Source: Nitrosotalea sp. (GTDB taxonomy: Archaea; Thermoproteota; Nitrososphaeria; Nitrososphaerales; Nitrosopumilaceae). Taken from it: 40,000 nt of DNA. The notes below the pieces were generated by a model. It was not told the DNA's origin, made no database searches, and saw only the letters and a list, made by a program, of their open reading frames with translations. This document shows positions 1 through 40,000 of the stretch, one piece after another. The stretch is taken from assembly GCA_050749285.1 (NCBI GenBank), contig JBOGQX010000062.1, positions 1 through 40,000 on the forward strand. Reading direction: 5' to 3'. The position numbers and the translations under genes were made by a program. Position 1 is the stretch's first letter. Each line of letters starts with the position of its first letter.

Positions 1-647
1 ATCGCCGTTTTTATTCTTAATTCTTTTACTTTACCAATATCATGTAAAATGCAACCTGCAATTAGTAGATCCTTGTTAAGTTCTGGATGCATTTCTATGA
101 CTCGTTCCGCAATTTTTATCATGCTTAACACATGTTCTAAAAGACCGCCACCAAAGTTATGATGATTTGATGAGGCTGCAGCTGATTTAGAATACTCTTC
201 CATAAATTTTTCATCGAAGATATGAAGTAAAAGGCGCTTTATATCCGGATTTTCAACTTGTGAAATTATGTTTTTGAAATCTACTTTCATTTTTGTTATA
301 TCTTTTTTAGTCATAGGCATGAAATCTTCCATGCTAAATTCGTCTACTTTTTTAATTAGACCAGAATCCATATTGACTGAAATACTAATTGGACCTCTAA
401 AATCATCAGTTTTACCTTTAATGTGTACTACATCCTGAACATCAAATGAAGAATAAATTGCACAAGTTTCTGTTTTTTTATCTCCTCCAAAGAAGTTTAA
501 CATTACTTCGCCAGTCTTATCTGAAACGGTAAGAGTGAACATAGTGCCATTCTTGTAAGGCCGAGGCGATTCTTTGTTTTTCACTGCAAACAAATCGTCT
601 ACTGTTTCATCTCTTTTTTTTAAATCTGCTATAAACTGTTTTTTCAC
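1..647 (-). CDS. OB-fold + HD-domain phosphohydrolase (YhaM-like); N-terminal part only, because the gene runs off the window start
   Basis: Absent from the ORF track because it is truncated by the window edge. My reverse-strand translation starts at GTG 647, preceded by an in-frame TAA at 653-651. It reads VKKQFIADLKKRDETVDDLFAVKNKESPRPYKNGTMFTLTVSDKTGEVMLNFFGG...SSNHHNFGGGLLEHVLSMIKIAERV...AGCILHDIGKV. That is an OB-fold-like N-terminus followed by HD-domain H...HD motifs. Confidence 0.6.
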   Translation of the reverse strand, partial: MKKQFIADLKKRDETVDDLFAVKNKESPRPYKNGTMFTLTVSDKTGEVMLNFFGGDKKTETCAIYSSFDVQDVVHIKGKTDDFRGPISISVNMDSGLIKKVDEFSMEDFMPMTKKDITKMKVDFKNIISQVENPDIKRLLLHIFDEKFMEEYSKSAAASSNHHNFGGGLLEHVLSMIKIAERVIEMHPELNKDLLIAGCILHDIGKVKELRIKTA

Positions 648-817
648 GTGTTAGTTTCAATGAGATTACATATCTATCTACCGCTCAATTAGGCACAACA
701 TTTGATGAATACAAGATTTTCAAGAATTATTGAATTATTCTAATTTATTTTATATTCACTTTAGCATATTGTAGTATTCAATTGTCTCAAAGTATCACCA
801 GCTCATTTTTGTATGTC

Positions 818-1069
818 CTAATGTAACTGAGGTTGTTGTTTCTCAATCTTATGAGACATCTTGTATTCTATTTCATTAATCTTGTCTTCATATCTGACAA
901 ATACAGTATTTGGAGTATCACATTCTAGACCTAATCGGCCATCGTCATACCTAACCCAATACATATCACCGCTATAATCTTCAAGTATATCCAAAATCAC
1001 GCATACTGCTCTTTCTCCTTTATCGATATTGATTATTCTTATCTTATCTCCTACCAAAAATCTATCCAT
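818..1069 (-). CDS. Small hypothetical protein (83 aa)
   Basis: Intact ORF with an ATG start and protein-like composition (DKIRIINIDKGERAVCVILDILEDYSGDMYWVRYDDGRLGLE). I recognise no motif. Confidence 0.4.
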   Translation of the reverse strand: MDRFLVGDKIRIINIDKGERAVCVILDILEDYSGDMYWVRYDDGRLGLECDTPNTVFVRYEDKINEIEYKMSHKIEKQQPQLH

Positions 1070-1140
1070 GACTATCTCTTCTTACTTTGTGCTATAGAGA
1101 GTAGGTTATAATCAAATTACCTTTTGTTAACCTCATGCAA

Positions 1141-1607
1141 CAATATGCGCTGCGTAAATACGTGAAGATATACGCATAAATCCGCTGATGCAATGTGATT
1201 TATATCCTATGCGCGTGAGTAAAATCCAAAAATCGCGCGCATCGGTTCAAAAAACTAGCGCTTTTGAGCACGGTACACATCAAGCGCACATTTTGCACTA
1301 GCGCGATTCAAAACGCGCCGCTGGTATCGCACAAAATGCGCCAAAAATCATACACGCCCAATACGCTTTGATGCACGCGTCTATCATCTGCGCATATTCA
1401 AAAGCGCACACGCAATAGACTGGATCATTCATTGAATCAATGCATCAGGACACGGATTGAAATCAACACGCACGTGATTCCAGTATAATCCGATTTGAAA
1501 ATACAAAAGATACGCGCAAAGATCCACGTGCTTAAGATCTAAAATTCGAAAGATGCGCACGCAACCAAAGAATCTTGAATGATTCCACGTAGGATTTTTG
1601 AATGAAT
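1141..1607. repeat. Non-coding array of degenerate GCGC/CGCG-containing iterons, followed by two TGATTCCA...TTTGAA repeats
   Basis: I counted 13 GCGC tetramers between 1147 and 1558. Recurrent words include TTCAAAA-N0-6-GCGC (about 1246, 1306, 1396) and AAAAT(C)GCGC (about 1228, 1334). There is a direct repeat of TGATTCCA(N)GTA...GATTT(T)TGAA at 1475-1500 and 1580-1602. No ORF of 60 aa or more covers 1100-1428. Confidence 0.6.
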
Positions 1608-1685
1608 GTTTCCAAGAATGGTTCCGAAAGATACCATAGTGGATCCTAGTCTTATGAATCAACTTATGAAAATCCTGTTTGGATC

Positions 1686-2234
1686 TTACCGTATTACTGG
1701 CTGTCCTTTTTGTCCTATCTCTACTGCCATCATGTCTAGGAACTCTTCGGCAACTCTTTTGTGAGCAAGTGATGTAATTAGATCCTCTTTTCGCAAATAT
1801 TCAATCACAATTTTTACAATCTCATATGCTAGTGGTGCTTTCCATAGGTCAAACGCTCTATTCTCATTGATTTTTTTATAATTCGATATTGGAAAATTAC
1901 CAAAAAGAGCAGATAACACGTCAACCAGCGGTGAAGGTACAAAACATTTTCCAGAAACTAGACGGTGATCAAATATCTCTTTTACCTGTTCAGGATGCGC
2001 TACAAAACAGAATAGCTCCAAATCTTTGAGACCACTTCTAACAGTTGTTCTGACATCATACCAAAATTCAGCATTGTCCTCTTGATAGTTCTTTTTTGCT
2101 TGTGCTTTTACTCCTAACAGTTTTCGGCGTTTGTCTTCTGTAAATACTCCTCCATCGGCATCAAGATGATCCTTGAACTGATCATGAATATTCTTAAGGT
2201 CGTTTTCGACTATTTCTCGTCTATATTTGGCCAT
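1686..2234 (-). CDS. Hypothetical protein (182 aa), element-borne
   Basis: Intact ATG ORF with protein-like, predicted helical composition and no recognisable motif. It is divergent from the polymerase operon across a 56-bp spacer. Confidence 0.5.
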   Translation of the reverse strand: MAKYRREIVENDLKNIHDQFKDHLDADGGVFTEDKRRKLLGVKAQAKKNYQEDNAEFWYDVRTTVRSGLKDLELFCFVAHPEQVKEIFDHRLVSGKCFVPSPLVDVLSALFGNFPISNYKKINENRAFDLWKAPLAYEIVKIVIEYLRKEDLITSLAHKRVAEEFLDMMAVEIGQKGQPVIR

Positions 2235-2290
2235 TCTATATTATAGTATGGCCATTAATTACCTATTAAATATTCCGATCAATAGTAGGT

Positions 2291-2668
2291 GTGAAAAAAC
2301 TCCAGAAACTGCGAAACCAACTTGGTTCAGTTAAAAAGGAAATAGATTCACTAAAGACATTCAGACCGACAAAACAGACTGGACAATTACTCAGACATTT
2401 ATTTGCAGAAAATAGTCGCATTGTAAATGCAATAAAGAAATTACAATTATCCTCAGAATCAAGACAAAAAGAACGCCAACAAAGACGACAAAGAGCAAAC
2501 CTTAATCGCAGAACAAAAATGACGCGTGGTTGGAGATTTTTTAAAGCAATAAAGGAAAATTATCTTCCTGACAAATCTACAAAAGAAATCCGCTCACAAT
2601 TTTCCAAGTTTAAAAAAGGACTGGAGACAGACATCGCAGAAGTCATATGGAGGAACCCTAGTCCATGA
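2291..2668 (+). CDS. Highly basic 125-aa protein translationally coupled to pPolB (possible DNA-binding or terminal-protein candidate)
   Basis: GTG start. The stop overlaps the polymerase ATG by 4 nt (ATGA at 2665-2668). It has a Lys/Arg-rich core, SRQKERQQRRQRANLNRRTKMTRGWRF. Confidence 0.5.
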   Translation: MKKLQKLRNQLGSVKKEIDSLKTFRPTKQTGQLLRHLFAENSRIVNAIKKLQLSSESRQKERQQRRQRANLNRRTKMTRGWRFFKAIKENYLPDKSTKEIRSQFSKFKKGLETDIAEVIWRNPSP

Positions 2669-4542
2669 CTTTACAAATACACCTTCCAAGATCAAAAGCT
2701 AAAGACCTCACATACATCAAACAAGGAAGACCAAATAGAAATGTAAACCAGTCAGTGCGTAGAAAAGTAAAGGGAATTGATTCTGAAACATCTGATGGAG
2801 ACATTTTTCTAATTTGTGACTCTGATGGAAATTTCTTGGATTATCCAAACATTACATTTGATGGTATATCTGAATTTCTTTTCAAACATGAGGATTCTTG
2901 GTTATTTTGCTATAATCTACAATATGATGCTGAATGTATAATGAAATTACTGCCCTCTGAAGTATTTGATCCATATAGAAAGAAGAAACAATTACGTTTT
3001 GAATACAAAAACTATACAATTACATACATTCCAAAAAAGCAATTCAAAATACAAAAAGGAAATCATACAGTTTCGCTTTACGATATCGCACAATACTATG
3101 GCAATGTGCCGCTAGCCGATGCATATTCAGAGCACATCAAAAAACCCCTAGATCAAGACTATCTGAAAACCAAGAAAATACGAAAGAATTTCAGTCTCAG
3201 GCACTATTTTAGGCACAAAAAGCCTATTCGAAGATACTGTACTACAGATTGTATTCTAACAAAGGACTTGGCAGAGCACTGGCTAGACACATTTTTTGGA
3301 GCATATGGTTTCTATCCTGCAAACTGGGTTAGTTCTGGATATTTGGCAGAAAAAGTATTGATTCACAACGAGATACCCATTCCATTCTTTAATGATACCT
3401 TGTATGATATCCAGAAACTAGCATGGGAATCATTTTACGGTGGACGGTTTGAGCTCATACAGCGCGGGTTTATTGGCCAATGCTATCTGTATGATATCAA
3501 TTCAGCATATCCGTATGCTTTGACATTTCTTCCAGATATTACAGACGGAAAATGGATTGGAACAAGAAAAATAAATCCAGGATCTGCATTAGGATTTTTC
3601 CACATTCGTGCCCAAATAGATTATTCAGTAAAGATTGCGCCATTTCCATTTAGAACAAAAAATAATAGAATAATCTATCCAACAGGTGAGTTTGAAACTT
3701 TTGTTACACTCGAAGAATTAAAGGCAATAACAGGAGATCCAAAAATAAAATACAAGATAATTGATTCGTATCAGTTTATTCCAAATGTAAATTGTCAGTA
3801 TCCATGCAAAAAATTCATCATAGAGCAATATGATAAAAGAATGAAACTAAAAAAACAGGGCAACAAACAGGAAGTGGCAATCAAGATCATACTAAATTCC
3901 ATGTACGGTAAAACTGCCCAACGTGTGAATAACCAAATGGGAAATTTATTCAATCCCGTAATTGCATCATATATCACCGGATTTGCAAGGGCACAACTGT
4001 ACAAATTTGTGAAAGATCATCAGTTGGAAAAATACGTGGTCGCCTTTGCAACGGATTCCATTGCATGCAGGAAAAAGATTCCATGCATAGATAGTAAAAA
4101 ACTAGGTGAGATGAAACTAGACAAGGAGGGGCATGACGTGTATTTTCTCTCAAACGGTTTTTACCTGTTTAATGGAATGTGGAAAAATCGTGGAATTGGC
4201 TATGATACTGAGAAAAAGGCCGAAATCGAGCACTTGGATACCAAAATAGACAAGGATGGTAACTTGTACATTACAGTCAAAACCACGAAAACCACACACA
4301 TCAAAAGCGGAATCATATACAATAAACTCGATAAAATAGGCAAGATCGAGGAATATGAGAAGAAAATTGGCTTAAATTCTGACAGAAAGCGATACTGGCA
4401 CTCTGAATTAAAATCGTTAAAAGAAAAAACATTTTGTGATTCTTCGCCGATTCCAATTGATGTGGTTGACGATATTATTTCAAAGAAGGAGATTGAATGG
4501 ACTATGGATGATGACGGTTATGAACCTGAAAGCGAACTTTAA
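2665..4542 (+). CDS. Family B DNA polymerase, protein-primed type (pPolB)
   Basis: Exo I is GIDSETSDG (DxE), Exo II is YNLQYDAE and Exo III is YCTTD. Pol motif A is LYDINSAYPYAL, motif B is KIILNSMYGKTAQ and motif C is AFATDSI. At 625 aa it has the compact size typical of pPolBs. Confidence 0.9.
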   Translation: MTLQIHLPRSKAKDLTYIKQGRPNRNVNQSVRRKVKGIDSETSDGDIFLICDSDGNFLDYPNITFDGISEFLFKHEDSWLFCYNLQYDAECIMKLLPSEVFDPYRKKKQLRFEYKNYTITYIPKKQFKIQKGNHTVSLYDIAQYYGNVPLADAYSEHIKKPLDQDYLKTKKIRKNFSLRHYFRHKKPIRRYCTTDCILTKDLAEHWLDTFFGAYGFYPANWVSSGYLAEKVLIHNEIPIPFFNDTLYDIQKLAWESFYGGRFELIQRGFIGQCYLYDINSAYPYALTFLPDITDGKWIGTRKINPGSALGFFHIRAQIDYSVKIAPFPFRTKNNRIIYPTGEFETFVTLEELKAITGDPKIKYKIIDSYQFIPNVNCQYPCKKFIIEQYDKRMKLKKQGNKQEVAIKIILNSMYGKTAQRVNNQMGNLFNPVIASYITGFARAQLYKFVKDHQLEKYVVAFATDSIACRKKIPCIDSKKLGEMKLDKEGHDVYFLSNGFYLFNGMWKNRGIGYDTEKKAEIEHLDTKIDKDGNLYITVKTTKTTHIKSGIIYNKLDKIGKIEEYEKKIGLNSDRKRYWHSELKSLKEKTFCDSSPIPIDVVDDIISKKEIEWTMDDDGYEPESEL

Positions 4543-4639
4543 AGCGATGTTTAAACCTTGCAAAGCGTAATTTAAAGATGTCAAATTACCTAAAACCTAG
4601 CCTTAACTAGAAATCAACCTATCAAAACAGATTCAAAAT

Positions 4640-6055
4640 CTATCTTCGTTCTCTCCATTTTCGCTTTTTTGGTTTTAGTTCACGAGCCCTAGATTTGTCG
4701 GTAGCAAGGTATGGTTTTTGGGAATCACCAAACGCTATTTTCCCGACATATTCACATCCTAAAACACAATCTTTCAGTATTGGTATTATATCTCCAGGAT
4801 AGTAATTGTAAGGTTGTTGACCCAGATCACCCATTTTTCCCATATTTGTAACAAGTTCTACAAATTGAATGGCTTCAAGACCTGCTAATGCTACTACAAA
4901 TGGCATTATACTTTGTCGTGTTGGTCCACTTTCCGATTCAAGTTTTTCAATATATTTTGGATCATCAAATAGCCCATCCCTATCTCTTTGAACCTCACCA
5001 GCATCAAACGCCTTTAGACAACTCATGCATGCGCGTTCCGGACCAACTGTCTGGGCTCTGTACATACCATGAATTAGGGTTTCATTCAATACTTTGAAAG
5101 ATATTCCACCATCTACTACAGGTATTAAACATGAATATGCCAGATTATTTAGTACCTGTCTTGGCCAAGGCCTATCGACACAACTGAATATTACATCACA
5201 ATCTAATGCTTCTTTGTAGCCGTCAGGTTCTACTACGCTACTTTCAGATTTTGTACACAAAAATTTGTTTGCAGTTGCTGCTTTGGTGAGATTTTTCTGA
5301 ACTACATCAATTTTTTTCCGACCCACATCATCTTCTGAAAGACAATTCATTCTGTCAAGATTGTGGATCTTAACCTTATCGTAATCCATGATAAAAATTT
5401 CACCTACCCCAAGTCTGGCTAAGGTTTCACCAACCATTGAGCCAACACTGCCTACTCCAATTATTCCTACTTTCATCCGTGCAATGTCAGCTTGTTTTTC
5501 TTTGCCCCAAACTGTTAACGTTCTGATTTGTTTTTTACTTGTTCTGGGAGGGAATTTGATCTTTGGATTGAAGTGTATTGTTAAATTTTTGCCTACAATT
5601 CTAATAGCGGAACACCATTTTATCTTAAACGGGATAGGGTAGATTCTGCCACTCCATGTTCCGTTTCCTGCTAATGTCATCCCAACAAAAGGATAACCTG
5701 TGATTCCAAAAACCTCTCTTGAAAGGACATCTTGTTCATAATAAAGATCGGGTGACGATACATTTTGCCAGTTAACACCACCTGGATGAGTATGGATCAT
5801 TGCTAATCCACCCCCTTTCTCCCTTGCTAATTCCTTAACTCTGTCAACATATTCTGGAAGAGCTGATACTGTTCCATCACGAATTCTTTCCTTATCCTCT
5901 GGAAAGATTATGTCTCTGATGAGAACAGAATAACGTGATTTACCCTCCGCAGGATGCCAAATAGCAAAACAAATTTCCTCATCAGAAGTATCTTTCAATA
6001 GGAAATCGTTCAGTAACCTATTTGTTGATTCAGTCATTGCAATGTTGTATTCCAT
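4640..6055 (-). CDS. JAB/MPN (JAMM) metallopeptidase fused to a ThiF/MoeB/E1-like adenylating domain
   Basis: The N-terminus has E26/E27 (EEICFAIW) and H88-T-H90...S100-S-P-D103 (MIHTHPGGVNWQNVSSPD), which is a JAMM motif. The C-terminal part has the Rossmann motif G200-V-G-S-V-G205 followed by IFIMDYDKVKIHNLDRM and CVDRPWPRQVLNNLAYSCLIPVVDGG (ThiF/E1 signature). It also has Cys pairs CMSC and CVLGC, resembling a MoeB/ThiF-like Zn site. Confidence 0.85.
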   Translation of the reverse strand: MEYNIAMTESTNRLLNDFLLKDTSDEEICFAIWHPAEGKSRYSVLIRDIIFPEDKERIRDGTVSALPEYVDRVKELAREKGGGLAMIHTHPGGVNWQNVSSPDLYYEQDVLSREVFGITGYPFVGMTLAGNGTWSGRIYPIPFKIKWCSAIRIVGKNLTIHFNPKIKFPPRTSKKQIRTLTVWGKEKQADIARMKVGIIGVGSVGSMVGETLARLGVGEIFIMDYDKVKIHNLDRMNCLSEDDVGRKKIDVVQKNLTKAATANKFLCTKSESSVVEPDGYKEALDCDVIFSCVDRPWPRQVLNNLAYSCLIPVVDGGISFKVLNETLIHGMYRAQTVGPERACMSCLKAFDAGEVQRDRDGLFDDPKYIEKLESESGPTRQSIMPFVVALAGLEAIQFVELVTNMGKMGDLGQQPYNYYPGDIIPILKDCVLGCEYVGKIAFGDSQKPYLATDKSRARELKPKKRKWRERR

Positions 6056-6056
6056 T

Positions 6057-6428
6057 TCAATTAATCTCCAACCATCGGTTTACATGATCAATATAGTATT
6101 GTGAATTACGCCTGCCTGGATTCCAGTTATTGATCTGCCTACTCCAAAATCTCCAATCTCCACCTAGCGTACTTGGATTGTCAGATTTAGGAATGTTTTC
6201 AGTAAAACCATGATCTGATTTCACATGTATTCCATATGGTGCAGTAGTAGGATAATCCTGCGGTATAGGAAATCCTATATTCACGATTTTACCTTCGTAT
6301 TTTCCACTGGGTATAACATAACCAGTTATTTTGAAAATAATCTTCCCATCGGATGGAATTTTTTCATAGTTCAATAATTTACCTTTTAAGAAGTCTTCAA
6401 AATTCTGGACAGATGCATCGTCTGCCAT
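6057..6428 (-). CDS. E2/UBC-fold-like protein without any cysteine (UEV/RWD-like or non-canonical prokaryotic E2)
   Basis: It has an E2-like core, IGFPIPQDYPTTAPYGIHV (P-x-D-Y-P...P...H), and a C-terminal W-rich helix region, WRFWSRQINNW...YYIDHVNRWL. It lies 1 nt upstream of the JAB-E1 start and 8 nt downstream of the Ubl gene. The 123-aa sequence contains no Cys. Confidence 0.55.
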   Translation of the reverse strand: MADDASVQNFEDFLKGKLLNYEKIPSDGKIIFKITGYVIPSGKYEGKIVNIGFPIPQDYPTTAPYGIHVKSDHGFTENIPKSDNPSTLGGDWRFWSRQINNWNPGRRNSQYYIDHVNRWLEIN

Positions 6429-6436
6429 ATTCCATC

Positions 6437-6673
6437 TTATGCGGGGTTTATGGGTCCAGTGAATCTAGTAGTGAAATGATCTCCGTCCTTTACTTCAATT
6501 ATCTGATTAGGATCTGTGTATGTATGTTCTACTGGACCTCTCTCGCCCTTTCTTTTCTGTAACTCGTATTCTCCCGGCTTCCCACCTCCCAGTTCTATCA
6601 AAGTACCAACCTTCACATCGTCGGATTCAAGTTCAAATTTTTGACCGTTCACAAAAACAACTATTTTATGCAT
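6437..6673 (-). CDS. Small beta-grasp / ubiquitin-like protein (multiubiquitin-type single domain)
   Basis: The 78-aa sequence has the pattern KIVVFVNGQKFELESDDVKVGTLIELGG...YELQKR...IIEVKDGDHFTT. This is typical of prokaryotic Ubl domains found beside E1/E2/JAB genes. Its operon position lies between the unknown gene and the E2-like gene. Confidence 0.55.
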   Translation of the reverse strand: MHKIVVFVNGQKFELESDDVKVGTLIELGGGKPGEYELQKRKGERGPVEHTYTDPNQIIEVKDGDHFTTRFTGPINPA

Positions 6674-6690
6674 TCTTTCACCCCCATATC

Positions 6691-7284
6691 CTACCTAGCT
6701 TTTGACAAAAGCTTCAGTGCCAATTTACTTAACCAATAATGATGTGGCACATTTCTGAATCCCATCCAGTAATAATCATAACTTTCATCATACAAGTTTT
6801 TAGCACCAAGAGCAGCGACAACTTTACTATATTTATGAAGCTGTTGTTGAACGTCACCGCTTTCAAGAGTTTTTCTAATTAATCCTAAATTGTTAGTTGG
6901 TAGAGCCAAAGCATTAGCAACAACTGTCCTTGCAGTAGAACTCACTATCAAATATGCGTATAATCCTCGTCGTTCTCTTTGAAGTGCTGCATATATTTCA
7001 CGGTCAGTATCTAGCCTGCCGCCTCTTTCATATTTGAAATACACTTTCTGCTCTTTTTCTTTTTTATCTAACAGACGATATTTTTTATATGCAGGATAAA
7101 ATGCGTTATCGTTTGCACCGTTCTTGATAAATTCCCATTTGGTTTGTTGATGTGCTTCGTCTACTGCATCAAGTTTCTCACCTGCCAATAACACGTCAGC
7201 GGTTTGTGATAGAGTTCGCATTCTAGGAAAATCCTTCTTTAGTTCCTGCATCAATCTGGCTTTTGGTGAATTTATTACAGACAT
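6691..7284 (-). CDS. Unknown 197-aa protein, first gene of the Ubl operon (contains an RNxxxH motif)
   Basis: Intact ORF with a GAGGT Shine-Dalgarno-like sequence 8 nt upstream of the ATG. It lies 17 nt upstream of the Ubl gene. It is predicted helical. R177-N-V-P-H-H182 fits the HEPN-type Rx4H pattern, but this is motif-level evidence only. Confidence 0.55.
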   Translation of the reverse strand: MSVINSPKARLMQELKKDFPRMRTLSQTADVLLAGEKLDAVDEAHQQTKWEFIKNGANDNAFYPAYKKYRLLDKKEKEQKVYFKYERGGRLDTDREIYAALQRERRGLYAYLIVSSTARTVVANALALPTNNLGLIRKTLESGDVQQQLHKYSKVVAALGAKNLYDESYDYYWMGFRNVPHHYWLSKLALKLLSKAR

Positions 7285-7538
7285 GCTTCAACCTCACTAT
7301 CAGTCATGAAAATCCTAAACCTTGCCAGTTTTGGTTCGTTTTTATCCCCTAATGGATACATTAGATGTCTTTTTTATGCTCTAGTATTTAACCTATTTCC
7401 TATGAGACACCGGATGAATAGGTAGAACTCCTTCATGGATGGGTGTGCTGCACGAGACAAAACAGCATCAAATTGACCAGAAGAAATACTGTATTACAGA
7501 CAGCTTTTTATTACATAATTTATCCATGTATGGATATA

Positions 7539-7688
7539 ATGGCATATTCAAGTGGATACACATCCGTAAAAGTGCCTAAAACATTGGCTGAAAAAATCAA
7601 CGTAGTTGCTGAAAAAGAAGGCTATCGCTCGGTCTCGGAATTTTTGTTAGATGCTGCGAGAAGACGTCTAGAAGACTTTCAAAAGTAA
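7539..7688 (+). CDS. Ribbon-helix-helix (CopG/Arc-like) DNA-binding protein, 49 aa
   Basis: MAYSSGYTSVKVPKTLAEKINVVAEKEGYRSVSEFLLDAARRRLEDF shows the classic RHH pattern of beta strand, helix and helix. The track ORF starts at GTG 7443, but its first 32 aa look non-protein-like. A TATA-like TTTTTATTA at 7505-7513 lies about 26 nt before ATG 7539. An oligo-T tract follows the stop. Confidence 0.7.
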   Translation: MAYSSGYTSVKVPKTLAEKINVVAEKEGYRSVSEFLLDAARRRLEDFQK

Positions 7689-8064
7689 CTTCTTTTCTTT
7701 TTTGTTTTAAGGGCGTAGTATACTAGTGGAAACCATCGTTTGATCTGGTCGCAGTGACTAGTCATAATTTTCTTTTTCGTATATCAACTTTCGGAGAAAG
7801 AAAATCTCAAGCCACATTCCATCTAGTGGTTGTGATCGCTTTACCTTTTGACAGAATTCTTATTCACCAAGAGTGAATGGTGAATATTGCGTGTAGAATC
7901 AGCTAATCATTTTAGATCAATACATAAATAGTCGATAGTTGCTTTCTTGTAAAATATGGCGGAAATTGATTTTCACAGCAGCTCAAAAAAAATAGTAATC
8001 CCAGAAGCAGCCTTCAAGTTACTAGCAGAAAACAAGAAAAAAGACTAGTCTTAACATATTAATT

Positions 8065-9576
8065 TTATTGTGAACGAGCCACTGCCTGGGCAATAATATT
8101 TCTTACTGTTCGGACCTCTTCTCTGGACGATTCTCTTTTCCTTCTATTTGGTATTAGATAAAAAACAAATAGGTTTGGAAAGTCTTCCCATTCTTCATTT
8201 ATTTTTACGGCATATGGCGAAATTGTAGTAAGTTCTCTTAATTTATCATCTTTGGAAGTACCAAATATCAAAATAGTATTTTTTTCAGATAGTGGTTCGT
8301 ATGGTTTCCTCGGAAAATCCTCAGAAAACACGTAAATGTCTCTAAGAGGATTTCCTTTATCTTCAAACATTTCCTTTAACAAAGGTGGCGACTTTTCTAA
8401 AAAAAATGAATTAATTTTAGATAGTACAACTTTGTTATCTTCAAAGAGATCTGATTCTTCCTTAATTTTTTCGATCATCGAACTGTAATCCATAATATGT
8501 TTAAAAACCGATATTGGTAAATATCGCCTGTCTACAATCCCGAAAAATTTATGATAAGAACTTTTTCTACTAACGAATTTTTTAATTATGGAGAGAACAT
8601 TTTCATCGGTTGATTTTCCCTCAGCATATGAAGTCCAATGAAATAATTCAGCAATTTCCTCCCTCTCGTGTATTATCCTCTCAATGGCACGTCTTATTAG
8701 GGCATTAGTGGCTGTGACTGCATGATGCTGATAAAACCATTTGTACATTTTAAATCGAGCATCTAGCATATCTTCTACGTTACCTAAAGCCCTTGCATGA
8801 ATAGCAATTTCGAATTTTCCAGGTCTTTTTCTTTTTACAATGGACATATTATTAATTATTCTGGTAATGTCGGTACGCCCAAATTGCACACCTGACATTA
8901 GGCTGTCACGTAACAGATAGTCCATTCTATCAGCATCTAATTGACTTGAAATAATTTTTCTTAAAATTGAATATCCCTGAGGATATTTCTTAGCATAAGT
9001 TATTGGTGCTTTGACCAATAGTGAAGAGATTGATTTGAGAAGGTTCTCACCTCCTTGGGAATGCTGTTTAATTGTTTTTGCTATTTCTCCACTATTGACC
9101 AACTTGTACGAGAAAAACTCATGGATTGGAATATCATCTTCATCTTCCATAAACAGTTTTTTTGCTTCACTAATCTCCTTTTTGTGATAAAGTTTTGTCA
9201 CTTCAAGCATCGCTCTTTCTGCAGAATGAGAAAATGGGCCGTGACCAATATCGTGAAAGAGGCATGCCAGTCTAACACTTTTTATAATAAATTCCTTTTT
9301 CGATTTTTTGAATAGTTCATCATAGTAGTCATCCGATGTGTTTTGTATTAGTTGCGTTATAATTTGATGGCCCACGTGTAATGCACCTATAACGTGTGAA
9401 AATCGTGTTGTCACGGATCCTGGAAAGGTAAGATACGCAGTAGCTGTCTGTTTAACATAATGTAACCTATTGAGTGTGGGTAACTGTAGCAAATCATATT
9501 CCAGAGTTGTCAAAGGAATTGGTCCGTGAACAGGGTCTCCTATGATTTTTGGGAGAGACAGCTTTGGAACATCCAC
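8065..9576 (-). CDS. HD-domain dNTP triphosphohydrolase (SAMHD1 / COG1078 / dGTPase-like)
   Basis: DPVHGPIPL...LNRLHYVKQT...TRFSHVIGALHVG, CLFHDIGHGPFSHSAE and QLDADRMDYLLRDS are the hallmark motifs of SAMHD1-type HD dNTPases. It has a GTG start. Confidence 0.85.
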   Translation of the reverse strand: MDVPKLSLPKIIGDPVHGPIPLTTLEYDLLQLPTLNRLHYVKQTATAYLTFPGSVTTRFSHVIGALHVGHQIITQLIQNTSDDYYDELFKKSKKEFIIKSVRLACLFHDIGHGPFSHSAERAMLEVTKLYHKKEISEAKKLFMEDEDDIPIHEFFSYKLVNSGEIAKTIKQHSQGGENLLKSISSLLVKAPITYAKKYPQGYSILRKIISSQLDADRMDYLLRDSLMSGVQFGRTDITRIINNMSIVKRKRPGKFEIAIHARALGNVEDMLDARFKMYKWFYQHHAVTATNALIRRAIERIIHEREEIAELFHWTSYAEGKSTDENVLSIIKKFVSRKSSYHKFFGIVDRRYLPISVFKHIMDYSSMIEKIKEESDLFEDNKVVLSKINSFFLEKSPPLLKEMFEDKGNPLRDIYVFSEDFPRKPYEPLSEKNTILIFGTSKDDKLRELTTISPYAVKINEEWEDFPNLFVFYLIPNRRKRESSREEVRTVRNIIAQAVARSQ

Positions 9577-9847
9577 AGGTAGACAAGGTGAATCATGCTG
9601 ATAAATTTAGTTATTAATATCATGACAGGATGGAAAAAATCAGCTTCTATTTTGGTTAGCTCTTCTGTTTTCCAGTTTCTATCTTCCATGTATTTGTCAC
9701 AAAAAGCAGACAGCTTCTCAAATCTTTCCTTTTACACTTCAAGTTCAATGGATTTGCCACCTTCAACATTGAATCTGAAGTGCTAATTCATCATTGGAAA
9801 AAACTGGACTAAATATCTTATAGGGGAAAATTACTGCATTTTGTATG

Positions 9848-9976
9848 TCAAGTAATGTATTGTTTTGAAACCTTAACCGCAATTGGTTTGAATTGAAAAG
9901 TTTCTATAAGAATTACTAAAAGTACAATGAAAGAAATAGCAATAACACATATGGCAATAATTAGGATTGTTTCCAT
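9848..9976 (-). CDS. Possible 42-aa single-pass membrane peptide directly downstream of cas1
   Basis: My translation is METILIIAICVIAISFIVLLVILIETFQFKPIAVKVSKQYIT. It starts 14 nt after the Cas1 stop on the same strand. It is below the size cut-off of the ORF track, and short AT-rich ORFs often arise by chance. Confidence 0.2.
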   Translation of the reverse strand: METILIIAICVIAISFIVLLVILIETFQFKPIAVKVSKQYIT

Positions 9977-9990
9977 GATGTACTTTCAAA

Positions 9991-11124
9991 TCACTCTGTT
10001 CTATTAAGTTGCCCGTTGAATCCAAATTTTCTTAATTCTATACATTTCATTTTCATAATCGTAATCTCCTCCATCATCTGATAACCATCCTTCCTTCTGA
10101 TCCCACTTCTTGCTTTGTATGGTCTTTTTCTGTCAAAAATAGTAGAAAGCAAATCAATGTATTTTTTCTTCAAATCATCAGATAATACCACAATCCCATA
10201 TCTAGAAAATGTGTAATCCTTCTTGCGTATCTGATTTTGAATCTCAAGGACGCTTCTATCTATCAAATGTCTAAAGGGTTCTATCATATCATACACCAAT
10301 GCTAATTGAGACTCATGGTTTCTGTGATAGAAGCCGACATAGCAATCAAGACCTAGTGAATTGAGTTGCTTTGCTACCTCTGCATACAAGATACCAAATC
10401 CATAATTCAGAAGACCATTGATTACATCTGATGCATCTTTAGGTCTAAATGTTCTAGCATTATTCCTAGAATGAAATCCCAGCTCGGAATCAAATAATAA
10501 TGAAAAATTAGGATAATAGATTTTTGCAATGTCACTTTCAACCTTCATTATTTCACGTAGTTCATGAGCAGAATCAAGTCCCTTCAGTCGTTGTTTCATT
10601 GTTGATATTATCTTTCTAATCTTCTCTTTTACCTCTGGCTTTACCTTAAGAGAATAATTCATTCCAGAAGACTGATTATTACAGATCTGCCACTTTCTAT
10701 TGTACGAGTTATAGACTCGTTTTGGTTCTGCCACAAACTCCTCAAACAGTCTGATTTGTGATTCAATCCTTTGTGATATTAGCCACTTTCTAAGAAATTC
10801 TAACCTCTTTAGATCTCTGAAAGTATCATACTGTTTTTGTCTAACTAATGGTTCATGACCTCCAATTTTATGAAAGTAGCTGAATAACTTGCCACGCTTG
10901 TCAAGCATTACAACATTGATTTTAGAATCTGCAAGTCGTTCTAGCGCCTCAGTGGATACGTATCCCCTGCCTTGGATTACAACCTTGTCAAATGGACAAG
11001 CACTAGCTGGTAGCTCTAGAATTTCTCTTTTGTTTGAGAAAGGATCAATTCCTTGTGAAAATACCAATCGTGTGTTTTGTACTTTGATCGAGAGGCCATA
11101 GCCATGAAGGAATAAGGATTTCAT
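9991..11124 (-). CDS. cas1: Cas1-family integrase (casposase)
   Basis: Cas1 signatures are VESDIAKIYYPNF, VINGLLNYGFGILYAEV and GFYHRNHESQLALVYDMIEPFRHLIDRSV (catalytic E/H/D region). There is a 4-nt overlap with the upstream HNH gene. No Cas2 or CRISPR array is present in the window. Confidence 0.9.
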   Translation of the reverse strand: MKSLFLHGYGLSIKVQNTRLVFSQGIDPFSNKREILELPASACPFDKVVIQGRGYVSTEALERLADSKINVVMLDKRGKLFSYFHKIGGHEPLVRQKQYDTFRDLKRLEFLRKWLISQRIESQIRLFEEFVAEPKRVYNSYNRKWQICNNQSSGMNYSLKVKPEVKEKIRKIISTMKQRLKGLDSAHELREIMKVESDIAKIYYPNFSLLFDSELGFHSRNNARTFRPKDASDVINGLLNYGFGILYAEVAKQLNSLGLDCYVGFYHRNHESQLALVYDMIEPFRHLIDRSVLEIQNQIRKKDYTFSRYGIVVLSDDLKKKYIDLLSTIFDRKRPYKARSGIRRKDGYQMMEEITIMKMKCIELRKFGFNGQLNRTE

Positions 11125-11480
11125 TTCTTCGAAGAATGCCCTTTCTTGAAATTACACTGATAACATAGCGGCTGAATGTTGTCTATGCTATCGCTACCGC
11201 CTTCTAACAGAGGAATAATGTGATCTTCAGTTATCTTGTATTTGGCAGAACCTTTTGAGAATGGTATATCTTCCCATTTCCTATTACACCTAGGACATCT
11301 ATCATATTGTTTGAGTTTATCTTGAAATTCCTTATCGGTGTGGGTGCCTACCGCGTTTCTTTTTCTTGTATTGTAGGTTTTTGCCCTCAATTGCCTACAG
11401 GTCTTACAGTATTTGTGAACTTTACCACTAGTTGATGTCCAAGTGCTCCAGTTATCATGGCCTTTTCCACACTGTGTCAT
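11121..11480 (-). CDS. HNH endonuclease (119 aa)
   Basis: ITEDHIIPLLEGGSDSIDNIQPLCYQCNFKKG is an HNH motif. CxxC pairs (CKTC, CPRC, CYQC) indicate zinc binding. Confidence 0.85.
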   Translation of the reverse strand: MTQCGKGHDNWSTWTSTSGKVHKYCKTCRQLRAKTYNTRKRNAVGTHTDKEFQDKLKQYDRCPRCNRKWEDIPFSKGSAKYKITEDHIIPLLEGGSDSIDNIQPLCYQCNFKKGHSSKK

Positions 11481-11696
11481 TTACCGTAATTCGCTCTTCT
11501 TTTTGTCGGTGCCTTCAACAATGTTGTGGCATTTCCTACAATAGATCACAATATTCTGCCATCGATCATCTTTTGCTATGTGGTTTCTGTGATGAATTGT
11601 AAGATCAACCTCTGGAATTCCCTTCTTGCATCTCTCGCATTTTGCGTTAAAATATCTCAGAATTGCAGTTTGATTGAAGCGTTTTCGGCTACTCAT
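11481..11696 (-). CDS. HNH endonuclease (71 aa)
   Basis: CERC...LTIHHRNHIAKDDRWQNIVIYCRKCHNIVEG gives an HNH core with two Cys pairs. It abuts the second HNH gene with no gap. Confidence 0.75.
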   Translation of the reverse strand: MSSRKRFNQTAILRYFNAKCERCKKGIPEVDLTIHHRNHIAKDDRWQNIVIYCRKCHNIVEGTDKKKSELR

Positions 11697-11914
11697 GAAG
11701 GAATTGATCTATTCTAAACAAAATACTTTACGACCAGCGTCATATTTCTATGCGTAATTTGGGGGGATACTATTTTTATTGAACCGCAGTAAAAATGGAA
11801 TACCCCTCGTTGAAGGGAAACATGCTTTTGTCATAAATTTTATCTAATTCAGAAATTATCATTTGATTTCACAGTCGACAGATCCTTTAACTAGGAACTG
11901 TACATAGCGGAATC

Positions 11915-12256
11915 ATGGGCCAGAAAATATCAGGGATAGAGAAGTTTCTTTCTCCATCGTTAAACAAAATAGAGGAAGAATTAAGATCAATTCATGCTGA
12001 GATTAATATAGTAAAGGCAAGAATGGATGAGACTGACAATAGGTTGACAAAGTTAGAAGAGGATCATAGACGTCTTACAACTAGGATGGATAAGACCGAC
12101 AATGGACTGACAACCGAGCCAAAAATCCTAATTGATAACATAAATGAAATGGAAAAGCAGAATAGAGATGAGATTGATGTTCTAAAGCGCGTCATGGATG
12201 TCGCACAAAGAAGGTTAGTCATTCTTGAAGCCAAAATGAAAGAGCTTGGCAAATGA
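11915..12256 (+). CDS. Coiled-coil protein with internal repeat (113 aa)
   Basis: It has heptad-like charged sequence with the repeated unit RMDETDNRLTKLEE / RMDKTDNGLTTE. An antisense ORF at 12064..12252 is disregarded. Confidence 0.5.
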   Translation: MGQKISGIEKFLSPSLNKIEEELRSIHAEINIVKARMDETDNRLTKLEEDHRRLTTRMDKTDNGLTTEPKILIDNINEMEKQNRDEIDVLKRVMDVAQRRLVILEAKMKELGK

Positions 12257-12283
12257 ATTAATTCCCACTTTGTGCATTGTCTA

Positions 12284-13006
12284 CTACTTGCCCGTAGTAA
12301 TTTCTATGCTAGCACATGAAAAAGTTGAAACATCACGTATTTCACTTGTATCTTGACCTGAGAATCGATATGTATCTTTGAGGTCATTTACATAAGGATA
12401 GTATGATTGAAATTTACACTTGGTGTAATGTACGGTTTCAATTATTGAACTATCACCTGCAATAATATCTATTGCAACATCAAACAGTGGGTAGTCGGAA
12501 TTTGTCGCCGCTATATTCATGTACTGATTAATGAAATTATAGTAACTTTGTTTATCTTTAGTCGGTATTGATTCCAAATAAAATTGTGGAGGTCCACCAG
12601 AGTCTGTTGCTGGTGCGCTGGGACCACCTTCTGTTACTCCAAACATACCGATTTTTGAAAAAGTGTTAATGGTCATAGTGTTGGTAGCTGTGGTAAAATG
12701 AACTACAAACGATTGCGCCATTGTGTCAGGACTCAAATTTGAGTTGGTTGCAGTTACTGTTGTAGTTGGTATTGGATTTGGTATTTGAGTTGGGATTTGA
12801 ATTATCCCTTGAGTAATGAGATATTGTAAACCTTTAACGTATTCTGTGTCTGTGATATTTCCTTCCGACCACCACTTAGCATTATTTTTTATCCACTGAG
12901 GAATAACAATTTGTTGAGCAGAAGCCTCGAAGGATACAGTAGCAACAGCTAGAATTCCAATAATCAAAGATAGGTAAACAATTTTGATTAATTTCAATAA
13001 ATTCAT
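12284..13006 (-). CDS. Secreted or cell-surface protein (signal peptide)
   Basis: The N-terminus MNLLKLIKIVYLSLIIGILAVATVSFEASAQQ is a signal peptide. It is followed by an IPQWIKNNAKWWSEGNITDTEYVKGLQYLITQGII module that, as I recall, recurs in thaumarchaeal extracellular proteins. Confidence 0.6.
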   Translation of the reverse strand: MNLLKLIKIVYLSLIIGILAVATVSFEASAQQIVIPQWIKNNAKWWSEGNITDTEYVKGLQYLITQGIIQIPTQIPNPIPTTTVTATNSNLSPDTMAQSFVVHFTTATNTMTINTFSKIGMFGVTEGGPSAPATDSGGPPQFYLESIPTKDKQSYYNFINQYMNIAATNSDYPLFDVAIDIIAGDSSIIETVHYTKCKFQSYYPYVNDLKDTYRFSGQDTSEIRDVSTFSCASIEITTGK

Positions 13007-13087
13007 TTTTGATAAAAACTACATAAATGTATTCTAGCGAAGATGATAACTATCAGCTCTAAAATTTACGACTTTTTCAATCTTTTT

Positions 13088-14095
13088 TTATTGATTTTTG
13101 CTGACAAATGTCAACACATCATCCAGTGTGGGCGGAATTCCTTGTGTATTACCAACGTAAAGCGATGCTGCACCGTTTGCAAAGAGTAATCGCTCGTATG
13201 GATCTAAATTTGCCAAATATCCAACTATATTTGCAGCATCCCACACATCACCTGCCCCAGTAACAAAATTAGGTTCAACGGAAAATGACTTGGCAAAATC
13301 AACCTCTTTTCCGTTTGACCAATATGCCCCAGAAGAAATGTGAAGATCAATAGAAACTAAGGTCTTTTTTGACAAGTCAAGAATTAATTTTCTAGTTTCT
13401 TCCACATCAGATATGCCTTCCAAACCATATTGCTTTAGGAGTATATTGCACTCGTTTTCGTTAATACACAAAGAATCCAACAAGATACCAAGTTCACTAA
13501 TGGCATTTTTGAACTCGCTTGGTCTTGTTTGTACATCTGCAGGATCTAAAAAATGCATGGCTCTTGGGGATTTTTCGAATACAAATTTACAAAGTTCTGT
13601 TCCTTTTTCATTACTTGCCCAATTTGCAACAATTACAGCATCTGAATTTCTAATTGCTTTCTGTTCTTTTGGTCCAAGTTTCTCAGGTCCAAAATTTTCG
13701 TTATCACCTAGATCTGAGAGCATTATGTTTACAATTTTGCCGTCGTTACGAAACTCAAGTGATGTTGTCCTACCCGGTTTGCCATCAATTACAAAAAGAG
13801 AAGCTTTTTGAAATTCTGAGAATGTGTCCCTTAGGAGAGTTGCACTTGCTTTATCAGCCACAGTAATTAGAGTGATTGTACATCCAAGCCTAGCAAGAGC
13901 ATATGCAACATTTGTTGCGTTGCCTCCCTTGAGGTCCTTTTGAGATATACCACGAATACTTCCTCCAAATTTACTTTTTTCTAATATTTGTTGATAGACT
14001 TTTTCAATATCTGAAATCTTGACTATCCTGTCCAGAAAAAAATCGTTTAGAACAACAACTGAGCCTAAGTTTAGATTTTGCAGTTTTTCTAACAT
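13088..14095 (-). CDS. PfkB-family (ribokinase-like) sugar/nucleoside kinase
   Basis: GGNATNVAYALARLG is the N-terminal PfkB motif. TGAGDVWDAANIVGYL is the C-terminal PfkB signature. Confidence 0.8.
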   Translation of the reverse strand: MLEKLQNLNLGSVVVLNDFFLDRIVKISDIEKVYQQILEKSKFGGSIRGISQKDLKGGNATNVAYALARLGCTITLITVADKASATLLRDTFSEFQKASLFVIDGKPGRTTSLEFRNDGKIVNIMLSDLGDNENFGPEKLGPKEQKAIRNSDAVIVANWASNEKGTELCKFVFEKSPRAMHFLDPADVQTRPSEFKNAISELGILLDSLCINENECNILLKQYGLEGISDVEETRKLILDLSKKTLVSIDLHISSGAYWSNGKEVDFAKSFSVEPNFVTGAGDVWDAANIVGYLANLDPYERLLFANGAASLYVGNTQGIPPTLDDVLTFVSKNQ

Positions 14096-14104
14096 GAAAA
14101 GGAT

Positions 14105-15739
14105 TTAGCCCATTGGCGGCATTGGCGGTCCTCTTGCTCCACCACCCTTACCACCAGAGGATGCAATTACATCATCTATTCGGAGGATCATACATGCTGC
14201 TTCTGTAGCAGATTTTATTATCTGTTCTTTTACCGCAACTGGCTCTATGATATCCAAAGAATACATATCTGCTACTCTAGTGTTTCTTGCGTCTATTCCG
14301 GTCCATTTCTTACCTTGGCTTTGTTTTGCTCTTAGTGTTACCATGGTATTGATAGGATCCATTCCAGCGTTTTCTGCTATTGTCAGTGGAATTATCTCAA
14401 GTGCTTCAGCATATTTTTTAATTGCAAGCTGTTCTCTTCCCTCAAACCTATCTGCCCAGTCTTTTAGATGTGATGCCAGATATTCTTCAGGCGCACCACC
14501 TCCAGCTACTACTGCTGGTTTTTCAATTACATCTTTTACAACCATGAGTGCATCATGAAGTGATCTATCAACCTCATCAACAACTCTTTGCGAGCCTCCT
14601 CTTATCAATATGGTAATCGCTCTTGGATTTTTGCATCCTTCAATGAATACCCATTTTTCTGTTTCCACCTTTCGTTGTTCAACTAGTTCTGCTGTACCAA
14701 GATCCTTTGGAGTCATATCATCAATATTACTGCTAATTCTTCCTCCACAAGCTTTTGCAAGTTTTGTCATGTCACTTTCTTTTACTCTTCTTACTGACAA
14801 GATTCCTTGCTTAGCAAGATAGTGTTGAGCAATATCGTCTATTCCTTTCTGACAGATTAAGACGTTGGTACCTATTTCATGAATCTTGTCTACCATAGAT
14901 TTTAGCATTCTATTTTCTTCTTCAAGGAACATTTGCATCTGAGTGGGGTCTGTAATTCTTATCTCTGCACTCATCTCAGTTTTTTCTATCTCAAGTGCTG
15001 AGTTGAGAAGTGCAATCTTTGCCTTCTCTATTTTTGTTGGCATCCCACTGTGCACAACTTCCTTGTCGAGAACAATACCCTTGATAAGTTTTGTATTTCT
15101 AATAGAACCTCCTGCCTTCTTTTCAACTTTGACATTATCTAGATCTACTTTATTTCCCTCAGCTTCCTTTTCAACTACTTGTAAAATCGCATCTACAACG
15201 AGCTTGGAAAGCATGTCACTGTCTTCTGAGACTAGTTTTGATTCCATACTAGTTTTTGCAACTTTGAGGAGAACATCTCTCTCGTTTGGGCTTACAGGCT
15301 TTGCAAGTTCTTGTAGCAACAACAGAGCTTTTTCAGATGCGGCCTGAAATCCTTCAATAATTACTGTAGCATGAACATCTTTTTCTAAAAGTTCTTCGGC
15401 TTTTGCCAGAAGAGAACCACCAAAAACAACAGATGATGTTGTACCATCTCCTACTTCATTGTCAACGGTCTTTGAAATCTCTACCATCATTTTAGCAGCA
15501 GGATGCTGAACATCAATCTCTTTTAGAATAGTAGCACCGTCGTTGGTAATTGTAACATCGCCTAATGAATCTACAAGCATCTTATCCATTCCCCGTGGAC
15601 CTAGGCTTGTTCGTACAAGTTCAGCGACTAGTTTTGCCGCTGCAATATTATTTTTTTGAGCATCGCGTCCCTTTTGTTGCAGTGCGCTTTCTTTTAACAC
15701 AAGAACAGGACCTTGTGGTGTTTGTTGAATTGAAGCCAA
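14105..15739 (-). CDS. ths: Thermosome subunit (group II chaperonin)
   Basis: [23 protein letters not shown] and [10 protein letters not shown] match group II chaperonins. It has a C-terminal GGM-like tail ([16 protein letters not shown]). Confidence 0.95.
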
Positions 15740-15782
15740 AATTATTCCCTGTGTTCGTAATTTGGCTGCCCCTTTTAATACC

Positions 15783-17555
15783 TTATTGATTCAAGATCTT
15801 CAGGTAAATTCTATTTTTTACATCGACAATTCCACTATACAATATTCTAACCTCCGGCAGAGCAAGGAAAGGAAGGAAAAGTGGAATCAAGTGAGGTTGT
15901 TTGAATTTGCATCCAGCGTCAACTATTTTTGAATCAATGTCAGAATATTGTTTTGTGGCTTCTTCTACTGGCAGTTTTGATATTAGGCCTGCCACGGGCA
16001 TATCAAACTTGCAGAGAATATCACCGTCCTTTACAGCAAGCAGGCCACCCTGACTCTGGATCAGTTTGTTTGCAACAAGGGCCATGTCTTTCTCATTTGA
16101 GCCTATCACAATCATATCATTTTCATGAAAGCTTTGTGTGCAGCCAAATGCACCTATGTGAGCTCCAAAGTTCTTCAAAAATCCAACACAGTATTTGCTT
16201 CTTCCGTATGTTCTATCTATTGCAGCCACTTTCCAGATATCTTTTTCAATCGAAGCAGTAACATTTCCTTCTTTTATTTGGAGTTCATCCTGGTCTTTCT
16301 TTGTTATTATCTCAGTATCAAGCCGAATTACTAATGCCTGAACAGAAGAGAGCTTGTTTTTTACAATGAAATCTTTCTCAGTGAATTTTCTCTTTGTTTT
16401 GACCGTTTTTGTAATCCATTTTGGCATAGATAGCTTTGAAGGCTTGAAGACAAGTTCACCATGAGCTACTACTAGTTTGCCACCAACTAGAACTTTGTCT
16501 GGTTTTATTTTGTCAAGATCATCAAAGACTACCATATCCGCAACCTTGCCTGGTGCGATTCCGCCAAAATCTTTGCTCATTTTGTAATATTCAAAGCAGT
16601 TCTTTGATGCTATTGTTATTGCATCAATTGCATCCATACCTAACATTACAGATTTTCTGATGCAATGATCAATGAGACCAAATTCGAGAAGATCTTTTGG
16701 GGTTACACCATCGGTACAAAACATTAGTCTATCAAAATAAGTTCTGTTTGAAAGTATGTTTGATATCATCTTGTCCAGATCTCTTCGTATAGAACCTTCT
16801 CTCATCATAACCCACATGCCAAGTCTCAACCTCTCCATTACTTGGTCATAGTCTATTGGTTCATGGCACGAAAAGATTCCAGATGCTATGTAGGCGTTCA
16901 ATTTTTTGTCGCTTGCACCTGCAGTATGACCATTTATGATGCCATCATTTCGTAACATGAAAGATAGGCTTTGGATAGTTCTTGGATCTTTTGTTGTAAC
17001 TTTTGTCCAAGAAAATACTTCGCCCATGCCAAGTACATTATCTAAATTAAAAGCCCTTTTTTCTTCTGCTTTTGACATTGTTCTTGAATGACTAAACTTT
17101 CTGTCCACAGGAAGGCCCCCTGGAATTAAATGGAAAACTCGGATTGGGAGGTTCTTAGTCATCCTTACAAATTCTCTGAAACCCTTGTAACCACAAACAC
17201 TCACGATATCAATTGGATCTGAAAACAAGGTGGTTGTTCCAGATAGAAGTGCTTTTTTTGCAAGTTCTGAAGGTAAAATGTACTGATCTAGGTGTATATG
17301 TGAATCTGCAAATCCTGGTGAGATGTATTTTTCTTCCAAGTCTATGACTGCGGTCTTGTCTCCAATAGTGTGAGAGGCGTCTTTACCCACGTAAGCTATT
17401 CTGTCCTTTAGAATTGCTATTTGAGATTGTGAAATAATTTCTCTAGAATATACATTGACAAGTTTACAATTTTTCAAAACAATATCTGCTTTTTTTTCAC
17501 CCAGTGCAACTGCATTCAGTGATCCAATCATTGAGGCAAGAGGGGTAACCTTCAT
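15783..17555 (-). CDS. ade: Adenine deaminase-like amidohydrolase
   Basis: At 590 aa it has the ISPGFADSHIHLDQ metal-binding HxH motif after an N-terminal beta-sandwich region (DIVLKNCKLVNVYS...). Length and architecture fit adenine deaminase. Confidence 0.7.
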   Translation of the reverse strand: MKVTPLASMIGSLNAVALGEKKADIVLKNCKLVNVYSREIISQSQIAILKDRIAYVGKDASHTIGDKTAVIDLEEKYISPGFADSHIHLDQYILPSELAKKALLSGTTTLFSDPIDIVSVCGYKGFREFVRMTKNLPIRVFHLIPGGLPVDRKFSHSRTMSKAEEKRAFNLDNVLGMGEVFSWTKVTTKDPRTIQSLSFMLRNDGIINGHTAGASDKKLNAYIASGIFSCHEPIDYDQVMERLRLGMWVMMREGSIRRDLDKMISNILSNRTYFDRLMFCTDGVTPKDLLEFGLIDHCIRKSVMLGMDAIDAITIASKNCFEYYKMSKDFGGIAPGKVADMVVFDDLDKIKPDKVLVGGKLVVAHGELVFKPSKLSMPKWITKTVKTKRKFTEKDFIVKNKLSSVQALVIRLDTEIITKKDQDELQIKEGNVTASIEKDIWKVAAIDRTYGRSKYCVGFLKNFGAHIGAFGCTQSFHENDMIVIGSNEKDMALVANKLIQSQGGLLAVKDGDILCKFDMPVAGLISKLPVEEATKQYSDIDSKIVDAGCKFKQPHLIPLFLPFLALPEVRILYSGIVDVKNRIYLKILNQ

Positions 17556-17582
17556 GGAAAGAATGTTATCGATTATAGTATT

Positions 17583-17600
17583 AAAGCGATGTTTAAATTA
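17583..17600 (+). promoter_or_regulatory. Putative BRE/TATA promoter of the rpl44e-rps27e operon
   Basis: AAAGCGATGTTTAAATTA ends about 22-28 nt upstream of ATG 17622/17628, which is consistent with a leaderless archaeal transcript. Confidence 0.4.
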
Positions 17601-17621
17601 CGGTCAACAAGGTCTTCTTCT

Positions 17622-17900
17622 ATGAACATGCCGAAGGAGATCAGAAGGTATTGCCCAAAGTGTAAGAAACATACACTACAAAAGGTCTCCTTATACAAGG
17701 CCGGAAAAAGAAGAGGTTCTGCAATAGGTGAAAGAAGACACGCAGAGGACAAGAAAGGATACGGCGGTCAGAAATTCCCTAAGCTAGCCAAGCCTGCCAA
17801 AACTACAAAGAAATTAACTCCCATTCTAATGTGTCCAGAGTGTAAGAAGAAGTTCAACGTAGCAGGCATAAGATTAAGAAAATTGGAGTTAGTTGCATAA
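17622..17900 (+). CDS. rpl44e: 50S ribosomal protein L44e (eL42)
   Basis: MNMPKEIRRYCPKCKKHTLQKVSLYKAGKRRGSAIGERRH...GYGGQ...CPECKKK. The track start at 17589 lies inside the TATA-like element, so I prefer ATG 17622. Confidence 0.9.
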   Translation: MNMPKEIRRYCPKCKKHTLQKVSLYKAGKRRGSAIGERRHAEDKKGYGGQKFPKLAKPAKTTKKLTPILMCPECKKKFNVAGIRLRKLELVA

Positions 17901-18097
17901 TGAAAAAAGCCCAAATTCTAGTTCCAAAACCTGGAAGCAAGTTCCAACGAGTACAATGCAAAGAATGTGGTGAAGAGAGTGTTGTTTATTCACATGTTAC
18001 TAGCGTAGTTACTTGCAAAGCTTGCGGTAATACGTTAGCTGAACCAAGGGGTTCCATTGCAATAATAAATGGAAAGGTTCTAGGCAGTGCAGAATAA
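17900..18097 (+). CDS. rps27e: 30S ribosomal protein S27e (eS27)
   Basis: It has the zinc ribbon VQCKECGEESVVYSHVTSVVTCKACGNTLAEPRG. There is a 1-nt overlap (TAATG) with rpl44e. Confidence 0.9.
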   Translation: MKKAQILVPKPGSKFQRVQCKECGEESVVYSHVTSVVTCKACGNTLAEPRGSIAIINGKVLGSAE

Positions 18098-18664
18098 ATC
18101 GTAGTCTTTTTTTGTGTTAAGATTTATCGCAATTCGTTTATCATCAAGTACTATGTATGATTCTCTTACCTCATTCATTTCCAAAATCTCGTTAGGATTT
18201 ACAATAGAGATACCTGTGTACGCGCATTCCTTTTTGTCATAACTCAGAAGATATTCCGGTTTTAAACCAAGTACATCCAAAAATTTCTTACTAACAAGAA
18301 CACTGAGCCATGGCTCTTTGTTTTGTCCATGTAGCACAATTTCTTTTACAATTACTGCATCCAGGAGAGGAAGATCCCCAGATGTTACAAAGACTTGTTC
18401 ATCAAGTTTGGAAAGTGTTTCGTTAAGATCATTGACATAACCGTTTCCTTTAGTTTCCACAGTTAGAACTCCCAACTCATTAACAAATTGATGTGTTTTA
18501 GGCGCGTTGGGGCTAGTAGCACAGACTACTTTTGAGAAACATCCTGATTCTTGTAGTGCAGTTATTACATGTTGTATTATGGGTTTTTTGTATTTGAGAA
18601 GAAGTTTTTCTTCTTTTGACTCCATCCTTGTACCCTTACCACCACACATTACAAGTCCTATCAT
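18080..18664 (-). CDS. cobY: Adenosylcobinamide-phosphate guanylyltransferase, archaeal type (CobY)
   Basis: It has the nucleotidyltransferase N-terminus MIGLVMCGGKGTRM and is about 194 aa. It overlaps cobS by 4 nt within the cobamide late-step cluster. Confidence 0.7.
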   Translation of the reverse strand: MIGLVMCGGKGTRMESKEEKLLLKYKKPIIQHVITALQESGCFSKVVCATSPNAPKTHQFVNELGVLTVETKGNGYVNDLNETLSKLDEQVFVTSGDLPLLDAVIVKEIVLHGQNKEPWLSVLVSKKFLDVLGLKPEYLLSYDKKECAYTGISIVNPNEILEMNEVRESYIVLDDKRIAINLNTKKDYDLFCTA

Positions 18665-19386
18665 TTTGATGCAAAAATCAATAGGGATGCAAGCCTCACG
18701 AGTTCATTGCTTGCACCAAATACATCTCCAGATATACCTCCAAAGCTTCTGTTTGCAACAAATAGTAATAAGAATGACAGTCCTACAGTGACTGCAGCTA
18801 CAATTACTCCGGTTATTCCACCAAGCAAAACAGTTGGTATTATAGCCAATGCTGCGGCAATACCCAATTTCCTAGGATCTTTCATAGATTGTGTAAATGG
18901 TGAACTTAGTCCTTGCCAAGCAGAAAAACCACGATTTGCTTGAAGGACCATTGCAAATTTTGCCATAAGTTCACTCAGTAAAATAGCCTCAAAGAGTACA
19001 AGACCTTTCATCATGGATATAGACATTATCATTCCAGCAACGTAAAGAACAACTGTAACTACACCAGCAGAACCTACAGCTGGATCACGCATTGCTTGTA
19101 ATTTTTTTTCTTTTGTCCCCTTTGCCATCATACCATCAGCAAAGTCACACAACGCATCGGTATGATGTATTCCAGTGATGATCACAAGTGCTCCCGTTAA
19201 AAGTAAACCAACGATCAAAGGTTGAACAAACAGAGAAAGGCCATAACCTGCGCCGCCTACAATTAGTCCTATCAGTGCAGCCGCTACAGGAAAGAGGTAC
19301 ATGTTTTTTGCGACTGTATCAAGCTGTGTATTTTTGGATGAAATGATGGTTAGGAAAGAAATTACTGATGCTATTCCTTTAAACAA
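18661..19386 (-). CDS. cobS: Cobalamin (5-prime-phosphate) synthase / adenosylcobinamide-GDP ribazoletransferase
   Basis: It is a polytopic membrane protein with the HHTDALCDFADG motif typical of CobS. Confidence 0.85.
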   Translation of the reverse strand: MFKGIASVISFLTIISSKNTQLDTVAKNMYLFPVAAALIGLIVGGAGYGLSLFVQPLIVGLLLTGALVIITGIHHTDALCDFADGMMAKGTKEKKLQAMRDPAVGSAGVVTVVLYVAGMIMSISMMKGLVLFEAILLSELMAKFAMVLQANRGFSAWQGLSSPFTQSMKDPRKLGIAAALAIIPTVLLGGITGVIVAAVTVGLSFLLLFVANRSFGGISGDVFGASNELVRLASLLIFASK

Positions 19387-20371
19387 AATTCCACCATCCC
19401 AAGTAAGGCAAGATTACAATCATAGGAATTGTAAATAACATAACAAACAGAATTGTTGTGATTTTCATTATTGATATTGCAGTTTTGATGTGTTTCTCTG
19501 TTATCTCAGAAATTCCATCGCCTAGTGTATAGTGATCTAGTTTTTCAAATCGTACACCGAGTGCTCCTGCCATAGTAGCCATTGGGTATCCCGCATTTGG
19601 GCTTTCAGTCTTAGGACCATCTCTTCTCATGATTTCAAGAGAATCTCTCCAATGTCCTCCTACAATCATGCTTGCAAGTATCATGACCAAGCTTGTGAGT
19701 CTTGAAGGAACAAAGTTTAGTATTTTATCACAGTTGGCTCCAAACCAACCTAGATTTCTAAACAGATCAGTTTTGTAGCCTATCATTGAATCAATAGTAT
19801 TTACAGTTCTATAAACAAAACTGCCTACAAGACCAAAAATTGCAAAGTAAAAGAGAGGACCTGTTATTCCATCCACAGTGTTTTCACTTATACTTTCGAG
19901 TGTGGCAGAAATTATGTGCTGTCTGTCAAGGTTCTTAGTGTTCCTTTTCACTATCATAGATAGCTTTGCCCTGGCATCCTCTAAATCATTCTTTAATAGT
20001 GCATCCATAATTTTGGATGCATGTTGTTCCATTCCTTTAATCGCAATTGTTGTTTTTAATAGAAACCCAACACTAAGTATAGTAATTATAATAACTAGAA
20101 TTTTTGAGAGACCTACAAAATTAAGACTTTCAAGTTGCTGAAGTTCAGAATTAAAAGCAAGCATAAGAACAGAGACAAGTGTAGTTATAGAAATAACAAG
20201 AATGAATCCGCCTATCTTTTCTAACTTTGTATTCGTTGATCGTACCAAAGGAACAAGTTTGCCAATAAGAGTACCAGTCCATACGGTCGGATGGTATTTG
20301 TTTCGTGGATCTCCTAGTGCAAAATCAATAACAATGGCAAGAATTACTGCCAGAATTGGTATAATGATCAA
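19379..20371 (-). CDS. cbiB: Adenosylcobinamide-phosphate synthase (CbiB/CobD membrane protein)
   Basis: DPRNKYHPTVWTG and ENTVDGITGPLFYFAIFG are CbiB motifs. It is a membrane protein. Confidence 0.85.
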   Translation of the reverse strand: MIIIPILAVILAIVIDFALGDPRNKYHPTVWTGTLIGKLVPLVRSTNTKLEKIGGFILVISITTLVSVLMLAFNSELQQLESLNFVGLSKILVIIITILSVGFLLKTTIAIKGMEQHASKIMDALLKNDLEDARAKLSMIVKRNTKNLDRQHIISATLESISENTVDGITGPLFYFAIFGLVGSFVYRTVNTIDSMIGYKTDLFRNLGWFGANCDKILNFVPSRLTSLVMILASMIVGGHWRDSLEIMRRDGPKTESPNAGYPMATMAGALGVRFEKLDHYTLGDGISEITEKHIKTAISIMKITTILFVMLFTIPMIVILPYLGWWNFV

Positions 20372-21210
20372 TCCAACAAACCACCTATTGCTTTCATGTT
20401 CAAACTTGATCTAACAATGCGACTCAAATATTCTATTTCTTTATTGAGCGATCGTAAATATTTCTCTGTCCATGAAACCTGTCTTGGTTTGGCATGTAAC
20501 GAGTCCTCTTCTGGAATGTCAAACTCAAGTAACGGAATTGTGCCAAGAACCGGTTTACCAGTCTTATTCTTCAGATAAGAAAAGCTTGGACGCAAGATCT
20601 CGATATCGCCTCTGAACTTGTTTATCACAAAACCTTTGATAAATTTCCTATATTGTCCTTCTAGGATAGATAATGTTCCTATAATGCTAGCAAAACTGCC
20701 CCCTTTGTCTATATCTGTTACAAGAATCACAGGAGCAGAACAGTATTGAGCCATTCTCATGTTAGCAATATCATACTTTGCCAAGTTAATTTCTGCAGGT
20801 GAACCTGCACCTTCAAGAATTACTAGTTCATACATATCGAGCAAATAATCAAGGGATTCTTTTGCCGCAGTTAATCCCTTTGTGAGTGCAAATTTCTTAT
20901 AATAATTATTAGCATGCATTTTCTTGTAAAACTTTCCTTTAACAAAGATCTCACTTTTGTAGTCCCCAATTGGCTTGAGCAAAATTGGATTCATGTGAGG
21001 ATCGATATCAGTTCTTGCTGCAATCGCTTGAATTGCTTGTGCTCTTGAAATCTCGAAGTTTTTGTCTTGATAAGAATATGATGACATGTTTTGAGATTTG
21101 AACGGGGCTACTCTATAACCTTCATCAGCAAAAATTCTGCATAGGGCTGTAACAAGAGTTGTCTTACCAGCTCCAGAGGATGTTCCTTGAATCATCAATA
21201 CTTTTGTCAT
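20368..21210 (-). CDS. CobQ/CbiP-like P-loop ATPase domain only (no glutamine amidotransferase domain)
   Basis: MIQGTSSGAGKTTLVTALCRIFADEGYRVAPFKSQNMS, ILEGAGSPAEINL, DIDKGGSFASIIGT and GFVINKFRGD match the N-terminal half of cobyric acid synthase. The protein ends at 280 aa and overlaps the cbiB start by 4 nt. Confidence 0.75.
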   Translation of the reverse strand: MTKVLMIQGTSSGAGKTTLVTALCRIFADEGYRVAPFKSQNMSSYSYQDKNFEISRAQAIQAIAARTDIDPHMNPILLKPIGDYKSEIFVKGKFYKKMHANNYYKKFALTKGLTAAKESLDYLLDMYELVILEGAGSPAEINLAKYDIANMRMAQYCSAPVILVTDIDKGGSFASIIGTLSILEGQYRKFIKGFVINKFRGDIEILRPSFSYLKNKTGKPVLGTIPLLEFDIPEEDSLHAKPRQVSWTEKYLRSLNKEIEYLSRIVRSSLNMKAIGGLLD

Positions 21211-22286
21211 AACTTTTTTAACACCTTTACGAGTTTCAGATTTTCTTTGCGAGTCCGTACTGCTACTCTTATGAACTTGTTGTTCAATCCTCTAAAATTA
21301 CTACAATCTCTTATCAGAATATTTTTTTCAAGTAGTTTCTTTCGTATGTGCTTAGAGTTTTTCTTAGATTTTATTAGAAGAAAATTTACATCAGAATCAT
21401 AGCAACTAAATCCATTAATTTGTGATATAGATTCTTTTAAAAATTTTCTTTCTCTTGAGATTACTAATCTTGTCTTTTCAAGGTGTAGTTTATCTGAGAG
21501 AGCTCTAATTGCTACGCTTTGTGCAAAACCACTTACATTCCATGGAATTTTTATTTTCTGCAAGACTCTAATCATCTGTAAACTTCCAAGACCATATCCA
21601 ATTCTCAGACCAGCCAAACCAAATGACTTTGTAAGAGACCTTAGGATAAAGAGATTATCAAATTCTCTCAAATGAGGTACAATGCTTTCTTTCATATTAG
21701 AAACAAATTCAATAAAGCATTCATCAACAAAAAGTAATACAGATCTTTCATAGGCGGATTCCACTATTTTGAGCATATCTTTGCGTTTTATTAGAGAACC
21801 AATCGGATTATTTGGGTTACAAATGAAGACACAGCCATTTTTTGGTATGATATCAAGAAGTTTTGAGACTTCTCTGTTAAGATTCATGGTCTTCAAGAAA
21901 TTAATCGAAGCACCATGTAACTTTGCAGCTGATTCGTATTCACCAAATGTTGGTATTGGTATCAGTACTTTACATCCTTTCAGAAATGCTGCAGAAAAAT
22001 TATAGATTATTTCAGTGGCTCCATTTCCAACTATTATTTGATCTTTGGATATGCCAGTGTACTTCTCTAAATAATTTCGTAACCTAGTGGAATCAGGATC
22101 AGGATATACTGAAAAGAAAGGATAGTCTTTTTTCAAGTTATTTGTAATCGATGGTGGATAACCAATAGGATTTACATTGGAACTAAAGTCGATTATCTTA
22201 GGGTCATATCCAAGACCTGCAGAATAGATTCCTCCGTGTGCTACCATTTTATGATTCGCAATCCGTCTTTCTACTCCAAGTTTCAC
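21207..22286 (-). CDS. cobD: Class I/II aminotransferase-fold enzyme, probably L-threonine-O-3-phosphate decarboxylase (CobD); a HisC-like function is the alternative
   Basis: It has CNPNNPIGS and SLTKSFGLAGLRIGY (PLP lysine region). The assignment comes from its cobamide cluster context. Confidence 0.7.
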   Translation of the reverse strand: MKLGVERRIANHKMVAHGGIYSAGLGYDPKIIDFSSNVNPIGYPPSITNNLKKDYPFFSVYPDPDSTRLRNYLEKYTGISKDQIIVGNGATEIIYNFSAAFLKGCKVLIPIPTFGEYESAAKLHGASINFLKTMNLNREVSKLLDIIPKNGCVFICNPNNPIGSLIKRKDMLKIVESAYERSVLLFVDECFIEFVSNMKESIVPHLREFDNLFILRSLTKSFGLAGLRIGYGLGSLQMIRVLQKIKIPWNVSGFAQSVAIRALSDKLHLEKTRLVISRERKFLKESISQINGFSCYDSDVNFLLIKSKKNSKHIRKKLLEKNILIRDCSNFRGLNNKFIRVAVRTRKENLKLVKVLKKL

Positions 22287-22295
22287 AATCTCGTG

Positions 22296-22310
22296 ATACC
22301 ATAATGGTAT
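22296..22310. promoter_or_regulatory. Perfect 15-bp palindrome ATACCATAATGGTAT in the cobD/asd divergent promoter region
   Basis: Read directly from the sequence. It lies 10 nt upstream of the cobD start codon at 22286. Confidence 0.3.
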
Positions 22311-22375
22311 TTAGTTGTGTTTTGTTCTTTATCTTCTAAAGGAATATTAATTGTTTAAGCAGCATTTTTCCATAT

Positions 22376-23455
22376 ATGAAGAAACGAGTAGCTATCATAG
22401 GCGTTACTGGAGCAGTAGGACAAGAATTTGTCGTTGCTCTAAATAATCATCCATGGTTTGAGGTAAAACAGATAGCTGCATCAGAAAGATCGGCCAAGAA
22501 AAAGTTTGTGGATGCCATAAGAGATCCTAATAGTGGCATTCTGAAATGGCATATCAGGGACCCTATTCCTGAATATATCAAAGACATGGTCGTGGAATCG
22601 GTTGATGGTATAAAACCTGAGAATCTTGATTTGATCTTCAGTTCTGTTGAAAGTGAGGCTGCAAAGGAAATTGAATCAAGATTTGCAAAAGATATTCCAG
22701 TCATAAGCACATCAGCTGCTTATAGATATGAATCTGATGTCCCAATTTTGATTCCTGGAATAAATGATGATCACGTAGCATTACTAGATACACAGAGAAA
22801 GAATCGTGGTTGGAAAGGGTTTATTGCGCCATTACCAAACTGTACCACAACAGGACTTGCAATAACCATGCGACCACTGCTTGACAAATTTGGGGCCCAG
22901 AAGATAATCATGACATCTATGCAGTCTATGTCAGGAGCTGGAAGATCTCCTGGTGTTTCTGCTTTAGATATTACCGACAACATAATTCCATACATTCCAA
23001 AAGAAGAAGATAAAGTAAGAATTGAAACCGGCAAAATTCTTGGTAAGTTGGTAGATGGTAAAATAGATCCTGCTAAATTGAAAGTAAGCTGTACATGTAC
23101 AAGAGTCCCAGTAATTGATGGTCATACTGAAACAGTTTTTGTTGAAATGACTGAGCACACTGATCCTGAAAACGTAAAGAAAGCCATGCGAGAATTTTCA
23201 AGTAATGTAAGTGTAGCAGGATTACCTTCAGCCCCTAAGGAGTACCTCTTAGTTCATGAAGATCCTACAAGACCACAACCTAGACTTGATCGTGAAATAA
23301 ATGAAGGTATGACTACAGTAGTAGGCAGAATCAGGGAAGACACGGTCTTTGATAACGGTATCAAGTATGTTTTGTTCTCACATAATGAGAAGATGGGTTC
23401 TGCCAAGGGAGCAGTCCTTCTAGCAGAAATGCTGCACAAGAAAGGTTATGTTTAG
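22376..23455 (+). CDS. asd: Aspartate-semialdehyde dehydrogenase (archaeal type)
   Basis: It has VAIIGVTGAVGQEF (NAD(P) binding), PNCTTTGLAI (active-site Cys) and SMQSMSGAGRSPG. Homologues in some archaea act as malonyl-CoA reductases, so substrate assignment is not certain. Confidence 0.8.
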   Translation: MKKRVAIIGVTGAVGQEFVVALNNHPWFEVKQIAASERSAKKKFVDAIRDPNSGILKWHIRDPIPEYIKDMVVESVDGIKPENLDLIFSSVESEAAKEIESRFAKDIPVISTSAAYRYESDVPILIPGINDDHVALLDTQRKNRGWKGFIAPLPNCTTTGLAITMRPLLDKFGAQKIIMTSMQSMSGAGRSPGVSALDITDNIIPYIPKEEDKVRIETGKILGKLVDGKIDPAKLKVSCTCTRVPVIDGHTETVFVEMTEHTDPENVKKAMREFSSNVSVAGLPSAPKEYLLVHEDPTRPQPRLDREINEGMTTVVGRIREDTVFDNGIKYVLFSHNEKMGSAKGAVLLAEMLHKKGYV

Positions 23456-23530
23456 ATAATCGAGAATTATAGAAAATTTATAATAACAAGTTTATTAAGA
23501 TCCATTTATTCACAATAATCGGTGTTTTGA

Positions 23531-24016
23531 ATGGCAAAAGTTGATGATTTAGACATGATAATTTTATCGGAACTATCACAAGATGCAAACATTTCAGTTC
23601 CTCGAATCTCAAAGAAGATTAATGTCAACTCATCGGTTGTATACAGTAGAATTAAGAGACTTATCAAAAGAAAGCTTATCGAACGCTTTACCATAGTTGT
23701 AAATGATAGAGAGCTTGGTTACACAGTAAAGGCCCTCACGGGAATAAACATGGATTCAAAGATGAGAGACCATGTAATTGAAGAGCTTATGAAAATAGCC
23801 GAGGTAAGAGAGATTTCAGAAGTCACTGGTAGATTTGATATCATAGTAACAATGCACGCCAAAAACTTGGATGAAATGCACAGGCTGATATCTGAAAAGG
23901 TTGGCCGAATAGAGGGAGTACAGCGCTCAGAGAGCTTCATAGAGATGAAAAGGACAACAAAGCCAATGCCCCCTACAAGCCAGCAAAGTAATCAGATTTT
24001 TTCAACCTATAAATAA
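23531..24016 (+). CDS. Lrp/AsnC-family transcriptional regulator
   Basis: The HTH region is DDLDMIILSELSQDANISVPRISKKINVNSSVVYSRIKRL. It is followed by an RAM/ACT-like domain (EISEVTGRFDIIVTMHAKN). Confidence 0.85.
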   Translation: MAKVDDLDMIILSELSQDANISVPRISKKINVNSSVVYSRIKRLIKRKLIERFTIVVNDRELGYTVKALTGINMDSKMRDHVIEELMKIAEVREISEVTGRFDIIVTMHAKNLDEMHRLISEKVGRIEGVQRSESFIEMKRTTKPMPPTSQQSNQIFSTYK

Positions 24017-24045
24017 CAAAGAGGTTCCAAAAAGGGGAGAGAAGT

Positions 24046-24951
24046 GTGCTAACAACAAAAGCCAGTTCCAGAATCAAAACATACTATGAAGTTACCAAAC
24101 CAAAGATATGGTATCTATTGGTTTTTACTGCTATAGGAGCAGCGTTTACAGCATCTAATATTTATCACACACCCATATCACCCCTTACCTGGGGCTTAGT
24201 AATTGGTGGTGTCATAGCAGGTTCTGCTGCAGCCAATACATTGACAAACTACAATGATAGAGACATCGACGCAATTATGGAAAGAACGAAAGATAGACCA
24301 ATTCCTAGCAGAAGAATTTATCCTGCAAAAAAGGCCTTACATTTTGGATTAATTCTAACAGCAATCTCACTAATTTGCGCTTTCGCAATCAATACATGGG
24401 CTGGAATTTTTATGGCCTTTGGTCTTGCAGATAATATTTTAGTTTACAGCAAATTACTTAAGCGCAGAAGCAGAACAAATATTGTTCTGGGTGGATTTTC
24501 TGGTGGAGCTCCTGCGATGATTGGATATGTTGCAGTAACAACTACTGGTCTTTGGGATCTGGGATTAGTTATGGCAGGATTAGTTTTTGTTTGGATTCCG
24601 ATGCATATATGGAGCCTCACCCTACACGTCAAGGAAGATTATAACAAAGTCAAAGTTCCTATGCTTACTGCAGTTGAATCTGAAAAAACCTCTGTTCGAG
24701 TAATAGCTGGAACAACTCTCATGATGGTACTCTTTAGTGTATTCCCATTTTTCATGACAGATTCAACAGGAAAACATCTGTTCCATGAAGTCTATCTTTA
24801 TACTGCAATAGTATCTGGAGCGATAATGATAGCATTAAGCATATGGCTACTTGTAAAACCATCAGAGAGAGCATCATGGACATTGTTCAAGTTTTCAAGC
24901 CCATATCTTGCGATATTATTTATTGCATTAATGGTTGACTCTACACTTTAA
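24046..24951 (+). CDS. ctaB: Protoheme IX farnesyltransferase (heme O synthase), UbiA family
   Basis: It has NYNDRDIDAIMERTKDRPIPSRRI and about 8-9 TM segments. The start is GTG. Confidence 0.85.
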   Translation: MLTTKASSRIKTYYEVTKPKIWYLLVFTAIGAAFTASNIYHTPISPLTWGLVIGGVIAGSAAANTLTNYNDRDIDAIMERTKDRPIPSRRIYPAKKALHFGLILTAISLICAFAINTWAGIFMAFGLADNILVYSKLLKRRSRTNIVLGGFSGGAPAMIGYVAVTTTGLWDLGLVMAGLVFVWIPMHIWSLTLHVKEDYNKVKVPMLTAVESEKTSVRVIAGTTLMMVLFSVFPFFMTDSTGKHLFHEVYLYTAIVSGAIMIALSIWLLVKPSERASWTLFKFSSPYLAILFIALMVDSTL

Positions 24952-24962
24952 TGCCTAAATCT

Positions 24963-26297
24963 TTACTTCAGATAATTTTTCAGAGATATCTTATCTGCCT
25001 TTGGGATTTTGGCAATTTCAAAACCCTCTGAGCATTTCGAGAAGGATTTGGTTGCATCTAAACCCATTTTGGTGGTTAACAAATTTTTTTGATCGCTAGA
25101 AGGATCAAGACTTGAACCTCGTACCTTTGGTATCATTATTAGATCTTTATCCGCCTGAAATCTCGTAGCTATAGCATATTCTACAGACACCGGATCTGAT
25201 GGATCTATGTCATCATCGACAACAGTCACGTGTTTGAGAGATCTATGGGTAGCAAATGCTGCCTTGATTATCTTCTTTGGATCAGATTCTTTTTTCTTTG
25301 AAATTTGTACTACCGCGTGTAACCATTTGCATCCACCTTCAGTCAGTACTACTCTCTTTGTTTGTGGCATGGTTTGCCTGAGACTTTTATTCAATTTAGC
25401 TTCAATTGGCATTCCCATCAGTAATCGATGTTCCGAATAACCAGACAAAACATCATGAAAGATGGGATTATTCCTAAAATACATTCTATCAAGCTCAAAC
25501 ACAGGTTGCATTCTCTTAAAATCATAGGTGCGAAGCATCTCCACCATCCATTCTTTGTGAGTCTTGTCTTTTAGAATACGTCCCTCCATAACTATTTCTG
25601 CCTCTGAGGGTACAAACATACCAGAGTATGGGCACATCGCTAATTCGAGTTTTTTGTCCATTAATTCATTAGCAATTTCTAGTTCATCTTTTCCCCACTC
25701 AGCCTGATATGCTCCTGCAATGGATACTGCAGGATGGACTCCAACAGTAATTGCAACCCGTAGATCCTCACCATGATCCTTGGCATACACATAGGATCTG
25801 TGAAGATGTCTTCCTTCTACCATCCTAATAGAGAAACGAGTAGCATCAAGTCGAAGAAGTCTGTGGAAGGAAGAGTTTTGGGTACTTGTTTCTTGGTTTC
25901 TTGTATATACTATTGAAGATGTGATAAAAGGTCCTGGTTCCTTTTCAAAATGAGTTATTATTGGAAGGTCGTATAGATCCATTGATTGGTTTTCCATGAA
26001 TTTACCTTTATTTGCAATTCTAGGTTTTGAGGCGTGGTTAATTGCCCGGATAACCTTATCGTGAATTTTATTTTCAGTAGTTCCTACCGCCTGAGCAAAT
26101 CTCTTCTTTGTACCTACTAGATTTGAAACAACTCTAAATTTACTGTCTTTGACATTTTCGAATAGGATAGCTTTCGAGCCATCCATTTTTGCAGTAACAG
26201 CTGCAATTTCATATTTTGCAGAAATTTTCTTTTTTACAATTGCCAGCTCATTTATCCTAGTAATCTGACCAAGGTAATTGCGTAGATCAAAACTCAT
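24963..26297 (-). CDS. ubiD: UbiD-family (prFMN-dependent) decarboxylase
   Basis: LPIITHFEKEPGPFITSSIVYTRNQETSTQNSSFHRLLRLD and overall collinearity with UbiD. It is 444 aa. Confidence 0.85.
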   Translation of the reverse strand: MSFDLRNYLGQITRINELAIVKKKISAKYEIAAVTAKMDGSKAILFENVKDSKFRVVSNLVGTKKRFAQAVGTTENKIHDKVIRAINHASKPRIANKGKFMENQSMDLYDLPIITHFEKEPGPFITSSIVYTRNQETSTQNSSFHRLLRLDATRFSIRMVEGRHLHRSYVYAKDHGEDLRVAITVGVHPAVSIAGAYQAEWGKDELEIANELMDKKLELAMCPYSGMFVPSEAEIVMEGRILKDKTHKEWMVEMLRTYDFKRMQPVFELDRMYFRNNPIFHDVLSGYSEHRLLMGMPIEAKLNKSLRQTMPQTKRVVLTEGGCKWLHAVVQISKKKESDPKKIIKAAFATHRSLKHVTVVDDDIDPSDPVSVEYAIATRFQADKDLIMIPKVRGSSLDPSSDQKNLLTTKMGLDATKSFSKCSEGFEIAKIPKADKISLKNYLK

Positions 26298-26632
26298 TGT
26301 CGTATAATCTCCATTACTTCATTCATTAGAACCTTCATACTGTCAAGTTCCAATTCTTTTTGAATATTTAATGAAAAAATACAAATACCATTAATAGTCG
26401 AAGATACGCGTTCAGATACCATCTTGAGAAAAATTGTTTCTGATTTTGATGGTATTACTGTAGCAGTGCTAGTACGTCCAGCAGAACCGATTGAAACAAC
26501 AAGGGTTCCAATCTTCTCCTTTCCTTCAGTTATAGAAATAAAATCTCCATTATCGAAGGGAACTATTTGAACCAAGAATTCTCGTTGATTCACAGTGACG
26601 GTTTTTTTCTTATAACCGACTTGTGATATCAA
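26294..26632 (-). CDS. Hypothetical protein (112 aa), translationally coupled to ubiD
   Basis: TTG start. There is a 4-nt overlap with ubiD. I recognise no motif. Confidence 0.4.
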   Translation of the reverse strand: MISQVGYKKKTVTVNQREFLVQIVPFDNGDFISITEGKEKIGTLVVSIGSAGRTSTATVIPSKSETIFLKMVSERVSSTINGICIFSLNIQKELELDSMKVLMNEVMEIIRQ

Positions 26633-26645
26633 CAGCTAACTACGC

Positions 26646-26981
26646 CTATACTGCTACAGGTTCTATTGCTACTTTCTTTATAGCCTTAGTTGTTTTTGCC
26701 TTTCTTGTAGATTTTACTACCACTGGTTCTATCTCTTCTACTTCCATAGCCTTTCCAGCAACAGCTTCTAGTTGATCAGCTTCGACTCTAGCACGCAGTT
26801 TTGCTTTGTATTTGAGGTTTCTAGGTTTAGTTCGGAGTCTGTATCCGCAACATGGACACCAAAGACCTTCCCATTTTATGAAGATCTCACAAATTTGACA
26901 TCTTTTTTGTCCCGATGCATAACGGCCCGTACCTACTGGCTTCTGTGCCTTGTATCTTGTGCATATTCCTTTACATGTCAT
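26646..26981 (-). CDS. Zinc-ribbon protein with Lys/Ala-rich tail
   Basis: The Cys pattern is CKGIC...CQIC...CPCCGYRLRTKP. The C-terminus is basic and low in complexity. Confidence 0.6.
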   Translation of the reverse strand: MTCKGICTRYKAQKPVGTGRYASGQKRCQICEIFIKWEGLWCPCCGYRLRTKPRNLKYKAKLRARVEADQLEAVAGKAMEVEEIEPVVVKSTRKAKTTKAIKKVAIEPVAV

Positions 26982-27000
26982 TGTTTAGTCACTTTACCTT

Positions 27001-27026
27001 GTATTAGTATATAGTATTAGTATATA
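27001..27026. repeat. Perfect tandem duplication of a 13-nt TATA-rich unit (GTATTAGTATATA x2)
   Basis: Read directly from the sequence. It lies 20-45 nt upstream of the minus-strand start at 26981 and probably represents a duplicated TATA box. Confidence 0.6.
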
Positions 27027-27233
27027 TTTAAGCATGGATCAGAAATTTCTATAATTAATTCTTCGATAATTTATAAAAATTATATCTATATGGCAAGATC
27101 GGATCAACAGTTTTCAGAAAAAACCTGAAAAAGAGATATAAATATGTATGGTTTTCTTTGATGCAAGTTTTTTGATTTTTTAGGAATTTTTTCAATCTAA
27201 TATTTAAGGATTGACCGTAGTTTTTTGATTTTT

Positions 27234-27857
27234 TTAACCAATTCTAGAAAGAGGTAATACTAGATGACGATATCCCTCGCGTTGAGTGATATATCTTGCA
27301 GATATTTTATCGCGTATCCCTCTTTTGTTATAGTTCTTTACTCTTAACGATGTCTTGCGCTCGTCAACAAATTCAAGCTCAAAGTGTGAACAGAAACGAA
27401 GATTTAGCGAGTTTGTAATCTGTCGTGCAATTTTCATATTTCCATTTCCCACCTTGACAATTTTTCTTTCTGCATTCAATCCTACAAGCACTTTTACAAT
27501 ATGTGATATCAAATCGTCAACTGATGTATAGATTGAGCTCTCAATCTCCTTTTCATAATAGAATACAGAAAGTCCAATTCTATTACCAGGATCAATTCCA
27601 ATTATCAAAGAACTAGGATGAATTCCTGATTCGAGTTTTTGTACCATCTTCCCTCTTATTACAATAGGGTCATAATCAAATTCCTCATCAAATAGAACAA
27701 GATCAGTGGGGATTTTGGATGATTCTCGTACTGTAGTTAGAATCAATCGTTTGTCAGAACTTGTAATTTCTTCAGGTAAAACTGAGTCATAATTTAGTTG
27801 TAGGAGTTTTAGTGTATTTACGAACTTGAAATAAGATCTACCATCTACCGTAGCCAC
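27234..27857 (-). CDS. RNase H-fold (RuvC/YqgF-like) domain protein, function unknown
   Basis: LIIGIDPGNRIGLSVFYYE resembles the first beta-strand/Asp motif of RuvC/YqgF-type nucleases. It has a GTG start. Confidence 0.45.
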   Translation of the reverse strand: MATVDGRSYFKFVNTLKLLQLNYDSVLPEEITSSDKRLILTTVRESSKIPTDLVLFDEEFDYDPIVIRGKMVQKLESGIHPSSLIIGIDPGNRIGLSVFYYEKEIESSIYTSVDDLISHIVKVLVGLNAERKIVKVGNGNMKIARQITNSLNLRFCSHFELEFVDERKTSLRVKNYNKRGIRDKISARYITQREGYRHLVLPLSRIG

Positions 27858-27949
27858 CGCAATGTTGTTTTGGGTTTGGTACGCTATACCTATTCTTACT
27901 TCCTTGAAAATTTAAAGTTTATTTGTATTTTATTATTAATCAACCAGCC

Positions 27950-28291
27950 TCATTTAGTTGTCAATAGTAGTATGGCCCTAGCCAGATCACCCTTGGCCTC
28001 CGTTAAGGCTTTTGTTGCTTCTTCTGGGGAAACATTGGCCTGTTGAGCAACTAGCATAATATCCTCTTGACTAAATACAGGTACCTCCAGTTCCCTCTCT
28101 TCGTAGCTCTCAGCAATGACCTGAAAAATGGAGTTATCTTTAGCCTTCATTTCTGTAACTGCAGGTTTTGTTATTATGATCTCCTTCGTGTCAGTTTTTA
28201 TAATAACCTCTTGCACATTATTTACTTCCTTCATTTCAAGGCCCATTCTGTCCAACATTCTACGCATTTCACGGTTTCCGCCACGCATCAT
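27950..28291 (-). CDS. nac: Nascent polypeptide-associated complex protein (archaeal NAC)
   Basis: It has the NAC domain (MRRMLDRMGLEMKEVNNVQEVIIKT...IFQV) and a C-terminal UBA domain (EDIMLVAQQANVSPEEATKALTEAKGDLARAILLL). Confidence 0.85.
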   Translation of the reverse strand: MMRGGNREMRRMLDRMGLEMKEVNNVQEVIIKTDTKEIIITKPAVTEMKAKDNSIFQVIAESYEERELEVPVFSQEDIMLVAQQANVSPEEATKALTEAKGDLARAILLLTTK

Positions 28292-28307
28292 TTTCTACTC
28301 ATTCTCC

Positions 28308-28766
28308 TCAATCAAGACTTTTTAAACTATCTCTGATCTTGACCGCAGCCCCCTTCTTGAGGGATTTTATCATTCTTGATGAGAGTATAGCCTTTCCCAC
28401 TGCAATCACTTTATTCCCGTACAGGACAGGCACATCAGATCCAATCAGGATATTTTTACCACACCATGTGACATGTTTGGAAAATACAGAGTTACCAGTT
28501 TCAATAAATGGTTTAGAGTCATCGTCTATCTCAACACAATTTTCTCGAAATTTCTTGTTTTTCATTAATATTTGAGCAAAATAGGGTGTAATTGCCAAGC
28601 CGCCATCCGTTCGCAGTGTACAAAGAAGAGAATCATTTTGATATACATGTTGTATTCTACCCGTTCTTTTTGAATACGTAAATCGTACATCTTTTGGAAG
28701 ATATCTTGATACCCCAACTCCAAAAAGTGCATCCAATGTATATTTTATTTTTAAAATTGAATCCAT
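28308..28766 (-). CDS. PUA-domain RNA-binding protein
   Basis: The C-terminal segment VLYGNKVIAVGKAILSSRMIKSLKKGAAVKIRD is PUA-like. The gene is adjacent to nac, as in many archaea. Confidence 0.6.
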   Translation of the reverse strand: MDSILKIKYTLDALFGVGVSRYLPKDVRFTYSKRTGRIQHVYQNDSLLCTLRTDGGLAITPYFAQILMKNKKFRENCVEIDDDSKPFIETGNSVFSKHVTWCGKNILIGSDVPVLYGNKVIAVGKAILSSRMIKSLKKGAAVKIRDSLKSLD

Positions 28767-28868
28767 TTTTGATTTATGTTTCTGCTACCCCTAATTATTT
28801 TTACAGATGTAAGAGTACTATATAGTAGATCCGAAGAACTATATAGAATAAACCATGACATAGACAAT

Positions 28869-29912
28869 ATGGGAAATATTGAAGAAATGAGAAAGATACA
28901 GTTCACCGGCAAGTCTTCGTATATTGTTTCATTACCAAAACAATGGGTTACCGATATGGGATTAAAACAAGGTGATCAAGTCTCCGTTATGCGACAGGGA
29001 ATTTCTACTTTACAGATTGTTCCACTTAAGCATCATAACAAACCTGTTAGCACAGAAGATGCAACCATCGAAATAAAACAAGATGATGAGGATGGAGTAA
29101 TTGTGAGGAAATTAATTTCTCTTTACTTACTAGGTTTCAATATCATTAATGTAAAACCAAAACTTGGAAGATTAAAGCCATCACAAAGGAATGCTGTCAA
29201 AGAGGCCGTAAAAGGCATTCTTATGGGAACGGAGATAATTGCTGATTCAACAGAAGGAATTACCATACAGGTACTCATCAATCTTTTTGAACTTTCAGTA
29301 GATGGAGCATTGAAGCGAATGTTGATAATTGCTAAATCCATGCAAAATGATGCATTACTTGCATTAGGAGAAGCAAATTATGATTTGGCAAAAGAGGTGA
29401 TAAACAGCGATGATGAAGTAGATAGATTTAGCTTCTACATAATACGACAGTTGAGGATAGCTATTCAAAATGAACATATGTTAAAGGAAATGGGTATAGA
29501 AAATCCAGATCACTGTCTTGGCTACAGGCTAATTGTAAAAAATATAGAACGAGTGGGTGATCATGCAACTGAACTAGCTAGAGATCTTTTAGAGTTCAAA
29601 AAACCCATTAAAAAAACAGGTCTTGAACCTATTCAAGAAATGAATGTCTTTGCACTTGCAGTACTCGATGACGCATGTTTATCACTTTTTAAGAAAGATT
29701 TTAACCAAGCAGAATTAACCGTAGAAAAAAGTTCTGAAATTGGCAAATACGAAAGAAGAATATTTGATAGTATAAAATCGCTAAGAGATGATGAAGAGAT
29801 ATACCGTGTAAGAAGAATGAATGAAAACATACGCAGAATAGCGGAATATGCTAGTGATATAGCTGAGATAGTAATGAATATGACCATAGAAAAAACGCTT
29901 CGAAAGCAATAA
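28869..29912 (+). CDS. phoU: AbrB/SpoVT-domain + double PhoU-domain regulator
   Basis: [29 protein letters not shown] is an AbrB-like swapped hairpin. There are two PhoU repeats ([15 protein letters not shown]; [11 protein letters not shown] / [12 protein letters not shown]). The track start at 28776 would leave only 9 nt to the divergent gene. ATG 28869 has the TATA-like sequence CTATATAGAATAA about 25 nt upstream. Confidence 0.8.
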
Positions 29913-29937
29913 GATACGATTAGATAGGACTATCACA

Positions 29938-31065
29938 TTGAGAGATTCAGCAATTTTAATAACTTATGACAAGGAAGATGTGGTCAAAGAGGCCATAGCT
30001 CTTTGCGAGTCTGCAGGATACGATATAAGAAAAATCATACGACAAAAAATCCTCAACAAATCTAGATTTGGAGTTGGGGAGGGAAAGGTGGAGGAACTAA
30101 AAGAATTACTTGCCTCCATAAAACCTGATGTTATAATATATGATGAAATCCTCAAGCCAAGTCAAAACTACAATCTGGCCTCTACTCTTAAAATGACAAT
30201 TTTGGATAGGGAGATGTTGATATTAGAAATTTTTCAACGAAGAGCAAGAAGCGCCGAGTCTACACTGCAAGTTAAGTTAGCACAGCTAAGATATGAAATG
30301 TCAAGGGCCAAAGAAAAGGTAAGGCTTGCAAAGATGGGAGAACAGCCAGGTTTCATGGGCATAGGAAAGTTTGAGGTTGACGTCTATCAAAATGACATTA
30401 AAAATAGAATGAATAATGTGAAATCTAAATTACAAAAGTCATCTAAACAACGTGCACTTCATAGAGAGGCAAGAAAAAGAATTGGGTTCAAGATTCTTTC
30501 GCTAGCTGGTTATACATCTGCAGGCAAGACCACGCTTTTCAATACCTTGACGGGGGAAGAAAAGGAAGAAAGTCCCAAGCTCTTCACCACTCTTTCTACT
30601 ACAACAAGAAAAATCAGACTTCAAGATATCGAGGTTTTAATATCTGATACCGTTGGTTTCATAAGTAAATTACCTGCTTACATGATAGAGGCATTCAAAT
30701 CTACTCTTGAAGAATTGACCTATGCGGACGCTGTGATAGTAGTCATAGACATAAGTGATCCCATTCTGGAGCTAAAGAAAAAATTCAGAAGTTGTATTAC
30801 CACCCTCGATGGAATTGGAGTAAATCAGGATAAGATAATCTTTGCATTAAACAAATCAGACCTAGCCCACGAGGAAGAAATCTTAGACAAAGTAAATCAA
30901 TTGGGTTTAAAAGATAATAAGAAATGGCTATCGATCTCAGCAGTAACTAGTCAAAATATTCCTGGATTAAAAGACTTGGTATATCATGCAATAGAGAATC
31001 AACCTAGATCGATGGAAAAACATGAAACACCAAAACAGGAAATAGAAATAAACTATGAGGATTGA
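29938..31065 (+). CDS. hflX: GTPase HflX
   Basis: It has the HflX N-domain plus G1 [17 protein letters not shown]3 DTVGF and G4 NKSD. The start is TTG. Confidence 0.9.
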
Positions 31066-31585
31066 AGTCTTACGAATTGGACAACGATTGGTAAGAGATG
31101 ACAGAGTAACTACTCATGTTGCTCTAGTATCTAGAGCATTTGGAGCATCAAAGATATTGATGTATGATGCAAATCCTGAAATCAAAGATACTATTTCAAA
31201 GGTAAACAAAATTTGGGGGAGTGGTTTTAAGGTAGAAATCATAGAAAACTGGAAAGAAGTAATAAAATCCAAAAAATCTGATGCATACAAGATTATTCAT
31301 CTTACTATGTATGGCGAGAATATCAATACAGTTCAGACTGCCTTGAGGAAAGAAGAAAGGGTTCTCATCGTTGTTGGAGCGGAAAAAGTTCCAAGGGAGA
31401 TTTACGACATTGCGGATTATAATGTTGCAATAGGAAATCAGCCTCATTCAGAAATAGCTGCCTTGGCAATTCTACTTGATAGAATATTACAAGGGAAACA
31501 ATTCCAAAAAAAGCCTGCAAACGCACAACGTGAAATAATCCCAACAAAGAAAGGAAAAAGCGTAATGAATAAAACCATTGATTAA
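31055..31585 (+). CDS. trm56: tRNA (cytidine56-2-prime-O)-methyltransferase aTrm56 (SPOUT)
   Basis: [27 protein letters not shown] and [27 protein letters not shown] match aTrm56. It is 176 aa. Confidence 0.8.
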
Positions 31586-31612
31586 ATATGGATACAGGAG
31601 AAAGATCTTTGT

Positions 31613-32122
31613 ATGAATGTTGAACATGAGGATCCTTTTGTAAAGATTGCCGCTTTAATAGGAGGAGATGAGTATCTCAAGGTTGCTCGCTCCTTATTGA
31701 ATACAGAGGATGCAACAGATGAGGAAATTGCAAGCTCTACTGGACTTAGAATCAACATAGTAAGAAAAGTATTGTACGATCTTTTTGGAAAGGCCCTGAT
31801 AACTGGCATTAGGGTGAAAGATGAGAAGAAAGGATGGTTTGTTTATAGATGGAGAGCAAGAAGGGACGAAGTGGATAATTTCATTGAGAATCAAAAGAAA
31901 AAAATCGTAGAACGCTTACAACAGAGAGTAGATTATGAGAATTCTGCAGATTTCTATCATTGTGGAACTCCTGACTGCCAAAAGCTTACATTTGAAAAAG
32001 CCTTAGATCTGTCCTTCAAATGTCCAACGTGTGGAAAACTGGTAAATCTTTCAAAGAATGACAAGTTGAAGAAGGCATTACAAGGTAAGATTGATCAGTT
32101 ACGTGGAGATCTGAAACATTAA
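31613..32122 (+). CDS. tfe: Transcription factor E (TFE alpha / TFIIE-alpha homologue)
   Basis: It has a winged helix (ATDEEIASSTGLRINIVRKVLYDLF...WFVYRW) and a zinc ribbon (YHCGTPDCQKLTFEKALDLSFKCPTCG). Confidence 0.8.
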   Translation: MNVEHEDPFVKIAALIGGDEYLKVARSLLNTEDATDEEIASSTGLRINIVRKVLYDLFGKALITGIRVKDEKKGWFVYRWRARRDEVDNFIENQKKKIVERLQQRVDYENSADFYHCGTPDCQKLTFEKALDLSFKCPTCGKLVNLSKNDKLKKALQGKIDQLRGDLKH

Positions 32123-32790
32123 GAAACATAGTGTAATAGTACTTCATTTTTTATTTTATTAATTTTCTTTAATCTAAACAAACGGGATTTAGAAACTTTG
32201 TCAAATCCAAATCCCTCCACTAAAGAAACAGCATTTTTTCCCCCTAAAACAAAAGGTGTTATAGTTATGATGATTTCATCAACCAACCTTTCCTTTAGAA
32301 AATACCAATTAGTTATGCCCCCTCCTTCGAGAAGTATTTTGTTAATTCCTCTTTTTCGCAGGATTCCTAGTAATTCTTTTAGATTGATTCTATTTTGACC
32401 ACATCTAATTACATTTACACCCTTCTCTTCTAGTCTCTCAATGCTTTTTTTCGGGGCTTTTTTTGAAACTACAATTATAGTATAAATCTTCCTCGCAGTT
32501 CTGACAATTCTTGAAGTTAGAGGAACACTTGCTCTAGAATCTAGAATTACTCGTATCGGGTTTTTTCCCTTTACATATCTAACAGTGAGTCTAGGGTTGT
32601 CTGTAAAAACGGTATTTTTTCCTATCAATATGGCATCTACGTTTCTACGAAGTTTGTGAACTCGAACTAAATCTTTTGTTGATGAAAGTTTTGATTGATG
32701 TGTTCGTGTAGCTATCTTGCCATCAATACTCATAGCTGCACTCAGTATTACACGTAGCCTAGATTTTGCCATGAACGATTTTTCCTCCAA
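32119..32790 (-). CDS. Diaminohydroxyphosphoribosylaminopyrimidine reductase (RibD C-terminal-domain type, archaeal)
   Basis: RVILSAAMSIDGKIAT, DAILIGKNTV and ILLEGGGITNWYFL form a DHFR-like reductase domain. There is no deaminase domain. Confidence 0.8.
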   Translation of the reverse strand: MEEKSFMAKSRLRVILSAAMSIDGKIATRTHQSKLSSTKDLVRVHKLRRNVDAILIGKNTVFTDNPRLTVRYVKGKNPIRVILDSRASVPLTSRIVRTARKIYTIIVVSKKAPKKSIERLEEKGVNVIRCGQNRINLKELLGILRKRGINKILLEGGGITNWYFLKERLVDEIIITITPFVLGGKNAVSLVEGFGFDKVSKSRLFRLKKINKIKNEVLLHYVS

Positions 32791-33949
32791 ACATGACGGC
32801 TCTAATTATATTTTCAGAACCACGGTGTACTATTGCTGCGTATGGATTATGCATAGGTTCTAGATCCATTGCGTGTTTTTCAATGAAGATACAATCTGCA
32901 TAGCTATTAGGTTGTATTACTCCTATTTTATTGTCAAACATGATACCGGTATTAGTAGTTGCCATCTTCAAAATAGATTTTGGAGAGATCCGTTTTTTAT
33001 TCAAACCCATTGAAACTTTCCAGATGTAGTCCATTTCTTTGAACATATCTGGAGAATTTATCATTACATTATCAGTACCAATTGCTACATTACAACCAGC
33101 TTCCATCATAAGATTCACATTAGGAATTCCCTCTGCAAGAGCTCCATTTGCACGTGGACAAACTACGATACTTACTTTATTTTTAGATACCACTAGAAGG
33201 TCCTTTTTTGATGCGTGAGTCATATGAACAAGAAAATTGGGTTTCACAAGCAAGGCTCTACTAGTCTCCGTTTTACTAGTTATTTTCTTTGAGATAGTCT
33301 CACTTTCTCTTGTTTCAGCTGAATGAATAGCACGTATCTTTCTTTGTTTAGAGAAATATTTTAGGACAGAATCACTGAATTCATTTGGACCGCTGATTCC
33401 CAATCCATCACAATTTCTTAGCAACTTTACAAGATCGGATTTTTGCTGTTTCATCAGAGAGATATTATTTTTAATTGATTTGATATCTTGATAATAATCA
33501 ATTCTTCCGAGAATTACAGATCGTATTGGAATTTGAGATATTGCATTTTTTAATATATTGACTCCTTCCAAACCACCTTCTCTAAAGTCAACGAATGTAG
33601 TGATCCCCTTTCTAAGCATAGAAACACAGGAGTTTTGGATAAAGCTTGTAAGATGTGAGAGTTCTGATTTTTTTAGGATTCTTTGTTTAAAACCCGTTAC
33701 GGGATGAATCTTGGATTCTACATCAGAGTCAATACCCACATCCTTACCTATCGAGTCTCCTATGTGAGTGTGTGAGTTCACTAAACCTGGCATCATCAAA
33801 AGACCTTCACAATCTAGAATTTCCTCCGCTTTCTTAGGTGGCAAATTTTTTCTTATTACCTCAATATGGTTTCCAGAAACACGTATGTTTGTGCTGAGAA
33901 TGTAATTTAATTCTCTACCATAAAGCAAACTGACATTTTTTATCAACAT
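32759..33949 (-). CDS. Amidohydrolase-superfamily metal-dependent hydrolase/deaminase (ATZ/TRZ, guanine/cytosine-deaminase-like) embedded in the riboflavin operon
   Basis: It has PGLVNSHTHIGDS (HxH), IHSAE, VHMTH and AIGTDN (terminal Asp). It overlaps both neighbouring rib genes. Confidence 0.8.
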   Translation of the reverse strand: MLIKNVSLLYGRELNYILSTNIRVSGNHIEVIRKNLPPKKAEEILDCEGLLMMPGLVNSHTHIGDSIGKDVGIDSDVESKIHPVTGFKQRILKKSELSHLTSFIQNSCVSMLRKGITTFVDFREGGLEGVNILKNAISQIPIRSVILGRIDYYQDIKSIKNNISLMKQQKSDLVKLLRNCDGLGISGPNEFSDSVLKYFSKQRKIRAIHSAETRESETISKKITSKTETSRALLVKPNFLVHMTHASKKDLLVVSKNKVSIVVCPRANGALAEGIPNVNLMMEAGCNVAIGTDNVMINSPDMFKEMDYIWKVSMGLNKKRISPKSILKMATTNTGIMFDNKIGVIQPNSYADCIFIEKHAMDLEPMHNPYAAIVHRGSENIIRAVMFGGKIVHGKI

Positions 33950-34695
33950 GTAAGCTCAAGGATTCTCTCTTCATTTTTTCCAGAGTCACGCAGTTCTCGT
34001 ATTTTATCAAGTGATTTTGTTGCTAGTTTAGCCGCTTCACGACCAGTTTTTGCTGTTCCTATTCCACAATTAAATGAAATACCATGACGTTTTTTCACGA
34101 GCTCCAAGAATTTGCGTATATCTTTTTTATCAATAATAGAGCTAACAATCATAAAATTGTCCCCACCCATAAAAAATGTGAGGGAGTTTGTTGACAAGAA
34201 AAATTCTGACATTTCAGAATATAATTTTATAATTAGTGAAGAAATTTCATAGGGTGATTTAGTGGCGGAAATAGATGTAGAACTGTTTACATCCATATGT
34301 ATTATTTTTACCTCTTCTCCATCATTTTGTAAAGATAAACCGAAGATGTTATGATCCTTATCTAAAGCAAGTTTAGATCTTCGTGCTTTATCTGCATTCA
34401 AGTTTGCTTCAAATGGAGTATTTCCTTGACCTATAGCCATGGACAACTCCAAGTCGAAGCATTTTACTAATTTCTTTTGAATTTCCACGTGATCTTTTAC
34501 CGTAAGTCCATTTGTTATTACAAAGATTTCATCAGATCTGTTAGGAAATGCAAGACAGTTTTTCTCCGAAAAAAGATTTTGAACTTCCTTGTACAAGGAT
34601 GATTGAAGGATCTGAAGTTTATGTTCCCTATCGCTACCCAATGTAAGAGTCCATGGTCCATATCCAGTGATTTTGATTATAGTAAGTTGAATCAT
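33943..34695 (-). CDS. arfA: GTP cyclohydrolase III (ArfA)
   Basis: MIQLTIIKITGYGPWTLTLGSDREHKLQILQSSLY resembles the archaeal GCH III N-terminus as I recall it. I prefer ATG 34695, directly after the ribH stop at 34697, over the track start at 34755, which would overlap ribH. Confidence 0.75.
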   Translation of the reverse strand: MIQLTIIKITGYGPWTLTLGSDREHKLQILQSSLYKEVQNLFSEKNCLAFPNRSDEIFVITNGLTVKDHVEIQKKLVKCFDLELSMAIGQGNTPFEANLNADKARRSKLALDKDHNIFGLSLQNDGEEVKIIHMDVNSSTSISATKSPYEISSLIIKLYSEMSEFFLSTNSLTFFMGGDNFMIVSSIIDKKDIRKFLELVKKRHGISFNCGIGTAKTGREAAKLATKSLDKIRELRDSGKNEERILELTC

Positions 34696-34696
34696 C

Positions 34697-35107
34697 TCAT
34701 ATTTTTTGTAATTCTTCAAATAGAGTCTGTGCTGCTTCAACTGCTCTCTCAGCAACAGGCCTTATCCTTTGAAATGCCTGTCTGTCACTCATCCCAGGAC
34801 CTGTGATACCAAGAGTTATTGGTTTTTGATGTTTAATCGATAATTCTGTTAATGCCCGTGCAGTGACATTTGAAATAAGTTCATCATGCTTTGTCTGACC
34901 TTTTATTACAGCTCCAAGAGTGACCACAGCGTCAACTTCTTTCTTTTTCAATAAGGCATCTATGATAATTGGCATGTCAAAGACTCCTGGAACCTTGCAG
35001 GTGTACTTTATATTCACACTAAGGGACTTTGCCTTTTCAACTGCGATTTCATACATTTTTGAAGTTACTTCTTGGTTGAACTCCGCAACGACAATTGCAA
35101 TATTCAA
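34697..35107 (-). CDS. ribH: 6,7-dimethyl-8-ribityllumazine synthase
   Basis: VPGVFDMP and DAVVTLGAVIKGQTKHDELISNV are lumazine synthase motifs. Confidence 0.9.
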   Translation of the reverse strand: MNIAIVVAEFNQEVTSKMYEIAVEKAKSLSVNIKYTCKVPGVFDMPIIIDALLKKKEVDAVVTLGAVIKGQTKHDELISNVTARALTELSIKHQKPITLGITGPGMSDRQAFQRIRPVAERAVEAAQTLFEELQKI

Positions 35108-35109
35108 AA

Positions 35110-35790
35110 TTAGTGCTCCTTGGCGAATTTTATAAGCTCGCTTACATCAAAATATGGTATATTATTTTGCTTTGCATAATTTTTTGCTTTTTCAATAGAA
35201 AGGGCTCCATATGTTTGGGAATCCAGCATCTCGCATATGGCTGCTGCTGGTGAAAGCCCAGCAAGGTTTGTCAAGTAAACGGACATCTCTGTATGTCCCA
35301 GTCTATTCGATAAAAGTCCTTCAGATGCAATAAGAACATGAACATGACCTGGAGTCTTGAAATTTGAATTGAAGATTTCTTTCTTGTTTTTATCATGACT
35401 TTTGTAAAGATTTGCTATCTCAGATATTGTTAAAGCTCTGTCCCTGTCTGTAACTCCTGTATATGTATTTTGGTGATTGATTGAAATTGAAAATGATGGT
35501 CTGTCACCATATGGCGCAGTGCCTATAATCATTTTTTTTGATTCTGCATCAACATTATTAGAATTAGCTAGTATATCGTGCATGTAATTTAGATCCAAAC
35601 TTTTTGCAAAGGTGTGGTTTATGGAGAGACATATCAGCCCACCAGCATCCTGTCTCATGCGTGCTATGTGTTCTGGGGTAATGAAATCTGCAGCAACCAC
35701 CATATCAACCTCATTTTCACGCCTATTGCCATCATGAAGTAAAACAAAATCACCACGTCTCAATGCAGAAAGTGCTTCTTCAAGTGACAT
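35110..35790 (-). CDS. ribB: 3,4-dihydroxy-2-butanone-4-phosphate synthase
   Basis: LHDGNRRENEVDMVVAADFITPEHIARMRQDAGGLICLS and RLGHTEMSV are RibB motifs. Confidence 0.9.
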   Translation of the reverse strand: MSLEEALSALRRGDFVLLHDGNRRENEVDMVVAADFITPEHIARMRQDAGGLICLSINHTFAKSLDLNYMHDILANSNNVDAESKKMIIGTAPYGDRPSFSISINHQNTYTGVTDRDRALTISEIANLYKSHDKNKKEIFNSNFKTPGHVHVLIASEGLLSNRLGHTEMSVYLTNLAGLSPAAAICEMLDSQTYGALSIEKAKNYAKQNNIPYFDVSELIKFAKEH

Positions 35791-35862
35791 AAAGAATCAG
35801 CTTGATGTTATTATTATAAATCTTACTACAAAATTAGTTATTACCATAAAAGTAGTAATACA

Positions 35863-36453
35863 TTACTCTTCAGATAAAATATATTTTCCGAGTACATCGG
35901 TTTCAATATTAACTTTATCGCCAATTTTCTTCAATGCTAGATTTGTGATTTTCATGGTATGTGGTATAATTGAAACTGAAAATGTGTTTTTTAATTTATT
36001 AACAACTGTTAAACTAATTCCATCAATTGTTATAGATCCTTTTTGAGTAACATATCTAGAAAGTTCCTTTGGCAATTCTATCCAGATTTTAATTTGATTA
36101 GATTGTTTTTCTAGCTTTGTAATTAGTCCCACACCGTCAACGTGTCCAAGTACAAAGTGTCCCTCGAGACGATCTCCCACCTTAAGGCTACGTTCTATAT
36201 TCACTTTATCACCCAATTCTAATGAACCAAGATTTGTTCTCTTAATTGTTTCACCAACCATTTCAAATTCAGCTATATTCTTTGTCATGCTCACAGCTGT
36301 AAGACACACGCCATTGATTGCAACACTGTCTCCAATTCTAAGCCCCTTTGCAAGTTTTCCTAAACTAACTTTCATCTTTGTGGCGCTACGATTTTTTGTC
36401 TTTTTATCGAATTTTACTATTTTACCTAGTCCTTCAACAATGCCAGTAAACAT
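35863..36453 (-). CDS. ribE: Riboflavin synthase (bacterial-type alpha chain, two lumazine-binding repeats)
   Basis: It has MFTGIVEGLGKI, GDSVAINGVCLTAV and GSITIDGISLTVV. Confidence 0.9.
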   Translation of the reverse strand: MFTGIVEGLGKIVKFDKKTKNRSATKMKVSLGKLAKGLRIGDSVAINGVCLTAVSMTKNIAEFEMVGETIKRTNLGSLELGDKVNIERSLKVGDRLEGHFVLGHVDGVGLITKLEKQSNQIKIWIELPKELSRYVTQKGSITIDGISLTVVNKLKNTFSVSIIPHTMKITNLALKKIGDKVNIETDVLGKYILSEE

Positions 36454-36524
36454 TATTCATCGTGAATTCATTTACTTCAAGATGATTTATTCTGATCGCT
36501 CGATATATTGGAAAGAAATGATAA

Positions 36525-37385
36525 TCATGGGGTCTTAATGGATTCAAGCAATGCCTTTGCTCGCTTAAAGTGTACTTCATCTATCATTTTGCCATCAACC
36601 TTTGTGGCTCCTTTCTTCTTTTGTTTTGCTGTAGTGTATGCCTCAATTACCTTTCTTGCCCATTCGATCTCCCAAGAGGCTGGATAAAATATCTTATGGG
36701 TTATTTGAATCTGATTTGGATAAATTACACTCTTTCCTACATATCCCAAACTTTTTGCCACCAGACAGTCTTGCTCAAGACCGGTTTCATCGTTTAGATC
36801 CTGCCAAATTGCATCTATGGCATACTTACCCGCAGCCCTTGCATCTATAGGAATCTTGGCTCTTGCATATTTTGCTCCTTCTGCTTGTTTTGTGTATTCT
36901 ACTCCCAAGTCATTTAGCAAATCAAAAACTCCAAAAACTAATGCGGGTATCCTCTTGCTGGAGGATGCAATAGCGTAAGTATTCACCACTCCCTCTGCAG
37001 ATTCAATTGATGGTATGAGTTCTTTCTGTGTTAATTTGCGTTTTTTTTCTAGATTGATCATCATCTTTTCTATTTTTTTAATCTCTGCTACATTATTGAC
37101 TTTGGGTATTACGATACCATCAATTCCTTTTTGTAAAATTTCATTCAGGTCATCGTGAATCATACCAGATACTGGTGAATTGGTTCTTACATAAACTTCT
37201 GATCTATATTCTGAACGCTGTCTTAATGCTTTTTTGATGAGGCTTCTAGCTGATTTCTTTTCTTCAAGAGGAACGGAATCCTCAAGATCAAAACATATGA
37301 TATCTGCCGTCAGACTTTTTACCTTCTCTAGAAATCGTTGATTGTTTCCTGGTACAAAGATAAGACTTCTGAAGAGTCTTGCCAT
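36525..37385 (-). CDS. citE: HpcH/HpaI-CitE family lyase (citryl/malyl-CoA lyase-like)
   Basis: LFRSLIFVPGNNQRFLEK...DIICFDLEDSV and IESAEGV are CitE-like motifs. Confidence 0.8.
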   Translation of the reverse strand: MARLFRSLIFVPGNNQRFLEKVKSLTADIICFDLEDSVPLEEKKSARSLIKKALRQRSEYRSEVYVRTNSPVSGMIHDDLNEILQKGIDGIVIPKVNNVAEIKKIEKMMINLEKKRKLTQKELIPSIESAEGVVNTYAIASSSKRIPALVFGVFDLLNDLGVEYTKQAEGAKYARAKIPIDARAAGKYAIDAIWQDLNDETGLEQDCLVAKSLGYVGKSVIYPNQIQITHKIFYPASWEIEWARKVIEAYTTAKQKKKGATKVDGKMIDEVHFKRAKALLESIKTP

Positions 37386-37398
37386 AAAATTGGTGATA

Positions 37399-38448
37399 CT
37401 ATGGTTTCAATAAGATTTTGCCGAAAAGCCCCTTACCTGTCAACATCTTTGTATGTGCTTCTGCAGCATTTTCAAAGCTAAACACAGAATCAATTACAGC
37501 TTTTATCTTCTTTTTGCCCATCCAGAATAAACCTTGTTCAAGCTCTGCCTTTGTGCCTTGCGTTGAGCCCAAAACGTTTGTTCCTTTGAAGAAGATGTGT
37601 CTCAAATCAACTTTTGCATCGTATCCGGTTGTAGCTCCACAAGATACCAATGTTCCACCATATTTTAGCAATGTTAGTTGAGCATTGAAGTGTGTTTGAC
37701 CGATATGATCAAATGAAACATCAAGACCTCCCAATGGTTTTAGAATTTCTCTTACCTGTTTGCTCCAATCCTCTTTTCTATGATCTACAGCATAATCTGC
37801 TCCTAATTCTTTTAGTTTGTCAAGTTTGTCAGGACTTGCGGTTGCAATTACTGTACAGTTGTAGAGCTTTGCGATCTGAATTCCAAAACTTCCAACACCT
37901 GAACCCCCTCCCATAATTAGCACATTTTGTCCCGGTCTAATCTTTGCTCTTCCTACAAGCATATGCCATGCAGTTAATAATGTCATAGAGGCTGCTGCTG
38001 CATCATCAAAGCTAACACCGTCAGGAATCTTTGCCACGTTTACCTCTGGGAGATGAGTGATCTCTGAAAATGCACCCCAAAGCGGACCTGTTTGAAATCC
38101 CCAAATTGTTCTCTTCACACAATCATATTCTCGTCCATCAGTGCATACTTGACACACCCTACACGACATGTTTGAATGAGAGACAACTCTATCGCCTACT
38201 TTGAAATTAGTTACATCTTCGCCAACTGCAATAACTTCACCAGCAGCATCAGAACCAGAAATATGTGGTAGAGGAACTGGTATTGGTACTCCTCTCAGTC
38301 CCCAAATATCATTGTAGTTCAATGCTGCTGCTTTTACTTTAAAGACAACTTCGTTTGGTTTTGGTTTTGGATCATCTACATCTTTTACTTTTAAAATTGA
38401 TTTGTAATCATCATTTGGAGCATATTTTTCATAAACAACTGCTTTCAT
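37399..38448 (-). CDS. Zinc-containing MDR-superfamily oxidoreductase (alcohol dehydrogenase / enoyl-(thio)ester reductase-like)
   Basis: It has GSDAAGEVIAVGEDV, the structural-zinc motif CRVCQVCTDGREYDC and the NAD(P) motif IMGGGSGVGSFGIQ. Confidence 0.8.
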   Translation of the reverse strand: MKAVVYEKYAPNDDYKSILKVKDVDDPKPKPNEVVFKVKAAALNYNDIWGLRGVPIPVPLPHISGSDAAGEVIAVGEDVTNFKVGDRVVSHSNMSCRVCQVCTDGREYDCVKRTIWGFQTGPLWGAFSEITHLPEVNVAKIPDGVSFDDAAAASMTLLTAWHMLVGRAKIRPGQNVLIMGGGSGVGSFGIQIAKLYNCTVIATASPDKLDKLKELGADYAVDHRKEDWSKQVREILKPLGGLDVSFDHIGQTHFNAQLTLLKYGGTLVSCGATTGYDAKVDLRHIFFKGTNVLGSTQGTKAELEQGLFWMGKKKIKAVIDSVFSFENAAEAHTKMLTGKGLFGKILLKP

Positions 38449-38491
38449 AGATAGATCCGCCTATTTTACCCCTAATATATTTTCGCTAGAT

Positions 38492-38770
38492 CTATTTTCT
38501 GTTTATCTTAAAGTCTCGTTTAGGTTGCTGAATAGAAAGTAGAATTTGCTTAAGTTGATCATCTGATATCTGACCGTTTAGACGTCCTTGTGACGCCATT
38601 CCAAGCAAATAATTTTCAACCATTGCAGCAAGATCTGGTTTAACCATTTTTACATTGTTCAATCTTAATCTAGCCTCTGGCGCAAGGAGAGTTCTAAGAG
38701 CTTGTTCTTTTAAGGCTGTAACTTCTGCATCAGTGGGCTTTCCCTCGTCACTTGGATTCTGAGAGCTCAT
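38492..38770 (-). CDS. PDCD5/TFAR19-family dsDNA-binding protein
   Basis: LRTLLAPEARLRLNNVKMVKPDLAAMVENYLLGMASQGRL. It is 92 aa. Confidence 0.8.
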   Translation of the reverse strand: MSSQNPSDEGKPTDAEVTALKEQALRTLLAPEARLRLNNVKMVKPDLAAMVENYLLGMASQGRLNGQISDDQLKQILLSIQQPKRDFKINRK

Positions 38771-38777
38771 GAGACCA

Positions 38778-39230
38778 CTATGAATACTTCTTTAGATTTG
38801 GATTCTTTGTAACTAGTTCGTTCAATATTTCTGTTGAAAGTCTATCGATCTTCTTCATTCCAGTATGGGAGATAGTTCTTCCTTTTCCTTCAACCTTGTC
38901 TAGGTAACCTAGCTTTTCCAAGTTATGAACAGCAGTTCTAATTATTGCTCCGCCTGCATCTCTATGGTGTGCTCCTCCGTATCCCACTGGCTTTGTACCG
39001 CCATACATTGTTCGTAGATCTCGTAAACCGATAGGACCATGAAGGTATATTTTTCTTAAAAGTGATGCACATCTTGTATAGTACCAATCACTTTGTTGTG
39101 GCGGTCTCTGTGCATGAGAACCTGTTTTAACAAATGGAATCCAGCTTGGTTGAATAATTTCTTCATTTTTTAGAATCTCCGATAATTTGTTAATCAGTAA
39201 ATCTGCCGGTACATCATATGCTTTTGCCAT
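38778..39230 (-). CDS. rps19e: 30S ribosomal protein S19e (eS19)
   Basis: It has PSWIPFVKTGSHAQRPPQQSDWYYTRCASLLRKIYLHGPIGL and YGG...HHRDAGGAIIR. Confidence 0.9.
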   Translation of the reverse strand: MAKAYDVPADLLINKLSEILKNEEIIQPSWIPFVKTGSHAQRPPQQSDWYYTRCASLLRKIYLHGPIGLRDLRTMYGGTKPVGYGGAHHRDAGGAIIRTAVHNLEKLGYLDKVEGKGRTISHTGMKKIDRLSTEILNELVTKNPNLKKYS

Positions 39231-39254
39231 GAAATTAAAAATTTAAAGTTCGTC

Positions 39255-39701
39255 TTATAAATCATTGACCTTTGGAATTTTGTTTTTTATGATTTTTCTG
39301 TATGTATGATTACAAAATCCACAGGTTATTCGTATCGATTTAACAGCCGACCTTCCTAATCGAATTCTAGCAGTGAATCCAGGAACGATGAATTTCTTAC
39401 ATTTTTTACAAAAATTCATTCTTAGTTCATAGTGCATTCGAACACGATATTTTGTACTCAACCTTTTCGCAAGACTTGCTTGTCTTTCAGCTAATTCAGG
39501 ATTAGATCTTGCATTTGCTAAAGCATTCTTAATCAGGATTTGCATCCTTTCCGTTACCAGATCTCGTAGTCCTGCTTTCACGTTAATTAAATAACACCTA
39601 CCCTTAAAATACAATCTTGCTTTCACTTGTATTAGCGGAATCCGCTTTGGAGTTGATACCTCCAGAACTTCAAAACCATAACTCTGTTCTTGCATCGTCA
39701 A
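39255..39701 (-). CDS. rnp4: RNase P protein component 4 (Rpp21/Rnp4 family)
   Basis: It has ERMQILIKNALANARSNPELAERQASLAKRLSTKYRVRM and the zinc ribbon CKKCKKFIVPG...ITCGFCNH. The track start at 39701 overlaps the nep1 N-terminus on the other strand. GTG 39581 (108 aa) is the more likely start. Confidence 0.75.
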   Translation of the reverse strand: MTMQEQSYGFEVLEVSTPKRIPLIQVKARLYFKGRCYLINVKAGLRDLVTERMQILIKNALANARSNPELAERQASLAKRLSTKYRVRMHYELRMNFCKKCKKFIVPGFTARIRLGRSAVKSIRITCGFCNHTYRKIIKNKIPKVNDL

Positions 39702-40000
39702 GGAGATTTAACAAAAAACCATCGGAGATTCTACTTGATGTATCTTGGCATTTTGCAGCAATGAAGGGAATTGAAGATGAGATTAAGAGGGGAAGGCCTG
39801 ATTTGATACATTTTTGTCTTCTTGAGGCATGTAGTATACCTCTCTATTTTGAAAATAAGATTAGAGTTTTTGTACATACTATCGATAACAGGATCATATT
39901 CGTAGGCAAAGGTGTTAGACTACCAAAGTCATATCATAGGTTTTTAGGTCTGATCGAAAAATTGTATTCAACAGGCAAGATTGAAGAAAATAACAAGAAG
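39617..40000 (+). CDS. nep1: rRNA small-subunit pseudouridine methyltransferase Nep1 (Emg1), N-terminal part; runs off the window end
   Basis: Absent from the ORF track because it is truncated. My translation from TTG 39617 reads (M)LSLVLAESALELIPPEL...EILLDVSWHFAAMKGIEDEIKRGRPDLIHFCLLEACSIPLYFENKIRVFVHTIDNRIIFVGKGVRLPKSYHRFLGLIEKL, which carries the classic Nep1 motifs. There is an in-frame TAA at 39605-39607. Confidence 0.75.
   Translation, partial: MLSLVLAESALELIPPELQNHNSVLASSRRFNKKPSEILLDVSWHFAAMKGIEDEIKRGRPDLIHFCLLEACSIPLYFENKIRVFVHTIDNRIIFVGKGVRLPKSYHRFLGLIEKLYSTGKIEENNKK

Follow-up and report, generated by a model that had tools for sequence, protein, structure and literature searches.

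A probable family-1-type casposon at the 3′ end of guaA in Nitrosotalea, with a ubiquitin-like conjugation cassette among its cargo

Do a solitary cas1 gene and a family B DNA polymerase gene in a metagenome-assembled genome (MAG) of Nitrosotalea belong to a single mobile element, and if so, what are the genes that accompany them? The original prediction was a family-1 casposon between positions 1644 and 11901 of the window (the whole 40,000-nucleotide stretch that was analysed), with a protein-primed polymerase and defence-like cargo. Our analysis leads us to conclude, with high confidence, that the island is a self-synthesizing DNA transposon of the family-1 casposon type, 13,663 bp long, which has inserted into the Nitrosotalea chromosome at the 3′ end of the GMP synthase gene, guaA.

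Boundaries and target site

To locate the boundaries, we compared the window by blastn with L006, another assembly that covers this region from the same population (99.99% identity over the 12.2 kb common to both); the comparison revealed a directly repeated sequence at guaA. The element does not end at 1644 but continues past the window start: its left arm extends to about −1885, read on L006, and the left terminal inverted repeat (TIR) and left target site duplication (TSD) lie outside the window and are known only from that assembly. The right end lies at 11777 rather than 11901, with the TSD ending at 11790.

11728..11777, no strand: right TIR, 50 nt, 41/50 identity to the reverse complement of the left TIR (L006 14120-14071)
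11778..11790, no strand: right TSD copy ATTGAACCGCAGT, 13 nt, exact duplicate (13/13) at L006 14133-14121
11791..13006, no strand: decayed second element in tandem, with a degenerate left TIR from 11791 to about 11840 (TIR alignment) and two ORFs
11915-12256, plus strand: 113-aa ORF of the tandem remnant, with homologues at the guaA site of L012 and L027
12284-13006, minus strand: 240-aa ORF of the tandem remnant, matching one part of an L001 casposon cargo protein

The suggested search for TIRs and a TSD was thus successful. The TIRs differ at 9 of 50 positions (82% identity), and the same TIR consensus recurs in eight other guaA-site elements. The left TSD copy, about 1.9 kb before the window start, is the final 13 nt of guaA: its last four codons and the stop-codon T. 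The TIR begins with AA, which completes the stop codon again, so guaA remains intact.

The proposed comparison with related genomes likewise uncovered empty guaA sites. The ancestral layout, with guaA convergent with pfkB and no insert, is present in relatives, guaA abutting pfkB in L028, L029, L032 and Nitrososphaerales. Most Nitrosotalea, including N. devanaterra (L023), have no TIR at this site; among the species representatives, 24 of 37 lacked one and 12–13 carried one. Other genomes have autonomous casposons or miniature derivatives here, as well as lone TIRs and remnants in tandem; among them are eight sister elements with TIRs and perfect 13-nt TSDs (1097, 2248, 5071, 6068, 7760, 7931, 8480 and 11677 bp). 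At 13,663 bp the present element is the largest of the nine compared, an unusual size explained by the ubiquitin-like (Ubl) conjugation cassette, the SAMHD1-like dNTPase and the several nucleases aboard. Two miniature derivatives (L027 and L037) retain intact TIRs and TSDs, and the core of L001 is inverted relative to guaA when compared with that of L004. The nearest relatives are discordant between Cas1 and PolB, which argues for mosaic, mobile elements. Together with the conserved gene 5′ of polB described below and the Nitrosotalea host, the TIRs, the TSD, the empty sites and the sister elements uphold the family-1 casposon call. No report of guaA as a casposon target was found in the literature searched.

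Outside the casposon the window contains housekeeping genes; it yielded no tRNA, tandem array or Rfam/CRISPR match.

Core genes and cargo

One TIR/TSD-bounded unit encloses the Cas1 homologue, the polymerase and the conserved small gene 5′ of polB. The core genes, and the two HNH nuclease genes that lie upstream of cas1, are as follows.

1686..2234, minus strand: 182-aa gene, divergent from the polB operon, conserved in family-1 casposons
2291..2668, plus strand: 125-aa gene, candidate terminal protein, overlapping the polB start by 4 nt
2665..4542, plus strand: family B DNA polymerase of putative protein-primed type, 625 aa, with conserved Exo I-III and Pol A-C motifs
9991..11124, minus strand: Cas1 casposase, 377 aa, without an extra domain (Pfam Cas_Cas1, E=1.3e-47)
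11121..11480, minus strand: HNH endonuclease, 119 aa (PF01844, E=2.3e-12)
11481..11696, minus strand: HNH endonuclease, 71 aa (PF01844, E=8.6e-7)

Cas1 scored 139 bits against the generic TIGR00287 model (cutoff 71.7) and reached the cutoff of no CRISPR-subtype-specific model. Its catalytic signature is kept as originally described, the quoted motifs being present with E196, H267 and D279/E282; the best PDB match is 6opm (E=1.8e-26), in an alignment that stops at residue 339 of 377. Members of its clade (73–85% identity) adjoin guaA in every case. The longer HNH gene overlaps cas1 by 4 nt, and the two HNH ORFs share one frame, separated by a single TAA that is followed directly by ATG. All core ORFs are full length.

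The motifs of the 625-aa polymerase are conserved, as had been claimed: Exo I (D39/E41), Exo II (N84/D88), Exo III (Y191/D195), A (D277), B (K407) and C (ATDS, D464). This protein lies below every Pfam cutoff and has only a weak PF00136 match, while 14 of 18 PolBs of casposon relatives match PF03175 (best E=4.3e-26); the relatives and the motifs together indicate that it is probably of the protein-primed type. A homologue of the 125-aa protein (37–74% identity) is encoded upstream of polB in every related casposon, and homologues of the 182-aa protein adjoin this pair in L001, L002, L004, L091, L105 and L142. A terminal-protein role has been proposed for a gene in the position 5′ of polB (PMC4046053), and by analogy the 125-aa protein may be the terminal protein. 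Under the casposon model the element would be copied by PolB, primed by the 125-aa protein. Cas1, judging from this model and the N. koreensis AR1 casposase, would attack a sequence-specific target at staggered positions 13 bp apart and join the TIR 3′ ends to it. The experimentally determined AR1 TSD is 13 nt long with A1, A11 and T13 (PMC8464041), and the guaA-casposon TSD has the same length and the same three bases.

Cargo genes are interleaved with the core, most of them where polB and cas1 converge, in an interval that varies between relatives.

Before the window start (on L006): β-CASP/MBL nuclease, 467 aa (RNase J family, E=3.3e-22, below the curated cutoff)
1..647, minus strand: 5′ part (first 215 codons) of a YhaM-like OB-fold and HD nuclease, 318 aa (NCBIfam YhaM, E=6.6e-58, below the curated cutoff)
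818..1069, minus strand: 83-aa ORF without known family, a gene call in both L006 and L007
4640..6055, minus strand: JAB-E1 fusion (ThiF, E=1.2e-28)
6057..6428, minus strand: E2-like protein of the Prok-E2_E family (BubB-like), 123 aa (Pfam Prok-E2_E, E=1e-10, 41.9 bits, cutoff 25)
6437..6673, minus strand: single β-grasp Ubl (BubA-like), 78 aa (AlphaFold2 pLDDT 93.5)
6691..7284, minus strand: 197-aa protein of a small family (33 representatives among 1.84 billion)
7530..7688, plus strand: CopG-type ribbon-helix-helix (RHH) protein (RHH_1, E=1.1e-5), 52 aa in L006, with an ORF extendable to a GTG at 7443
8065..9576, minus strand: SAMHD1/EF1143-type HD dNTP triphosphohydrolase-like protein, 503 aa (HD and HD_assoc_2 above Pfam cutoffs)

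The genes named in the original prediction (Cas1, two HNH, PolB, ThiF/E1, E2, RHH and HD dNTPase) were all found where it had placed them. Its cargo of Ubl module, RHH and HD dNTPase is indeed present between the core modules; more lies on the left arm (the β-CASP and YhaM-like nucleases), and the element is larger than was thought.

More precisely, the Ubl module is a cassette of the Bub/6E type, in which a Ubl with a single β-grasp domain is combined with an E2 that has no cysteine and with a JAB-E1 fusion. The JAB-E1 protein has Citrobacter BubCD (9ea5) as its best PDB match (E=2.5e-19, residues 6-320, both domains covered) and a JAMM motif, HTHPGG...SSPD, at residue 88. The E2-like protein contains zero cysteines, and its K-S-D-H at residues 70-73 agrees with the Ser-x-His found in Type I Bub E2s (bioRxiv 10.1101/2024.11.21.623953). 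The top Foldseek PDB matches of the Ubl are bacterial multi-ubiquitin (8u38, 9d5b) and Citrobacter BubA (9ea8_B), with probability 1.0 and TMq 0.65–0.75, and its C-terminus (...FTG-PINPA) is conserved in an alignment of 34 homologues. Type I Bub (6E.1/DUF6527) operons, such as Citrobacter BubAB-BubCD-BubE (bioRxiv 10.1101/2024.11.21.623953, 10.1101/2024.11.21.623966), share with the casposon cassette the JAB-E1 fusion, the cysteine-free Ser-x-His E2, a multi-ubiquitin-type β-grasp Ubl and a compact operon on mobile or variable DNA. The casposon cassette differs in that Ubl and E2 are separate genes rather than fused, the Ubl contains one β-grasp domain, with a tail of five residues after the conserved Gly, the DUF6527 serine protease (BubE) is absent, and the cassette is carried on a casposon in an archaeal host.

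Among the remaining cargo, the HD dNTPase-like protein matches 2o6i (E=1.4e-27) and SAMHD1 (about 2e-19, residues 9-295) in the PDB, and the PADLOC dGTPase model partially (2.7e-9). The 197-aa protein had no match in Pfam, PADLOC or NCBIfam, and showed no link to the Ubl-E2-E1 trio outside this element.

Alternative readings of the unit

One feature inside the element bears on how it was assembled.

7969..8002, no strand: inverted internal copy of the right end junction, a reversed TSD-like 13-mer followed by the left-TIR-like start AAAAATAGTAATCCC at 7988-8002

This site matches 11763-11796, in inverted orientation, at 27 of 34 positions, far above the null (at most 24/34 in 500 Markov simulations), and its middle 13-mer is closer to the reverse TSD (9/13) than to the direct TSD (6/13). 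Such a junction-like sequence suggests that the unit may have arisen by fusion, not simply as a core that captured cargo. The 13.7-kb unit could be two fused TIR-bounded units, a former tandem pair at guaA that recombination between the outermost inverted TIRs has inverted, with 7969-8002 parting polB from HD-cas1-HNH-HNH; alternatively, the 3.8-kb segment 7988-11777 could be a polymerase-less mini-casposon. Tandem arrays and lone TIRs are frequent at guaA, one following this element at 11791, and the core inversion between L001 and L004 also fits such an origin. The flanks of the internal site are both weakly TIR-like (p about 0.03–0.07), but this likeness to the TIR interior is marginal. Moreover, either half would be missing a core gene, yet cas1 and polB are convergent neighbours within one element in every relative; a single internal end is detectable, no second internal TIR having been found in the casposon; and of seven complete elements only this one has such a site. 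We regard both forms of this explanation as unlikely.

Even less probable is that the element is a fixed, vertically inherited and immobile relic whose Cas1 and PolB were kept for a host function. The identity of the Cas1 clade across genomes resembles that of host proteins (pfkB 66–73%, guaA 88–90%), the locus is always the same, the TIRs are only 82% identical, and IMG/VR scans returned no free copy, whether excised or episomal. Yet close species differ patchily in carrying an insert, and their empty sites are clean; the right TSD copy, which is non-coding, still matches at 13/13; both orientations and discordant Cas1 and PolB relationships are seen; miniature derivatives have intact ends; and the core ORFs are full length throughout. 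As for a Cas1 from a CRISPR-Cas locus next to a polymerase from an unrelated provirus, NCBI and JGI do label the protein 'CRISPR-associated endonuclease Cas1', but this reading is refuted: array, Cas2 and other cas genes are absent from the 40 kb, as first reported, and also from 8 kb of left flank; Cas1 is below every CRISPR-subtype cutoff; cas1 and polB lie in one TIR/TSD-bounded unit and occur together in all relatives; and there is no second integrase.

Relation to known elements and role of the cargo

The casposon reading is in line with NitAR1-C1 and other family-1 casposons of Nitrosopumilus and Nitrosotalea (PMC4046053, Krupovic 2014; PMC6563490, Krupovic 2019; PMC8464041). Shared features are the thaumarchaeal host, a PolB of protein-primed type closely preceded by a small conserved gene, a compact Cas1 without an HTH domain, TIRs, the 13-bp TSD with A1, A11 and T13, insertion at the extreme 3′ end of an essential gene that is preserved, tandem arrays at the site and element-specific cargo. 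The target here is guaA, however, whereas theirs is ef-2, purD or intergenic; the TIR ends in ...CTATTTTT rather than TTCTA; and a Ubl conjugation cassette and a dNTPase are among the cargo. Relatives located directly downstream of EF-2 genes share only 30–36% identity in Cas1, with 46–62% in PolB and 37–48% in the 125-aa protein. NitNF5-C1, the largest described thaumarchaeal casposon (PMC6563490), similarly combines a family-1 core with extra nuclease genes (HNH, OLD, NERD) and genes common to other integrated elements, but it occupies an ef-2 site and has a XerC-like recombinase, and Ubl/E1/E2 and HD dNTPase genes are unreported for it. Tn7-like transposons (attTn7, glmS 3′ end) and pipolins (PMC8649781, PMC11551731) also insert site-specifically directly behind an essential gene and carry variable cargo in which defence-type genes abound, pipolins encoding a PolB as well; these are bacterial elements with unrelated integrases (TnsABC or tyrosine recombinases, versus Cas1 here).

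The novelty that had been claimed for defence-like casposon cargo was overstated. Family-1 casposons with OLD, HEPN, NERD, HNH and Cas4 nucleases have already been described (PMC6563490), and other metagenomic family-1 casposons have TIR-domain, BrxC/D-like and AAA_15 ATPase genes. Neither a Ubl conjugation cassette nor a dNTPase was found as casposon cargo in the casposon literature searched.

It is possible, if rather doubtful, that the cargo is not host defence and instead serves the element, by acting on dNTP pools or by modifying host or element proteins in protein-primed replication, or else counters host defences or competitors. Bub operons have no proven function, and BubE is missing here (bioRxiv 10.1101/2024.11.21.623953); the HD gene is directly downstream of cas1 on the same strand; and no cargo protein reached the curated cutoff of a defence-family model wherever it matched in part, the E2, Ubl and 197-aa proteins matching none. 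Against this, the Ubl-E2-E1 trio also occurs free-standing and without a casposon, in variable regions beside a DNA methyltransferase, an AIPR abortive-infection gene and IS elements. Sister casposons have other defence-type genes at the same position, with a DUF6996/6997/7226 protein in L004, an AAA_15/AAA_21 ATPase in L098, a BrxC/D-like ATPase in L109 and a TIR-domain/TPR protein in L112. SAMHD1-like and dGTPase enzymes, moreover, are established antiviral dNTP depleters. A role in conflict appears most likely: the cargo would act against viruses or rival mobile elements, to the joint advantage of the host and the casposon.

Ends and gene content of the casposon at guaA

The left end of the element lies before the window start, on a second assembly of the same population (L006) that is 99.99% identical to the window across the shared 12.2 kb and continues past its first nucleotide. 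On this assembly the last 13 nt of guaA, through the T of the stop codon, read ATTGAACCGCAGT, and the same sequence is repeated exactly at window positions 11778-11790 (13/13), as expected of a target site duplication (TSD). Directly inside the two TSD copies lie 50-nt terminal inverted repeats (TIRs) that are identical at 41 of 50 positions, and the first two TIR bases (AA) rebuild the guaA stop codon. Based on the TSD and TIR positions, the element is 13,663 bp long; in window coordinates it starts at about -1885 and ends at 11777. The search for such repeats had been proposed in the original prediction; the left limit placed there, 1644, is no boundary, since the left arm extends to about -1885.

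Features of the guaA-linked casposon (window coordinates; strand and source of the assignment where recorded)
Left arm, outside the window, on L006: left TIR, AAAAATAGAATACCC...GTCGTAA
Left arm: β-CASP/RNase J-like nuclease, 467 aa
Left arm, first 215 codons at 647-1, minus strand: YhaM-like OB+HD nuclease, 318 aa
Left arm: ORF of 83 aa
2665-4542, plus strand: family B DNA polymerase, 625 aa (ORF listing/Pfam)
4640-6055: ThiF/E1 protein, 471 aa, JAB-E1 fusion (ORF listing/Pfam)
6057-6428: Prok-E2_E protein (Pfam E=1e-10)
Between the conjugation cassette and the HD gene, converging with the latter: CopG-type RHH protein (Pfam)
8065-9576: HD + HD_assoc_2 protein (Pfam)
9991-11124, minus strand: Cas1 casposase (Pfam Cas_Cas1, E=1.3e-47)
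11121-11480: HNH gene (Pfam)
11481-11696: HNH gene (Pfam)
11728-11777: right TIR

The ORF listing and Pfam scans recovered every gene that the original prediction had named at the locus. The HNH-HNH-cas1 genes are closely packed, with a 4-nt overlap of the second HNH gene with cas1, and the two HNH ORFs (11121-11696) share one frame, with only a TAA and an immediately following ATG between them; they may represent a single gene that has been interrupted or a true pair, and none of the other casposons sampled yielded homologues. The remaining 27 kb of the window is occupied by housekeeping genes, including those for the thermosome, adenine deaminase and cobalamin synthesis, and no tRNA, repeat array or Rfam match was detected in the window.

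Other readings of the ends were considered. The β-CASP and YhaM-like genes could be regarded as host genes lying outside the element, but both are located inside the TSDs, and on a metagenomic contig (L123 41-3236) the first 300 nt of cas1 are fused to the 83-aa/YhaM-like/β-CASP block. This arrangement is the expected product of deleting the window from ~948 to ~10,800. L123 derives by deletion from an element whose organisation resembles that in the window, and shows that the left-arm genes move together with this casposon lineage. A reading of the ends as a 28-nt att-like direct repeat was rejected in favour of the 13-nt TSD and TIR, because only the latter reading gives symmetrical TIR ends and because nine elements reproduce it. 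Further repeat pairs, such as 2215-2243/12004-12032, lie off the TIR and TSD, are no better than background and were judged to be chance matches.

Cas1, target site and polymerase

The Cas1 protein passes the generic cas1 model and reaches the cutoff of no CRISPR-subtype NCBIfam model. Among solved structures its closest relative is 6opm (E=1.8e-26), which carries just the database label Cas1 and which we take to be the Methanosarcina casposase; a CRISPR Cas1 (4n06) scores E=2.9e-24. The alignment to 6opm (431 aa) stops at residue 339 of 377 in our Cas1 and at residue 323 of 6opm, which has ~100 further residues, and Pfam detected the Cas1 domain alone, with no C-terminal HTH or other fused domain. 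The protein is identical to the Cas1 of a Nitrosotalea sp. MAG, and the flanks of the element are syntenic with Nitrosotalea genomes.

Judged by pairwise similarity, the Cas1 proteins closest to that of the window, leaving aside its own clade, are linked to ef-2 (30-36% identity over the full length, E about 1e-60). They belong to a group located directly downstream of EF-2 genes, together with PolB homologues that are 46-62% identical and homologues of a 125-aa protein that are 37-48% identical to those of the window. A Cas1/PolB/125-aa group behind EF-2 is the classical family-1 layout of Nitrosopumilus (PMC4046053, PMC6563490). The 125-aa gene, which encodes a candidate terminal protein, overlaps the start of polB and is kept in all relatives including the ef-2-linked ones, and a 182-aa gene near polB is conserved in many of them. 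The target site also resembles that of family 1: A1, A11 and T13 of ATTGAACCGCAGT are invariant across all nine TSD variants, and the family-1 casposase of N. koreensis AR1 produces a 13-bp TSD in which A1, A11 and T13 are indispensable (PMC8464041). If read on the opposite strand, the guaA target would be preceded by TTT, like the AR1 leader.

A CRISPR adaptation module was rejected because neither Cas2 nor a CRISPR array lies beside Cas1. Scans of the window and the left flank returned no Cas2, other cas gene, CRISPR array or Rfam CRISPR match, in agreement with the original prediction, which had reported their absence and had named an array or cas2 just outside the window as one of two cases against its own reading. 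The locus combines a Cas1 without CRISPR, a polymerase of its own in a TIR/TSD-bounded unit, and empty sites in relatives. The casposon interpretation was right in kind: the element is a cargo-rich casposon of family-1 type and not a CRISPR fragment. Its guaA target, its distinct Cas1 clade, and its Bub-like and dNTPase cargo are noteworthy.

The polymerase, whose gene lies inside the TIR/TSD-bounded unit, contains all exonuclease and polymerase motifs. The protein-primed model PF03175 is matched by the PolB of 14 of the 18 casposon relatives (best E=4.3e-26), including the copy of locus L002, yet the window PolB, 86% identical to that copy, matches PF00136 alone (E=0.0033) and not PF03175. 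The missing match is probably a HMMER filter effect; members of this polymerase family can thus escape a Pfam scan of a single sequence. Searches of the PDB with the window PolB by itself and with profiles of 4 and 18 sequences yielded only chance or weak motif-B matches, and therefore the protein-primed class is a putative assignment for the window PolB. Motif C (4042-4056, PolB residues 460-464) is ATDS instead of the usual DTDS in 17 of the 17 family-1 casposon polymerases checked; since it is common to ef-2-linked and guaA-linked polymerases (loci L091-L142 in the comparison) without exception, ATDS is a conserved family trait and not a sign of decay.

Cargo between polB and cas1

The cargo contains a ubiquitin-like protein (Ubl) module, as originally predicted, which can now be typed as Bub-like, although it has neither DUF6527 nor a Ubl-E2 fusion. 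The best PDB match of the JAB-E1 protein is Citrobacter BubCD (9ea5, E=2.5e-19), which covers both domains; the JAMM motif is present, and the Pfam match to Prok-JAB is weak (E=0.025). The E2 has no cysteine and carries KSDH at residues 70-73, matching the Ser-x-His of E2s from Type I Bub systems; those E2s act through oxyester intermediates. The 78-aa Ubl is predicted with high confidence to adopt a β-grasp fold (pLDDT 93.5), with bacterial multi-ubiquitin proteins and BubA as the best structural matches, and its C-terminus is conserved (...FTG-PINPA, with PINPA following the conserved G73). In Type I Bub systems Ubl and E2 form a fusion (BubAB) that is cut behind a conserved Gly, whereas here, as in four thaumarchaeal relatives, Ubl and E2 are separate ORFs. 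No Pfam match to the DUF6527 serine protease (BubE) was found among island ORFs of at least 60 aa; the neighbouring 197-aa protein, a member of a tiny family, has no cysteines and no Pfam match. With no DUF6527 and an unfused Ubl and E2, the cassette therefore misses two defining features of the Bub family. We predict that it works like a Bub system. The Ubl-E2-E1 cassette recurs in thaumarchaeal variable regions, beside a DNA methyltransferase, an AIPR gene or IS elements, and is also found in Rhizobium.

The HD protein has strong PDB similarity to the catalytic domains of EF1143-type and SAMHD1 dNTP triphosphohydrolases, and partial matches to the PADLOC dGTPase model (2.7e-9) and to NCBIfam antiphage_dGTPase (28.7 bits versus a cutoff of 400). 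PADLOC gave no match for the E2, the Ubl, the 197-aa protein or the β-CASP protein. A defence function of the window cargo is plausible by association. The Bub-like cassette, the HD gene and the 197-aa gene are absent from all other casposons sampled, in which the gap between cas1 and polB encodes other conflict-type products: a DUF6996/6997/7226 protein (L004), an AAA_15/AAA_21 ATPase (L098 11551-12831), a BrxC/D-like ATPase (L109 3284-4543) or a TIR-domain/TPR protein (L112 11096-13057). Defence-type genes also occur outside the gap: L112 encodes a second TIR-domain protein, which is ThsB_TIR-like, beyond polB (15762-17105), and the arm of L002 on the polB side holds SLFN_AlbA_2 and NYN proteins (18025-19639).

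Mobility and recombination at the guaA site

A scan of guaA with one genome per species gave 37 Nitrosotalea-like loci. In three of these (L028, L029 and L032), as well as in Nitrososphaerales, guaA and pfkB are convergent without a spacer. This arrangement is the ancestral empty site, the existence of which the original prediction had proposed to check. In most Nitrosotalea, N. devanaterra among them, guaA and pfkB are separated by just a PKD-domain gene, without a TIR. A TIR after guaA is absent in 24 of the 37 species representatives, and 12-13 carry one directly behind the stop codon. When metagenomic loci are included, perfect 13-nt TSDs and a common TIR consensus are seen in nine elements, with sizes of 1,097, 2,248, 5,071, 6,068, 7,760, 7,931, 8,480, 11,677 and 13,663 bp. 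The two smallest are non-autonomous derivatives (L027 11524-12620, 1.1 kb; L037 3486-5733, 2.2 kb), miniatures at guaA with intact TIRs and perfect 13-nt TSDs, of which that of L037 retains only a Cas1 fragment. On long contigs, Cas1 relatives with 73-85% identity are all located between pfkB/thermosome and GMP synthase genes, together with PolB and the 125-aa gene.

A further left TIR behind several elements indicates tandem insertion. In the window a degenerate left TIR directly follows the right TSD, and next come a 113-aa ORF, whose homologues in L012 and L027 occupy the same site, and a 240-aa ORF that matches, over short stretches, a cargo protein of the L001 casposon. The whole segment (11791-13006) looks like a decayed tandem casposon remnant that nearly reaches pfkB. 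The orientation of the casposon core relative to guaA is opposite in L001 and L004, and the nearest relatives of Cas1 and PolB are discordant. The site occupancy, the tandem and miniature elements, the inverted core and the Cas1/PolB discordance together point to repeated site-specific integration and to recombination among elements rather than to a fixed relic. Scans of IMG/VR with Cas1 and PolB found no free linear copies or related viral contigs.

A 316-aa gene (L001 9034-9984, L004 15722-16672; 93.6% identical) adjoins the guaA-proximal TIR in the same orientation in both loci. Its constancy against the inverted core suggests internal inversion or exchange of end segments.

The window element has a feature that is unique among seven complete elements and statistically well above chance: positions 7969-8002, between the converging RHH and HD genes, are an inverted copy of the right junction (TIR end plus TSD) at 27 of 34 positions, compared with 24 of 34 for the best chance match in simulations. 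The flanks are marginally TIR-like, and together with the true right TIR the copy brackets HD-cas1-HNH-HNH. No second internal TIR or partner end, as a nested element would have, was found. Either an inversion that spanned an earlier tandem pair may have left this copy as a scar, or the copy may be an alternative end. We consider it improbable that it is a functional or recently functional end and that guaA casposons reshuffle by TIR-TIR recombination or intramolecular casposase attack. If this were so, tandem copies would fuse, and guaA casposons would grow in this way; the 3.8-kb HD-cas1-HNH-HNH segment (7988-11777) could move as a polymerase-less unit, and would offer a present-day case of cas1 moving in company with a defence-type gene and separately from its polymerase, the kind of intermediate from which the CRISPR adaptation module is postulated to have arisen.

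The CRISPR adaptation machinery is proposed to descend from casposons, few of which, to our knowledge, have been delineated precisely. The 3′ end of guaA is a new and heavily used attachment site, at which roughly one in three related species has a TIR; no paper combining guaA or GMP synthase with a casposon was found in the literature searched, and the known family-1 targets are ef-2, purD and one intergenic site (PMC6563490). The guaA target provides a second natural DNA on which to study how Cas1 reads its site, with the same A1/A11/T13 rule as for the AR1 casposase, the one member of family 1 characterised biochemically. The elements also define a cargo bay, bounded by the convergent genes polB and cas1, the contents of which differ from element to element and include a Bub-type Ubl system, a SAMHD1-like dNTPase, AAA_15 ATPases and TIR-domain proteins. 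Such a bay lends support to the idea that, like Tn7-like elements and pipolins, casposons shuttle conflict genes, and the minimal three-gene archaeal version without DUF6527 may help to reveal what Bub systems do.

Follow-up and report, generated by a model that had tools for sequence, protein, structure and literature searches.

The best-described relatives of the locus analysed here are the Type I Bub operons, formerly '6E.1', which have been characterised structurally and biochemically, with BubAB, BubCD and BubE of Citrobacter sp. RHBSTW-00271 as the reference (Ye, Gong, Chambers & Corbett, bioRxiv 10.1101/2024.11.21.623953; PDB 9EA4, 9EA5, 9EA8, 9EAE and 9EAV). Mobile or defence islands of prokaryotes also carry other E1/E2/JAB modules: Bil (BilABCD), whose E1 has an IAD-AAD-CYS architecture, and Cap2/Cap3 of Type II CBASS, where Cap2, an E2-E1 fusion, conjugates a cGAS-like enzyme. 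The '6E' comparative-genomic neighbourhoods, together with the Pfam families Prok-E2_E (PF14462) and Multi_ubiq (PF14452), reportedly go back to Iyer, Burroughs and Aravind. In archaea, the known ubiquitin-like (Ubl) systems are SAMP/UbaA of Haloferax and the eukaryote-like Ub/E1/E2/E3 operon of Caldiarchaeum; these have GG termini and use cysteine or persulfide chemistry, and SAMP has no E2.

The window, a stretch of 40,000 nucleotides from a Nitrosotalea MAG (contig JBOGQX010000062.1), contains an E1/E2/JAB module of its own. Like the two archaeal systems, it pairs a Ubl and an E1-type adenylating enzyme with a JAMM peptidase. Like the '6E' predictions, it unites a Cys-less E2, a multi-ubiquitin-type Ubl and a JAB-E1 fusion, although those predictions concern bacteria and the window Ubl is too diverged for a direct Multi_ubiq match in a Pfam search. 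A sequence-only reading of this DNA had named Cap2/Cap3 and Bil for comparison; as nearest comparators they are the wrong ones, because both rely on cysteine chemistry, with catalytic cysteines in Bil and Cap2. The window E2 is free of Cys.

The operon and its JAB-E1 protein

The operon, as read from the ORF list, consists of four genes:

4640-6055, minus strand: JAB::E1 fusion protein, 471 aa
6057-6428, minus strand: Cys-less E2, 123 aa
6437-6673, minus strand: single-domain Ubl, 78 aa
6691-7284, minus strand: accessory protein, 197 aa

All four begin with ATG and are separated by gaps of 1, 8 and 17 nt; the ORF list and a 24-sequence alignment agree with the sequence-only reading on this close packing across 4640-7284 and on the motifs it had claimed. 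The arrangement is beyond chance, because every one of the four ORFs has homologues and the order Ubl-E2-JAB::E1 recurs, with an E2 gene immediately preceding that of the JAB-E1 fusion in 85 of the 88 loci examined.

Within the 471-aa protein, Pfam places a ThiF match over residues 175-405 (1.2e-28). Its top match in the PDB is Citrobacter BubCD (phmmer 2.5e-19 over residues 6-320; profile 2.6e-37), a match that spans both the JAB and the E1 domain at an identity of only about 25-30%, and the two proteins are equal in length and domain order. In the alignment of 24 archaeal and bacterial homologues (A1), E26, H88, H90, S100, D103, G200, G202, G205, N232, D234, R235 and D294 are invariant, as are C343, C346, C430, C434 and Y368. 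All JAMM and adenylation residues map one-to-one onto BubCD, including E26 (E28), H88/H90 (H91/H93), D103 (D104), R235 (R227) and D294 (D286). The crossover loop, as in Citrobacter, is free of Cys and carries an invariant Tyr, with Y368 the sole Tyr of the loop. Pairwise alignment places Y368 opposite a different Tyr of BubCD; its invariance and a common 'YI' context make Citrobacter Y370 the putative equivalent. Unlike BubCD, the window E1 retains a Zn-type Cys4 site (C343/C346/C430/C434).

Such a Cys4 site is typical of MoeB and ThiF, and the E1 domain matches the models of both, which would suit a housekeeping operon for sulfur-carrier or cofactor biosynthesis (ThiS, MoaD or SAMP with an E1 of ThiF/MoeB/UbaA type). 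This interpretation, already raised in the sequence-only reading as the one that would undo its own, is effectively refuted, and we give it hardly any credence: the NCBIfam scores fall far under their cut-offs (ThiF 75 against 275, MoeB 56 against 266 and UbaA 44 against 450 bits), a JAMM peptidase is fused to the E1, an E2 gene precedes the fusion gene, the Ubl has no GG terminus, and the operon is sporadically distributed in surroundings rich in mobile elements. The E1 domain also gives partial matches to Cap2-type PADLOC models; no PADLOC model is matched by the window E2 or Ubl.

The E2, the Ubl and a candidate oxyester route

The 123-aa protein belongs to Prok-E2_E (Pfam E=1e-10; 41.9 bits against a cut-off of 25) and, like its Citrobacter counterpart, contains no Cys. 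Its 'DWRFWS96RQ' aligns with 'YQWRWS333RH' of BubB, so that the invariant Ser of 'W-S-R', Ser96, stands opposite the catalytic Ser333 and is the putative catalytic residue. Across 76 loci, S96 and W92 are conserved in all, H68 in 70 and D58 in 61. The window E2 departs from the published Type I signature of Ser, His(+2) and Asp, a His at +2 occurring in none of the 76 loci; the window E2 has Gln there.

As in Citrobacter, the Ubl gene lies immediately upstream. Its 78-aa product, which ends in ...FTGPINPA, shares 76% identity with the N-terminal half of a Ubl-E2 fusion that occurs naturally in locus L001 and matches bacterial Ubl ORFs with phmmer E-values as low as 3e-9. One of these bacterial proteins (L045) scores above the Pfam Multi_ubiq threshold at 26.8 bits, others giving full-length matches slightly under it. 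By this transitive homology, the window Ubl would belong to the Multi_ubiq beta-grasp family. A Ubl profile fell below significance against the beta-grasp domain of Citrobacter BubA, and a single-sequence AF2 model (pLDDT 47) did not confirm the predicted fold. The window protein has one predicted beta-grasp domain and ends in Ala, in contrast to the three domains and terminal Gly of Citrobacter.

Ala78 aligns with BubA Gly229, which is exposed by cleavage in Citrobacter. Among split Ubl ORFs, 54 of 60 have Ser or Ala as the last residue of a conserved ...GPTPVS or ...GPINPA tail, and a motif of this type sits at the Ubl/E2 junction in 12 of the 13 fused forms printed. In the window the Ubl and the E2 have a gene each, and the Ubl reading frame ends right at the processing point, so the fully conserved JAMM site would not be needed for maturation of this Ubl. 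It is nevertheless conceivable, if unlikely, that the JAB cuts after Gly73 (...TRFTG|PINPA) to leave a C-terminal Gly, the last five residues being a pro-peptide. In favour of this are an intact JAMM site, the conservation of Gly73 across the archaeal clade and its frequent occurrence in bacteria ('GPTPVS'), and the use of a C-terminal Gly as the reactive residue by all characterised Ubls, Citrobacter BubA included (bioRxiv 10.1101/2024.11.21.623953). Many bacterial Ubls, however, have N, K, D or T in this position ('FHNDPTPVS', 'FDKKPTPVS') and conserve the terminal PVS/NPA instead, and both the Citrobacter alignment and the fused forms put the junction after the terminal Ser/Ala.

With processing placed at the end of the ORF, homology with the Citrobacter system suggests the following steps (bioRxiv 10.1101/2024.11.21.623953). 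The C-terminal E1 domain of the 471-aa protein would bind the Ubl and adenylate the C-terminal carboxylate of Ala78; the Ubl would pass as an oxyester to Tyr368 on the cysteine-free crossover loop, then to Ser96 of the E2, probably helped by the clade-conserved His68 and Asp58, and finally to a lysine on a target protein. The JAB would most plausibly take the Ubl off targets or trim extended variants, replacing BubE in its role of negative regulator.

Several of these features define a sub-clade, seen in at least 75 bacterial loci and several archaeal ones, that differs from Citrobacter in having Ubl and E2 as separate genes, a Ubl that ends in Ala or Ser where the Citrobacter Ubl has its cleavage-exposed Gly, an E2 with invariant Ser96 and His68/Asp58 in place of Ser-x-His, and no BubE/DUF6527. 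A domain search found no DUF6527 within the window, and only 3 of about 75 related loci have it. BubCD as top relative, a Prok-E2_E E2 and a Multi_ubiq-linked Ubl together make the operon a relative of Type I Bub ('6E.1'). On these sequence relationships we think it probable that the locus encodes Ubl conjugation of the Bub ('bacterial ubiquitination-like', earlier '6E') kind, nearest to Type I and in a BubE-less sub-clade, with the oxyester mechanism proposed above and a casposon-slot setting. Pfam, the PDB match and the Multi_ubiq linkage thus uphold the gene identities first proposed (JAB::E1, E2-like and Ubl). The accompanying claims of an undescribed system and an unusual architecture do not survive: a JAB-E1 fusion with a Cys-less E2 is the hallmark of the characterised Type I Bub/6E.1 operons (bioRxiv 10.1101/2024.11.21.623953; PDB 9EA4/9EA5).

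Casposon surroundings

Family 1 (thaumarchaeal) casposons, such as NitAR1-C1 and NitDev-C1, have been described previously (PMC4046053, PMC6563490, PMC8464041). The following features surround the operon:

1686-2234, minus strand: o182, casposon replication module
2291-2668, plus strand: o125, casposon replication module
2665-4542, plus strand: protein-primed-type PolB (pPolB); Pfam DNA_pol_B weak, E 0.0033
7942-8002, no strand: internal TIR-like or junction-like sequence between the RHH and HD genes; inverted match at 7969-8002
8065-9576, minus strand: SAMHD1-type HD dNTP triphosphohydrolase homologue, 503 aa; Pfam HD and HD_assoc_2; neighbouring cargo
9991-11124, minus strand: Cas1-family casposase; Pfam Cas_Cas1 1.3e-47
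11121-11696, minus strand: two HNH-type nuclease genes, 119 aa and 71 aa; Pfam HNH 2.3e-12 and 8.6e-07
11762-11808, no strand: casposon terminus with TIR, 13-bp target-like site ATTGAACCGCAGT and second inverted TIR copy, by homology to the ends of L093 and L096

The likeness to family 1 extends to a Cas1 casposase without a CRISPR-like array (none in the window), a PolB of the protein-primed type preceded by a conserved small gene, HNH nucleases, element-specific cargo between core genes, and a 13-bp sequence resembling a target site together with TIRs that have homologues in intact relatives. Cas1 is 80-85% identical to that of the TIR/TSD-bounded elements L093 and L096, PolB is 62-63% identical to PolBs of TIR-bounded casposons, and PolB, o125 and o182 keep their synteny in L093, L094, L096, L107, L114, L135 and L144, at 38-64% identity. 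Window positions 11691-11814 are homologous to terminal regions of L093 (517-393) and L096 (15931-16021), whose TIRs measure 56 nt (82% complementarity) and 35 nt (91%); a 13-bp direct repeat, ATTGAGCCACAAT, flanks those of L096. The HD protein matches PDB 2o6i (1.4e-27) and SAMHD1 (about 1e-19) over residues 9-295, and the PADLOC dGTPase model at 2.7e-9.

In this family 1 casposon lineage, Cas1 and pPolB converge, and the operon, with a SAMHD1-like dNTPase next to it, fills the slot between them. In close relatives, TIR/TSD-bounded Cas1-pPolB elements, this slot varies from 0.2 kb (L096) through 1.5 kb (L093, with an NYN nuclease) to 1.8 kb (L094), against 5.4 kb in the window. The cargo described for family 1 consists of nucleases (OLD, NERD, HNH, Cas4, HEPN) and methyltransferases, with no Ubl system, and a literature search found no paper joining 'casposon' with 'ubiquitin-like'.

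The casposon of the window genome is rearranged, and the operon lies outside its sole intact TIR pair. This pair, 7969-8002 and 11763-11796, encloses HD-Cas1-HNH and leaves out pPolB and the operon. With the homology-defined right terminus as fixed query, the match at 7969-8002 reaches a score of 20, whereas the null maximum over 40 shuffles was 11-15; it is not significant in an all-against-all inverted-repeat scan. The operon may therefore not be casposon cargo at all, being instead part of a separate decayed element or an independent insertion abutting a small TIR-bounded Cas1-HD-HNH mini-casposon (7969-11796), for instance after tandem integration at a hotspot and subsequent deletions. We regard this as a serious possibility, though not the favoured one; the identity of the operon is unaffected by it. 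Unlike described family 1 elements, that of the window has no detectable TIR at its PolB-side edge and has an internal TIR-like copy, the site at 7942-8002 resembling a complete TIR|13-bp|TIR junction, and the 467-488-aa gene and TIR that relatives carry beyond o182 are absent from the window. Casposon remnants occupy the same chromosomal site in L125 and L138, and in L096 the element points the other way. Family 1 casposons arranged in tandem have been reported (PMC6563490), and other archaeal copies of the operon lie among IS elements or in integrase islands, with no Cas1 or PolB near any other relative in the 88 loci. Against this, no clean TSD flanks the 7969-11796 unit, and the slot is exactly the one that varies in relatives; seen from Cas1, the core casposon genes pPolB, o125 and o182 lie beyond the operon, which therefore has casposon genes to either side. 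The earlier claim of casposon cargo accordingly holds for position between pPolB and Cas1 and is doubtful as to the TIR boundaries. The operon probably came into the slot as conflict/defence-type cargo, its cargo status being positional.

A truncated or rearranged casposon in a MAG might also suggest that the operon is an inactive relic riding in a decaying element. We consider this quite improbable, since all four ORFs are intact, all family-conserved catalytic residues are present, and independent assemblies of two further data sets (L011, L012) contain the identical locus.

Distribution, accessory genes and function

Archaeal relatives, of which the sequence-only reading knew no characterised case, exist as dozens of database clusters at 45-71% identity, and thaumarchaeal Type II Bub is already in Table S1 of the Bub paper (bioRxiv 10.1101/2024.11.21.623953). 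Bacterial relatives that are about 40% identical, such as that of Rhizobium (L009), match Prok-E2_E and Multi_ubiq. A mobile-element location is shared with Citrobacter, whereas the host here is archaeal.

In place of CapW or CapH/CapP regulators, the window has the 197-aa gene and a divergent neighbour:

7443-7688, plus strand: ribbon-helix-helix (RHH, CopG-type) protein; Pfam RHH_1 1.1e-05, over threshold

The 197-aa protein has no Cys and is for the most part helical, with a possible winged helix in its C-terminal half; an AF2 model (mean pLDDT 66.6) has a confident helical core at 90-170. Searches of Pfam, NCBIfam, PADLOC, PHROG and the PDB returned no match, and Foldseek with the model no significant one. 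The family has few members, with 17 clusters in one search and 52 representatives among 1.84 billion proteins in another. Its gene lies directly downstream of the E1 in L005, L151 and L152 and occurs without the operon in L006-L008; it is a lineage-restricted, facultative fourth operon gene. A small RHH/MazE-like gene is divergent beside it in L007, L008 and L011 and beside the operon in L005. The RHH protein is likely a local regulator, and the two genes form a lineage-specific accessory module with a possibly regulatory role.

The authors of the Bub paper report that E. coli has so far not been protected from phage by any Bub operon (bioRxiv 10.1101/2024.11.21.623953), and a defence function for the operon is for this reason conjecture. 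The locus represents a kind of protein-tagging system already described in bacteria, here in an uncharacterised sub-type and in an ammonia-oxidising archaeon.

The operon and its Bub relatives

Four minus-strand ORFs, separated by 1, 8 and 17 nt, make up the operon; the ORF list reproduces them exactly where the sequence-only reading had placed them. NCBI lists identical proteins under a Nitrosotalea sp. MAG, and the same locus is present in two further assemblies (L011 and L012).

Genes of the operon (ORF list)
4640-6055, minus strand: JAB-E1 fusion, 471 aa
6057-6428, minus strand: E2, 123 aa
6437-6673, minus strand: Ubl, 78 aa
6691-7284, minus strand: 197-aa protein

The 471-aa protein matches Pfam ThiF (1.2e-28). 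Its closest solved structure in the PDB is Citrobacter BubCD, a 458-aa JAB-E1 fusion, to which it is similar in both domains (phmmer 2.5e-19 over residues 6-320; 2.6e-37 with the family profile). BubCD belongs to the Type I bacterial ubiquitination-like (Bub) operons, formerly 6E.1, in which the Ubl is passed as oxyesters via a Tyr of the E1 crossover loop and then a Ser of the E2, with no Cys (Ye et al., bioRxiv 10.1101/2024.11.21.623953). The motifs previously named in the 471-aa protein are real, and the following residues are invariant in an alignment of 24 archaeal and bacterial homologues (A1): the JAMM site (E26, H88, H90, S100 and D103), the nucleotide loop (G200, G202 and G205), N232-L-D234-R235 and D294. 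Mapped onto the Citrobacter sequences of Table S2 of the same preprint, E26, H88/H90 and D103 correspond to BubCD E28, H91/H93 and D104, and the adenylation-site residues R235 and D294 to R227 and D286. The crossover loop, between C346 and Q378, is devoid of Cys. Its sole Tyr, Y368 (KYIEKL), is invariant in A1 and shares 'YI' with Citrobacter Y370 (GYITG), of which it is likely the equivalent, although the pairwise alignment of the loop is ambiguous. Two Cys pairs, C343/C346 and C430/C434, are invariant as well, and the clade keeps a Cys4 Zn-type site, which is missing from Citrobacter BubCD.

The 123-aa protein is predicted to have the UBC fold from its match to Pfam Prok-E2_E (41.9 bits, cut-off 25), and contains no Cys. 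Its segment DWRFWS96RQ aligns with YQWRWS333RH of Citrobacter BubB, Ser96 standing opposite Ser333, and this Ser is present in all 76 E2s compared. Bacterial E2s were taken from fetched loci, since an E2 search of a word-indexed protein database gave just nine close matches. The remainder of the site departs from the Type I signature. The Citrobacter E2 joins its Ser to a His at +2 (H335) and an Asp (D299), whereas the window E2 has Gln at +2, a position held by Pro, Asn, Arg or Gln in all 76 relatives and by His in none. Where the published Type I has His(+2) and Asp, this clade has His68 (70/76) and Asp58 (61/76).

The 78-aa Ubl has no direct Pfam match, and its assignment proceeds through relatives. 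A natural Ubl-E2 fusion of 199 aa from Nitrosopumilus (L001) shares 76% identity with it in its N-terminal half, and the window protein matches bacterial Ubl ORFs with phmmer E-values as low as 3e-9. One of these, from locus L045 (1.7e-6), lies above the Multi_ubiq threshold over the whole model (26.8 bits, cut-off 24.5), and others of these bacterial Ubl ORFs match it full-length, just under threshold. Against the PDB, a Ubl profile ranks bacterial Ubl and multi-ubiquitin proteins first, at an E-value of only ~0.5, and against beta-grasp domain 3 of Citrobacter BubA hhalign gives a probability of 6%. A single-sequence AF2 model of the window Ubl reached a pLDDT of 47, and Foldseek on this poor model returned noise. 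Because this structural check failed, the predicted beta-grasp fold is well supported for the family, via the Multi_ubiq link, but not confirmed for the window protein itself.

The gene identities proposed earlier (JAB::E1, E2-like and Ubl) were thus right, as BubCD, Prok-E2_E and the Multi_ubiq-linked relatives attest. As in Type I Bub, a JAB/JAMM domain lies N-terminal to the E1, the crossover loop is Cys-free with an invariant Tyr, and the E2 is Cys-less with an invariant Ser. By homology, the residues predicted to serve adenylation, the Tyr and Ser relay and JAMM catalysis are all present and conserved. Other known systems fit less well. Biosynthetic NCBIfam E1 models score far under their cut-offs (ThiF 75.3 vs 275, MoeB 55.7 vs 266, UbaA 44 vs 450), and sulfur carriers end in GG whereas the window Ubl ends in PA. 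The earlier reading that this is no housekeeping locus was right. Bil systems use a catalytic Cys and an IAD-AAD-CYS E1, in contrast to the Cys-free E2 and crossover loop found here, and Cap2 of type II CBASS differs in being an E2-E1 fusion with a catalytic Cys. Matches of the JAB-E1 protein to PADLOC E1-E2 models are confined to its adenylation core, with zero PADLOC matches for the window E2 and Ubl.

Overall, the earlier interpretation is partly supported. The operon had been called an undescribed system of unusual architecture; it is instead related to Type I Bub, a family already characterised structurally. Archaeal homologues are common in sequence databases, and a thaumarchaeal Type II Bub is listed in Table S1 of bioRxiv 10.1101/2024.11.21.623953. 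New here are the BubE-less sub-type, with the Ala/Ser terminus of its Ubl and another constellation in its E2, the 197-aa protein as a private partner, and the structurally ambiguous link to a casposon.

Gene arrangement, Ubl terminus and accessory genes

Scanning one genome per species gave at least 561 loci with JAB-E1 relatives, in many bacterial phyla, Nitrosopumilus and Thermoplasmata. Branch comparisons (synteny, split genes, termini, E2 site and BubE) concern the 80 closest of these. The E2 gene lies directly upstream of JAB-E1 in 85 of 88 tabulated loci. In the window, Ubl and E2 occupy two ORFs that differ in frame and have 8 nt between them, and this split is the norm in the clade, being found in 61 related loci against 13 with a fusion; the L001 relative is fused. 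Separate Ubl and E2 gene IDs are also given for some Type I operons (Table S1, bioRxiv 10.1101/2024.11.21.623953). The window operon thereby differs from Type I Bub in lacking a Ubl-E2 fusion (BubAB) cleaved by the JAB.

A second difference is the missing BubE (DUF6527/PF20137), the serine protease component of Type I Bub (bioRxiv 10.1101/2024.11.21.623953). Pfam detected no DUF6527 among the ORFs neighbouring the operon. A purpose-built DUF6527 HMM, run on every ORF of 45 aa or more in window positions 1-14000 and in 92 loci, matched only three bacterial loci, so that DUF6527 stands beside the operon in 3 of ~75 non-redundant loci and occurs neither in the window nor at any archaeal locus. 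Searches by phmmer and jackhmmer with two published BubE sequences gave zero matches, a misleading result since the Pfam scan and rebuilt HMM found these three.

Divergent DUF6527 (BubE-like) genes, all bacterial
L026, 9421-9795
L028, 9422-9817
L043, 9419-9811

All three abut the JAB-E1 gene directly, two being encoded on the opposite strand. DUF6527 served as the seed for the published census of 544 Bub operons (Table S1 header, bioRxiv 10.1101/2024.11.21.623953), and for this reason the present branch is missing from that census.

The Ubl terminus sets the branch apart further, as the window Ubl lacks the conserved C-terminal Gly of Type I Bub at the reactive or cleavage position. Its last residue, Ala78, aligns opposite Gly229 of Citrobacter BubA, the residue exposed by JAB cleavage (bioRxiv 10.1101/2024.11.21.623953). 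Tails of the split Ubls are conserved, reading ...GPTPVS in the majority of bacteria and, in archaea, ...GPINPA, with a final Ser in 48 and a final Ala in 6 of 60 ORFs and 1-4 further residues in a few. Of 13 fused forms inspected, 12 carry the same motif where Ubl and E2 meet. Conserved at the ORF end and at the fusion junction, and aligned with Gly229, this tail suggests that the gene directly encodes the 'mature' Ubl, whose terminal residue is small and not Gly. A minor alternative, and our first reading, is that the JAB domain cuts the Ubl after Gly73. This was dropped, as the Gly73 position varies among bacterial relatives while the terminal PVS/NPA is kept, and both the fused Ubl-E2 forms and Citrobacter BubA place the junction at the terminal residue of the Ubl.

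Accessory genes vary around the operon. In Rhizobium leguminosarum (L009, 2264-6407), a relative at 41% identity accompanies a multi-ubiquitin Ubl-E2 fusion (Multi_ubiq 1.5e-18); a small gene and Peptidase_M78 pair upstream resembles CapH/CapP regulators, ~3.7 kb downstream holds no called genes, and an HD/HD_assoc gene is nearby. A gene for an AAA_22-type ATPase lies divergently upstream of Ubl-E2-JAB::E1 at two archaeal loci (L001/L002, 8101-9234; L152, 11-1198), followed in L001 by a 192-aa gene; it is possibly one more recurrent accessory.

The 197-aa protein belongs to a small family. A word-indexed search returned 17 clusters, with every named member from Nitrosotalea or Nitrosotenuis, and there are 52 representatives among 1.84 billion proteins. 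Its gene is upstream of the Ubl in the window. In L005, L151 and L152 it is directly downstream of the E1, the slot of BubE in canonical operons, and in L152 it overlaps the E1 stop codon. In three further loci (L006-L008) it occurs with no Ubl, E2 or E1 gene; its link to the operon is recurrent, not obligatory. A small RHH/MazE-like gene usually lies divergently beside it, as in the window.

7443-7688, divergent from the 197-aa gene: RHH/MazE-like gene (RHH_1 1.1e-5)

The AF2 model of the 197-aa protein (mean pLDDT 66.6) is confident only at a helical core, residues 90-170, followed by a hairpin, and has no significant structural match. A regulatory, winged-helix-like protein is tentatively suggested.

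The casposon setting

The operon lies between pPolB and Cas1, as had been reported, within an island of ~11 kb bounded by housekeeping genes. In a related contig, L125, similarity to the host flank extends as far as window position 948.

Other features of the island and its borders
1-647: HD/OB-fold gene, left housekeeping boundary
1686-2234, minus strand: o182
2291-2668, plus strand: o125
2665-4542, plus strand: pPolB
8065-9576, minus strand: SAMHD1-type dNTP triphosphohydrolase homologue (503-aa HD protein), next to Cas1
9991-11124, minus strand: Cas1 casposase
Within 11915-13006, plus strand: 113-aa coiled-coil protein
Within 11915-13006, minus strand: 240-aa protein with an N-terminal hydrophobic segment
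From 13,088: PfkB and thermosome gene, right housekeeping boundary

Intact casposon relatives with clear terminal inverted repeats (TIRs)
L096, 9906-15999
L093, 431-8360

The window Cas1 (Cas_Cas1 1.3e-47) is 80-85% identical to that of L093 and L096, both bounded by TIRs and target-site duplications (TSDs), and 73-85% identical to metagenomic relatives. No CRISPR-like array was found in the 40-kb window, and no tRNA or Rfam family in the region. The PolB has only a sub-threshold Pfam match, and is called protein-primed-type through its relatedness to the PolB of these elements (62-63% identity); no relative was found among IMG/VR viral contigs. Seven related elements show synteny for both o125 and o182. 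In this element family the core order is TIR - Cas1 -> <- pPolB <- o125, o182 -> ... TIR. The TIRs are 35 nt at 91% complementarity in L096 and 56 nt at 82% in L093. Those of L096 are flanked by a 13-bp direct repeat, ATTGAGCCACAAT, in agreement with a report that family 1 casposons have a TSD of 13 bp (PMC8464041). Like family 1 casposons, the window element has a Cas1 without an array and a protein-primed-type PolB with small upstream genes, but it lacks outer TIRs enclosing the whole element including the operon.

The convergent Cas1 and pPolB genes are 0.2 kb apart in L096, which has virtually no cargo there, 1.5 kb in L093, 1.8 kb in L094 and 5.4 kb in the window, where the gap holds JAB-E1, E2, Ubl, the 197-aa gene, RHH and the SAMHD1-type dNTPase. 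This variation in size and content supports the operon as occupant of a cargo slot. The L093 slot contains an NYN-domain nuclease (2976-3593; Pfam 4.9e-16), and near the PolB-side end of L094 is a ThsB-like TIR-domain protein (6609-8075; TIR_2 4e-08). Described cargo of family 1 casposons consists of nucleases and methyltransferases, and our literature search returned no paper joining casposons with ubiquitin-like systems.

The termini are less straightforward. The Cas1-side (right) terminus, 11,762-11,808, was recognised by homology. Its sole significant inverted partner is internal, at 7969-8002 between the RHH and HD genes, scoring 20 against a null maximum of 11-15; this significance applies with the right arm fixed by homology, the 7969/11763 pair being within the null range in an all-against-all scan. 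No TIR was found at the PolB-side edge, inverted repeats between the island's outer edges are no better than shuffles, and the 467-488-aa gene preceding the PolB-side TIR in relatives is missing. A palindromic TIR / 13-bp / TIR arrangement is seen both at 7942-8002, which resembles a whole junction of this kind, and at 11762-11808. At the right end the 13-bp site, ATTGAACCGCAGT, is almost a palindrome and agrees with the L096 TSD at 10/13 positions, with no matching direct repeat at either candidate left end. The layout of both sites, together with the near-palindromic ATTGAACCGCAGT, suggests that casposons integrated in tandem or repeatedly at a single hotspot, upstream of pfkB. The L096 element occupies the same pfkB-proximal site in the opposite orientation, and L125 and L138 carry remnants there. 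In the window, the element has been rearranged or has decayed in part, possibly following a tandem integration.

The description of the operon as casposon cargo is uncertain: it lies between casposon core genes, in a variable slot, yet outside the only intact TIR pair. Near Cas1 or PolB it was encountered nowhere else in the 80 genome loci and other archaeal loci examined, and the association is seen in a single lineage and is structurally ambiguous. The 503-aa HD gene is inside that TIR pair, which makes it a candidate casposon-borne dNTP-depletion defence gene (SAMHD1 in the PDB, E ~1e-19; 2o6i, 1.4e-27; PADLOC dGTPase, 2.7e-9).

Other features of the island deserve mention. Its strongest inverted repeat is a 27-nt palindrome, TGGCCATTCTATATTATAGTATGGCCA, at 2228-2254, between the divergent o182 and o125 and upstream of pPolB, where it is likely an operator or promoter element. 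The two ORFs of 11915-13006 separate the casposon terminus from the first clear housekeeping gene, and a tandem repeat of 12 nt x 3 occurs at 12764-12800.

Proposed mechanism and implications

By analogy with Type I Bub, the E1 domain would adenylate Ala78 of the Ubl, which would move to Tyr368 of the E1, then to Ser96 of the E2, and finally onto a lysine of a target. As no pre-protein needs cutting, the JAMM domain would act in the BubE-less branch as a deconjugase or trimmer.

Taken whole, the following picture strikes us as rather unlikely, if worth stating: a distinct, widespread, BubE-less branch of oxyester Ubl systems. Within it, the pre-matured Ubl may react via a C-terminal Ala or Ser, not Gly; the E2 may use Ser96-His68-Asp58, and the fused JAMM may be the system's deconjugase. 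Nitrososphaerota may have recruited a private winged-helix-like 197-aa partner into BubE's slot, and there casposons may move the operon between genomes as defence cargo, together with the SAMHD1-like dNTPase. For Bub itself, no phage protection has been seen so far, and roles in defence or stress were inferred from genomic context only (bioRxiv 10.1101/2024.11.21.623953).

The DUF6527-seeded census missed a large BubE-less branch spanning many bacterial phyla, Nitrososphaerota and Thermoplasmata. Since it departs from two supposedly defining chemical traits, the Gly terminus and the E2 Ser-x-His, this branch could show how much freedom oxyester Ubl transfer has, and it could also reveal the job of a JAMM domain when no pre-protein needs cutting. 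A casposon slot between Cas1 and pPolB that holds different conflict-type genes in different elements (NYN nuclease, dNTPase and Ubl operon) supports the idea that casposons carry genes for defence. In practical terms the impact is moderate. For archaea, the operon represents a third kind of Ubl machinery, besides the SAMP/Urm1-type and the eukaryote-like. If the whole picture were true, it would be the first immune module of archaea based on Ubl conjugation, and also the first on a self-synthesising transposon.

Follow-up and report, generated by a model that had tools for sequence, protein, structure and literature searches.

In the window (the whole stretch of 40,000 nucleotides of a Nitrosotalea sp. 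contig that was analysed), the gene at 8065–9576 on the minus strand encodes a predicted dNTP triphosphohydrolase, an HD-domain protein of the SAMHD1/EF1143 fold (GTG start, 503 aa, intact frame), and it lies inside a ~13.7 kb family-1 casposon at the 3′ end of guaA (GMP synthase). By analogy with known systems, the HD gene would most likely be a virus-defence passenger working by a known principle, and from its sequence, its modelled structure and the same analogies we lean towards the more specific reading that a catalytically competent SAMHD1/EF1143-fold dNTPase travels on the casposon and acts as a stand-alone nucleotide-depletion defence. Both dNTP depletion and the carriage of defence genes on mobile DNA are already established in principle; the HD gene on a casposon is a single occurrence in 25 casposon loci.

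Family and fold of the HD protein

The first-pass annotation had read this frame as a COG1078/SAMHD1-like dNTP triphosphohydrolase, and sequence, fold and catalytic residues all agree with an assignment to the SAMHD1/EF1143 type of COG1078. Indeed, the frame is present at 503 aa and the motifs quoted for it stand in the translation, as R58-F-S-H61, H108-D-I-G-H-G-P-F-S-H117 and D214-A-D-R-M-D-Y-L-L-R-D-S225. The protein matches Pfam HD (PF01966, 28.8 bits, cut-off 22) and HD_assoc_2 (PF19276, 31 bits, cut-off 23.1), and a sequence search of the PDB returned EF1143 (2o6i, E 1.3e-27) and human SAMHD1 (E about 2e-19). With its predicted structure (pLDDT 94.1, pTM 0.93), Foldseek found EF1143 with dGTP/dATP (3irh, E 1.2e-18, TM 0.65/0.72) and many SAMHD1 entries, in alignments of ~500 columns to EF1143 and SAMHD1 that include the C-terminal lobe.

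In the phmmer alignment to SAMHD1, the metal ligands H61, H108, D109 and D216 correspond to H167, H206, D207 and D311 and are invariant across 60 relatives. The pocket residues R58, H112, H117, Y220, D224, R274, Y282 and Q283 correspond to R164, H210, H215, Y315, D319, R366, Y374 and Q375, and Q43 to Q149; we take Q149, R164, Y315, D319, R366, Y374 and Q375 to be substrate-pocket residues of SAMHD1. Most of the metal and pocket residues are invariant or nearly so in the 60 relatives, and all residues invariant in these relatives are kept in the 503-aa protein. Concerning regulation, D236, R239 and H284, also invariant in the 60 relatives, align with SAMHD1 D330, R333 and H376, presumably its second regulatory site, and the triad D137/Q142/R145, which we take to read guanine at the first site, is found as Q31/N36/H39. 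Since this guanine-reading triad is replaced, the regulation of SAMHD1 cannot be carried over to the 503-aa protein.

The 500-aa archaeal clade to which the protein belongs consists of full-length genes across diverse Thaumarchaeota, named in the sources only ‘HD domain-containing protein’ or ‘HD superfamily phosphohydrolase’. A Dgt-type anti-phage dGTPase was considered and rejected: the NCBIfam models NF041026/NF003701 score 28.7–42.8 bits against cut-offs of 383–405 over residues 52–135 only, and the PADLOC dGTPase model covers residues 56–127 only (E 2.7e-9), so that Dgt-type models reach the HD motif only, far under cut-off, and the 503-aa protein represents a different family. A viral origin of the gene was also discarded, with only distant relatives in IMG/VR (<=32% identity), many of them in giant-virus bins.

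The casposon and its insertion site

The earlier claim that the HD gene stands within a mobile element is now borne out beyond its neighbourhood by mapped ends, i.e., inverted repeats and a 13-bp target-site duplication, which place the casposon from -1885 to 11777 on the window scale. The left terminal inverted repeat lies on the neighbouring contig C1 of the genome (G000) at about 1894–1812 (about -1885 to -1803 on the window scale), directly after the guaA stop codon, and pairs with the right one at 11695–11777. No inverted match elsewhere in the variable region is better than this pair, which spans 51 nt at 82% identity, or 86 nt when gapped. The right copy of the duplication, ATTGAACCGCAGT (11778–11790, plus strand), is identical over 13/13 positions to the left copy at the 3′ end of guaA (C1:1907–1895). 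The casposon of N. koreensis has an experimentally defined 13-bp duplication in which A1, T3, A11 and T13 were studied as key positions (PMC8464041), and ATTGAACCGCAGT has the same length and the same four positions. Note that contigs C1 and C62 probably join, as suggested by an 8-nt overlap, by an ORF that runs continuously over the join and by the matching casposon ends; the cargo gene cut by the contig start (3–647, minus strand) encodes an OB-fold and HD-domain protein of 319 aa across this join (Pfam tRNA_anti-codon OB fold and HD).

The guaA site bears signs of repeated use in the genus. Immediately behind the right duplication, an older casposon has left a relic of its left-type repeat (11791–11840, plus strand), which aligns with the left repeat; G131 has an equivalent relic behind its right duplication, and in the ‘empty’ G165 one follows the guaA stop codon. 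The sister element of G131, which occupies the guaA site as well, is flanked by a 13/13 duplication of its own, and several genus genomes carry casposons, decayed casposons or relic ends there. In genomes without the element, guaA is joined to pfkB and everything between them is missing, the HD gene included. On its right side the variable region ends with the pfkB-family kinase gene (13088–14095, minus strand; Pfam PfkB), the first host gene syntenic with the rest of the genus; at about 13095, DNA synteny to 30 genus genomes resumes. Two candidates were set aside: ef-2, the commonest target gene in the literature, as the flanking gene here is GMP synthase (GATase and GMP_synt_C), and a 3.8-kb mini-casposon of the HD, Cas1 and HNH genes (ends 7969–8002 / 11763–11796), which was dropped because C1 offers a better repeat pair and the perfect duplication stands at the outer ends, the inner copy being kept as a relic.

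Regarding gene content, two small conserved casposon genes precede the polymerase (182 aa, 1686–2234, minus strand; 125 aa, 2291–2668, plus strand), and their homologues recur next to PolB in other casposon loci; passages of PMC6563490 and PMC4046053 describe small genes upstream of pPolB as common to family-1 casposons. The polymerase itself is a family B DNA polymerase of the protein-primed type (625 aa, 2665–4542, plus strand; phrog_11768 ‘DNA polymerase’, E 2.6e-58, residues 27–580), with full-length homologues, 48–78% identical, that adjoin the casposase in the majority of 20 further loci with this gene; its protein priming would follow from the family literature (a passage of PMC4046053). 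A ubiquitin-like operon of four genes (197 aa, 78 aa, E2-like and ThiF-type E1; 4640–7284, minus strand; Pfam ThiF and Prok-E2_E, PADLOC E1-E2 models) and a ribbon-helix-helix (CopG-type) gene convergent with the HD gene (7443–7688, plus strand; Pfam RHH_1, E 1.1e-5) stand on one side of the HD gene. On the other side are the Cas1-solo casposase (377 aa, 9991–11124, minus strand; Pfam Cas_Cas1 as the sole domain matched, E 1.3e-47) and two HNH endonuclease genes (11121–11696, minus strand; Pfam HNH, E 2.3e-12 and 8.6e-7) that head an HNH-HNH-cas1 operon. No second Cas1 occurs in the 1.77-Mb genome; the casposase is without CRISPR-Cas context and has homologues 77–85% identical in casposons of related genomes. 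The cargo of this casposon also includes a beta-CASP-type hydrolase.

The HD gene is located between the RHH gene and the HNH-HNH-Cas1 operon (11696–9991, minus strand), as had been described, in a variable slot between convergent polymerase and casposase modules. In a comparison of casposon relatives, which the first-pass annotation had proposed, a compact sister casposon at the guaA site had a different gene in the slot, and an HD gene was found in none of 24 other loci (10 kb either side of 20 casposases and four further genus casposon loci). With the HD gene in 1/25 casposons examined, nothing ties the enzyme to casposon biology.

Spacers around the HD gene

Long spacers indeed flank the HD gene, of 376 bp (7689–8064) and 414 bp (9577–9990), and both exceed any gap between long ORFs of the 27-kb host part, where the largest is about 250 bp (26982–27233). 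Their description as unlike the compact host regions holds for length in both cases, but the 376-bp spacer downstream of the gene is largely accounted for by a relic casposon end. This decayed internal copy of the casposon terminus (7969–8040, plus strand) comprises the repeat tip and the adjoining 13 nt, is inverted and lies 25 bp beyond the HD stop. It provides the longest inverted repeat in 14.5 kb, in which 7969–8002 pairs with 11763–11796 (34 nt, 79%) and gapped alignment extends the pairing to about 8040; its score of 35 compares with 23.1 +/- 2.2 in shuffles and was reached by 1/200 of them. The 414-bp spacer, from the Cas1 stop to the HD start, was read directly and has TATA-like AT-rich words 25–45 nt upstream of the HD GTG (read by eye); it is not conserved in the related casposon of G173. 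Positions 1–14000, spacers included, gave no Rfam match at E <= 0.1, and no tRNA genes were found in the window. Repeats bracketing the HD gene, as expected from an insertion of its own, were limited to short chance-level matches and GACTAGTC palindromes.

Core paralogue and relatives

The search for a second, core COG1078 copy, which the first-pass annotation had recommended, led to a 414-aa gene on contig C14, between tmk (thymidylate kinase) and an amino-acid-kinase-family gene, and this copy is the vertically inherited one. Matches of the 414-aa core type occur in 147/151 family genomes and the 503-aa type in 5/301 genomes of the class; the tree separates the two types with 100% support and groups the genome's own core copy with same-genus copies. 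An orthologue of the 503-aa copy was absent from the 30 genus genomes compared by DNA, and from the guaA site in those compared in detail. The GC content of the HD gene (35.1%) is no different from that of the casposon (36.0%) and the host part (36.6%), and thus gives no compositional sign of recent arrival; the GC of HD relatives is 5–9 points under that of their surroundings in four loci. A split HD homologue was observed in G061.

The neighbourhoods of the relatives point to a defence link in part of the clade. In the case of the closest relative (69% identity), a TIR-domain gene precedes the HD gene on the same strand at a distance of 60 bp, and Schlafen/AlbA_2 and NERD genes adjoin. Another relative abuts HamA and a DEAD-box helicase (the Hachiman pair), and the neighbours of others include an OLD-type nuclease, a methylase and a HATPase gene, as well as IS elements and plasmid genes. 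However, 4/10 relatives' loci have housekeeping neighbours only and one more has neighbours without known function, so that the defence association suggested by these sequences is partial. A conserved small partner, such as accompanies COG1078 genes in some bacterial operons, did not recur consistently across the ten loci. The putative antiviral role of the gene finds its support only in the neighbourhoods of these relatives. Dgt-type dGTPases (10.1101/2021.04.26.441389) and, more recently, stand-alone dGTPases identified by mining structures from a SAMHD1-domain seed (PMC13519002) are shown anti-phage effectors in bacteria, and a passage of PMC6563490 lists nucleases, e.g., OLD, NERD, HEPN and Cas4, as cargo of family-1 casposons.

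Proposed role and alternatives

In a nucleotide-depletion defence, the HD enzyme would form an oligomer, be activated by nucleotide binding at a regulatory site and hydrolyse dNTPs to deoxynucleosides and triphosphate; a replicating virus would then be starved of DNA precursors and the host protected, the casposon with it. The housekeeping role in the dNTP pool would be left to the core paralogue beside thymidylate kinase. A dNTPase on an element that replicates with its own polymerase had been seen as a paradox, which by argument appears weak because one transposition copies only ~14 kb, i.e., little compared with the many genome copies of a lytic virus, and because SAMHD1-type enzymes are gated by nucleotides and not constitutively active.

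Among the alternatives, the one that survives best, although we hold it unlikely, is that the enzyme serves the element, either by trimming the dNTP pool as copy-number control of protein-primed replication or by excluding competing elements, host protection being a by-product at most. The HD gene follows the casposase operon directly and in the same orientation, which agrees with such a service, as does the contested guaA site, with its casposons, decayed casposons and relic ends in several genus genomes, and the invariant residues matching the dNTP-binding regulatory site of SAMHD1 would suit pool sensing. However, cas1 and the HD gene are 414 bp apart, the relatives of the HD gene lie outside casposons with no Cas1 or PolB nearby, and its absence from the 24 other loci indicates that casposon replication has no need of it. 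Doubtful as well, and to be given less weight, is a wider scenario in which casposons of ammonia-oxidising archaea would be defence-island vehicles that gain cargo by tandem hot-spot fusion: a polymerase-bearing element would have joined a casposase-bearing element with the dNTPase, the relic at 7969–8040 would be the scar, and the dNTPase would both starve viruses and cap the dNTPs of its own polymerase, making the element self-limiting.

We consider it improbable that the SAMHD1 fold does another job here, on ribonucleotides, on modified or signalling nucleotides, or in binding or cutting single-stranded nucleic acid. The replaced guanine-specific triad would allow it, the 500-aa archaeal clade has no characterised member, and among the best PDB matches 2q14 (‘phosphohydrolase’) and 2hek (‘hypothetical protein’) were deposited without stated activity; against this, the residues aligning with the SAMHD1 substrate pocket are all kept, and dNTP-bound EF1143 leads the structural matches together with SAMHD1. 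Just as improbable is a neutral hitch-hiker, i.e., a redundant second dNTP-pool enzyme trapped when two casposons fused and without selected role. The relic casposon end 25 bp from the gene suggests a rearrangement that could trap bystander DNA, the gene occurs once among the casposons examined and a core paralogue is already in the genome, but the 503 codons are intact, with every residue invariant in the relatives retained, and the clade persists at full length across diverse Thaumarchaeota. Finally, it is highly improbable that the gene is the sole or ordinary vertically inherited COG1078 gene of the lineage with the island boundary elsewhere, the case that the first-pass annotation had named against itself, since the separate core copy is the one common to relatives, no 503-aa orthologue was found in the 30 genus genomes compared by DNA, the element-free guaA-pfkB sites lack the HD gene and the casposon ends enclose it.

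Altogether, if the casposon passenger is an antiviral dNTPase, nucleotide-depletion immunity would reach Thaumarchaeota, for which we know of no experimentally tested defence gene, and casposons, which are kin of the CRISPR adaptation module, would spread host-protective cargo like bacterial prophages and islands. The ~500-aa clade provides a compact, single-gene and easily expressed candidate and, since the guanine-specific triad is missing and the residues aligned with the dNTP site are kept, a clean system for the regulation of the fold. Moreover, the mapping of the ends extends the known targets of family-1 casposons to guaA, with a 13-bp duplication that fits the A1/T3/A11/T13 pattern defined in vitro.

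Comparison with known systems

The best sequence and structural match is EF1143 of Enterococcus faecalis (PDB 2o6i, 3irh, 4lrl), a bacterial COG1078 dNTP triphosphohydrolase of similar size that shares the HD domain and C-terminal lobe, the HD metal site and the DADRMDYLLRD motif, at only 22–23% identity; in the PDB-search alignment it reads N, Q and R at Q31, N36 and H39. We take EF1143 to be a chromosomal enzyme without defence link, whereas the archaeal gene is mobile-element cargo. The human SAMHD1 core (e.g., PDB 4bzb, 7ujn) matches over the full-length fold (TM 0.6–0.7), with conserved catalytic and aligned second-site residues, and the likeness that we propose by analogy is virus restriction through dNTP destruction; in contrast to SAMHD1, the 503-aa protein has no SAM domain, has the D137/Q142/R145 triad replaced and shares 18–20% identity. 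The Dgt-type enzymes (NF041026; PADLOC dGTPase; 10.1101/2021.04.26.441389) and the octameric dGTPase of Pseudomonas aeruginosa (PMC13519002) are alike as single-gene, HD-domain, nucleotide-depleting effectors, often among defence genes or on mobile DNA, but these bacterial anti-phage dGTPases are experimentally shown, whereas the archaeal protein is a predicted enzyme of another family.

As for the vehicle, the family-1 casposons of Thaumarchaeota (NitAR1-C1, NitNF5-C1/C2, NitDev-C1), as described in passages of PMC4046053, PMC6563490 and PMC8464041, resemble the present one in the Cas1-solo, the protein-primed PolB, the small upstream genes, the inverted repeats, the 13-bp A1/T3/A11/T13 duplication, the position at the 3′ terminus of a protein-coding gene, the traces of successive insertions into one site and the element-specific nuclease cargo. 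In those passages the targets are ef-2 or the phosphoribosylamine-glycine ligase gene, and the cargo named in PMC6563490 and PMC4046053 does not include a dNTPase, a ubiquitin-like operon, a beta-CASP-type hydrolase or an OB/HD protein. Compared with the casposons described there, the Nitrosotalea element thus differs in its guaA target, in this cargo and in its internal relic end.

A SAMHD1-type protein with conserved catalytic residues

The HD gene is a minus-strand ORF at 8065..9576 of the window sequence (GTG start, 503 aa), and its translation contains all three motifs on which the first-pass annotation had based its SAMHD1-like assignment. Pfam recognized HD and HD_assoc_2, each above cut-off, and a PDB sequence search returned E. 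faecalis EF1143 (2o6i, E 1.3e-27), with further matches to a Bacteroides phosphohydrolase (2q14) and to ~25 SAMHD1 sequences from human, mouse and nematode (E around 1e-19). A Dgt-type dGTPase identity was rejected, as the NCBIfam and PADLOC models cover the HD motif region only, at one tenth of cut-off. Some 120 relatives, each ~500 aa long, were collected, with identities from 69% down to about 30%, and the few named ones are from Thaumarchaeota, Nitrososphaeraceae or Thermoplasmatota. Sixty of them were aligned, and this alignment fed the structure prediction (pLDDT 94.1, pTM 0.93). The top Foldseek match of the model in the PDB was EF1143 with bound dGTP/dATP (E 1.2e-18, TM 0.65/0.72), followed by dozens of SAMHD1 chains; since these alignments span about 500 columns, the C-terminal lobe is matched besides the HD core.

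Residues were mapped to SAMHD1 through the gap-free stretches of the phmmer alignment, and their roles (metal, pocket and regulatory sites) are those known from SAMHD1 structures. The SAMHD1 metal ligands H167, H206, D207 and D311 correspond to H61, H108, D109 and D216, and the other catalytic or pocket residues (R164, H210, H215, Y315, D319, R366, Y374 and Q375) to R58, H112, H117, Y220, D224, R274, Y282 and Q283; most are invariant or near-invariant in the 60-sequence alignment. From fold and residues, we read the protein as a competent dNTPase. At the second regulatory site, D330, R333 and H376 are retained as D236, R239 and H284, each invariant in the same alignment, and the guanine-reading triad of the first site (D137, Q142, R145) is replaced by Q31, N36 and H39, the last being family-invariant. 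Nucleotide regulation is probably kept, with an activator specificity that would differ from that of SAMHD1.

An accessory gene distinct from the core copy

The host genome does contain a second COG1078 gene, on contig C14 (414 aa), flanked by thymidylate kinase and an amino-acid-kinase-family gene and 37-39% identical to the window's protein in matched segments. Matches of this core-copy strength occur in 147 of the 151 genomes covered for the taxonomic family, and none of the 115 high-quality genomes lacks one. A search of the class (301 genomes) brought up the 503-aa type in five: the window's own, one more of the genus (58%), two at 50-53% and one with a split copy at 37%. In a maximum-likelihood tree, for which core-type sequences of mostly about 410-440 aa were taken, the two types split with 100% SH-aLRT support, the host's core copy falling among those of its genus and the window's protein pairing with a metagenomic sequence (69-70% identity). 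The reading of the window's gene as the lineage's only, vertically inherited COG1078 copy is contradicted: distribution and tree display the opposite pattern. The HD homologue at L046 (G061:C3, 9144-11940), 37-43% identical and from a high-GC genome of the same family, is broken into two frames; frameshift, pseudogene and N-terminal fusion are candidate explanations.

Among the ten relatives' loci read, the 69% sister locus (L037) carries, 60 bp upstream on the same strand, a TIR-domain gene, then Schlafen/AlbA_2 and NERD genes; the TIR-domain protein (209 aa; TIR_2 29.4 bits, then a weak DUF1883 match) and the dNTPase possibly form a two-gene module at L037 9311-11533. The 55% relative abuts HamA and a DEAD-box helicase (Hachiman), the 37% locus contains a DNA methylase, a HATPase_c_3 protein, AAA_15/OLD-TOPRIM genes and an IS66 transposase, the 38% locus an AAA_15/AAA_21 ATPase with an IS66 fragment, and the 46% locus plasmid-like genes (ParA, Zot-like, IS240-type DDE transposase). 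Neighbors were housekeeping genes only in four loci and without functional assignment in one. These gene contents suggest that relatives often, but not always, sit beside defence genes. Neither Cas1 nor PolB was near the HD gene in any of the ten loci, and in four of them its GC lies 5-9 points below the surroundings. No HD homologue of either type was found in 20 other casposase loci (about 10 kb each side) or in four further casposon loci of the genus. Varied neighborhoods and absence from other casposons together indicate a horizontally mobile accessory gene, apparently acquired once by the window's casposon.

Position within a family-1 casposon

The window starts at the first base of its contig (C62), and DNA-level synteny with 30 genus genomes begins only at ~13095, the end of a pfkB-family gene. 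In G165 and G077, two genomes without the element, ~1.7 kb stand in front of pfkB, and ahead of these come 8.6 kb matching the start of another contig of the window's genome (C1) in reverse. C62 opens with the 8 nt that close C1 in reverse complement, and a 319-aa frame for an OB-fold/HD protein is continuous across the join, from which we infer adjacency of the two contigs and a variable region between a point ~1.85 kb into C1 and window 13090. The best inverted repeat of this region (51 nt, 82% paired; 86 nt gapped) has one arm immediately behind the stop codon of guaA, the GMP synthase gene on C1, and the other at 11695-11777. Each arm is flanked outside by the identical 13-mer ATTGAACCGCAGT, the left copy being the last guaA codons (…I-E-P-Q-stop) and the right copy 11778-11790. 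The N. koreensis family-1 casposase generates a 13-bp duplication, ATTGATAAAGAGT, of which A1, T3, A11 and T13 were studied as key determinants (PMC8464041); ATTGAACCGCAGT equals it in length and in all four of these bases. The Cas1 is the sole one of the genome, with no other domain matched, PolB (625 aa) matches, along its entire length, a family of viral DNA polymerases, and it is accompanied by the same small genes as in other casposons. Repeats, duplication, Cas1, PolB and small genes therefore define a family-1 casposon of 13,663 bp, given an exact contig join, and the HD gene lies well within its ends, as had been proposed.

The left arm also encodes a 467-aa metallo-beta-lactamase/beta-CASP-type hydrolase (Lactamase_B_2 and RMMBL; G000:C1:341-1744, minus strand, about -1735 to -332 on the window scale), adjoining the OB-fold/HD protein of the join; both are extra cargo, and tblastn did not find them in the compact sister casposon of genome G131. 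A further 359 bp of this arm (1070-1428) is without genes.

As described at first pass, the HD gene has the RHH gene (7443..7688) on one side and the HNH-HNH-cas1 operon on the other, with gene-free spacers of 376 and 414 bp that exceed every gap between long ORFs in the window's host part. The upstream 414-bp spacer has no Rfam match and lacks a conserved counterpart in the related casposon of G173; AT-rich TATA-like words, read by eye 25-45 nt before the GTG, suggest that the HD gene may be transcribed from a promoter of its own. A 56-nt sequence (7382-7439) immediately upstream of the RHH gene has 84-89% identical matches at single places in many genus genomes and one further copy in its own genome (C23:126-181); ARAGORN did not identify it as a tRNA, and it matches no Rfam family.

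Variable cargo and a contested insertion site

PolB and cas1 are convergent, and the gap between them is a variable cargo slot. In the G131 casposon, 1.4 kb separates their stop codons and holds one gene, for a 386-aa DUF6996/DUF6997/DUF7226 protein (L138, G131:C24, 10528-11688); in the window's casposon, the gap of 5.4 kb holds a four-gene ubiquitin-like operon, the RHH gene and the HD gene. Positions 7969-8040, 25 bp past the HD stop codon, are a decayed casposon terminus copied in inverted orientation (repeat tip plus adjoining 13 nt), which explains much of the 376-bp spacer. It forms the longest inverted repeat within the window's first 14.5 kb, and its score was matched by 1 of 200 dinucleotide shuffles. 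This copy suggests that the present casposon may have arisen by fusion or inversion between two casposons, one of which would have contributed the HD-cas1-HNH-HNH block.

The guaA-pfkB interval is occupied in other genomes as well. The G131 casposon (about 7.8 kb, oriented as in the window) is bounded on either side by a perfect duplication of its own, ATTGAACCACAAT; as this sequence matches G131's own guaA, the element seems to have inserted independently or to be a converted copy. In G160, the interval holds a decayed casposon in opposite orientation. In the window's genome and G131, the right duplication is followed by a relic left-type repeat, and in the 'empty' G165 such a relic follows the guaA stop, an arrangement that fits serial insertions at this site. 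Tandem casposons are already described (PMC6563490). In G173, of the same genus, two back-to-back casposon repeats (L032, G173:C74, about 5527-5672) stand between PolB-bearing and Cas1-bearing elements, which looks like a tandem arrangement. Right of the window's casposon, a 113-aa gene (11915-12256) is 72-82% conserved at other chromosomal places in most genus genomes searched, and in G010 the 3' end of its homologue abuts a Cas1 fragment and a casposon; it could be a second casposon target or have been moved here by casposon-mediated rearrangement.

Function and relation to known systems

Fold, catalytic residues, cargo position and accessory distribution of the HD gene are established here. 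The protein would hydrolyse dNTPs under nucleotide gating, with a putative antiviral effect. The first-pass annotation saw a paradox in a dNTPase carried beside the element's own polymerase; this conflict is weaker than it looks, because one transposition copies only about 14 kb, SAMHD1-type enzymes are nucleotide-gated rather than constitutively active, and defence genes are commonplace on self-replicating prophages and satellites. Besides antiviral defence, the gene may limit the element's own replication or shut out rival elements at the contested guaA site.

Altogether, the initial observation on the HD gene is confirmed and its interpretation supported. A literature search listed no paper joining 'casposon' with SAMHD1 or dNTPase, and term searches of two casposon surveys (PMC6563490, PMC4046053) brought up no HD hydrolase, dNTPase or ubiquitin-like cargo; family-1 casposons bearing nuclease cargo are already described (PMC6563490). 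The proposed principle is established and the case a single occurrence: Dgt-type dGTPases (10.1101/2021.04.26.441389) and, as a later addition, stand-alone dGTPases from structure mining seeded with the SAMHD1 domain (PMC13519002) are established anti-phage effectors in bacteria. New in this well-defined and easily testable case are the archaeal host and the casposon as vehicle.
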